Positions 1 to 64,000 of a stretch of DNA of 64,000 nucleotides are shown piece by piece. Location of the stretch: the NCBI RefSeq assembly GCF_963853765.1, contig NC_088855.1, forward strand, positions 24,118,001-24,182,000, in the 5' to 3' direction. Position 1 is the first letter of the stretch. Every line of letters begins with the position of its first letter. Origin of the DNA: Magallana gigas (taxonomy: Eukaryota). Made by a program: the position numbers and the translations under genes. The notes below the pieces were generated by a model. It saw only the letters and a program-made list of their open reading frames with translations. It made no database searches and was not told the origin of the DNA.

Positions 1-1164
1 GCTTCCATATTCCTGAAATGCCGTATTTTCATGCAGCTAATAACGATATATAACTCATATTCTTGAGTCAAAATCACCAAACTCTTCATCAATATGGACA
101 AAAGAAAAGTTTGAAACTTTTTTAAAAATAATTTATTTTCAACATCTAACATAAACATTAAAACAGAGCCATAAGGGTGTTGGTACCTCTAATTTTATTA
201 ACACACAGTACATTATTGCAATATATTAGTAAATGGATGTAAATTGATATATAACATTGATTACTGCACGATGACCGTGAAAGTTGAAAATTGATAACAA
301 TGCAAGTAAATAGTGTTCAATTTGTTGAAAGGACAGTATATGGCAATATGTCTGTAGACAAAAACATTGTATAACGTTAAACCTAATTATACTCAAGCCT
401 ATTGATGATTCAAACTTTTAACGTGGCATTTGATCGTAGTCGCTAGTCCTAAAATAAGTCCCCGACATCCCGTGACTTATACTTTTTATGAAAGAACGTC
501 ATAACTTGGCAATTTCATCCCAATATAAAACGGTTTTATCGCCAATTATGGTTGCTTATCTTTGTAGTGCAATGGGTATAGCTTAGATCTAATGACCCGA
601 AATTTGAATGATGAAGCAGGGGCTTTTGTTTTTCATGAATAGCAACACTTACAGCTTTTTTTTAAATTTATGACCCCCCCCCCCCCCCTTGGAGAAAAAA
701 GTATCATTAACTTCCTCTCATTTTACGTGTAAACTGTAATTCTATATCTATAAGAAGAAAAATATAAGCTTAAATGCAAAACTTTTCCCTATGAATTGGA
801 GGACCCTTAATATCATATTAACAGGTTGTCATTCATGCGATATATAAGGCATTATAATTTAAAATTATCATCGTTAAACCTATATATAACATTGGCTACT
901 GTATATACCGGTAATCATAGCATTCCCAAAGCAGATGAAACACTTTTCAAAAAGTTATATTTTTCTATATTTAATATTCATATTCACCCACCCTGTAACA
1001 CTTGATTTTGCTCAATTGTTTGTAATTAATGTTACACCGACAAGCTTGAAATTGAAATATTAGATTGCTGGTTTCATTATGCAAAATGTCTTGATTAGGC
1101 GTAGAGCCAACACCCTGGCGTTGCAAATACCGAAGAACCCTATATGTTCCGAAGAAACGATGAT

Positions 1165-4100
1165 TTAGTTTTCCTCATGGTATTTGTGCATCAGAGCGTT
1201 AAGCATGGGGGACTTGGACATTGGTGGCCTCCTGCTCTCGAGGGCCTCGATACGGTGGTGCAGCATCTCGTTTTTGGCGATGAGGCTCTTTGCCAAAGTA
1301 CGGCTGTAAAACAAAAAAAACCCATTCATTATAGCTATCGGAAACCTCTGGTGAAGATACCTTAACATATAACATATCTCATTTCAGACGATAATTGATT
1401 GAGTGTCTCTGCTAATTGGAAACTTCGGGGAAAAAAATTATACCATGGAAATAGCAAATAAAGTGCTGCAATTTCTATGCAAATTTCAAACACTAAACTG
1501 GTGATTTAAAACAACGAAAATTTATGGGATCTCTTAAATTGTTGACTTTTGAATGTTATCTCTTCTTAAATTGCTTCATGCACTTTAACGACATTGCTCA
1601 CAATGACAATGCAATATTGTTTTCATTATGTGTCCTCGTTTTAAACATAGATCAGGGTATTCCTTACAATCATAAACATTGCGACTTACTAGTGAAGAAG
1701 ATCCTGGAAAATCTCGCTGACTTCCTCCTCGGAGAAATGGCTGCCGGGCATACCGACATTGGTGGGCCTGTCACCACCATCCACATTGATCTCAAGGTTC
1801 AAGGTCAGGGGAGCTATAAATAGAATTATCCTTGTATTAAATCGGTGTCAAATCGTAGGGTTTTTTTCCCGAAAAATTAAAAGATACTTTAACTTCAGTC
1901 GAATTACAAAAGAGACAAAATAACTGTGTGTATGGTCTGAATCTTACCTCCATATTGAGGAGCTGGGCCCATGGGCATTGGGGCGGGCTGCATTGGGGGC
2001 ATGGTCTGGGCCATCATCATTTCCTCGATCATTGGCCAGTATTCCTGGGCTTTCTCCATGATGTACGGCAACAGCTTGTTGGGCTCATCTGTGGTAGGAA
2101 CAAGGGTTTGTTAAATCTTGATGTGTTTACATGTATTTATTCATGTTGAATCTATTCCTTCTGTGAGCATCTGGAGATTTTAAGAATAATGAGGGCAATA
2201 ATACTTTTAATAAAACATACCGACTGGGACGCCGAAAGCTCTCAGTTTCTCCATGATTGTGTTTGTAATAGAGTCGAAGCTGAAACCTTCGGAGAAATCG
2301 AATCCGAATTCCTTGGCCTTCTCGTTGGCGATTTCTCTGACTTTCATGAGGGACTCCTCTGGTTTCTCTGGGTCGACTTCAAACCCTGCCTCCTGCAGAT
2401 CACTGATGATGTTTTTGACGATCATCTGCTTGAACTCATCGTTGTCCATATCAGCTGTAATGATGAGAGATATTTTTGAATCAAACAAATACAAAAATGT
2501 TTAAAATATAGAACCTCATTAAAATTTCGACACACTTTTTTCCCCTTAATATTTATTTAGAATACTGTAGATGAAGAAGCAAGCTTTTATTTTGAACAAT
2601 CGCATTAAACAACCCACTTCTTCTCGAGAGAGAAAAAACCCCGCGAGTATGGTGTTTAAAGAAAGCAAATATATAAAGAATATAGTTTTACATCGAATTG
2701 AACTCTTTAAAAAGTCCAGACCTAGATACAGTTTTGTGTGTAGCTGTATTTGATACTTACGTTCTACGCCATAAGATACTTTCATCTCCTCCAGAATCTG
2801 TCTCTTCAGCTCTTCGGGGTTGCTCAGGTCCAAGCCTTCCTCCTTCAGGTCTCCCATGATCTTCTCCTTCAATTTTCCGACAATGTCGCTGGTGTCGACT
2901 ACACAAAAGTTAAAAAAACACGTGCTGTTAAATTCACATGTCAAACAATAGAGAAGGAGATATAAGAAACGTTAAATAGTCTGAAAAACACCTTAACACA
3001 AAATATAGTAACTGAACTCACCATCCTCGATTTTCATGTCAAGGTCTTTCTCGACCTGTTTCAGGAGATCTTTCTTCATCTTGGGGATGATATCGTTGAG
3101 ATCACCTGAAAGTCATATATGAAATGAATTATAGAATGCCTTTTATATACCGATGCCAAAATACACATTTGTATATAGCGCGCCTTTATTTTAAAAAAAT
3201 GCAATGTTGATGATCGCGTTTCCTAATGCAGGTCGCATATACAAGATATCCCAGTAATAATTACACATATGAAGGTCACCTTCAATTCCCATCCCTTTCA
3301 TCATGTCCTTGATCTGGTCAGTGTTAAAGGCGGCGTTGTCCTTGACCTGGTCAGCCAGGGCGCTCAGGTCCATGTCCTTGGGCAGGTTCTTAACCATATC
3401 CTCAAGCTGGGACTCGTCCACTCCTGGAACAGTCAACAACTACGGTTAGTTTCATTTATTTTTAATGGGGGGGGGGGGGCAATGATCGATGTATCTTCCC
3501 CTTATTGAAAATGTGTGGTAATCGTATATATTAACAGTTATTAAAGATGCAGCGGTTATCAGGTTGTGACATACCCATGCTGTGCATCATGTCCTTCATT
3601 TGAGGGGGGAGGTTCTTGAGGGCATCCTCGATTTTCTCTGGGGTAAGGTCTTTCAACATCTCTGGGTTGATGCTTGACATCATGCTTGAGATGTCCATAC
3701 CGCCAAACACTGAAAAGCAAACGTTGAACAATGATGCAAATCAAATGTAACAGTAATGTAAGATGGACGGTTTGTTTTCGGATACAGTAGTGTTGTTTGA
3801 GAATCAATTTTTAACCGTTTTCTAGTTCTTGCTTTGTTTGATTTTCTTTAAAATTCAATATGGAAACTGGATGGTCAAAATTGACCATCAGATTTTTCTG
3901 TAAATTTTTATATTGATTTATCTACTTATCATTTAGTAAAGAAAAAAATTAAAATATTCAAATTTAGAAATTGAATATTTGCTTTCTTTTAATATACAGC
4001 TCTTCTTTTTTGGAGATTGATATAGTGTAAAAATGACCACAACCATCAAGCCCTTTTAAGCTTTGCATCATTTTATATGATTCCAAACTTGATACCAAGA

Positions 4101-4217
4101 AGATGCATTCTTTAGTATCAAAGCTCAACTTGCCCAAGGTTTCAACAACTTGACCGCAAACTTACTTTGGCCCATGGCAACTGTTGCCAGCATTCCAATA
4201 ATTACAATTCGGATCAT
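1165..4217 (-). CDS. Secreted Met-rich acidic helical-repeat protein, paralogue A (~396 aa, 9 coding exons), function unknown
   Basis: Coding exons 4217-4166, 3709-3575, 3423-3280, 3105-3022, 2898-2761, 2454-2221, 2088-1948, 1813-1690, 1303-1165 join at GT-AG sites into 1191 nt ending in TAA. Hydrophobic signal-like N-terminus MIRIVIIGMLATVAMG; about 39 Met, no Cys; C-terminus DLLHYRTLAKSLIAKNEMLHHRIEALE. A paralogue lies at 7431-10519. Confidence 0.9.
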
Positions 4218-4426
4218 TTCTACAATAGAAATATAAAAGAATAAAGCACTTGGTAATGGTTTGTATTGAATGGGGGTGACAATGATACAAGATTCACCTG
4301 ATGTCAGCAATTATTATTTGCATGATTTCAGACATCAATCAACAATCTCTTAGAAAAATAAAGGTAGCTAAGGAATTTTCTTTAAAAAAAAATTGTTGCA
4401 CATATAATTCAACCACATCTACTTAC

Positions 4427-4482
4427 TGCTTGCGAGTTCACTGTGTAACTGACTAAAATCTGGATTTCCCGGCTATATATAT
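4427..4482 (-). promoter_or_regulatory. Core promoter (TATA + Inr) and short non-coding exon 1 of paralogue A
   Basis: On the minus strand TATATATA (~4474-4482) lies 24-32 nt upstream of TCAGTT (4447-4452). A ~25-nt exon then ends at a consensus GTAAGT donor (4421-4426); the acceptor at 4220-4221 is 2 nt before the ATG. Confidence 0.7.
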
Positions 4483-5108
4483 TACCTCTGATGTAATATG
4501 ACGGTTCGGGTAACATCACATTCGGGTAACATGTCGATTACGGAAGATGCAATATAACTTAGGGGCAACAGGAAGAAGCATGAAACAAACGTGGCACCGT
4601 GTAAATTGCTCTCAGATAGAACAGCAGACGGCAAGGTTTAGGATCGTCTGCAGTTACGTATTAATCCGTAATTCACAAGTTAAATGAAAGTAATATTTTA
4701 ATGGCCCGAGGTTGTGTTAAAACATCAGGGTACACGGTAAATATTTGTTTTATAATAAACGAGATACAACTTCCCTCTTTTAGTTTATACCTTTACTTAT
4801 CGTAAATATTTTGTATGGGGATTTCTTCAAAAAGGTAAGAACAAGCCGGATGCCAAAGAAAGTTTATAATAATACAAATTAATTGCTTTTATATTCGACA
4901 AAGCGGATCCATCAACAAACAGATCTTTGCTAAGATAATAAGATGCTTAATACGGATTCAAGTGTTCAATGCAACTTTGTAAAATGGATAATTAAATGTT
5001 GCTATTCCCTTATTTTTGTAATCACCAATAAGTTTAATTAAATCGATGTTGTTGTATTTAGCTATTACTTTATGATGACATTATACATGAATTATGATAT
5101 TGATATTT

Positions 5109-5208
5109 ATGTCCTTTCTGATATATTTCATTTTATCAAATCAAATATACAACATGACTACTTGTTGTATATTTGATTTGATAAAATGAAATATATCAGA
5201 AAGGACAT
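5109..5208. repeat. Perfect 46-bp inverted repeat with 8-nt loop
   Basis: ATGTCCTTTCTG...TACAACA (5109-5154) is the exact reverse complement of 5163-5208. Related half-copies lie near 5560-5595 and 5680-5740. Confidence 0.9.
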
Positions 5209-7430
5209 TTACTTACAAGTAATTTTTCTCATTTATTGGATTATAAATAGAAAAAAGAGATAATTATGATCAATTATAATTTAAAGGGTCCTAAAATATT
5301 AAACATAACCGCTTATTTCTTTTGCAACAAGTAGCAGTTTTTTTTAAAGCATATTGCTTGATGTATTATTTCATATCGTGTGTATTTCAGAAAATAAATG
5401 TATATTTTAAATAAAAGTATGTTAGAAAATTTTTCAGAAAACATTATCATTAAACGTATGTTTTCTTTTTTTTTTACTCCAGAGTTACGCTTTTTGTCAA
5501 ACAAATTCGTTGATTTTAAATGCTTTAGGATAATTTACAATAAGATTGTCACGCATATTTAATTTGATAAAAATGAAATATATATGGAAGGACACTTGCA
5601 GAGATTCGCTTTTGCTACCTTCATAGTCCGTATGAACCCCAAAAGAAAGGAGTTTACTATTCACATAATTTCATCTCTCTGTCCTTTCTGACATACTATA
5701 CTTCTTGAATAAAATCTGCAAATGACTACTTCAATATTTCAGAAATGATGTCTTCTTAACTCTCTCCGATCTATAGTTTATTATCTATACAAATGGAGTG
5801 AAAGTTCGTAAAGTCGTTGTTTTCGATCCTTACGAATTTTGACGTCAATCCGTGCATTTTCAATAAAGTTAAAAGTTTCTACGAAAAATATGCCTCAAAG
5901 GCATAAAATATAGACATCATTATGCAATGTAAACATTTTCCAAGGATAACGGGTAAAACGCTGTTATTCACTATATGAACACTGCTTAAAAATACCGGGT
6001 ACATTTGAAGACAGTTTTTAACGTTTTTGAAAGGCTTTTTTTTTTTTTTACATGTATACTGGTTTATACACAGAATTGGTTTTGTGAATAGCACTATGAA
6101 CACAAAGAAATTTCTGAAGAATTAGAGAAATAGAAAACATTTAGCAGATTTATATTAAACATTTATATCTTTATTATTGACATATATTGATATACCAAAA
6201 GACAATTATGTATACTACAGTAGGCTACAAGCGTTTTGCAATCGTTATACACATGTATATTACATGATAACATTTTATAATAAATAGAACAATCGATCAA
6301 ACATATGATCAAGAATTCATCGTCTATATTTCTTGTTTTATTACTGGAGTTAAACAAACATTATTATTCCTAGATTATTATTTACACTAAACTAATGTTG
6401 ATATCTTTGCTTCAATCTTAATTTTGAACAATGGAAACAAATCAACCCGGAAGTATAAGGACTGCTTATCAGATAAGTAAACATATTCTACAGAGATCCC
6501 AGCACTTTTAAACTGATGTAAACTAGTGATTTATGTTGTATATTTGATAAGATTAAACTTCTCCAAAAGATTATATTTTAAAATGCTTTCCCCACTGTTA
6601 CATATATTAAGTATCTATGATAGATTTTTCAAATTATATAGGTAAAAAAAGATAATGCAAAATGAAATGATAAAAAAGATTTCTACTTGAATGTAGAATA
6701 AGGTAAGATTTTTCGATTGAAAGTGTTTCTGCAATTTTTGGTAGACTAGATTTTTTTTTTTAATTCAATTCACTCAATTCATTTAGAACCCCATCTCTCA
6801 TTTTTGATAACTAAAATTATTCGTAATGTAATTTTTCAATTTAATTTGAATTACTGTGTTGAGACAACTTATATAATTTCTAAATGCCATTGATATCATT
6901 TTTTAAATTCATCTTTGCAAATTATAAAATCAAGGAGTGGACTTGAAAAGATTTACATGCATCCCAGCTTTAGCAAATTGTAATGCAATCTTATTTAAGA
7001 AGAGAACAAACGTATCTCTTTTCAATTCCCCTCAATTAAAAGTGTGTAAAGATCAAAATGACAAGAGATAGTGGGGTGTTTATATCACGCGTTCAATTTT
7101 CCATTACTTATGTACATACTGTAGCTGTAAAATATTTCCACTTTAACGTTTGTTTTCTCTTTATCAGAACAATACTACGTTAGTTTCATTGGTTAATAAA
7201 CGCAAATCACAAATAAAAAAACACAAAAAATAAACATGATTAGCAAAAGTCATGTTTCTTTTAGATAGATTTTAATGAAGTAGTATACAGGATTTGTTGA
7301 AATTAAATCAATTCTAAAACGTTGTAATTTGATGCCTTATACATCTGTTATGTTGTTCTGGTTCGAGTTGCAGGTCTCCATCGCTGTTCTTATCTCGCGG
7401 GGTTTTTTTCTTCTCCAAACTCCTTTTTAT

Positions 7431-10400
7431 TTATTCCTCAGATCTGGCCATGATGGCGGTGAGCAGGGGTGACCTTGACATGACTGGTCTGTCCAAGGCC
7501 ATCAGGCGGTGGTGGAGCATTTGGTTCTCGGCGATCAGTTTCTTGGCCATGTGGCGGCTGTAAAAATTAGGAAACGTAATGTCTACCATTCGTTACCTTA
7601 GACTTCAACGAAATCGGTACTTTTTACTAACATTTGAATAATTATTTTTTTCAAGTCAAATTGTTTCAAACTACTCACTAGTGGAGAAGATCCTGAAGCA
7701 TTTCCATCATCTCAGCCTCTTCGTCATACTCTGCAAATGAAATTAAACAACTAGCATTCACATTTTTTCTTCACTCTAAAGGATATTATGAAGATTAATG
7801 GAGTTATAACCCAATCAACGTTGCACAGCTCTTAGCACTGTTTGATAGCTCATTTATTCGGATTATTTTACAATTGGAACGTGCAATAGTTTGACAAAAC
7901 TTACGATATCTTCCACCGAATTCTGACTCTTCGTTGTCGTCAATGTTGATTTCGAGGTTGAGGGTCAAGGGCATGGCTAAATTAAAACAAATTGAAAATA
8001 CCAAGATGCAGTTGAAATAATTAAGCATTCACGTAATTGGATGAATAAGGATACATTTGTCAGCACACAATGCAATCCGAAGACACGATCCGATCGGAAC
8101 TTACCGAATGGTGGACGCTGCATGGCCATTGGGTGCATCACTGGCATTGGTCTCATCTGGGGCATCATTTGGGGAACCATCTGGGGAACAACCTCGGGTT
8201 CTGTAAGGGGAGCGTTGTTTTTTATTGACCTGTTTTTGTTTAGCTATTTTATTGATGAATTTCTTATCTTTACAAAGTCTTAAGCATGGGCAAAAAAATA
8301 ATTATGAAATTGCTAGTTGGTGGAAGGTGGAACAATGTATGTATCAGAACGTGCGTTGGATATATGATTGATTGCTCTTACGCATGTTGCTAAGGAACTC
8401 GAGGATGAGTGGCTGGTATTCCTGGAATTTCTCCATCAGGTAGGGGATGAGTTTCTCCTGGTCATCTGGAAAAATAGATAAAACGATATCTTCAGAAACA
8501 TTCTCTATTTAAAATATAAGAGTTGAGGGTAGACTCAGCTCCTCACTTAATGTATTGCACCACCGCTTAAGGCTAAAATTTGGGTCCCGAGACACAATGT
8601 TGATGAGATTTCCATGTAAGACTATTTACCAACTGGAACGCCATTCTCTCTCATGGTTTCCATGACCTTCTTTTTGATTTCGGGCCATTCCATCTGCTCG
8701 TCGATCTCGAATCCGTAGTTCTTGGCCATCTCGAAAGCCATGGATTTCAGCTTGATGATAGCTTCCTTTGGCTCCTCTGTTTAATATGAGGAACAGTTAA
8801 TTATGGCTGCTATACAAGTATATATTATGTGAAAATGTATTCTTAACGATATTATCTTTGTTAAATATTATAGGTTAAAATTTGATAAGAATCAATACCA
8901 GGATCGATGTCGAATCCTTTTTGTTGGAGGTTGATCAGGAGATCCTTCAGAACCATCTGTCTGAACTCCCCATCGTCCATGTCGGCTGCAGAAAAAAAAA
9001 CCCCAAAAACTTCAACAACTAACACAACATTTAGTCTATTTTGTATCGATAAGACCAAAGAAAAATGTAATAAGAAAAACGGCTAAAGTCGTTAACGACT
9101 TACGGGAAACGCCAAAGTAAGCCTTGGCTCTCTGGATGATGGACTTCTTGGTTTTCTCGGGATCTTCGGAGTCGATCTCCACTCCCTCTTCCTTCAGACG
9201 ATCAATGGCGACCTGCTTCAGTTTACCGATGACGGATTCCTCGTCATCTGTGATACAGACATTCATAGAAATAGTATTTCTTAAATGGATTCGACATTTA
9301 TTCATCATTTCTTTCCGTTTCAAAAGACAACTTACCGTTATCAAAATCAATTCCAAAATCATCCTTAAATTTATTTTTCAGCTCGCCAACAATTGCGGGG
9401 AGCTCGTCAACTGTAAAGAGTGGAAAGTTTTAGCTAAAACTGACACATTCAAAGACTGAGCTTGGGTATTCATCGTTCAATGAGTAACTACATCATTGAT
9501 CCGTGTGAATTTAAGCTAACCTGGGACACCCATCTGTTCAAATGTATCCTTGCCGCCGGCGAGTTTGTCGGTCATCATGGAGGCGAGGACTTTAGGGTCC
9601 TTGGGCATCATCTTGACGGCCTGCTCAGCCTGTTCTTTTGTGATTCCTGCATAAATTCACACATTTTGCTAAAAGTCGCCGCTTACAATAAAATCTAAAA
9701 TGAAGCTTGCTATGTGATAATTTATCGATCAGATTATTTATAGAAACCAGAATGGTAAGTGTTTTGAGACAGTTCATATGATACAAAAATGACAAACAAT
9801 GAGAAAATAAATGAAAAGTTGAACTACTTTTTCGAACTTTTTGTGTAGTTCAACGTTTTCGAACTTTTTGTGTAAAGGAATGAAATGGGCATGACCCGAA
9901 CTGTGAGCGCATTTAGAGCACTAACCCATGCTTTCCATCATTTTCTGCATTTGGGGGTTCTCCAGAGCTTCGTTGATTTTCTCGGGGGTCAGGCTTTTCA
10001 TTGCGTTCTCAATGGCTCCTGGTGGCATGTTTTTCAGCATGCTTTGCATATTACCGAGGTTTCCCATGAGTCCGCCCACTGATTCGAATAAACGATTCGT
10101 ATAACAATTTTCATTTTTTTTTTTTGCAATTTTACTGAAATTCTGTCAATTTTATCACAAGTGAAAAATAATGGGTTTTCTTTAAGATTAACTTAACCAA
10201 AAAATAATAAACAATGTTTGTTATTACCATTAATTTTGGCTTAAACACAAATTTTTACTTGTTTATATATTTGCTTTGTGACAACGAGGAAAATTAAATG
10301 AACGAATTTGGTGGTTAACAGGGATAATCTCTATGCCTTTTCTTTTCAATAGAGATATCAAACAATATACGTTATCCTTGTTTGATTTGTCACTATCATT

Positions 10401-10519
10401 GATTATCAAATTTAACAAAATTTTGTTACAGTCAACTTACTGGCTCCTAAGTTCAGACCTCCAAGGTTCATGCCAAAGGCCATGGAGGCCAAGGCCCCAA
10501 GTACTACTAATCTAAGCAT
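7431..10519 (-). CDS. Secreted Met-rich acidic helical-repeat protein, paralogue B (~413 aa, 12 coding exons), function unknown
   Basis: Coding exons 10519-10441, 10078-9926, 9646-9521, 9410-9336, 9247-9104, 8985-8899, 8776-8630, 8465-8382, 8200-8105, 7976-7905, 7730-7679, 7557-7431 give 1242 nt in frame. Signal-like MLRLVVLGALASMAFG; about 44 Met, no Cys; PQMMPQMRPMPVMHPM tract. Shares PDMD..EF.QM, PLTLNLEIN and QDLLHY...MLHHR motifs with paralogue A. Confidence 0.9.
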
Positions 10520-13500
10520 TCTGAAAGAACAATATGGAAACACTGATGATAAAGTTCCAAGGCAAAAAAATATATCTGCAACAGTAAAGTTCAATCCTAT
10601 GAAATAGATTTTCTACAGATGTAAAAATGAAGATAACGTACTTCTAGTTGGGATAAGAGTTCAGGTCTTACTAAAGCAAGTGGGCCCAGTACATATACCC
10701 TTTAAAGAGTCACGTGATAAGGAGACTATGACAAAGCCAAATGAACCCGAACCAAAGGGTGAGCGGTAGAGGGTATGGTTTGTGCAAATACGTGTCGAAC
10801 ATTGTTTGGGTCCATCGCTTACATCCGAACCTCTAGGGCCTCAGGGCGAGAAGAAGAAAACGCGCACTGGTTGGTTATTTGGAAAATCCGATCATTTTAG
10901 GTGTAATCGCAAGCCTTTCGTACACGAACTGACTAATCTGGGTATCCAATTATACTGAATTACGTCCTCCGATTGTATCATCAGGTTCAGAGATACATGT
11001 CGCTGTTTATCAAATGATAAATGAGATTGGTCATTATATATTGGTACTACCCATAACGCGTCATTACGGATGATCTAGGTACTTCTGCTCCTTTGTTTTA
11101 AAACATAACTTTTCTGATGTCTTCATTTCATAAATGCAGAACAAGATATCAAATTATTTGAAATGAAAACAGCATTCTTGGTCGGGAGTAGGGGTGGGTT
11201 GTTCAAAGAAGTCAAATTGCCTAGAGAGACTTCGCTAATGTTTGATAAAAGGTTCTGGTTATTTCATAAAAACATCGTATATCATTTAAGGATTATTGTT
11301 ATTACTATAAGTAATTCACATTTTGACGATGAATACCACTGAGCCATATTCTAATGTTTATGATTTTATCTTAGATGGCTCTAGAATCGTTTCCAATCGA
11401 GCTAATAAAAAATGTGTTTTAGCAATAAAAAAATTGTGATATTACGAGGAATGACAAACAAATAGGATTTTCCGCATTGATTCTTCAATACACTGATAAT
11501 AACATGGGTAACGTATGGTCCTTTGACAATCTAAATTCAAATTTCTAGAGAAAAAAAGACGAGATAATACTGGGAACAAAAGATTTTCATTCCAGAGCGT
11601 AGTTAGAAATTAGCGAGTCTTGGACACGCAGTGACAAGCCCTCGTATTTACTTCCGCTTTCACATCAATCTTCTGCTGTCAGTGTTATGCGGCTGTTTTT
11701 CGGTTAGATCATAAATAGATCCTCTGGGCATGATTTTCTGTAGCAAACTTATGCGTGTTGTAGGGTAAAAAAGATCCCATCTACAAAACGTATTTATTTT
11801 ACTCTTAACATAAATAAAGCACAATTAAACGTTTAATTTTCCTTCCTTTTATTTGAAAACTTATTGGAATAGTTTCATTAATTAGCAGATTTTTTGGTGT
11901 TGTTGTAAAGAGAGTAAAAATTTTCCCCATTATTGGGAGGAAGTTAATTTCTCTTATCTTTCTTACACTCAGATTTTATAATTTTTAACTCTAAGAGAAC
12001 TGTGCATTTAAATACATTATAATGCTTTGTGATCCCCGGCTGCACCGATTCTGTCTTTAATAATTCCCTGTAATAATAAAGATCATCAGACAGTGTTTAT
12101 ATATAGCAAAGCGGAAAAATATTAAAATCATGCATGCTCTTAAGCCCCCCCCCCCCCCCCCCCCCTCTTCCCGTAACTGACCGCGTCGGTTGTAAACTGA
12201 TAAATCAAATGTACCAAAAAATTTTGATTATAGAGGCAGAAGTATATTGCAAATCCATGCAATGTTTACTTAATTAGAACTGGAAATAGATATAGGAAAT
12301 TACTTTTTTCCCCATCTCATACCGATTGGTTGGAAGCAACCATTTACTTTCCATACATAATGTCATTCCATCTTCGGAGATAAAGGTAATGGCATGAGTG
12401 AAATAGATCCACGAGAGCTAAAAATACGGGATGTTTAAATATAGCAGCCAATGTTTTTATATTATCGTTGATTTTGCCTGATGTAGGAATTTAACATTTT
12501 GACTTTCAGTGCACATTTCTGCAGCATTGAAATCGACATTGGTCGCCAGTCATTGAACGATAGGACAGACACAGTGTTTCCACTCAATGCATTTATTTTT
12601 AACAAATCAACTTTCAATAACAAACAAATATACGGAATATTATTGATAGCACATCTGTGAACATTGTATATTTATACAATACTTGATAAATAAGGTTATA
12701 CATATTGGTGAATGCAGTCATCTCTCAAAACATACCCAAAATACAATGTATTATAAAAATTGATATAATTATAATAAAATCCTCACATCAATTAACAAAC
12801 AAAAAAAACTAAACTCCCAAACAAACAGTTTAGATCATCATATTCTGTTGCAATGTAAAACACATCTTCTAAGGGGAACACAATCATGAATTGAACATAT
12901 AAATTTTCTGATAAATGTGTGATTTTTTTTCTCAGAACAATGCTTGATGTAATTTAAATATATGTCAATTTAACATTTCAACATATTTATTCATAACAAC
13001 TATATACTAGGCTACAAACTTAAAATGTATGCAACATTCATTCTGGAGAACATTTTTTTTGGTATCAAGTTGTGAATTCATCAGAAAACAATTATTATAG
13101 GTAATCAACATAATAGTGATCAGATTTACCTTGAATATTTAGATATGATTTCTTAAATTTTAACGATCATTTAGTAAAGAATCTAAAGCTTAAGAGGGCT
13201 GGATAGTTGTGGCCATTTTTAGACTCTATTTATCTTCTTAAAATGAAGAGCCCTGTAGGAAAACAGACAAATTTTAAAACTATAAGTATTTTTTTTCAGT
13301 GTTGCTAAGTGTTGTAAAACTTCCTGTTTGACATTTTTTTTTGAAAGAATATAAAAGCTAGGATGGAAATAAAACTTCAATAAATAATCATTAAAGCAAT
13401 ATGAGCTGCAATTTTTATGCTGAAATTTTTTTCAGCATAAATGTATCTGAAATGTTATTTTCTACCAAAATGACAAAAATATCATGGTTTTTAAATTGAT

Positions 13501-14247
13501 GTAAGCCATATTTTTGTCGGAAAAGCCGTAAAGAAGCCCTAATTTGAGCAAAATTGAATTATTGTCGTCCTGTACAAAAATTGATCTGCTATATATTCCT
13601 TAGAAGAGAGATCTTTCTTCTGACAAAAAATGATAATTTTTAAAAATTTTATTTATCATGAAAGTTTAAGTTACATGCAGACATATCATACTAGCATGTT
13701 TTTGCAGCAAAGTAAGATTGAAAAAAATACAGCTCATATTGCTTTAAATATTTTGCGATGAGATACTGTAGAATCATTTATATTTGTGGGGGCCAATTTT
13801 CGTATTGTGAGTTTTTTGCTTATTCGTGGTGATGTAATTTTGTGGTTGTTTGTTTTCAGTTTCAGTAAGACACCTTACCCTTTCAAAATTTGTTTTCATC
13901 AAGGATTTACATTTGAAGGGAGGGCTTCGCATGTATACCACAAAAAGTAAGCCATCACGAATTCTAATGATTCCACAGTATACATTTGTACAAATCACAG
14001 TTATTAAAGCATCTATACACACAGTATTTTATCAGCTTACATATAACAATCTGAAAGACCTCAATTATTGTTTACAAAATTCAAATGTATTATCTTGGCT
14101 GATGCAACCACAAAATGACGGGGTTTAACTTTATTAGATTTTTTCACCCATACCACATACCAATCCACCAAAAAATGCAATACATGAACAACATTTCTGC
14201 ATTGGTGGTAAAGCTCTTTTATAAAATCTTTGCTTAAAGTCAAGTCT

Positions 14248-22908
<8,661 letters not shown>

Positions 22909-24185
22909 TGTACATCTCTTTCGATTAAAAAGTATTTGAATAAACGCTAAATGAATTAAAATCCAAACATCTGTCATTTTGCATAATAAACAAACCCACT
23001 TTTGTACCTCCTTCGCTTGAAGAGTTCTTCAAATTTCCCGCGGAAACGTCACAACTATTCAAACGCAGCAGTAAATGAAATAACCATATGAAGTACCTGT
23101 TGATGTGACATCTCTTGGACTTAATGACATGAATTTGCTATTTTTAAATTGGTCACATTAAATATTTAATTATTCCAACTATAGGCATTTTCTCTCATAG
23201 ACTGTTTTCCAAACTTAATTTGCAACTATGGTCATGATGGTACACTCCAATCTTAAAAAGATCAATAAGTTCAGTGATTATACTCCGTCTGTTATAAAGA
23301 CCATGTTTCTGCTAAAAAGTTCTGTGATATTAATGCAGAATTTAAGTGTAAAAATTGTTGCATAACATGATTGCTCTTATTAATATCTTAAATATACCGG
23401 TACATGTAACTTCCTTAGCCAAGGTTTTTATACAATCTGTTGAAAATAGAGTGTTGCTAACCCTCGGATTGCACAGATGAACATGTACATCCTACGTGTA
23501 TGGTATAAACCTTTCTAATGAAGGTAAAAATGACAAAACTTTTATGTCAGTACAAACAAAATTTTATTATAATTGCAAAAAATGTAATATCACTCAGACA
23601 AAAATCTGAGGAAGGAATGTGACTAGAAATAGAAAGACTTTAGAAGTGAGCTATTTTCTTGGAAATACATGTATGTAGCAAAGAAAGTGCAAGTCCCAAA
23701 TATCGCTCTACATTTAAATCTGAGGTGAAAACTACACATATTAGCTGACAATGCTTCATAAATTCTCCCTCACATCACACAAATACAGGTGTGTAAACCG
23801 TGTGTTAACACAAATATTATTTCACATGGATAAACTTGAATAAATGAAAATAACAGTGAATATCATAAAATCTATTATTGCGTTGCATAATAAAACAAAC
23901 ACTCACATAAAAACAATATAACCCAACAAATAGTGATAATTCATATATATGTCAATCTGATAAATGACTGTTAACATTAAGTAGACGTACCAGTCATAAA
24001 ATATACATGTATATATGTACATGTTTGTCAAATGCCCATTTTTTTGGTTTCTTTAACATAAAAGTTAAGCAATCAATATATTACTAAATGTTTACTGTAA
24101 ACCACTTGTGTTTACATGCAAGAAAACCTCGGCATCATGAATATTTCTTTTTGCACACCAGTCCTCTGTCTCTGTCAGATGTATT

Positions 24186-24235
24186 AGAACCATTTTAACA
24201 GGAGCTTGGACTTTGGGTAGTTGTGCCAAACAGCA
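24186..24235. mobile_element. Solo end fragment of a MITE family
   Basis: TAGAACCATTTTAACAGGAGCTTGGACTTTGGGTAGTTGTGCCAAACAGCA is near-identical to ~48132-48182 and resembles the TIR of the element at 37710-38017. Confidence 0.55.
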
Positions 24236-24842
24236 ATGTGACATAGGCCTATTTCATTGCTGGCAATTCAGCCATGGCTATTTTAAATTAACAAGATTTG
24301 TCTGGCTTTTGAGCTAGGACTAATCTGTGCGTATTTCCAGCATCATTTGCATTTAACCAGCATCATTTTTCACTTGTTTCAATGCAAGAAATAGTTACTT
24401 CCTACCGAAAGTTCAAGGTCTTATTAAAATGGTTCTATTTTCCAGAGAATCTACATTTTAATCTCAAATATTACTTGGCATGAACCAGTTTATCTTTGGT
24501 AAATGCAAAATAAAGTTGTCACGATTATTATTTGGTTTACAGTATTTTTGTGTGTATAATGTGTAACTTTAGATCATATTAATTCAGAAGTAGTAGTATA
24601 AAGCTTGTAGATTTTCCAACATTGTTTAACACTGACAGTCACATGTACATGTACTGCTAGCAACACTGCACATCAGTACATGTATCATAACAGTAAAAAC
24701 CCAATTCGTATAGTAAAAATTACAGTATTTTCATGAGTAAGAAATATTAAAGCTAAAATTTCAAAATGTATACATATTATGAAATACAGTTATTTTAAAC
24801 GAAAACTCATTTATAAAGCCATCTATAACAAAACAAAAAAAT

Positions 24843-27800
24843 TTATCTCAAATGGTGGAAGCTGTTTTTGGGGCTGCTTTCATTCAAGCGTGGAGATTTC
24901 CTTTGACCTTGTTTGTGCACTGGTGATTTCTTTGATCTTTTGGGAAAATCATTTTCTGTGTCATCTATATCATCAATGGAAGTATTTGCAGTCTGCAGAA
25001 AGGAAAAATCATAGGTAAAATACATAATAGAAGTCTTCTGCCCTCTCTTTTATTGATTAATGATTTTTGTCCTTATGATTTTTTTCTGTTTGTGACGCTT
25101 TTACTCTTGAATGCATGATCATGTTAATTATTCAAGTTACAAAAACTCATCTTCGCTAGACAAGGGTGACAATTCACGGTGTTTTCTAATAGAGAATAAT
25201 CGTGGATCGTCACCCATGGCTAGCGAAGATTACAAAAACTATGCATCCTAGCAGTAAAACATTCACCCGTTATCAACACATGACATATATAAACATGGAT
25301 CAGTAAATAAAATGGCAAATTTTTGGGGTGAAGGCCATACTTGTATGGTTACTATCTCATTTAAATCAGACTTACTGCAAATTTTTCCTGAAGTGCAGAG
25401 TACATCACAGAGGTTAGGTTGCTGGGACTACTGGCCACCCTCTTCCTCGATTTGTTGACCAGTGGAGTACCCCCGGGGCTCCTAGAAACGTACAGGATTA
25501 TAATCAACAAAATCAAAACTTTCTAATAAATTTTGACTTGTCTTTATAAACATTTATGAAAATCAGTAGATATGACATATGGAAATGATATATGCACATT
25601 GCCATTCAGTTTTGAGTGATGATGGAAATCAAACATGATGAGAACAATACACATTTTTTACAGTATACATACAGTAAATACATAAACACTACTTGTTATT
25701 CATGAATTGAAAACTCAGATGAGGTTACTGTACCTTTTCATGTCTGTTTTCTTTAGAGTCCTCTTGAATTTGACAGCTTCTTTAGCAATCCTTGTAAAAT
25801 GAATGTTAAACATCTATAGTTGTTGAGTAATATGCCAAGTAATTGTAATTATTTATTTGTTTATATGAGAATCAAAATGAGTCAAAAATGTCAGTGACAT
25901 GAAGGCCTAACAGGAGGCAAGTTAATTCCCAATATATTCCAAAACACTTATTAAGAGATTTCATTACATGTATAAGCAGAGAAAACTAAAAGCATATGCT
26001 AACTATACTAAATAATCATTATTCAAACATACATGTACCAGTAGTTATATTTAAGTTATTTATGATAAGTGAATTTATGTTGAGGTAAAAAAAAAAATTA
26101 AGTCCAAGGGTCATAACTCTGCTAAAAATACATGTAACTGTATACTAATTTATATTTTATCTTTAATAATAAACTCAATGTCTGTAAGCACTATCTGTGA
26201 AAATTGCTGTCATGGTAGGACAGGAAAATTAACAAAAAGAAAAGAGTGACACAACATACCTGACCTTATTTTGGTGAAGCATAAAAGATATACTTGCATG
26301 TAATACTATGTGAACTCACTTCGTTTATGAAAAAAATGGAAAATAATCAAAACTTACATGGCTGTTACATCCTCTTGGATGACCCCCTCTGGTCTGCAGT
26401 TTCTTAACTTTATTCTGTTTATCTGAGCTTCACCCAGTGTCTGCTTTCCTGGCTGTTAAAAAAACAACAACAAATAAACATGATGATTGATATGATACTG
26501 TTACTCATAAACTCGGCAGAAGTTTGCTGATCATTCCAATAGGATAGTTTACAATTATGTAAATTACAAAATACATGTATAATACTCGTCTACCCAAGTT
26601 TGACATTGAGCTTTAAATTATTCAGTATGCAATTAATATAGCATATTGTCTACAGTAAAACATGGTTTACAGGGAGCATGCTTGTAACAAATTTGTGCAA
26701 ACTGTGACATATAGTCCCTGAATCCCTAGTTGGGTGCTCTGTCAACTGAGCTATCTGGCACTGGTACTACATGTAATAATTGAACAGGTCTTGCAATCAC
26801 ATTTGTAACAAATTAAATACTGTAGACAGGGTTATTTTTGTGTAATTTTCACCCTTTAACACTTGCAAACAGTTTAGCCCCGTCTTGAATTTTCGCCCAG
26901 ACACAGCTGTGTTTAAAGAAAGATAGTTTGAGACATTGGAATTCGCCCAGTCTTAAATTCGCCCACTAACAACAAGGGCAAAAGGGGCGAAAATAAAACG
27001 GGGGCAAATATTTCCCTGTATACAGTAGTTGGTTTTTGGCAATTTAATATAAGACTAGTGTGTTTATTAGATGGTTATTTCCTTCAGTTACAGCAAGAGG
27101 TTACTTAATATGAGGAATAAACTACATAATGACTTGATGTCATAACACTGTCAATCTAAGACAGTCACTGAAAACCCCACCTCAGAGTCCACAGTCTTCT
27201 GCCTTTGTCTCAGTTTGACTGATTTCAAAGCTTCTTCTGTTACCAGAAAAACTCTGTTCTCATTTTCCTGGATCTGTACAGAAATTAAGTTCAAGTAAAA
27301 TACATTATTTCAGCAAAAATGATGAAAGAATTACTGGTATATTGGCGGTAAGTGAATCTAGTGAAATACCAAAATACATTAAAGCATCAGTCATTATACT
27401 TACTATTTTCCTTTTAGGTTTTATTCTGGTGGTCATCAGACTGGAGCTTGGTGTTGCTGGAGGAGGGGGTGGGGGTGGCGGTGGAGGAGGGGGAGGGGGT
27501 GGGACTGATGTACCGGTAGTCGTAAATTCCGAGACATTTGATTGCTTCTTGTCCAGAGGTTGGCCACACCTGGCACACAAACATTGGCAGGGGGAGCACA
27601 ATGTCGGTTGGACCAAATTGTATGGACCATCCTTTTTAAAACACAAGTAAATGTAAACAGAAATAAATAAATTTAGTCATACATATGTATGTGCATTAAT
27701 GACAATCACAACAGTTTCTTTTTAATTGTTGTGGTAGGTCTATATATATACTGTTCTTAGACTGATCCTGACTGTCACTTTAATCATGTCTAGACAGAAC

Positions 27801-28936
27801 TCTATTACTCGGAGACACGTAAATATTACACTTTTAAATGCATCAATAAACAACCTATGTTGGGGCTGAATTTCAAGACATAAATTATGGCGGACTGTCA
27901 TGAGATTCATTGAAAGCATCAGTCCAAATTTCACGTTGAGCCAAATCTATATCTAGATTAGTTCTACATACTAGATGCAATTAGTACCTGTTTGTCTTTC
28001 TTCAAAATGTTTAATTCTCTCTCTAACAGTTCAATTTTGTTTAGTGCTGTCTGAATTTCTTCCTGAAAATTTGCTTCTCTTGATACATCTGATTCCTTCG
28101 ATTTCTGCAAAAGATGAAAAATAGAAGAGTTTTCATAAGTACATGTACCTTTAAAACAGAGTCATTAACAGTTAGTATATACATATATGTCTTTGTTCAA
28201 AACAACAATCTAAAAAAGAAGACAACTTAACAGATTAAATCAAGTACAGAGTAAATCATATTCTTTTATATGTACTGTACTGTACATGTAGTGTTTGAAA
28301 TATAATTTTCTTTTCTAGCTGTCATAAAAGTGTTAATTTTTTCTCTGTAAGAAGACTCTGTTTATGCCAAATTTTAAATTTCTATAATAATTTCAGCTAC
28401 TGTCTAATGAGCCACTACTATGATATTTTCTTTTGTATGCTACATTCAATCATGCATAGCTACATGCCTATACATTTCCATACAAATTTCAATATTCATG
28501 TCTGCACTTATAATTCATTCCTCCAAAATCTTTAAAAAAAAACCATGACTTCCCTTCTCTGTAAAATATCTACCAGTAATTGTAAATAAAATATCCTTTC
28601 ATTATAAATTAATATTTAAATTAGATTTAGTCACATTATTAAAGTATTTATTATAGACATATGCCTTCTGGATCTGGCCATAGTATAAATCTCCCATCGC
28701 TTCAATTTCAAATTTAGAAACTTGCTTAATTAATGCCATTAACAAATACTAAAGTACAGGCTACAAACTAATCATAAAACCTTTGTCATTCTCTGTTGAC
28801 ACCATGAATAGATTGATGAAAAACCACTCATTTTTGAGACAAATTCGCCCACTTTATACATGTTGTACCATGGCAGTAAATCTGGTGCAACTGTCCTTAT
28901 GAAAGTTTGTTTGGGACTTGCTGTTGTGGGTTCCAT
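24843..28936 (-). CDS. PRR11: Proline-rich protein 11 orthologue (~333 aa, 8 coding exons; true 5' end uncertain)
   Basis: Exons 28936-28781, 28104-27988, 27631-27404, 27273-27181, 26452-26358, 25790-25734, 25481-25376, 24992-24843 give 1002 nt in frame. Motifs SIYSWCQ, a coiled coil, a C-x-x-C segment, a polyproline tract, LKSVKLR, RSPGGTPL and LTSVMYSALQEKF match human PRR11 as I recall it. Adjacency to SKA2 supports the call. Confidence 0.85.
26818..27027. mobile_element. MITE (~210 bp)
   Basis: Inverted termini TACTGTAGACAGGG / CCCTGTATACAGTA inside a PRR11 intron. Confidence 0.75.
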
Positions 28937-29610
28937 TCTGGAAAAAATATATTTATATGGTAGCATCAAAGTATGATTGCATTGCAGACACTTGCTGGAA
29001 CATCATATTATATTGTTGAAAAACGGTTAAAACCACAGTCCTTCTTGCTTCTCTTTCCCCCCGTGGGAGGACTGTCGACAGGGAGGTACATGTACAAGAA
29101 CTAGAACTAAGACTGACCACAGGTTTTCGACAAGACAGCAATCACTTTTAAACTTTTGAAAAATATTTAGCCATTTTATTTTCTGAATTTTTTATGATAT
29201 AATATTATATGCTTTATTGTTGATAATAGTATTTTAAGTATAATGATAAATCTAGGGTTTTGATGTTAATCGTTTTACATTTATTCTTGGTAAAATTCTG
29301 TACAGCGTATATACTAATTACTATATACTTATTAATACTAATTCAGCAGTATTCAAAATCAGACTTATCAACTACCTTGTTGACAATATATAGTCTCAAT
29401 TTTCGACGCAAAATCTTTCACATATCTTGAAAACACAGCATGCACAGTGGAAGTCTACAATAATAATTAGAGTAAAGATAAATACCATTATAAGTATTAA
29501 AGCAATTTACTTTTGAATTCTATAAAAAAAAGGGTTGTCTTATAAATTATATTTTATCACTTTTATCATGTTTATACTCTGTTCTTCGATTCACATTTAA
29601 TTTGATTAAT

Positions 29611-30371
29611 CAGGTTGGGACTAATCTCTCAAATGGGATATAATAGCCCGTTTGGGATATAATAGCCCAAAGTGCAAAAAATAAAAAAATTTGATTTTGA
29701 AATTTTTGATATAAATCCGCATTAGAATAGATGTAATACAACAACTTTTGGTAAACAACTTTTTTTTATTATACATTCATGTTAAATACTGAAATCTGAT
29801 TGGTTAAGACCCCGGTGATAATCCGTTCTATTACCCTCAGCATTAGCAACACACAACACAACGTACGAATTAATTGTTACATGCTAAATTATGCGCGTAC
29901 GGTTCGCCGTGGAATTCACATCATTTCTATATAGAAGCAGTAAGAAAATCTCTAAAATTAAGACAGTCAGTGTAATAAAATAAATAGTACATGTTTGGGG
30001 TGGATAACAGTTGAAATTGAAACCCCTCGAAAACCATTAATGTCAACCTCCGCTTTGCGTCGGTTGACAATGGTTTCCTCGGGGTGTCAATTTCAACTGT
30101 TACCCTCCCAAACAGGCACTATTTATATACTGTAGCTGTACTTTTATAGAGATTGATCCCTCAATATATCCAAAACTTACTGGGGATCAATCTTACAAAC
30201 TATAACGTTAGACAAATAGATAAACTTCTAAACCAAAAGTTGTTGCATTTGATTCACATTAATGCGGATTTATTTCAAAAAATTTAAAATAAAATTTTTC
30301 TATTTTTTGCACTTTAAATTTATATCCCATTTGGGCTATTATATCCCATTTGGGAGATTGGTCCCAACCTG
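29611..30371. mobile_element. TIR element (~760 bp) between PRR11 and SKA2, containing a second repeat that ends in a long hairpin
   Basis: Termini CAGGTTGGGACTAATCTC / GAGATTGGTCCCAACCTG with imperfect inverted similarity over ~140 bp; TTAAT on both flanks. Internal 29982-30124 is an imperfect ~143-bp palindrome. Confidence 0.8.
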
Positions 30372-30574
30372 TTAATTACTCGATATATTTAGATGTCATG
30401 CACGTAATATTTTACTTGAGTCTACCATCAACTTCTTATTTTACAGAAATTTAAAGGTCTAGTGAATATTATGATCCTGATCACAGGCTATAACAATTTC
30501 TAAGTTTTGAAATAGTCCACTAACCTTCTAACAGTTGCCATCATGATGTTCCTGCCATTTGTACCTCCCGCTAT

Positions 30575-30654
30575 AATATAACCAATTAGAATCTACCTTA
30601 CATAAATTCAACCAACCAACTTTCTTGTTACAAAAGCGGAAGTCAAAATTCAAG
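30575..30654 (+). promoter_or_regulatory. SKA2 proximal promoter motifs (CCAAT box, ETS-type GCGGAAGT)
   Basis: CCAAT at 30582-30586 and GCGGAAGT at 30636-30643, just upstream of the ATG. Motif match only. Confidence 0.4.
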
Positions 30655-31548
30655 ATGGAGTCCAAAGTTGAAGTTTTGGAGGCTATGGTACGTAATTTAT
30701 CAAATAATTGTTTCTTAGAGGATTTCTGTGTAAAATTTTATGCTCCCATGAGTATATCAACATGACCAAAGTGTGAAAATCACACAGTTCTTAAGACGTC
30801 GCACATAATTTTCAGATCTGCTAACTTTTGATACTGTCAGTTATTCATCACGTCTATATATGGATACCAAGACATTTGATTTCATTTAGAAATGTTATTT
30901 TCTAGAATATTTTTGTCTTTTTCTAGTTTCAGAAAGCAGAATCAGATCTCAATTTTCTGTCAAGAAAACTGGATTTTGAATTTGACCAAAACAATGAAGA
31001 GAATAAGGTATAGGATTTTGGCAAAGTACTGAAAATGAAAATAGCAAACACTAACCTTTCTTTTAAGTATAATAACAGTGACTGTATCAGATGGAGAAAA
31101 GTCAAGTTCCAAGTGAACCCAGGGCCTCAAGTGTTCTGTGCCAGCGCTCACAGCTGTTGAGACCAGTTATAATAATTAAAATGACTGACAGTCACTCATC
31201 TGTTAACCCAGTCAAATAACTATTGAATTTATGCTTGAATTATGAAGAAAAAAACCAGCATTTGCTAGTATTAATAAGATTTATCTAGGCCTGAGGGTCA
31301 GATCAACCAAACTGTACACACTACAAAAATGATCAACATTATTGTTAACTTTTTCACAAACTTAACCATGAATATGTAGTTTTGTGATTTATTGTAACAT
31401 AATGATATAATATGTAGTTTTGTGTTTTATTTGGATTATTTGGTTCTAATCATTCCACTGATTGTGTTAGAAAACAGAATTAATTAATCTCAGCGAGATT
31501 CGTTGATACTGAAAAATGTTGGCTAACGTCTCTTTAGAAGATAATCAC

Positions 31549-31635
<87 letters not shown>

Positions 31636-34549
31636 TAATAAGGAAGCATTTTTTTTAATATTAAGAGGTGATCAAATACGGTCGATGTAATAAAATCGAT
31701 CAATAATCATTAAGCCCTTGCGGCTTTATTGGGTTTGAAATTTGAAAATAGAACTTGAATATTTTCTCACTTCAGACTAATCCATCACAAATGTTACAAA
31801 AAATTGCTGATGTGAAGAAGGAATTCTCATCCATTGTGCAAGAAGCTGCAGCAATTCAGGAAGCACAAAAGGTAGGTACATTTCTTCAACTCCTAAAATC
31901 AGTTAAGAGTCACAATATTCTTGAATTTTAAGCATTTCAGAAATTTATCGTCTATTTTCCAGGAAGCAGTAGCCCAGTTTCAGTCACAGCTGATGGCTGC
32001 GTGTCAATTGTTGCAGAAAATACAGGAGCAGGGAAGCTTACAAGTAATCAAATTATAAACACAATGCATGTATAAAGAATTGACATATAATTTATAGCAA
32101 AATAATTCATACCATGTGTTTTATATGTATGTTTATATGTGCCCAAAAAAATATTTGTATCTAACCAAGGTTTGAATTTTTCCATCAGTCAGAGGAAAAA
32201 CCAGAAGAGCTGGTCAAGCTGGAAGAATTGCTGGGTGTGAGCTTTCCACATCATCAACCTGATGAAGCAGCCTCTGATGTAAATGTACAACACGAGAACA
32301 ACCAATCAGATCCACCCAACACTGACTTGACCTTTACCCTCAATGCCCAAAAATCAAATGTTAAAGAGGAAGTTGGTATAATTGCTTATCATTAAAACCT
32401 GTGTTAAATTGATACATTTAGCCTAAATGATGGATTGTATTATGAAAAAGTTAAAAGTCAATGAAGAGCTTACAAATGCTTTTAATTTCTTTTTCCCCAT
32501 TTACATTAAATATTTTCGATATCGAAGGATCAATAAGTGCAATTAACTAAATTGTCTTATTTTTTTTTTGAAAGACGTGAAAGAAGTGTTATCTCCCTTG
32601 GACCTACGGTCACAGTCCAATGAGTTTATAGAATTGTCAGCAGAAGAGTTTGAATCTGTCCCAGCTACTACCAGAGGAAGAGTCAAACTCGCTGATGTCA
32701 ACATGGTATGAATTCTTTTTAATCCTTTTTATTTAGTAGCTTACATGTATCTTTTAATTAGGATGCATATTTAAATACTGTATATGTAAGACCATAGAAA
32801 ATTCATTGCTTGATTCTTGGGCAATTTTATTTCCAGAACTTGAAAGTTCTTAAAAGGAAATCTTATGTTATTCATTTAAATAAAAATTCCCAATGTGCAT
32901 TGTTAAATAAGATTAAGATGGGCCTAAATTTCAAGGAATTAATTTTTTGTTGGCTATTATATTCATATATTTCATGTATATAAATAGTTTTCCCCCCATT
33001 AATTGCATATATATGTTTCAACTTTAGGCTTACAGAGTGTTATGGAGACACTTCAAAGAGGAAGACAACAGGTAATGGTTGTACATGTCTGTTCTTCTGT
33101 CTGTCAAAATTGTTGTCTTCGTTGCAAGTAAATGACTTTATTTTGTGACAAAACTTTGAAAACACAATCCAAGTTTTATTGACTGGTTCATGCAGTTTAA
33201 GCAATTCATCAAAACCCTAAGCCATACTATTATCTCCCTCAAAACTATTATAGTAATGTTGGTGTTTGTGAGTGTTTTGTGGAAAAGTGATAAATAAGAA
33301 GATTGCTCCCTTATTGAACATAACACTGTATAGGTGTGAATATATTGAGAGATGTTTGTGAGGAGATACGTCCCTTTCTAGTGACCTTGTCCTTTACGAG
33401 TGTGATAGTTACATGTCAGACTGCAACATTTTATTTTGACAGCAATCCTTTGGGACCCTCTGAGATGTACAAGATGGGCTTAAAAGTATCGGGGGCCACA
33501 GGAGAAGCCAAGCTTAAGGTACGACATTAGATTTATTTTGTCATGTACATGTATTTATAGGTGAGACTTTACTAGAATTTGAACGGACCTTCTGATATAG
33601 TTGGCCAACTTGTCCTTTAGATTTAAAATAATATAAAAAAGAGAGGTGTTTGATAAAACCAAATTTATACTTTAGTCAAATGTTTATTTCTTTTAACCTA
33701 TATAAAAAGGATGTTAAGGTTTAGACAAATGAAAGAGTTTTTTCATTTCGAAGCATTATTTTTCATTCATTTTTGGGAGTTGATTTTAATCAACTCTCCT
33801 ATGCAGTTACTCTGACAAACCGAAAGTGAAACAGTGTTTGGACCAAAGCACAAATCATCGCCGCTGACAAGAATTAGTGAATAAATGATAAATCCGAAAT
33901 AATGTATGCTAAAGCATTGTTTTTCAAGAAAACATATTTATAAATACATTGAAAATAGTCAGATTTTAAATGGTATGAACAATTTAGATATTTTTGTAGT
34001 TGTATGTATTCTTACGCCAGAGTTCAATATAGTCTCGTTAAACTCGACGCTCGACTGTCTCCATAAATCTCCGACAAGTAGAGTGTCTCTCTTGCTTGTC
34101 GGAGATTAACGGCGAGAGCTGAGCGTTTGGTTGAACAAGACGAGAGTTCAATATTGCTTGGATCCATAAATTTTCCAGAAATATTTCTATCACTGATACA
34201 TAGTTTGATTGAATTTATTCTATCTTTAAATATTACTTAACATGATTCATATGGGGTTTTATCAACATTCTTGTGTCGAAAAAGTCCGAAAATTCATATT
34301 ATAAAAATGTGCGTAATTCAAATGCAGATTAGAAACTACCTGTACTTGTCATGCAAAATAATATATCATTGATTTAAAAATAAATAACCATCGATAAAAT
34401 CAACTCCCGTCAGTTCTTCGGTTCTTTGATTGTCAATTACCACATTGTCTTATGTTTAATGTACATGTATTTGTTTCGTTATTATGTAGGTTCTTAAATC
34501 ACTGAAACTATGTACAATCAGCAACAAAATGGAAGTCAAGTTGGTTTGA
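30655..34549 (+). CDS. SKA2: Spindle and kinetochore-associated protein 2, long form (~262 aa, 9 exons)
   Basis: Exons 30655-30687, 30927-31007, 31776-31871, 31963-32043, 32189-32375, 32575-32705, 33028-33071, 33443-33518, 34490-34549 give 789 nt. N-terminus [30 protein letters not shown] matches human [30 protein letters not shown]; there is an extra C-terminal domain. Confidence 0.9.
31556..31632. repeat. (AT)n microsatellite (~38 units)
   Basis: Pure AT run in SKA2 intron 2. Confidence 0.95.
34019..34154. mobile_element. Short GC-rich stem-loop insert flanked by 12-bp direct repeats
   Basis: AGAGTTCAATAT occurs at 34019-34030 and 34143-34154, flanking 112 bp that contain the stem AATCTCCGACAAG / CTTGTCGGAGATT. 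Confidence 0.6.
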
Positions 34550-35820
34550 TGGATGCAGTTAGAGGAAAGATCATTAAGTAAAAGAAAGTACTGAAAGTAC
34601 TATTACTCCAAGCACTGAGTAGAAGGGAAAGTACTACACAATACTTGCTGATGCATGTTCATACAGATGTCATTAATAAGGGACACACATTTTTTGCTTT
34701 GTTTAGAGCTAAATGTGACTGATAGCTCAAAAATGGCCGATTAGGTGGCATTTGTCTCCAGTGCAAAATTTAGTTTTGAGCGACTTTCATTCCATTAAAC
34801 ATGGAGAACTCATTTCTGATTTGCAATTATTGAACCTAGAGGAGTTGTGATTCAGAATATATCCAGCATAAGAATTATCCATGTAGATATATGTGTCAAC
34901 CAGCCAATAATTTTTCCCTTTTCTTTTTGTATAAAGCTTGGTAAAATATGTTTTGGGTCATGTGTTCAACTTAGAAGTCATTGTAATGAAAAATTTTATG
35001 AAAGATTTCAGATCACAAAAGTGTATTACTGTTTATAATACCAGATATACATGTATATTGCTGTTCAATTTGCATTGTGTATGTATATTGTAGCTCTTTT
35101 TAAAACTGTTTAAAAATCGATCAACAGCAAGGATTTACATCAATTTTTGTATTTCAAGTTGTGCCAAGATGGATTTGATTTACATGAATTGTTGTTTACA
35201 TGAGATACATGTATTGTTATATTATGTTATTATTGACTAGACATCAGACTCTTATAGCATATGTTTGGGAAAACATTTACGGCATATGTTTGGGAAATGT
35301 TTTCCCCTCTTAATACAAAATAGTTTTTCACCAAATGTGTTCATACTTCATACATGTGTTTCTTTTTTTAATCAATTTCTAACATTTTAGAATGATTTTT
35401 TCTCAGCATACTGTGTTTGTAAAGTAGAAATAGGTAAAGAAAATACAGGAGATCTCATTTATTATACTTCTTAACCCAGATTCTTCTCCTTGTATCATCG
35501 AAAACAATTTGGTAAATGATGTAAGCTATTCTATCATTGGTAATGCATTTAACCAGAAGCTTTATTAAGATTAACAATTTGGAAGGTAAACTGGAATGAA
35601 TCTGAAGAATCTGCTGTAAATGAAAATATATTGATTCATTGTAACAAATATCAATTATTCAATACAGATGTACCAGTTATTACAAAGACAAATATAAAAA
35701 TCTCTACAACGTTTTTAAGGTTCTTATGTGATTACTGGTACTAAATGAATCAAGAAAAAAATTGTGAACTCGGTGCATAGTTTGCTTTATTTGTGTATTT
35801 ATTTAAATTTATTATTTTTC

Positions 35821-38800
35821 TCAAGAAAAATCCACGATTAGATCTGTGGTGAATCGGAAGTCGAGCGCTCTCTGCTCTATCATGGTGCTATAGGAGTCGC
35901 GGATCTCGGACAGCTGTGTCCACTCATTCTCAGACAGGCCGCAGGCGGTCAACCGGAACGTTCTCAAATCTTTGAAATAAGAGCATCAAAATTTTAAAGA
36001 TATGGACAATACAAGTCTTCTTTTTGTCTGGTAGCAGTGAATGTTGGCCATTAATATTGGGGAGTTTTGTGTAATGACACATCAATTTGTTTTGTACTGA
36101 AGCGTATTAGTGCCACTTTGTAATTTTTTTCTTTTAAATTCCAACTTTAATATTGGAAGTTGATTTTTCCAACTTTATTGTTGGAAATTCCAAGATTATT
36201 AAAGTTGGAAATTCCAACAATAAAGTTGGAAAAATCTACTTTAAAGTTGGAATTTCCTACCTTTAAGTTGGAAATTCCAAGATTAAAGTTGAAAATTCCA
36301 AGATTAAAGTTGGAAGAAAAAAATTACAAAGTGGCACTAATACGCTTCCGTAATAAACAAACACTATCATTCTTCTTTTAAAGATATATGTGATATCACT
36401 GTTAAATATTTACATCTACCAAGTACTATTCCCTCTATTTCTTACGGAAACTTATTGTTAATTCATAGCTCTATAGACACAGAAATCTGCAGCGGCTGAA
36501 ACTAACGAGAAACTGACAGGACTGAAATTGACACGCCCTGTTTATCGATTGGTACAGACTTACAGCGACCTAAGAATTATCACAGACTGCACGAAATAAT
36601 CATGATATTAGAATCAAAGTCTCACAGGAGACGATTTGACTGTTTCTTTTAGCTAACATACTAATGTACCTAAACAGTAATTTATAAATACACAGAAATT
36701 TTAAAGGGGCATGGTCACGATTTTGGTCAAATTTTATTTTCCTGTTTTTATTATTTACAATGCTTTTTGAATGCATTTCTATTGATCAAGTAAAATTTGG
36801 GTGGCCGTCGATGAGTTTTAAGCGAGATACAGGGCTAACAACTCTTCGTCATGTAAACAAGGCTCGTGCCCTGCTTTTGTTTACATAGGTTCAATACACC
36901 AGTAAAAAATCTTTTTCAAGATGATTTGTCTAAATTCTTATTCATTTTAAACATGAATAAACAGTTCCTAACCATTAATACATTCATTTTACGTCTAAAA
37001 CTGGAATTTTCACTTCAACATTCAAAATGTAAACAAAAGCTTTGTTTACATAGCGAGGAATAGCTCTGTAACTTGCTCATAACTCAACAAATGTCACTCA
37101 AATTTGGGTTGCCTATTAAAAATGCCTTACTGAAGCATTATAAACATTAAAATCGAAAAAATAATTTTTGACAAAAATCGTGACCATGTCCCTTTAAGTA
37201 GATACAAAATATGCAGTTAATTATGATATCATGAACACTGTACCAATTTTGCGTTCTCTTTGTAACTCCATGATCTGTTGAATGGTGGGGATGAGGATCA
37301 CAGCATTCAGGGTGAAGTCCTTCAGATGCTTACATGACGTCACCATAGCGAGGATTTCCTCGTCCACATTTTCGTGGTTATTATCCAGCTCCAACGACAC
37401 CGATTCTTTGATTTTTGAAAAAAGACATACGTGTAAACCTATGAGTTGTTAATGATTCGATGATATAGAGTTACACAGAAAGAGGAGGGAAATAGACTAA
37501 TAATTGCAGAGATTTTCTTAGAAAAATTTTTTTTAATAAGGAGTGTTATATATTTTCCGTTTATTTATACTTATTACTCGCGGAGTTGCTGCAAATCCTA
37601 ATATTCTATTAAAGTCATATATATTGGTTGATCAACTTTAAAACCGCCTAATTTAAATTTTATACATGTAAGACAAAACTCAGTGTGTAACCGTAAACTT
37701 TACTATATATAGAACCGTTTTAACAAGAGCTTGGACTTTGAGCAGTACGTGACAAACTCCGTTTTGACTGAGGCGGGGTCTACTCATGGTTAACTGTCCA
37801 GTTATTGGCTAATAGATATGAATATATTGAACGCAATGACCACTCGCCCGACTTCACCCAGAAATGTACATATTTCGCTGAAACAGCGTCAATTTCACAC
37901 AGCAGAGCAGATCTCGAATTAAAAGAAAGCTGGTCAAAAATTTGACAGCTTGTTTTGATGAGCAAACTAGATAGTAACATCCCACATAAAGTCCAAGCTC
38001 TTGTTAAAACGGTTCTAAATAATATTACTACTATATAAAATGAGTAAGAAAGGAATGTGATTCTTAAGTGTATGTGTGTGTGTGTGTGTGGGGGGGGGTC
38101 TTTCTAGATTTGGGGGTTATTCAACTTCCAATTCGACCAATTGACTACTTCGTGTTTAAATAATTCAATTTTAACATTAAGTACATTTTCAATCATTCTT
38201 CATTTAATTTTGCTGATGACATACCTATGATATGTTTATAGTTCACGTGTAGATGACGTATTGTGTCATTCAGCCCCCAGTCCGCTTCATCGTCGTAACC
38301 TGTCCAAATATGGAAATCACGCACGGGGATTTCTTTGGAGAGGATCGGTACGATTTCATGCATTTGTCCGATGTTTTCGAACCAGAATGAGACTACCAGC
38401 TTAGGACACGCTCGTTTTAGCATACCCCAGGCTCCCCCGCTTATTCTGTGATGTCTGGGGTCGAGCTTGCATACCTTTATATTGATCATGTCCAGTTTAC
38501 CGCGCAAAGTTTTGGCAAACAGGACAATGACATCTTCAGAAATGCAATTATAATTCAACGCCAAGAATTCTACATTTTTGAACAATGTTAAACTGTTAAG
38601 GTATCGAGGTACTTGAATGATTGCTAATCGAGAGTGGAAAAAGTCTTCCAAGAATAATTCTTTTATGGTTTCTCCTGAGTTGCTACCAAGTGTCTCCAAG
38701 ATGCGAATTCCACCGTTTGACGGAAGTTGGGCTGATGTCATATCAAACGTTTCCAGACGATATTGATATCGAAAAAACCGCACAAAATTGGATATCAGAC

Positions 38801-39194
38801 GATCCCTTGATGCCTCGAATCTCCAAAATCGTTCCAACTCCAGTCTCTCTAACTCAAATTCGACCAGTTTGGCGTGTCGCATTTTGAACAGTAATTCTTC
38901 CATTGTTTTCTGAAACATTTTGGCTGTGTGATAAGATGGATGGGTGCACGTGAGGGACAAGTTTTGCACGTGCCTCCCGTGTAAACTGGCAAATTGACAA
39001 GCCCTCAGTCCATTGGCATGCACTCGGTAACCACCAACATCAAAATGTCTTTTCCGCCACAAGCATGGGGTATAGTAAAGCCGTCCCCAGTTTTTGCATG
39101 TTAGTGCAGCTTTTACTTTTTCTTCGTCCGATAGATATTTCAATATCTCGATTATTACGACATCTGGAAGATGTTCCCATTTATACTGTTCCAT
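35821..39194 (-). CDS. F-box/leucine-rich-repeat protein (FBXO39/FBXO33-like), paralogue 1 (~426 aa, 3 exons)
   Basis: Exons 39194-38225, 37405-37244, 35969-35821 give 1281 nt in frame. F-box WEHLPDVVIIEILKYLSDEEKVKAALTCKNW..LW is followed by LRR-like repeats. An in-frame ATG exists further upstream at 39257. Confidence 0.88.
36095..36352. mobile_element. Small member (258 bp) of the TACGGAAGCGTATTAG-terminus family
   Basis: Ends TACTGAAGCGTATTAGTGCCACTTTGTAATTTTT and AAAAATTACAAAGTGGCACTAATACGCTTCCGTA; interior made of 21-bp AAGTTGGAAATTCCAAGATTA-type units in both orientations. No clear TSD. Confidence 0.85.
36705..37193. mobile_element. Non-autonomous Kolobok-type DNA transposon (~490 bp)
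   Basis: TTAA on both flanks (36701-36704, 37194-37197); TIR AGGG(G/A)CATGGTCACGATTTT. A TTAA target with purine-purine termini fits Kolobok rather than piggyBac. Confidence 0.8.
37710..38017. mobile_element. MITE (~300 bp) with probable TA target duplication
   Basis: TIR GAACCGTTTTAACAAGAGCTTGGACTTT and its exact reverse complement, with TA on each side. Confidence 0.8.
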
Positions 39195-40077
39195 TCTAAG
39201 ACCAATTAAGACTTTCCAGATTTTACTTGCTTGTTGCAGCCACCAACCAATTTCCATCCGTTTCCATGTGGAATTTTGGCGAACTGTGACGTTCTTTCAT
39301 TATTTGGTAGTGACGTTGCAAACCGTTGTGACGTTGTAGATGTGGGCTCTTTTTTGTTATTTTAATGAACAAATGGAAAACGACGTGTATTTTTTAACAA
39401 TTTGATGTAACTTGCATAAAAAAAATTGTTATGAAAATAAATGAGTCTTCTGTTTCGCTTTTAAATATAATGATGATAATTACCGAAACAAAACCTTTCA
39501 CTAACGATTTTTCCTGATGAAATTTGTATTGAAAAAAATGTATCCAGAGCTTTTCATATGCGTCTAGCATTTTTGTAATCAATTAAATTTTAGTTTATTT
39601 CACTATATAGAGAACAAAGATTAATTTATCCCTTTTTATGTTTAATTAAATATCATATCAATGTTAGAAATCGTGCATCTTACTTAGTTGTATCACCCCT
39701 TTATTCTTGAAATACTTATGTTTTTAAACAACAAAACAAATAAAATATTATTTCATTAGTTTATAATAATATAATATGCGGTTGTATTATTACATTCAAG
39801 AAATAATGACATTGACCTATGGTATAAACCGAGAAAGCAACACGGAAGGTCAACTGGTTTACGTAACTTGTGGGTTTAATGACGCTGTTTCCGTCAGTAA
39901 ATGGACATCCTGAAAATATTACAGTTATTAACCCATGTTCGAAAATTCATTCACATTTTTATTTGACAATGTTAAGGTTAGCATGTTTGAAACTCGCGAG
40001 TTGTTTGAGTATGCAAAAAATACGTGTACGTCGTTACGTAGACACGTAATCCCATAGTAACGTCGCAGAATTACAAC

Positions 40078-42338
40078 ATGGCCACCGTGAACTCCTTGGA
40101 TTGGAACGTTGTACCGGACTTGGTTCTTTTGAACGTATTTTTTCAACTTGAAGATGAAGATCGTCTGTCCATGGCATTGGTTTGTAAGAACTGGTACCGA
40201 CTCTTTCAAAGCCCGCAGCTCTGGCGGAACAGACGAGTGATTTTCAGCACCGAAAAACCTTATACAACAGCGACGAATTCCTTGGGGTTTTTGAAAACAT
40301 TTGGTAAAAACCTTAGGGTCCTCACAGTTGGCTTTGCAATGCCAAACTTTCGGAATGCCAAACAAATTTCAAAAGCTGTAGAATTTTATTTCAACAAAGC
40401 TACCAATATACCCGACCTACGACTCAAGGAATTTACGTTACAGAACGCGAACATGGAGTTGTATTGGCATTTCATTCTGTCGAGGAAACGGATAATATCG
40501 TCACTGTGCAGGTTTTTGAGAAGGCTTCATGAATTGACGTTGATTAACTTGATTGCCGCCAAAATGTCGCTCACTGATGGGTGTCGGGTTTTGGAATCGC
40601 TGGGGCGGGGCCAAGCCTCCAAGACCCTTCAAACAGTGTTCATTGAGGACATGTTCCAAGCTTACATCTCCCCCAACAAACACAAGCGGTATACTCAGGC
40701 TATGTCTAAATTCAAGAGCATTTCGTGGATCTATACCAATTACGATACAATTAATGCTCAAATTATGAAAAATATAGCGAACTGTATGGGGGAGCAATTT
40801 CAGAAATTAACTTTAACCATTGATTGTGATGTTAGTTCCAATATCATACGAAGCGAGGACTGGAGCAATTTCGCCGAACACTGTCCAAACGCCGAGGTTG
40901 TAGTGTACATTTATGCATCGGCATTTAAACAAGACGTTCCGTCCATTCTTGTGCCTGGTATTCCACTGAAGGAAATTGACATAGTCTCTTGGCCGTCCGT
41001 TGACAGCGCGCGGAGAGCGTTAGAATCCAACATTTCATCCACTCTATGTCACGTTGCGTTGACGTACAGCAATCGGATAGGTATTTATTCGATTAGAAGT
41101 ACCATTAATGTCTATTTCTCCTCACACGGTAGACCTTATATTTTATGTGTTCATTAAGAAAGAGGGTAAATTATTTTTTTTGACGAACGTCATACCTTCT
41201 CTGATTAAAAGAGGACTAACGGCAATGTACCAATAACTTTTGGAAAACATTTTTTTTCGGAATGGGGGGGGGGGGGGTGAGTCTTCCTACATGTGTCACT
41301 TTAAGGAATAATGTTGAATTGTGACTATAAATATGATATTATTTAAGAAATTTTTCAATATTTCTCATAAAATCAGTCAGACTCAATTGAGTTATTAGGG
41401 AGTCAACGTTAATTATAAGAGAAATGCATTTTTTCTCAAAGTCTTTTTCACAGGCTAGACCGGATTTTAATCACTTGTAAATAAAACACCAGAAATTAAG
41501 ACGTCACGTAAGGTATGACTGATTAATTAATATCAATTCATTAATATCATCATCTTCGCTAGCCAAATGTCCGATTCGTTTTTCTCATCTCATCTCTCAT
41601 CTTCAGGAGATGAGAAAAAAATTCGGACACTTGGCAAGCGAATATGCAATATCATAAACAGAATAGCTTTGACTTTCGACTCCATCCGAAATCATTAATT
41701 CCAGAGTGTTTGACGCTGCACTTGGATCGTAACCCGCCCATTGACTCGGACCTCCTGCTCTTGCTGAGGAGCTGTAGACGCCTACAGGAACTAAATCTGT
41801 ACTGCAAGCTGCAGGTGGAGACCGTCCAAATGATGTGTCAGATGCAGCAACAACGCGCGATAGGTAATACACTCAGTCTCCATTCAAAACGACGCTTACA
41901 ACGCTGTGGTATAAGGTTGATATTTTTTGTATTATAACGCCAAAGCAAACATTTTCAATCTGTACATAAAAATTGATATATAGAAAAAATATATCATTCA
42001 TATAATCAAAAATATATTTAGTAAAATTTTTCAAGTGGATTGATAATTGACACCCCCCCCCCCATAAAAAAGGGGGGGGGGGGGGTCTGTCGTTTCTAAT
42101 TTTACGAACTCTTGTTTTAACTTTTCGTATAATTTGAATATTGTTTGTTTTCTTAGATCTGCGTGCAATAACCCTAGCCATTCACGGTTTGACTGAGAGC
42201 GAATGGTCGACGCTGACGAGGATTCGCGGGGAATTGATTCAGGCGGTCAGCAGACGTAAGGATCGTCTGCTCGACGTCGGCCACGCGGGGGGCCCTGGGA
42301 ATTCATCCAATCATAACCACACTTCGCCAGCGGTTTAA
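40078..42338 (+). CDS. F-box/leucine-rich-repeat protein (FBXO39/FBXO33-like), paralogue 2 (~447 aa, 3 exons)
   Basis: Exons 40078-41080, 41705-41863, 42157-42338 give 1344 nt in frame; CAACATGG start context. F-box WNVVPDLVLLNVFFQLEDEDRLSMALVCKNW..LW. Same two phase-1 introns as paralogue 1. Confidence 0.88.
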
Positions 42339-42849
42339 CTACAAGTGGCGATCCAAAATACACAAAGAGAAAATTAAGAAATAAATGTTTTTATTTTTCT
42401 AATATGTATTATTTAAGATACACACATGTAAGTCTGCATAAATACCATCATTATATCACAATCATGAAGTACATAAAGGGTTGAAAATAATTGTTTGGAA
42501 ATTAAACTCCTGACTAGATAAAATTCTATTTCTTTGTTCACTTCAAAAATCATTCTCTTGAAATTGTGTTCATGACTTGCCTGAAATGACATTATCTAGT
42601 GATCCTTTCTTGAGGGAAATGTACCGTTTGACAGTGCAAATTTAATTCATTTCAGTACACTTCAAAACAAGGGATTCAAACTTCCATTGATAATGTGATC
42701 AACATTTAATGGCAAACTAATTTTTTGCAAAACAAGATGCATGTAGGATACAATTCCAACAGATAAATTACCATACACTACAGTTGCTATTTCATTTTTT
42801 TAAAAATAGATTTTACTGTGGATTTTTTAATAAAAGGTTACAAAAAATT

Positions 42850-42932
42850 GCTCTCTCTCTCTCTTCCCTCCATTCTCTCTCTCTTTCTCTCTCCCCTCCA
42901 TTCCCCCCCCCTCTCTCTCTCTCTTTTTCTCT
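42850..42932. repeat. CT-rich low-complexity tract
   Basis: Imperfect (CT)n run downstream of TMEM199. Confidence 0.8.
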
Positions 42933-43038
42933 CAACATTCTTTCACAATCTACCACTATATACCACATTGATTACAGTACATGTTTGGTTCTATTAAATG
43001 AGATACAAATGTTACATAAACACAGAATTTTCCATTTG

Positions 43039-46000
43039 TCAAGAAGCTTCTCTGATCAGAAAGTAAAGGTCAGCACAGAACACCACTGAAGCAAATAGTA
43101 GCCCTGTCATCATTTGCTGCAATGAAAGAAAACCTCTTCTAAAGTGTCCATAAAAAGAGCAAGATCATACAATTATAATGTAGTTGTGAGGTACAAAAAT
43201 ATGACTGAAATAGATTTTGAGAGATTTTAAATTAATGCTTGCTCTTACTGCCAAAAACGCATTGCTTCCACTGAATGTGTATTCTGTCGCCTTGTATCCA
43301 AAGGCAAAAGCTCCCCCCACAGTCACCACAAAGTTGATGAACGATAAAATGTGAGAGTTCATGGCTTTTACTGAAAAAAAAAAATCCAAAAAAATTTAGT
43401 AATATATGCTAACAATTTAATTCTGGTAGTAACACAGCATTTGACTGGATAGAAAAATTTAGTGAAATTTGTATAACCTGGTTTGCACATCACAATGCAC
43501 CAACATCAAAAACATACAAATGTGCTAATCCGCTTGCATTGTAAAATGCACTCAATTTGTACAGTAAATTACAGAAAACTAAATTATATGGAATAAACTC
43601 AATATCTACTTGTATAACCTGGATTGGAGCAATTTACGCTTTTTTAAAATCCACTTTGCCGATTATAAATCGTAAACTGCCCCAACCCAGGTTATACTCG
43701 TATAACTTGGGTAGACATTGAGTTCATTTCTTAAATAAATCAGATAATGTCGCATAGTTTTATAATTGAGAGAGTCTTTTCTATTTGAAAAAAAAAATGA
43801 TTACATCATGCATCTCCTAAAAAACCATCCCATCTGCTAATACCAAATACAGTCCAATGTTTTTATACATGAGATTGTCTTTCCTGTTTGGAAAAAAAAT
43901 AACCGTGTATCTCCCAAAAAATTCACCCCTTCTGTAAATTGACTTGTGTTACTATGATTTATATAATCTATGAGAGATAACATGTGGCAATTGCTAATGA
44001 AATGGCTGTCATAACACTATGATAACAGCTACATAGTACACTGTACAGAAGATCTAGAGCTTGAAAGGGGGAAGGGGGGGGGGAATATGTTGGCATATGT
44101 TGCATGCCTTTGTATAATTTCTATATAATGGAACTCCAAGATCCCAGTGTACAGATCATGCACTGAAAATGTTTAACAAGTCTTTTGTCATTCACAACTA
44201 TATAGGTAATTGCTTAAAAAAATGTTGATAACATACCTTCTTTTCCAAATGAGTCTGTATCTAATTTCTGTAAGAAATATTGCTCTACATGAAACATATT
44301 TTTATTTCTAAAACTGACAGAACTATTTCATTAAAAACAACATGTTAAAAAACATTGAACAAAGCTATAAAGACATTCATTTCTTTTAAACTTCATCATA
44401 TTATAAGCACAACTGTAAATTGAGCAAAACTGAGAAAAAAATAGATAATTCTAATCATATTGGTCAAATCATGCATACTTATCACAGAAAAAAGTAAAAC
44501 CAACCAAACTTAAACCAGAATGTACCTGTTCTTTATCTACACTCCTGACCATCTGTTTGTACTCTCGGTTTGCTTGTTCAGCTTTTAAGCGTTGTATTCG
44601 AGCTTCCAGCTCTGGGTTCTGAAACAAAAAGTCCACTCAATAACTACATAAATATCTGCATGATTGTACAAAACCAGAAAAAATTGTTATTAGAAGAGCT
44701 CAATTGATCCTTTAATAAGGTACTGTAGTTATAGGATACAAATTATGACAAAACTGGTTCTAATTAAAATTAGACATGTAATATTGCTTCTCTACAATAC
44801 GCTATACAAGATCTATCAATATTCTGTGCAGAGTCTTCACAAAGTGACCCTTTTTTGTTAAACCATGAACTTTAAAGTAAAAAATCAGAAAGACAAGAAT
44901 ATTTTTATTATTGGAGATGTACCATAATTTATGAGTTGGTTATCTGATTTAAAAGTATTACATGTACCAGAAATAAATAAAGTAGAAGTCATTATTAGCC
45001 TTTTTAAATCTTTTAAATCAATATAAGGTCCCCAGAACAATAAGAATTTATAGATTCATGTAATATACAGCTGAACTTCGGTATCTCGAACACCAATATC
45101 TCGAGTACAATGGATATGTCGAAGTGATTTTTAAGTCCCAAACACTTAAACTTTATGTATTTTACCCTTGATATCTCGAATACTTGGGTAAATCGAAGTA
45201 GTCCCATCTAGTTCGAGATAACGAAGTTTGACTGTAGATTGTATTCTCAGTTGGTCAAGAGACAAGTGTGTACATATGATTAAACACTGACACAACACTA
45301 TTAAATAATCTACAGAAAAATTTGTTTTTGTGTAACCTGACATGGACCCTTTGGTCCTTTGTCATAATCCTTGACCTAGTTTTATGTATGATCCTCATCT
45401 TTTATATGTTCTAGAGGAGAGATAAACCATGGCTGAGGACAAAGACCATGGTCTGAAAGACTGACTATGCCCTATAATATGTTTGAGGTTCTTTAAAACG
45501 AACCGTTTGAATTCTTCCAAGAATTCCAATATGTACGCTTTTATTGATTTCAAGTGGGTTTTTTTTTTTACAGGTATGTGTATTTTTAGTAAAAATAATC
45601 AAAAAGTGATGGAAGCAATGACTTGGGACATACTATTACTGAAAATTAAACAGTTGTTATACGATAAAAATGCAAACCCTTGGTGGTGGTTCATAAGCTG
45701 GTAAATGCAGTGTGCTTCCTTCCAACCATTCATTTAGGTATTCCTTTTTTTTCCCTTTCAATTATAGAAAAACAATACAATACAGATTCTGTGAATACCT
45801 CTTAGCAAAATATTGCCAATATACTAGTAATACAATAGCAATGCATACAACAGCTATACAACAAACTCAAATACGTTTGAAATTCAGTTCTTAAAATTAT
45901 TGTCGGTATCTGCTAGACAGCTCATAGAGATCCATGAGATCATTTACATTCCATTCCATAGTTTGTTCATTTACTTTAAGCAAAACATATCTTTGAGAAA

Positions 46001-46190
46001 TGAGTATGTATAATGTACCTTTACACTGATGCCTGTCAAATACATATTTGATCAATCTGAATGGAATGATTCCAGCATCTTTTTCTATTAAATCACGAAT
46101 TTCCTTGGATTGTTTCGATGAATCTGTGTGCTCTAGAAAATCTGTCAGTTTGCCTTTAATAGTTTGTGTCAAAATTACATCAGGTTCCAT
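43039..46190 (-). CDS. TMEM199: V-ATPase assembly factor TMEM199/VMA12 (~190 aa, 6 exons)
   Basis: Exons 46190-46019, 45754-45678, 44618-44526, 44267-44237, 43370-43249, 43116-43039 give 573 nt. Motifs YLNEWLEGSTLHLP, NPELEARIQRLKAEQANREYKQMVRSV, FINFVVTVGGAFAFGY and a second TM ending ADLYFLIR. Confidence 0.92.
45066..45236. mobile_element. TA-flanked MITE (Tc1/mariner-like ends), copy 1
   Basis: TIR CAGCTGAACTTCGGTATCTCGAAC / GTTCGAGATAACGAAGTTTGACTG with TA on each side; a homologous copy lies at 63668-63848. Confidence 0.8.
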
Positions 46191-46360
46191 GTTGGCAGTT
46201 CTTTCTCCCGAATTTGTTTAATCTAGTCTCATTCAACCAAACGCTCTACTCTACACTCGGCACACCTCGATCAGTTCCTCAAGTAACGCAAAAATTATCC
46301 GAGGTTTGCCGAGTGGGATCAAAGCGTCTGGTAAAACGAGACTATTTCAATTGAAGAAAA
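46191..46360. promoter_or_regulatory. Compact bidirectional promoter TMEM199/SFSWAP
   Basis: Only 170 bp separate the two divergent start codons. Confidence 0.75.
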
Positions 46361-49300
46361 ATGGCTGCTGACTGGTTGAATCCCAGAGTAAAGGGAAAAG
46401 AGAAGGCAACAGACGAAAAAGAAGAGCTATTTGTGTTTGGATATGCATGTAAACTTTTCAGAGACGATGAACGGGCATTATCTATCGACAAGGGATCCCA
46501 CCTGATACCATGGATGGGCGACGATAAACTGCTGATAGACAGGTCTGTCATCAAACCTGGGGAAATTTTCAAGGTTTCGATTTCAATCGAATTTTCGCGT
46601 ACATAACGTAATCGAAAAGTTGCCTTTCAGATGATAAAAAGTGTTTGAACAGGGTGTCATGTATGTATACCCTGTCACCTATCAAATGTACTGTAGTGAG
46701 ATGGTACATAGAAAAGCAAAATATCTTAGAAAGGGAGCAGAAGGTCATTCATTGGACAAAGGCTACAAGAGGGGATTACACTCGAACTGATGGGGAGAAG
46801 ACTGTCTTACTACTGTTGACGTTTTACTACTTGTCAATTGTTTTCTGAGTTTCCATCTTGAAAATTGTTATTTGTGTATATGTGAGTTGTTTCAGTCGCA
46901 GATTTGGCAGTTGCTCTATGCTGTAGTAATTTATGTTTTGGTGATCAGGTATAAGTATCAAATCTAGTTTAAATCATTATGTTCATTTTTGTGTTCAAAT
47001 TTTGTATTTCTCAAGCAGATTTAGTTGTGTATGATAGTCCATTTGAAAACAAAATATTTTCATGAAATTGGAACACAAAAAAGAACTTTTTGGTTTCATT
47101 TTGATTAAAATCCTTGGCTGCTTTCCATTTTAAAATTAAAGTAAAATTCATTGACTCTGATGGAATTGGAAAAAAAAGCCAATTGATTTTAATCCATAAT
47201 ATTTAATATACATGTATGTTTTGATTCTATTGTATATATTGAAATGAACACCAGTGTTTTTAATTATTGGTAGAATTTATTCCATTGAAATTTTTAAAAA
47301 TTCTAAATTACTTATTAATAAGAATATTCTTAAAAATTAAATAGATATCAAAAACCAAATTCTTTGTATCAGGCAAAAGCACATTTACAAAATACGCTGG
47401 GGATATAGTTAGTTTTAATTACCTTTAATTTTGTATTATGTGAAAACTGAAACGAGGATAGAACAGTATGCAGTAGTGTACCAGAGATTTGTTATAGATA
47501 TGTGTATACTAAAGAAACAGATTTTAATACTATAACCTTTCCTGCAGGTACGATGGGCGAGGTCACTTGTATGACCTTAAGCCATATGACTCGAGTCATG
47601 CTCAGCCATGTGAACTAACAGCAGAGGAGGAGAAACTGGAAGAGCTGTGCAATGAAGAGAGGTATCTAGAACTGCATACAGATGTGGCAGAAAAGAAGTT
47701 GTACGAAGGTTAGTATTACAGATGTTTAAAGTAATGCATGCAAGATAAACAGTGTGGTCAGACAAGCTGGTTTTGCATAAAAACGCAGGGGAAAAATTTA
47801 AAGAATGTATTATTTTTGTGTTTTTTCAGAGGAAGAATGGAAGCGATATTACCAGTCTCTCTCGGAGGGCTATGGAGCGGTAGGATTCAGCTACGACTAT
47901 CACAATCATCAACATAATAGTGAATACTACCAAGGTGGATATTATTACAAATATACTTTCATTATCAATCTACAAAAAAATTGCATTCAATGAATTTTTC
48001 TAGTATGTGATTTTCTCAGTATGAAGCATATTTTGTCACTACATGTAGTTTCAAATGATCATTGCTTAAATGAAAACAGTTTGATGAGAAACTAGTTAGA
48101 TATGTAAATCTTCATTGAGGTCATGTAAACTTAGAACCATTTTAACTGGAGCTTGGACTTTGGGTAGTTGTGCCAAACAGCATCTTTAATGAGGTCATGT
48201 AAACTTATCAGGTTTCAAATTGTTGCATTTGTATTCCTGGAGTATTGTTACAAAGAAAACAGAAGTTTTAACAATATGTTACTTTTATGCTACAGCTATG
48301 TTACTTTTATGCTACAGCTAATGCAGAAGAAGAAAAACCATTTGAGGTACCACCTGAGTTGAACCTCCCAGATGACATCACACCGGTAAAATGAAATATT
48401 TTAGTTCATATACAATGCAGTTAAATTCTAAAATATACATGATTTCTACTGTTACATTACCATCAAAACATCTTCAATGCATGTATGACTTAATTTGACC
48501 ACTCAAACATTTTGAGCTAGTATTAAATGGCACTTTTGTTCACAGCCTGATACAGAAAAAAGCAATGCCATCATAGAGAAGACAGCAAAATTTGTGGCAA
48601 AACAGGGGGCACAGATGGAAATCCTTATCAAAACAAAGCAAGCGAACAATTCACAGTTTGAATTTCTCCACTTTGAAAACCCATTGAATCCGTATTATAA
48701 ACACATGGTGAAGATGATCAAGTCTGGGAAGTACAAACCCAAGGAGGAAGCAGTGGAAGAGGAAGATCCAGGTACGCAACAGTCTCACCTTACTGCTTCA
48801 ATGTTTACTGTATGACAGTAATTTCCATCATTTTTTATGATCTTAAAAATTTCTGATTATGAACAGTTTTTTTTTTGGGGGGGGGGGGGGGGGGTTTGAT
48901 TGAGAATGGACTTTGAATTAAAAAAATATTGGAAATAAAACTTTTACTTGAAATCTGAAATAGATAATATAAATCTACTGGTCCTGTAGGTTTTCTGTCC
49001 TAAAGCAAAACTCAAGTTTATATATTTTGCATGCAAATTTTATATGCTGAAATTTTGAATGGATATTTTATTTTAGACAATGAGGATGACGATGAGGGTC
49101 ATGGATACCTCCACCCAAGTCTGATGGTCACCAGGAAAGCCTCCCCGGCCCCCGAGGTCCCTGCCTACAAACCCTTAGAGATGCCCAAAGTCTCTGTCCA
49201 TGACACACCTTATGGTCAGCTCATCAAATCATTGGTCAAAAAGCAGCAGCCAGATGCAACTGAAGAGTGAGTCAAGTCTTCTTTTTAAAATATAAATGAG

Positions 49301-52300
49301 GGGAGTTTCTAAATTATCATAAAACTTTCCTGAATATGTGCATGTATATGAACTATTTATCTTTCAAGATACATTTTTTTATTTCTTTCTTTAAAATCCC
49401 GTGATAAAGGTATATTTCTACATAAGGTGAGAATATGTTTTGATCATGTAATTTTTCCTTTAATTTCAGTGTAAACCAGGTCTCTGATTATCAGGATGAG
49501 ATAAAACCACTGAAGCCCCCTCCACTGCCCCCTTTCTATCAGGATGCAGGCTACAGTGGTAACCACCACGCCCATCCGCCACCCCCAGGAATAGAACCAG
49601 TGACCCTCCCTTCACGGCTTCAAACTGAGCCTCCGCCCCCTGGAACTGATGTGGAAGGTCAGATGCTGACCCACAGACAAACACAGCATGTTATGGACGA
49701 TTACCAAACTCAGGCACAGTCCAGGTATATTTCTTAGCTGTAATATTATACATGTAAAAGGAAATTTGCTTGTGTGTATTGTATATTTTGATACTTTTTG
49801 TGGTAAAACTTAAAAAAAAAATAATCGCTTCATTATTACATGTATTTATATATGAAGATTCATTTTATTTATACTTGATGATTAGATACCGAGTTTAGTC
49901 TTATAGTCTACTGGTACCATACAACTATGATATACATGTAAATTAACATGTGATATAGGTCATCTGATCAAGAGTATGTTTATAAGCAGCTCAGTTTGAC
50001 CTTTGTTGTGATGTATTTACAGAGCTTCTCCGGGCCCATTTGATCACATCGTTCCTCCTCCACCAGACATACAGCCAGTCATCGACAGAATGGCAATGTA
50101 TGTTGCCAAAAACGGCATCGAGTTTGAGATTGTGGTCAAGAGTAAGAACGATCCAAGGTTCCAGTTTCTCTTGCCACATCATGTCCATTTTCCTTACTAT
50201 GACTTCAAGAAGCAGATTCATATGAGGGTAAGATGTTTTTTTTGTATTTACATGATCTTTAAAATGCACAAAATTTTTATGAAAATTTTACAATGCATCA
50301 ATTTTTAGAATGAGTTTTCTTTTGACCTGGTATTTGTCACCTCTTTGTAGGAGGCAGCAAAAGATAGAGGAAGAGAGATGAGGGATGTCGAAAAGCCAAC
50401 AGCAAAACTGAGCTTCTCCATCAAACCTAAAGCTAAAGAGGAGAACAAACGTAAAGAGAAAAAGAAAAAGAAAGTGTTTGATAACGAAAGCAGTGAAAAT
50501 GATGGCAAGTGTATATTTAGTCAGATAGATTATCCTGTGATGTTTTAGCAGAACCTTACTCATCAGCATACATATGTGAAATACTGCATAGGATATGATT
50601 ATACATACACATCCATGTTTATTTAGTGTGCTTTCTATTTGACTCAGCTGACTCTGACAGAGAAAAGTCCAGTGCTTCAGGGACATCAACTCCAGTAGGG
50701 AGCGATTACACTGAAGAAAAACCAGAGAAACCGCAGGTCCCTCAAGAAGAGAGAGACAGGAAGATTGGTAGGCATGCATTACATTAGTTAATACACATGT
50801 ATGAACAAGAACTGCTACACTAAGTATGTTACACTTTACTTTAATGTTGTTGTTGACAATTAAATGTAGAGATGAGAATCATTGTTTTACAGCGGAGGAC
50901 AGGCTCCGAGACAAGATGGCTCATGCTGCCAGGGAGAAGCTGGCCCAGACCTCTCGTGAGAAACAGATGCAGGCTGAGAGGAAGAGGAAGGCAGCCATGT
51001 TCATCAACATGTTGAGATCGTGTAACCCAGGAGCTGCTGGGGACGAAGAAAAACTGGAAGAAGAATTCCTCAGTAAGAGTAGTCTCTGAATATTCTTAGA
51101 AACACCGAGATTAATAGAAAAAGAAATCATTTCATAGATCTTTAAAGATTTATGCTGTTTATGTTTGTGAATTTTTTAAATTTCTATTTGTACAATTTAT
51201 TTAAATTGTACTTGACAGATGCTAAAGATTCAGAGAAGTCCACTCCTGTCCCTACCCCTGGTTGTAGCCCATATTATGGTCCACTAGAAAAGGATAAATG
51301 TGAAGATGTCATTGCCAAAAAGCCAAAGAAATCAAAGCACAAGGACAGGTCAAAGAGATCAAGGTCACCACGGAGAAGGAGGAGGCAGAGTAGATCTCCC
51401 AGTCCAGTCCGAAAATTAAACAGGTATAATCTCTGCAGGTTATCTAAACTTTTAACCATTTCATCAGAGCCAGCTGATTATTTTACCGTAACTTTGATGA
51501 GTCAAGCAAGAAACCAAAGGATAGTTTGAAAAAACTTTATTCCTTCCTGTGGAAAATCATTCCCCAAATCTCAAATATTGTTAAGGTACAATGTACATAT
51601 ACCTGAATAAATTTTGATGAACTGTAACATTTTATTTCATTAAAGAACACTCTTTTTTTTATTAAATTAAAAAGATCTCATTCACCGAAGCGATCTCTAT
51701 CACCATCTCGCCGAAGGTCAAGGTCACCAGCTCGCCGTCGGTCAAGGTCGCCAGCTCACAGAGGAAGTGGACGAGACAGACATTCCAGTTCCAAAAAGTC
51801 CAAGAAAAGAAGAAGATCTAGGACATCATCAAGGTAGGTAGAGTTTTAAAAGATATCAAATATTGTATTTCATTTTGGTTTCTATATTCTTGTTTGTCTC
51901 GATGCATGAAGGAATATGATGATCTCCCTCGAGCAAAAAAAAATGAAGTTACACATTCCATGGAATGAAATAAAAGTACATGAACTTGAAACACTCTATT
52001 ACCAAGTGTGTGTCAGTAGTAGTAAGTGAGATGATATAAATGTATGTAATTTAATTTTGCCGTATTTTGCTATGTAGATCTCCAAAGCCCAAGTCAAACC
52101 CCGAGCAGCCAGTCAGTATAGACCTGACAGTGGATGATAGCCCTGAGCAGCCCAGTGTAATGAATGGAGACGAGTCATCTTACAGTTTATCACAGTATAA
52201 CTTAGAGCAGAATCAAAGGTTACTATTCTAAAGGAAAAACAAATTAATCTTTAGTTTCTCAGGCCAAAATATCAAAATATGAGCAACAGGCTGATTTATA

Positions 52301-53077
52301 ATTTTAATAGCAATATCTGCAAAGGAACTGAACAAATAAATGATATAACAAGTTATTCCCCTCTCAACATGGTAATAAAATTACAATATAAAATTCAACA
52401 TGATATGGCAGTGCCTGAGAAACTTAATATCAATTCTATAGGCCTTATGAAGCTAAATATTCACATTTTCTTGTACTTCAAATTGTTAAGATCCCATTAA
52501 ATTCCAATTTTCTTTGACAGTACAGTACTTTTCAAATTGATCAATTACAGGATGTATGATCAGAGAGAGCCATCTTCAGACAGGCTGACACCAAGCCTGG
52601 ATGCTGACGATAGCAACAGTAATGCCAGCGACTCCAGATCAGTGTCAAGTGTATGTATATAGATCTGCTTTTTTGTATAAAGGGCATATCCACAAATTGA
52701 GCTGAGATTGGAATAACTTGCAAATAGAAAAAAAATCTGCTTTAAATTTAATCTTTACAAGTAAATATAATTTATGTATGGAAAATACCTATGTTCAGTG
52801 TTGTAAACATTCAAAATTTAAAAATGGGAAAAAAAACCGAAAATTTTAAGCTCAAATTGTGACTGTCATATAAAGAACACAGAATCATTTCAGTTTATTG
52901 AGACAAACAAAATTTTCAAGTTAATAATTTTACATATAACTAAAAATTGTGTTCATTTGACTGAGAAAAATGTCTTCTGTTTATTTACAGTACATGAGAG
53001 AAAGAGTGCGCGCCATCATTAAAGCGAGTAGAAAAGCCATTATGGAGGAAGAAGGACCCTTGTACGATGACACGTGA
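46361..53077 (+). CDS. SFSWAP: Splicing factor, suppressor of white-apricot homologue (~845 aa, 16 exons)
   Basis: Exons 46361-46542, 47548-47708, 47830-47934, 48318-48385, 48546-48771, 49077-49266, 49470-49724, 50023-50227, 50351-50504, 50648-50767, 50893-51072, 51219-51423, 51675-51833, 52078-52218, 52551-52650, 52991-53077 give 2538 nt. Contains the DRY_EERY domain ([11 protein letters not shown]...LLIDRYD...EERY), two SURP domains, [10 protein letters not shown], an RS domain and a conserved VRAII.AS tail. Confidence 0.95.
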
Positions 53078-53553
53078 CATTGATAACCATTGTAGTTATT
53101 GACGACATGTGTACCAGTATAATAATTGAACAATGACACGTGACATTGAATACCAGTGTGATCAATGTTGAGGAGAACAATCTCAAAAATCTTGTACAGT
53201 ATCCTCTGAGCATATTTGAGACTGTGCACTTGTCTATCAAGAAAAAGAGGGCATTGTAAGAAAAACAATATGGACTTGAGAAAATATGTTGAGATAATCT
53301 GAAGTGCTTGAATCCCCTCCCAGTACTCTGGAGACTTTCTTTTTCAGCAGTGTATTTTGAGTAAATGCTCACTACATATATCAGGTGCAAAACAATTTTT
53401 TTTTTTTTTTATGTGGATGTTTTATCAAAATCCAAGAAAGAAATAATAAAAAATAATATCACTGAAAATGACTTTTTTCCTTGTAAACAAAGTTCTACAC
53501 AGAACATGTACATGTAGCTGGAATAAAATGCTACTCATGAGAGGGATATAATT

Positions 53554-54292
53554 ATACCCCCGCTCCAAAGGAGCTGTCTGTCCGTAACAAAAATTTCTGT
53601 CGCATTTATCTCAGCAACTATTTATTGCAGATGCTTGAAATTTTAACACAGTGTTTGTTAAGGCATGCCATATCGTGGGATATATTTTTGTACCAATCAG
53701 ACGTCAACTTCTTGTTAAATGACGACTTTGCTTATTTTTTAACCAAGATTTTCAAACAAATTTTCGTCAAAGATTTCTCAGCAACTTTTTATTGCAGATG
53801 CTTGAAATTTTTACACAATATTTGTATAGGCATGACATATCGTGGGATGTATTTTTGTACCAATTGGACGTCAACTTCCTGTTTAATGAGTACTTTGTTT
53901 ATTTTTAGCCAAAATTTTCAAACAAATTTTCGTCAAAGATTTCTCAGCAACTATTTATCGCAGATGCTTGAAATTTTAACAGTGTTTATTAAGGCATGCC
54001 ATATTGTGGGATATATTTTTGTACCAATTGGACTTCAACTTCCTGTTAAATGAGTACTTTCTTTTTTTAGCCAAAATTTTCAAACAAATTTTCCTCAAAG
54101 ATTTCTCAGCAGCTATTTATCGCAGATGCTTAAAATTTTAACACAATATTTGTTTAGGCATGCCATATTGTGGGATATATTTCTGTACCAATCGGATGCC
54201 AGCTTTCTGTTAAATGTCGACTTTGCTTATTTTGCATATTCACATCAGAGCGGGGGTATCACTAGTGAGCATTGGCTCACAGATATCTTGTT
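53554..54292 (+). mobile_element. Helentron-associated interspersed element (HINE) with ~4 copies of a ~165-bp satellite
   Basis: Subterminal inverted repeats ATACCCCCGCTC (53554-53565) / GAGCGGGGGTAT (54248-54259), a short GTCY tract after the left repeat, and a 3' stem-loop GTGAGC-ATTG-GCTCAC (54265-54280). Tandem unit periods are 167, 166 and 162 bp. It resembles the oyster Cg170-type satellite from memory. Confidence 0.85.
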
Positions 54293-54695
54293 CATGTATA
54301 CTTATATGATCTCACAAGTCTGACAATTTCTTCAAATCAGGTCTGTATTATACTGTAGTAAAGAAATGCAGCAATTTTTGTTTTTATTCCCTCTCTGTTG
54401 CAATTAAAAGCTTAAACTTTGCTAGAAAATCAATCTTTATTTTCTTGTTGATACAAATCATGGCAATCATCATTTTACAGCTTTAATCCACAAAATGTAT
54501 CCTGATTATATAATTGATCTTCATGTCAAATAAAGCATGTAATTAAGAAAAAAACAGCAACAAAACATTCACAACATAAGAGTTCATGGCTAGGTCAGGT
54601 CCTTTGATCTATCCACTTATTTTGGCACTCGGGGGTGGGGTTGTACAGTTAAATGTCCAAGCTTGTTGAGAGAGGCTTCCTTGAGGGTGGCCTGC

Positions 54696-55816
54696 CTAGA
54701 TATAGGGCTGCCAGCCTGGGAACAGTTTACAGAGATTTTTGGGGTCGCGAGCCTCCTGTATTAGGTTGTTGACTTGACCAGTCACGCTGAGTTGAACCCC
54801 CTCCTCGTATCCCTGCAACTTCTGCTGGAGTCGGAGAAGCACTCGCTCTGCAAGTTTGTTTACACTCTCCTGTGAATCTGTCAATAAAGTAAAATCGTCC
54901 TGTGTACATGCATTCAAGTTTTTTTGCAGGATATCCAATTTATTTGTGTTATTAATGGAAGACATTTTCAACATTTACTAGTAATCCCTCCATCCCAATT
55001 TTCTTTACCGGTAATATAACTCACTCTACTCGGTAGTAACAATTATTTCTGAAAAAGTAGACCCACCTTGAGCACTTGTATTGGCATTATCAATGTCCAT
55101 GGTGACATTAAGTTCGGATGTCTCGGTGTCCATGCGGTCCCTTCTGCCCTGGAGAGCTGCCGCTTTCTGTGGGGAGATGGTCCAGTTGTTGAGGGGGTCG
55201 TACAGTAGCACCTCCAGAATGGTCAGCAGTGCCTCCTGGTGATTATGCATCACTTCCATTGTTTTTTCACAGCACCTGTAGCAGCAAGGTCGTAAGTAAT
55301 TTAATGAGATTTGGATAACAATACGCTAAGGGGCCACATGGCTTACCTGAACAAAAATAGCCATAACTCAAATCAGCTTTATTTATGCCATCGAACACAA
55401 AATATCTTTAAAACTTGTAAAGATTTATAGAGAAGATCTTGTATGAAAAGATTTTGCCCCATTTGTTGTTTCTATTTTTGTGAGGAAGATTTTCAGAGAG
55501 TTTTCTCTTTTTATTCCTATGAAAATACTACCATTGTGGATTATAATTGGCCCTAATGTAAACAATGTGAAATTTTACAGATGGATGCTTAACAAAAAGT
55601 GACCTAAAAGGATCACTTCAGCTCAGGTGAGCTAAAACAATACATAGAAAAAAGAAATGTTACTCCAAAAGGATTCAAATTTTCATATGAATTTAAAGAC
55701 CTAACACAAAAAATTGATATTATTTCACACAGTTCTTTATATAATCAAAGTATTGATGTACTGAAAGCCAGGCTTTTTTGATGTGCATACTATGCAGGAT
55801 TATGACTGGCAATCTC

Positions 55817-55850
<34 letters not shown>

Positions 55851-58800
55851 CCCCCTTCTCTCTCTCTCTCTCTCTCTTATTCCAAAAATGCAGTTCTTAT
55901 CTTTAAAATATGTGTTTTTTCCAAAAATGCAGTACATGTACTTATCTTCAAAATAAGTACTGAACAAGAAAACAAATCAATTTCCTTGCTAAATTTATTT
56001 GAAAACAATCTTAAAAGATTTGACAAAAGTGAAATATCTCTCTGTGCGACTATTTGGTAACTTTGATGCCGTTTTGTTTTTTGTTTACTTTTTTAAACAA
56101 CAACTAAAAAGTTTGATACGGGGACTATTTTACTGAACCAGCAGTGCCTTAGACACAAATCATTAATTTTTTTGGTCTTACCAACTTTTGAAAGTTTATG
56201 AAAACTGCATAACCAAAACAACTGAATCTTTTCTATTTCTCATGGCAAAGCATTCAACAGTGTTATTAACTACAGTAAATGTGGTATAAATGTCATAAAA
56301 TTTACATGTACCTTCTAAATGTCCCTTCTACTCCGCTGACCCCCATTCCATCAATTACATCCCTTGTCAGCCGGAATGGAACAGTCTCTGGGGTGGGCAA
56401 GATTCTTCCTTGCTCAAAAGCAATTCCTATTGAACAAATATTGAGGACAATTTCATTTTTTAAATGTAACACATTTTAAACAGCATAATTCAATCTACAG
56501 GACTTTAGGCATCAGTTGAATAAAAGCATCTAACATACCCAAATCTATATGAACTAGTTCAGCCGTATTTGTGTCAATCAAAATGTTCTGTATATGTCGG
56601 TCTCCCAGGCCCAGAATGTATCCCACTGTAACAAAACAGATAACTATTACATGTATATACTGTACGGAGCAGTAATCACTGGTATAGTAATGTATCTCAT
56701 TAACATGATTTACTGTACCAATAGAAGTGGTGGATACACTCTTGGTGTAAGCCAGTCGACGTTCAAACCACACAGAGGGCTGTGAAAAATTCTCCATAAA
56801 GAAATATCTCATTACTGGCTGAAACTTAGAACAAACTTCCAGAAAGTTCTTAAGTTTGTCTTTTAATGGTTTTCGTGCTGTTTCCTGTAAATACAATGTA
56901 CATATAAGTGCAAGTTCAAAATACAGCAACATAAAACTAGTTATCATTCTGTCACCAGTTCATAGATTATACAATGTACTGTGGTAATGGAAAATTTCCA
57001 CTTGGATAGAAGTCTCTGTAGAGTGGTACTTACAACCATCTTGTCCCGACAGGCACGGGCTGTGATGTCCTGCGGTCTGAATCTTTTGTGGGCTCCCGAT
57101 GCTTCATCTTTTTCTCCAATGAGGTACATCCCAATAGGCAGTGTTCCCTCGCACCACTCCAGGACCCCACTACACTGGGACAATGGGATCACCTAAAGGG
57201 ACAAGTCATTCACAGTCTGTCACATGTAGCTGTATATAACCCACTACACTGGGACAATGGGATCACCTAAAGGGACAAGTCATACACAGTCTGTCACATG
57301 TAGCTGTATATAACCCACTACACTGGGACAATGGGATCACCTAAAGGGACAAGTCATACACAGTCTGTCACATGTAGCTGTATATAACCCACTACACTGG
57401 GACAATGGGATCACCTAAAGGGACAAGTCATACACAGTCTGTCACATGTAGCTGTACATGTAGATAACCCACTACACTGGGACAATGGGATCACTTATAG
57501 AGGATAAAATATAATATAATCATACCTTGTACTGTCTTACTGACAAATTTCTTTTCTTGGTGCCTGGATTTTTGTGAAGCAAGGTATTCAACATTTCAAA
57601 CACCTGTTGCATGATAGCGTCTTGTCGTAAATCATCTTTCCCCTATAAATCACAATAATAATTACCATAGTGTAAAATAAAATGAAATAATTTCATCAAA
57701 CTCTGTATCCATAAAAGAATTTCAATTGTCATGTGCAGGTACTTACTACATGTTCTATACAATATGCCATTGTTAGTGTACATGTACATGTATATTGTGT
57801 GACAGTACCTTCACCAGCTGCCTACGCTTCCTTCCATCTGATCCCAAACAGGTAAGAATTTTGGGCAAATTGATCCCTCCAGCCAGTTTAAATGTTGATT
57901 CAAATCCTTTTAGTGTCACAATGGATTTATAGTCTCCTGATGGGTCAATCTGCAAAGTCAAATACATACATGTTACAGAGCGCCATTTAGTATTATGTAT
58001 CTACATGTATACCTACATACTGAGGTAATCTGTTATGTTGATAGAATGTGATGGTAATGGAAAGTTGAACTACATGTACATGAAACTACTGGGTAGTAAC
58101 TTACTGGGAAATTGTCAGTAGGGACAGCAATGTTTTCTGTTTCCTTTAGCTGCATAATCCAAAGTCTTTTATCCAAATTTATAGGCTCTGTAAAATTGGA
58201 TTATGGTACACATTGATCAAAGTTAAACAAACCATACAGCATAAAAATATCTGGAATACATGTATGAATGAAAACATGTAGTCACCATTAAGATTGTGAA
58301 CATCTTGACGGGATCTGTGTTTAGAAATGAATACAAAAATGTACATGTATAAAGATACAAAGAAAATTTGTAAAGGACAGTTTTTGAAGAGGAAACACTA
58401 CTAGCAATTCCTACTTCATAAATTCTTTCTCCAGATGTATACTTTATCTAATGCCAGTAAATTTTGACATATTATCTGCGAATATTTTCTTCACACATCA
58501 TGTACTGTACTGTATGGAGATCATGAACTGTTTATGATGGACTCACTTGTCTCGTTCCTGAACTGAGACACGTTGTAGTTGGCCAGCTGTATGTAGGCAT
58601 CACACAGGGTCTCCATGTTGTTGACTAGGCCACTAATGCCGCGCTCCTTCTTCAGCTGATTAATCAGGGTCTTAGCCGCCTCTATCCTCCCCTGTTACAA
58701 AATGTAAAAGAAGGAAAAAATCTAGAACAGATCAACTATGATTGACATTTTTCTTTACTAGAATTTATACTGGTGTTATCTATGTTCCTCATATACAACT

Positions 58801-61800
58801 ATATGTATGCAAGACTACTGAAATTTATACTGATGTTATCTACCAGTATGTTCCTCATATTCATGTATACAGGGTGATAGATATGTGTACATTTGTTAAA
58901 ATCCAATCACAAAAATAGTCCACTCTATTGTTGTATCAACTACATTAAATCTGTTCGAAGCACAGAATGAAGCTCAGTCATTCATACAACTGAATGTTAA
59001 CTGACAGGTCTGGGAAGGTGACTGATTGGTACAGCTTCATCCTGTCAAGTTTACCACTACTCACAGTGTTATAAGATTCACTATCTACACTGACTCCAAC
59101 GGTTGACACACTGTATGTGACACCGGTCCACTGACCTCGTTTTCGGACTGGTTGCCCTGGCCACCCTTAGTGAGCCGACTTTTACTGGCTGTGCTCTTCC
59201 TTAACAGTTCTGAGTCTCGTTTGGCATTGGCCAAGGCAAAAATACAGAACAAGGCATGATGGGGATGATCTACAGCTGTCCGATGAATAATCTAAATTAT
59301 CCAGAATTAGAGTGTTGTGACTTATGAATTTACAAACTTGCAATATTATTTTAATAGTGTGCAAAAACTTTAAAAAATCATAGTATATTATACATGTACC
59401 ATCTGTCTACAAAATATGATAAAAAAATATTGCTTTGTCTTTCAAATCAAAACAGATGCAATATTTATTCTTATGCTTTATGTATTTGCTTGAATGTGAA
59501 TTATACTCCATAAATGCATAAATTTTGATATTTTCAATCCCAAGTTACTATATCTTTTTTTCTGTAATACAACATAGCCTGTAAGCCCCAGTCCAGTCCT
59601 TACCTTGGTCAGTGCTTTCTGTAGGGAGGGGGTTTGATCAGCAGGAGGATTGGTGTCCATTCTGGCACACAGTTGATAAATCAGGCTCAGGAATTTGTAC
59701 GACTTAATATTCTCTATATTTATCTGAAATGGGGAAAAAATGGTACAGATACCCGAACATGTATTTGATAATGTATCTTTTACTACATGTACATTCTCTG
59801 AATGATATTTTGCAAGACTTTTGGTTTTTTTTACCATAATTAATCCACTGATGTCAGCTGATGTGGGATTGCTGAACCATAGGGAGACGAGGCGGAATAG
59901 ACGGATGTCGTGTTTGTCTCCATGCTTGAGGCATTTGATGTAGTTCTGTACAGCCTGCGTCAGGTACCTTTCTCTGTCCTCCCCCATAGCATCCAGTTCA
60001 GACTGATCTATTTCACTCTGTTTACTGAGGGTTCTGAAATAACGACTGGAAGGCACAAATGGTTGTGGATTAGCAACAAAATAATTCAATGATTTCACCT
60101 AACAACAAAGAAATTCAACAATACTTCTGGGATTCCTATGAACTGTGCATGAAATAAAATTCAGAAAATGAAACATTACTCTTTATCCAGTTCCTCTTTT
60201 CCCAGCTGCTGCATTCGAATCATTTCTCTCTTGGCCTTCAACATGAGGTTTTGCTTGGCTTCAAATGTACTGGACTTCATGTAGTTGACAATATGCTGAT
60301 ACTGCCCATCAGCAAACCGTGCCAGAGAGAGATGGGCATCCAGGATTATGTCCCCTTCCTCCTCCAAGCTTTCCAACAGTGTGACTGTCTGAAGGTGAAC
60401 ACAATTGTCATCACTCAGGTATTTTACAGCTTGGCATGAGACACAGTCATGCATAATCATTTATAGTCTCAGCTTTTATATTTCTATAAACAATACATGT
60501 CAACTAGTTTTTTTATATTTAAAAAATGCATGTTAATTGGAATTTAGTGTTTTTATTTATGTTGTGACCTTAAATTTATATTAGAAAATTATGTTAGTCC
60601 CCAATATTGATGGTTCCTGTTACCTTTTCTAGATAGTCTTCCATAATGATGTTGGGGTTTTCTGAGTGAGTCTCTGCCAGCCAGTTTCCAAACATACTGA
60701 GCACTCTGGGGTAAAGCTTGGCTGCCTCAATGTTACTCTCCTGCTTCTAAATCACACAGAAAGATCAATAAGACAACAAATCTTATGTAGGCATTAAACA
60801 ACAGCCTGCATTCTACTCTATCATACATATACACTAATATAGTGTTTACCACCGACAATATGGGCGATTTGGATGTGTACAGAAACAAACTAATTTTGTA
60901 TTAACTCACTTGCTCCAACATTTTCAGCAGCTTTTTCATCATGTGTTTGGCAATATTTTGTTCTCCTCTAGCCCAGAAAAGGTTTGCTTCCTCAGTGAGT
61001 TTATCAACTTGCAGATTAAAGTCTGAGGTTTCCAAAGATTTTAACTTGCTCACAACTCTTTCTGCAACCTGAAATGTCACCAGTGAATTATTTCCATGCC
61101 GATACTTTTATACCATGTATTTTTTTTTCAATGAATATAAAAATAGCATAAACAATTGCATCTACATGTATACATGTATACAAGTTTCAACTTTATTTTT
61201 CTTCTAACATGTACAATAAATAGTAACTAGACATCATTGGGATGGTGATGGTGACCTACAGCCCACTCGTCTTTTTTTCTGAGAGTTCTACAGGGCTAAT
61301 TTTGTGGACCTCCATTTTGTATTAATAAAAGATTTGACATTGTGAAAAGGGAACAATGAATTGCATAGTTTGTTTTCGTTTTTGCCGTTTTTGAATATTA
61401 GATACTCTGCTTCAAGATCTCTGCACATCCTCTAACCAAATGCAGGCACTCCAGGTGATATCAATGTCCTGACTTTGCCAAAAGGGAGAGAAAATATGCC
61501 ATAAAAAAAGAATTTACGGGTTTATTAGAAAGGTTCGAGTCACAGCCCATCTTATATTGATAGACATTCTGTAGGTGAGCCTGAGTAGGTTAAAGGTTAG
61601 AAAATCTTCTCTAGACAAGGATTTTACCCCAAGAAGTTTTTTTTTACCTTGCACTTTGATCTAGGAAAGTTTTCAAGATCACTGCCTATTGTCATTATAT
61701 GGATGAAGTTTGAGCCAAACTTGACCAAAGGAAATGGAACTATGGTCAGAGCAAATGAAATAGGACAGAAAGATAGATAGGGAGACAGAATGACCAGTAT

Positions 61801-63489
61801 AAAGCACCTGAAGAGCAGGGCCCGTATTATCTTGAGAACATACCAGGTATCTGTTATTCTGCACTGCGAGTCTGGACAGTTCTAGAAGCTCCCTCTGCAT
61901 ACATGTCTGTACACTGTCAGTCTGATTGTGTAACACTTGTAGGACCGACACTCTAATGTTGTAGATGGGCTCTATATACTCAAAGTCATTGGAAAACAAC
62001 TTCTCCTGGGTCCATGCTTTCAAAATATCCTCTATAGATCTGGACTCAGAGCTACATGTAGAAAGATATATCTGAATGTTACTGGTAGTTTTGCTATTTC
62101 AGATTTGCTTTACTAGGAGCATGTATTAACTTTTAAAAAATCCTGACAAAGGAAAAACAAAGACTTTTTATCAAATGAAAAAAAACCCAGTTATAATGTT
62201 GATGTCTGTATTAACCTGGTGAGAGTGCTGAGTGCTTGTTCTATCTGGGAGACACACTTGAGATCTGATAGGATGGGGTACAGACATCGGCAACTCTCAA
62301 TGCTGGCCTCTTGTAATCTCCTGATGGCATCTTCTCTGTTAATGTATAAAGTCCAACCAAAGTAATCATTGGATCACTGATTTATCTTTATATGTACCTC
62401 TTATTCTTTGCAGACAAGGAATCTTTATCAAAAAGCTTAACTACAACTTTGGATATAAATTTTTAGAATTATGTTGATAAATGCTATCACACTGATAAAT
62501 TTTATTAGAGAAAAACATTTAAGTTTATATTCCCATTATTTATTCCCATTTGTTTGTTATTCACAATTTCTCAGAACTTTACACAATTTTGGAAGATAAT
62601 GTTGAATTTATTGCAGTGAACTTCTTACCTTGCAATGTCTAGAGAAGATGAAACAATAGAAAACTGGGAGTCCTTTAATGAATTCAAGGATCTGTACATG
62701 GCTTCACTGAATCTACATTCACTACCAGAGGGGCTACAAATACATAGATATAAGTTCATAAAAGATGAAATTATGTGCACATACATTTCAAAGTTGAATT
62801 TAAAAGATAAATCTTTTTATCCAATATGTACATGTACCTCTCTTCAATGGCCAGATCCCATTTTCCTACTTTTATAGCAGACATGAAGACAAGGTTCCTA
62901 ATTTCTCCTGTCTTTGACTTTGGATAATTTTCCAGGTAGTTGTCCAGTAAATGATGTGATCCAAAACTATCCAGTGCCTGTGTAAAAACAAAAACGGACC
63001 AGCTTAAGAATGATAAACAGAGTACTCCAATCACATTCGATCAGCCCTCTGATGGTGAATACAAGTAGACCCAGTAAACACCAACCTTGAGCAGGTCCAC
63101 TTCCTGTTCTGCTGCATGCTGCTGGAGTCCAATGTCATATGTAATGACAGCCTTCTCCCACTGACCCTCATGCTCATACATTCTTATTCTAAAACAAACA
63201 TTGAGATATAAACTAATATTGACTGTAATTTAAAGAGAAAAGGAAAGAGAGAAGAAGAAGAGATATATATAAAAACCTGGAGACTGGATCTGCCAGCCTT
63301 CCTGCTCCACATCCATACACTCCGTCTGGATCGCCGATCTGTCTGTAGGCCTCCAGAAGGATGTCCTGCACATTGAGGGACACTCCCTCACAGTCTGAGC
63401 TCAATGAGTCGACCTGAGAATCCTGTGTGAAGCTCTGGCTCACAGACTCATACAATCTAGAAGATCTCTTAGGAGTCTCCTCTTGTTGT
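54696..63489 (-). CDS. ATM: Serine/threonine kinase ATM, 3' part (FAT, PI3K-like kinase, FATC); 5' end lies beyond the window
   Basis: Many spliced exons carry [79 protein letters not shown] and the FATC end [31 protein letters not shown] (last exon 54877-54696). Confidence 0.97.
55815..55876. repeat. (CT)n microsatellite
   Basis: Imperfect CT run in an ATM intron. Confidence 0.9.
57166..57494. repeat. 74-bp tandem repeat (4 full units plus a partial) spanning an ATM intron/exon junction
   Basis: CAATGGGATC recurs at 57181, 57255, 57329, 57403 and 57483. Each unit contains the acceptor CCCTTTAG and the first ~27 nt of the exon VIPLSQCSG. Confidence 0.95.
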
Positions 63490-63667
63490 CTAGCCAAGAT
63501 GAAACCAGAATTAGTTGCTAAAAATATCTGATATGTGCATATCTTTGTACATGTCTATATACCTAACTTCAAACATTTATCGATAACTGACAAATAATAT
63601 TTCTATCATCATAGACCTTGTTGGATTTGAGGATTTTAGTTGAGTGTGAATCCAACATGTATACATG

Positions 63668-63848
63668 TACAGTTGAACGTCGATATATCGAACACCGATA
63701 TCTTGAATACAATGGATATGTCGAAGTGATTTTTAAGTCCCAACCACCTATTTTTTTTAAGTATTTTACCCTCGATATCTCGAATTCTCAGATATCTGGA
63801 AGTTTTTCAACAGCCCCATTTAGTTAGAGATAACTAACTTTGACTGTA
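63668..63848. mobile_element. TA-flanked MITE (Tc1/mariner-like ends), copy 2
   Basis: Homologous to 45066-45236 (shared CAATGGATATGTCGAAGTGATTTTTAAGTCCC and TTTTACCCT.GATATCTCGAA), with TA-CAG...CTG-TA ends. Confidence 0.8.
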
Positions 63849-64000
63849 TGTGTATCAGTTTAATATTTGAAGACTACATTTCAATACTAGAAAATAAAGG
63901 ACATTCATTAAAGGAAGCCATAATTTGGCAGTGGAAAAATAAATGGGTCAGGTTCAAGTATCAGATATCATGTTTGAGTGTTCCTCTTTATAACACATGT

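What the first reader, a model, noticed from the sequence alone, without database searches (positions are those of the whole stretch)
1165..10519. Tandem pair of unrecognised secreted, Cys-free, Met-rich helical-repeat proteins
Seen: two complete multi-exon paralogues with signal-like N-termini, ~10-11% Met, no Cys, acidic composition, a Met/Pro/Gln linker and a conserved C-terminal block. I recognise no family. Established: Met-lined helical grooves (SRP54 M domain, calmodulin, STI1-type repeats) bind hydrophobic ligands flexibly, and surface Met can scavenge oxidants or bind Cu(I)/Ag(I). Inference: this may be a lineage-specific extracellular system (shell matrix, mucus, gamete coat or haemolymph carrier). 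The strong TATA-Inr promoter suggests high, tissue-restricted expression.
Basis: partly seen in the sequence, partly recalled or inferred. Interest (0 to 1): 0.7.

Follow-up and report, generated by a model that had tools for sequence, protein, structure and literature searches.

The report
Oyster secreted methionine-rich helical protein pair

Summary
Two minus-strand paralogues (A, 396 aa, 9 coding exons; B, 413 aa, 12 coding exons; 44% identical) have only GT-AG introns. Both carry a signal-peptide-like start, 9.8% and 10.7% Met, no Cys and pI about 4.6. Every exon is confirmed by independent transcript assemblies and RNA contigs.

B is roughly 300-500 times deeper than A in two runs, and rare in a third run. 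dN/dS against Crassostrea virginica is 0.07 (A) and 0.11 (B).

The family is tiny: A and B orthologues in Crassostrea, Saccostrea and Ostrea, one syntenic gene in Pinctada, and one intronless copy on a metagenome contig. All are labelled 'uncharacterized'. No Pfam, PDB or ESM Atlas relative was found. AlphaFold gives helices but no confident fold.

The architecture is a Met-rich N module, about six 25-residue helix/acidic-loop repeats, a Met/Pro/Gln hinge, and the most conserved part, a C-terminal block. Met positions swap freely with Leu and Ile, and MxM/MxxM motifs are not enriched. That argues for Met as a flexible hydrophobic residue rather than a specific copper site.

My best guess, at low confidence, is a soluble extracellular binder or carrier. 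The tissue is unknown. The scan has noted other, disordered Met-rich secreted clusters elsewhere in this genome, but not this family.

The parts
179..4671 (-). Gene A transcription unit. 3' UTR about 980 nt, ending near 179. 5' UTR exon ends at 4427 and reaches at least 4526 (L006) or 4671 (X3 contig).
   Evidence: blastn of transcript contig L006 on the window; joint 4219|4427 and contig piece 4427-4671
1165..4217 (-). Gene A coding region, 396 aa, 9 coding exons: 4217-4166, 3709-3575, 3423-3280, 3105-3022, 2898-2761, 2454-2221, 2088-1948, 1813-1690, 1303-1165
   Evidence: GT-AG model; joints 2898|3022, 3105|3280, 3423|3575, 3709|4166; all exons in L006; P0017 is 394/396 identical
4166..4217 (-). 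A exon 1: signal peptide (residues 1-16, predicted cleavage after A-M-G), followed by a phase-1 intron
   Evidence: conserved in the family
3280..3709 (-). A exons 2-3: N-terminal Met-rich module (aa 18-110, 15% Met) made of short helices, several opening with Pro
2065..3105 (-). A exons 4-6 and the start of exon 7: central domain (aa 111-270) of about six 25-residue helix/acidic-loop repeats; 5% Met, 25% D+E
   Evidence: repeat test; seven helices in the domain model, pLDDT 67.6; composition
1948..2064 (-). A exon 7, 3' part: Met/Pro/Gln hinge (aa 271-305; 26% Met, 20% Pro)
1165..1813 (-). A exons 8-9: conserved C-terminal block (aa 306-396). It holds a strand-like motif at aa 309-321 (78% identity among the four deep lineages), a long helix at 343-374 conserved on most faces with an invariant Asn, and an invariant R-P-x-M-S-x-S-P stretch.
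   Evidence: helix 338-374 in the model
4447..4482 (-). A: TATA box (4482-4475) and Inr-like TCAGTT (A+1 at 4450). It lies inside the 5' UTR exon of the assembled transcripts.
   Evidence: sequence; transcripts read through it
7255..10664 (-). Gene B transcription unit. Short 5' UTR exon about 10664-10643. Main 3' end near 7255 after an ATTAAA signal. A longer 3' UTR form reaches about 6270.
   Evidence: L004 mapping; contigs 6270-7342 and 6725-7557
7431..10519 (-). Gene B coding region, 413 aa, 12 coding exons: 10519-10441, 10078-9926, 9646-9521, 9410-9336, 9247-9104, 8985-8899, 8776-8630, 8465-8382, 8200-8105, 7976-7905, 7730-7679, 7557-7431
   Evidence: GT-AG model; joints 7557|7679, 7730|7905, 7976|8105, 8200|8382, 8465|8630 and the loose end at 8777 that continues with the exon starting at 8899; all exons in L004
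8105..8200 (-). B exon 9: Met/Pro/Gln hinge with P-Q-M-x tetrapeptide repeats. One extra P-Q-M-I unit is present in transcript-derived P0021.
7431..7976 (-). B exons 10-12: conserved C-terminal block
10689..10716 (-). B: TATA-like GTATATG (10698-10692), with TTTAAA and a CACGTG box just upstream. It lies about 33 nt above the 5' end of transcript contig L004.
   Evidence: sequence; L004 5' end; use as a promoter not tested

Best explanation
Shown:
- A and B are a conserved tandem pair of expressed genes under strong purifying selection.
- They encode acidic, Cys-free proteins of about 43-45 kDa with signal peptides, predicted to be all-alpha.
- They belong to a small family seen only in Ostreidae, Pinctada and one unidentified source.
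- The protein has four parts:
  1. A Met-rich N module of short helices.
  2. About six 25-residue helix/acidic-loop repeats carried on phase 1-1 exons, which suggests growth by exon duplication.
  3. A Met/Pro/Gln hinge.
  4. A highly conserved C-terminal block.

Inferred:
- The mature protein is a soluble extracellular binder or carrier, acting as a holdase or ligand shuttle.
- Methionine supplies about 30% of its hydrophobic side chains, giving malleable non-polar surfaces that can hold hydrophobic or amphipathic partners.
- The E/D/K-rich repeats keep it soluble and may bind Ca2+ weakly.
- The C-terminal helix, conserved on most of its circumference, packs against a partner, either by self-association or by docking to a receptor or matrix.
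- B is the bulk form and A the minor form.
For: - Gene models and RNA.
- Full-length transcript proteins nearly identical to the models.
- Secretory features and absence of sequons.
- Constraint: dN/dS 0.07 and 0.11. GC3 is 0.65-0.69 in a locus of about 0.33 GC.
- The composition is kept in every lineage: Met 7.3-10.6%, Cys 0.
- Met columns exchange with L, I and F at the same rate as Leu columns, so Met behaves as a hydrophobic packing or surface residue.
- Met is 28-32% of M+L+I+V+F.
- All-helix predictions.
- Significant repeat of about 25 residues.
- The only PDB sequence matches are designed helical-repeat proteins, at E 1e-4 and 0.014.
- The C block is the most conserved module, 0.53 overall and 0.78 and 0.62 in its two cores.
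- Expression is very high in some runs and low in another.
- Met-lined flexible binding surfaces are established for the SRP54 M domain, calmodulin and STI1-type domains (general knowledge).
Against: - No ligand, tissue or protein-level evidence exists.
- AlphaFold confidence is low: full length pLDDT 44.6, domain pLDDT 67.6 with pTM 0.36. No groove or bundle can therefore be claimed.
- Helix amphipathicity is only moderate. In the central domain several Met residues lie off the hydrophobic face.
- The signal peptide was judged by rules, not by a predictor.
- A purely structural, storage or ion-buffering role fits much of the same evidence.
Confidence: 0.3

Rival explanations
1. Structural matrix component: the proteins are built into an extracellular material made by Ostreida, such as calcitic prisms, hinge ligament, periostracum or cement. 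The acidic loops face the mineral and the Met/Pro/Gln hinge acts as an elastic spacer.
For: - Secreted, acidic and Cys-free.
- The hinge composition recalls amelogenin-like and ligament Met-rich sequences.
- Very high transcript depth in some runs, as seen for matrix genes.
- The family is restricted to oysters, pearl oysters and one unidentified source.
- Met-rich framework proteins (LMP) are known in the Pinctada ligament (PMC13080008).
Against: - dN/dS of 0.07-0.11 and a non-repetitive, helical, E/K-rich sequence are unlike typical fast-evolving, low-complexity Asp/Ser/Gly-rich matrix proteins.
- There are only 0-3 S-x-E sites.
- Glu is at least as frequent as Asp.
- The central 160 residues hold only 5% Met.
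- Earlier scan notes place much more Met-rich, disordered secreted clusters elsewhere on this chromosome as better ligament candidates (unchecked).
- The LMP sequence could not be obtained for comparison.
Confidence: 0.2
2. Metal or calcium buffer or chaperone. Thioether-only sites would bind Cu(I)/Ag(I) in an oxidising extracellular space, as in CusF, PcoC and the Ctr1 ectodomain. Alternatively the acidic loops would buffer Ca2+. This would be relevant to the copper and zinc accumulation for which oysters are known.
For: - A Cys-free, Met-rich secreted protein is the classic signature of periplasmic or extracellular Cu(I) handling (general knowledge).
- The hinge of B reads as a run of M-x-x-M and M-x-M spacings.
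- Net charge is about -25 to -32.
Against: - Met within 3 residues of another Met is no more frequent than in shuffles, p = 0.15-0.97 in four lineages.
- Individual Met positions are not conserved as Met. They swap with Leu and Ile.
- The hinge sequence is not conserved, and in P0005 it is nearly free of such motifs.
- No EF-hand or other Ca-binding Pfam model matches, even at E <= 10.
Confidence: 0.15
3. Methionine-rich reserve or sacrificial antioxidant protein: an abundant secreted store of sulphur amino acid (egg, larva or haemolymph), or a sink for oxidants through surface Met.
For: - Met content is conserved as a composition, while individual sites drift among hydrophobic residues.
- Abundance is very high in some runs.
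- Met-rich storage hexamerins and the antioxidant Met residues of apoA-I are precedents (general knowledge).
Against: - Storage proteins need little sequence constraint. Here dN/dS is about 0.1, and the long C-terminal block and many Gly/Pro/Asp loop positions are invariant across lineages only about 44% identical overall.
- At 10%, Met is modest for a dedicated store.
Confidence: 0.12
4. Luminal helper of the regulated secretory pathway (granin-like): an acidic, Cys-free, heat-stable protein that aggregates with Ca2+ at low pH to sort or condense granule cargo, rather than acting after release.
For: - Signal peptide, acidic pI about 4.6, no Cys and no glycosylation sequons.
- A conserved C-terminal amphipathic helix, as granins use for membrane or cargo binding (general knowledge).
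Against: - No match to any granin Pfam family.
- Dibasic sites are few and not conserved, and the conserved Arg is followed by Pro.
- The high transcript depth suggests a bulk product rather than a helper.
Confidence: 0.08

Closest known systems
Met-rich flexible binding modules: SRP54 M domain, STI1/DP domains of Hop, SGTA and ubiquilin, and the Get3 groove
   Same: Short helices in which Met supplies a large share of the hydrophobic side chains (28-32% of M+L+I+V+F here). The N module has NPE, TPE and PPQ helix starts that recall STI1-type sequence.
   Different: Those modules are cytosolic; this protein has a signal peptide. No STI1 or SRP_SPB Pfam model matches even at E <= 10. There is no fold evidence.
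Calmodulin and other EF-hand helix-loop-helix proteins
   Same: Acidic, Cys-free and Met-rich, with helices joined by Asp/Glu-rich loops.
   Different: No EF-hand model matches. The loops lack the 12-residue D-x-D-x-D-G...E pattern when read directly. The protein is secreted, about 400 aa long, and has a different repeat length of about 25 residues.
Exchangeable apolipoproteins and insect apolipophorin III
   Same: Secreted, Cys-poor proteins of repeated amphipathic helices that arose by internal duplication. They carry hydrophobic cargo, and their Met residues can act as antioxidants.
   Different: No Apolipoprotein Pfam match. The period is about 25 residues, not 11 or 22. Helices are separated by 7-10-residue acidic loops. 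Hydrophobic moments are only moderate.
Designed helical repeat proteins (PDB 5cwb, 5cwg)
   Same: They are the best sequence-profile matches in the PDB, at E 1.2e-4 and 0.014 over profile positions 91-271. They share idealised E/K/L-rich helices with short Gly/Asp/Pro-capped loops.
   Different: They are artificial proteins, so the match reflects shared composition and pattern, not ancestry. Foldseek did not pair the model with them.
Bivalve Met-rich biomaterial proteins: abductin, Pinctada ligament Met-rich protein LMP, nacre MRNP34, and the oyster Met-rich clusters noted earlier by this scan
   Same: Secreted, Met-rich and mollusc-specific. The hinge segment has a similar Met/Pro/Gln flavour.
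   Different: Those are described as disordered, low-complexity, repeat-dominated framework proteins (PMC13080008; scan notes). This family is mostly charged and helical, is under strong constraint, and has only 5% Met in its largest domain. A direct comparison with LMP was not possible.

Membership tests
STI1 / HOP DP domain (Pfam STI1 families) | Match to the family HMM | tested here: not met
   hmmscan of 10 exon translations and of four full-length relatives at E <= 10 lists no STI1 model
SRP54 M domain (Pfam SRP_SPB) | Match to the family HMM; cytosolic SRP context | tested here: not met
   No hit. The protein has a signal peptide.
EF-hand calcium-binding proteins | 12-residue Ca-binding loop flanked by helices; match to EF-hand HMMs | tested here: not met
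   No EF-hand family at E <= 10. The acidic loops lack the canonical Gly-6 and Glu-12 pattern (read).
Exchangeable apolipoproteins (Pfam Apolipoprotein / ApoLp-III) | 11/22-residue amphipathic repeats; HMM match | tested here: not met
   No hit. The internal period is about 25 residues.
Met-motif Cu(I) proteins (Ctr1 ectodomain, CusF/PcoC/CopC type) | Conserved MxM/MxxM clusters that coordinate Cu(I) | tested here: not met
   No excess of close Met pairs over shuffles. Met columns are not conserved as Met. Metal binding itself is not testable here.
Pinctada ligament methionine-rich protein (LMP) | Sequence identity to LMP; Met-rich repeat forming the ligament framework | not testable with these tools
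   The papers carrying the sequence are not held. Composition argues against membership.
This family itself (Ostreida secreted Met-rich helical-repeat proteins, unnamed) | Signal peptide; no Cys; 7-11% Met; G-F-x-x-x-P-E loop motifs; P-L-T-L-N-L-E-x-N strand motif; Y-R...K-x-L-I-x-x-N-x-x-L helix; R-P-x-M-S-x-S-P | tested here: met
   Both window genes carry all of these
Secreted protein (classical ER signal peptide) | n-, h- and c-regions with small residues at -3 and -1; no later membrane anchor; no ER-retention signal | tested here: inconclusive
   The rule-based reading is positive and conserved. No predictor or proteomic evidence was on hand.

The most novel reading that the evidence does not exclude
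The family is an extracellular counterpart of the cytosolic Met-bristle binding modules (SRP54 M, STI1, Get3). It would be an abundant secreted holdase or carrier whose methionine-lined, shape-adapting surfaces bind diverse hydrophobic clients in oyster body fluids or secretions. It would be held together or docked by the conserved C-terminal helix. That would be a new class of animal extracellular chaperone or carrier with no detectable ancestry in known families.
Probability: 0.12. Interest if true: 0.75.

Novelty: new variant of a known kind. Interest (0 to 1): 0.45.

Why it matters
Oysters and pearl oysters are major aquaculture animals and models for biomineralisation, metal accumulation and stress tolerance. 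A protein that can be among the deepest transcripts of a sample would normally have a known function. This one has been kept under strong purifying selection since before oysters and pearl oysters diverged, has a very unusual hydrophobic make-up in which a third is methionine, and has no cysteine. Yet it is still labelled 'uncharacterized' in every genome. Finding its tissue and partner could reveal a lineage-specific extracellular function such as a carrier, a chaperone, a matrix organiser or a metal buffer. The family is also a clean natural case for studying Met-based flexible binding surfaces outside the cell, and for studying intron gain and loss, since it includes 9-exon, 12-exon and intronless members.

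Tried and rejected
- Pfam on ten exon translations and on four full-length relatives gave only sub-threshold, mutually inconsistent hits.
- A profile search of PDB sequences found only designed helical repeats and weak trigger-factor matches at E 0.18-1. I take these as compositional.
- The ESM Atlas gave no usable hit by features.
- AlphaFold was weak. The full-length model had pLDDT 44.6. The central domain had pLDDT 67.6 and pTM 0.36. Foldseek against the PDB gave a best E of 0.77, and the Atlas shape search gave TM <= 0.46 to unrelated bacterial proteins. None was accepted.
- Region-limited word searches with the C block and with the N module found family members only.
- Literature searches found nothing about this family. 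I searched by accession and locus names, 'methionine-rich' plus oyster, crystalline-style proteomics, SRR prefixes, and the Pinctada TSA prefix.
- Pinctada shell-matrix MRNP34 and the ligament protein LMP were considered. The LMP papers are not held.
- I considered that a tandem array in the Pinctada intron might be a hidden Met-rich coding repeat. I rejected this because every unit carries in-frame stops; the units are copies of the exon end plus its splice donor.
- A neuropeptide-precursor reading of the C-terminal helix was rejected. There are no conserved dibasic or amidation sites, and the conserved Arg precedes Pro.
- The own genome holds no further copies at E <= 0.01.
- Tissue of expression could not be determined.
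Full report
**What is there**

The stretch 1165-10519 holds two genes on the minus strand. I rebuilt them from open frames and splice signals.
- Gene A has nine coding exons (4217 down to 1165) and encodes 396 aa.
- Gene B has twelve coding exons (10519 down to 7431) and encodes 413 aa.
- Every intron is GT-AG.
- The proteins align end to end at 44% identity.
- Met is 9.8% and 10.7%, and Cys is 0.
- D+E is 75 and 71, against K+R of 43 and 46.
- The mature proteins are 43-45 kDa with pI 4.56 and 4.70.

**How the spliced models were handled**

The joined models were assembled only inside local scripts, for translation, composition, alignment and dN/dS. They were never handed to a search or fold tool.

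Searches were made exon by exon by reference. After that I used database proteins that those searches returned. P0017 is 394/396 identical to A. P0021 is 98.5% identical to B and has one extra P-Q-M-I unit. These served as stand-ins for the full-length proteins.

The N run near 15.3 kb was left alone.

**RNA evidence**

Reads and contigs of four runs were laid on 2780-8779, chosen to cover the 5' half of A and the 3' half of B.
- They gave exactly the predicted joints for A: 2898|3022, 3105|3280, 3423|3575 and 3709|4166.
- They gave exactly the predicted joints for B: 7557|7679, 7730|7905, 7976|8105, 8200|8382 and 8465|8630. A loose end at 8777 continues with the exon that starts at 8899.
- An unpredicted joint, 4219|4427, reveals a non-coding first exon of A.
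- Raw poly(A) reads show the same B joints. All first mates lie on the + strand, as expected for minus-strand RNA in a standard stranded library.

Two full-length transcript contigs from other public runs, L006 for A and L004 for B, map to every exon of both models. They also set the transcript ends.
- A runs from at least 4526 to about 179, with a 3' UTR of about 980 nt.
- B runs from about 10664 to about 7255, after an ATTAAA signal.
- A longer 3' UTR form of B reaches about 6270.

Within single runs, B is far deeper than A. Junction depths are 25,000-34,000 against 55 in X3, and about 900-1,800 against 2-5 in X4. In X1 the two are similar. In the raw-read run, only about 25 of 12.9 million sampled reads fell on B. 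Depth is a poor measure of expression, but the contrast between runs fits strong tissue- or stage-restricted expression of B.

**Promoters**

A's TATATATA (4482-4475) and an Inr-like TCAGTT with A+1 at 4450 are present with canonical spacing. However, L006 and an X3 contig carrying the full depth of A in that run read through them, to 4526 and 4671. At least part of A's RNA therefore starts upstream.

Those long leaders carry two upstream ATGs. One opens a 31-codon frame whose stop overlaps the main ATG (read).

For B, a TATA-like element lies 33 nt above the 5' end of L004. Contigs cannot show start sites, so promoter use remains untested.

**Relatives**

HMMER with the longest exon (77 aa) against 1.84 billion representatives found only ten proteins. 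A profile word search of 5.8 billion proteins found twelve clusters. Region-limited searches with the C block and the N module added only one more orthologue.

The members are:
- A and B orthologues in Crassostrea virginica (LOC111099091 and LOC111099090).
- A and B orthologues in Ostrea edulis (LOC125664899 and LOC125664898).
- Orthologues in Saccostrea.
- One gene in Pinctada imbricata and P. fucata (KAK3084274, A0A194AMK7).
- P0005, on a 64.5-kb ENA metagenome contig.

All are named 'uncharacterized' or 'hypothetical'. The own genome has only these two copies.

In C. virginica the gene order is RING-finger gene, B, A, MFS transporter. In Pinctada a RING-finger gene is followed by a single family member. 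The locus is therefore orthologous.

On a tree, the A and B clades are each monophyletic across Ostreidae. The four deep lineages (A, B, Pinctada, P0005) form an unresolved star. The duplication thus predates the oyster genera sampled.

P0005 is encoded by one uninterrupted 1194-nt frame in AT-rich, eukaryote-like DNA, with a TATA box 36 nt before its ATG.

**Constraint**

I spliced the C. virginica CDSs from L007 and compared them with the window. dN/dS is 0.068 for A (dS 1.18) and 0.113 for B (dS 0.73). GC3 is 0.65-0.69 in a locus of about 0.33 GC, which fits codon selection in abundant mRNAs.

These proteins are strongly constrained. They are not fast-evolving gamete or immune proteins, and they are not drifting low-complexity matrix proteins.

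**Anatomy of the protein**

1. Signal peptide. It has a basic residue at position 3-4, 11-13 hydrophobic residues, and A/V-x-G before the predicted cut. It is conserved in all lineages. No C-terminal KDEL/HDEL ending is present and no second long hydrophobic stretch was seen by eye; neither was tested with a predictor. There is no N-x-S/T sequon in any of four lineages.
2. N module (aa 18-110). It is 15% Met and made of short helices, several opening with Pro.
3. Central domain (aa 111-270).
   - It is 5% Met and 25% D+E.
   - The domain model has seven helices of 14-27 residues separated by 7-10-residue loops (pLDDT 67.6, pTM 0.36).
   - A profile self-comparison gives diagonal scores of 31.2 and 27.2 at offsets of 99 and 75. 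Further diagonals lie at 24-25 and 48-51. The column-shuffle maximum is 25.0. This indicates a unit of about 25 residues: a helix followed by G, hydrophobic, D/E, hydrophobic, D, P, E.
   - Introns fall in these loops. 10 of B's 11 introns and 7 of A's 8 are phase 1. That is the pattern expected for growth by duplication of symmetrical exons in an extracellular protein.
4. Met/Pro/Gln hinge. It is 21-26% Met and 20% Pro, and variable in length.
5. C block. This is the most conserved module among the four deep lineages, at 0.53 identity. Identity reaches 0.78 for the strand-like motif at 309-321 and 0.62 for residues 343-385. Only positions about 353, 357, 361, 366, 370 and 374 vary in the long helix. 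About three quarters of its surface is therefore conserved, including an invariant Asn at a heptad core position. The helix must pack against something, but AlphaFold cannot say what.

**What the methionines are doing**

Met is 28-32% of all M+L+I+V+F residues in every lineage. Individual Met columns are kept no better than Leu columns (0.44 against 0.46), and they exchange mainly with L, I, F and A.

Close Met pairs (MM, MxM, MxxM) are no more frequent than in shuffled sequences, with p = 0.15-0.97.

Selection therefore acts on having many Met among the hydrophobic residues, not on particular Met ligands. That favours the reading of Met as a flexible hydrophobic side chain. It weakens the idea of a dedicated Cu(I) site, though it does not exclude it.

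**Comparison with known families**

No Pfam model reaches its threshold on exons or on full-length relatives. STI1, SRP_SPB, EF-hand, apolipoprotein and granin models do not appear even at E <= 10.

The PDB profile search returns only designed helical-repeat proteins, at E 1.2e-4 and 0.014. This is a similarity of pattern, not of descent.

ESM Atlas features, Foldseek against the PDB, and the Atlas shape search gave nothing usable.

The family thus resembles several Met-rich or helical-repeat systems in how it might work, but it is a member of none that I could test.

The Pinctada ligament protein LMP, described as a Met-rich repeat framework protein (PMC13080008), could not be compared because its papers are not held. 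Composition argues against identity. Earlier scan notes point to far more Met-rich, disordered secreted clusters about 3.9 Mb away on this chromosome as better ligament candidates (unchecked).

**Verdict**

The interpretation as a lineage-specific extracellular system is reasonable, but its function is open. I rank the possibilities as follows:
- Soluble binder or carrier with Met-based plastic surfaces: about 0.3.
- Matrix component: about 0.2.
- Metal or Ca buffer: about 0.15.
- Storage or antioxidant protein: about 0.12.
- Granule helper: about 0.08.

The decisive missing facts are the tissue and the protein's location. Both could be obtained from existing oyster RNA-seq and proteome data.

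Noticed in passing
window 5109-5208: A perfect 46-nt inverted repeat with an 8-nt loop lies between the two genes. It is a dispersed palindromic element of about 98 bp with at least 40 scored loci (325 candidates) in the genome. RNA reads from several runs match it on both strands and run off into other flanks, which looks MITE-like.
   Followed up: partly
L005:10001-11194: An intronless member of the family (P0005, 397 aa, 43-45% identical to A, B and Pinctada) lies on an ENA metagenome contig, with its own TATA box 36 nt upstream. The oyster and Pinctada genes have 9-12 coding exons. This is either intron loss or a retrogene that replaced the parent. The host species is unknown.
   Followed up: partly
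L008:13080-13950 (Pinctada imbricata): The intron after the exon ending in ...F-M-S-M-M-Q holds about 17 tandem 54-bp copies of that exon's last ~33 nt plus its GT donor. This is a minisatellite of exon end plus splice donor. All copies have in-frame stops.
   Followed up: partly
window 8105-8200 (B exon 9): There is copy-number variation in the P-Q-M-x tetrapeptide repeat. Transcript-derived P0021 carries one extra P-Q-M-I unit compared with the window allele.
   Followed up: no
window 4516-4216 (A long 5' leader, spliced): Transcripts that start above A's TATA box contain two upstream ATGs. The second opens a 31-codon frame whose TGA overlaps the main ATG (ATGA). A start at the TATA-Inr would avoid both.
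   Followed up: no
window 6270-7430: B has a long 3' UTR isoform reaching about 6270. It is minor in run X3 (depth about 840 against 13,000-47,000) but close to CDS depth in X1.
   Followed up: no
window 3574-4212: In run X1 (organism A) the main A contig retains intron 1 and then diverges from the window at 4212, inside exon 1. This may be a structural or allelic difference at the 5' end in that organism.
   Followed up: no
window 7679-8985 versus 1690-2454: B has three introns that A lacks. They split A's exons 6, 7 and 8, and two of the three are phase 1. Exon 1 of B is 9 codons longer than that of A.
   Followed up: partly
window 15293-15520: A run of N (134 in the window) lies upstream of B. 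No convincing gene was seen between 10.7 and 27 kb by ORF listing. The region holds repeats only, including a 136-aa ORF in tandem-repeat sequence at 16797-17207.
   Followed up: no
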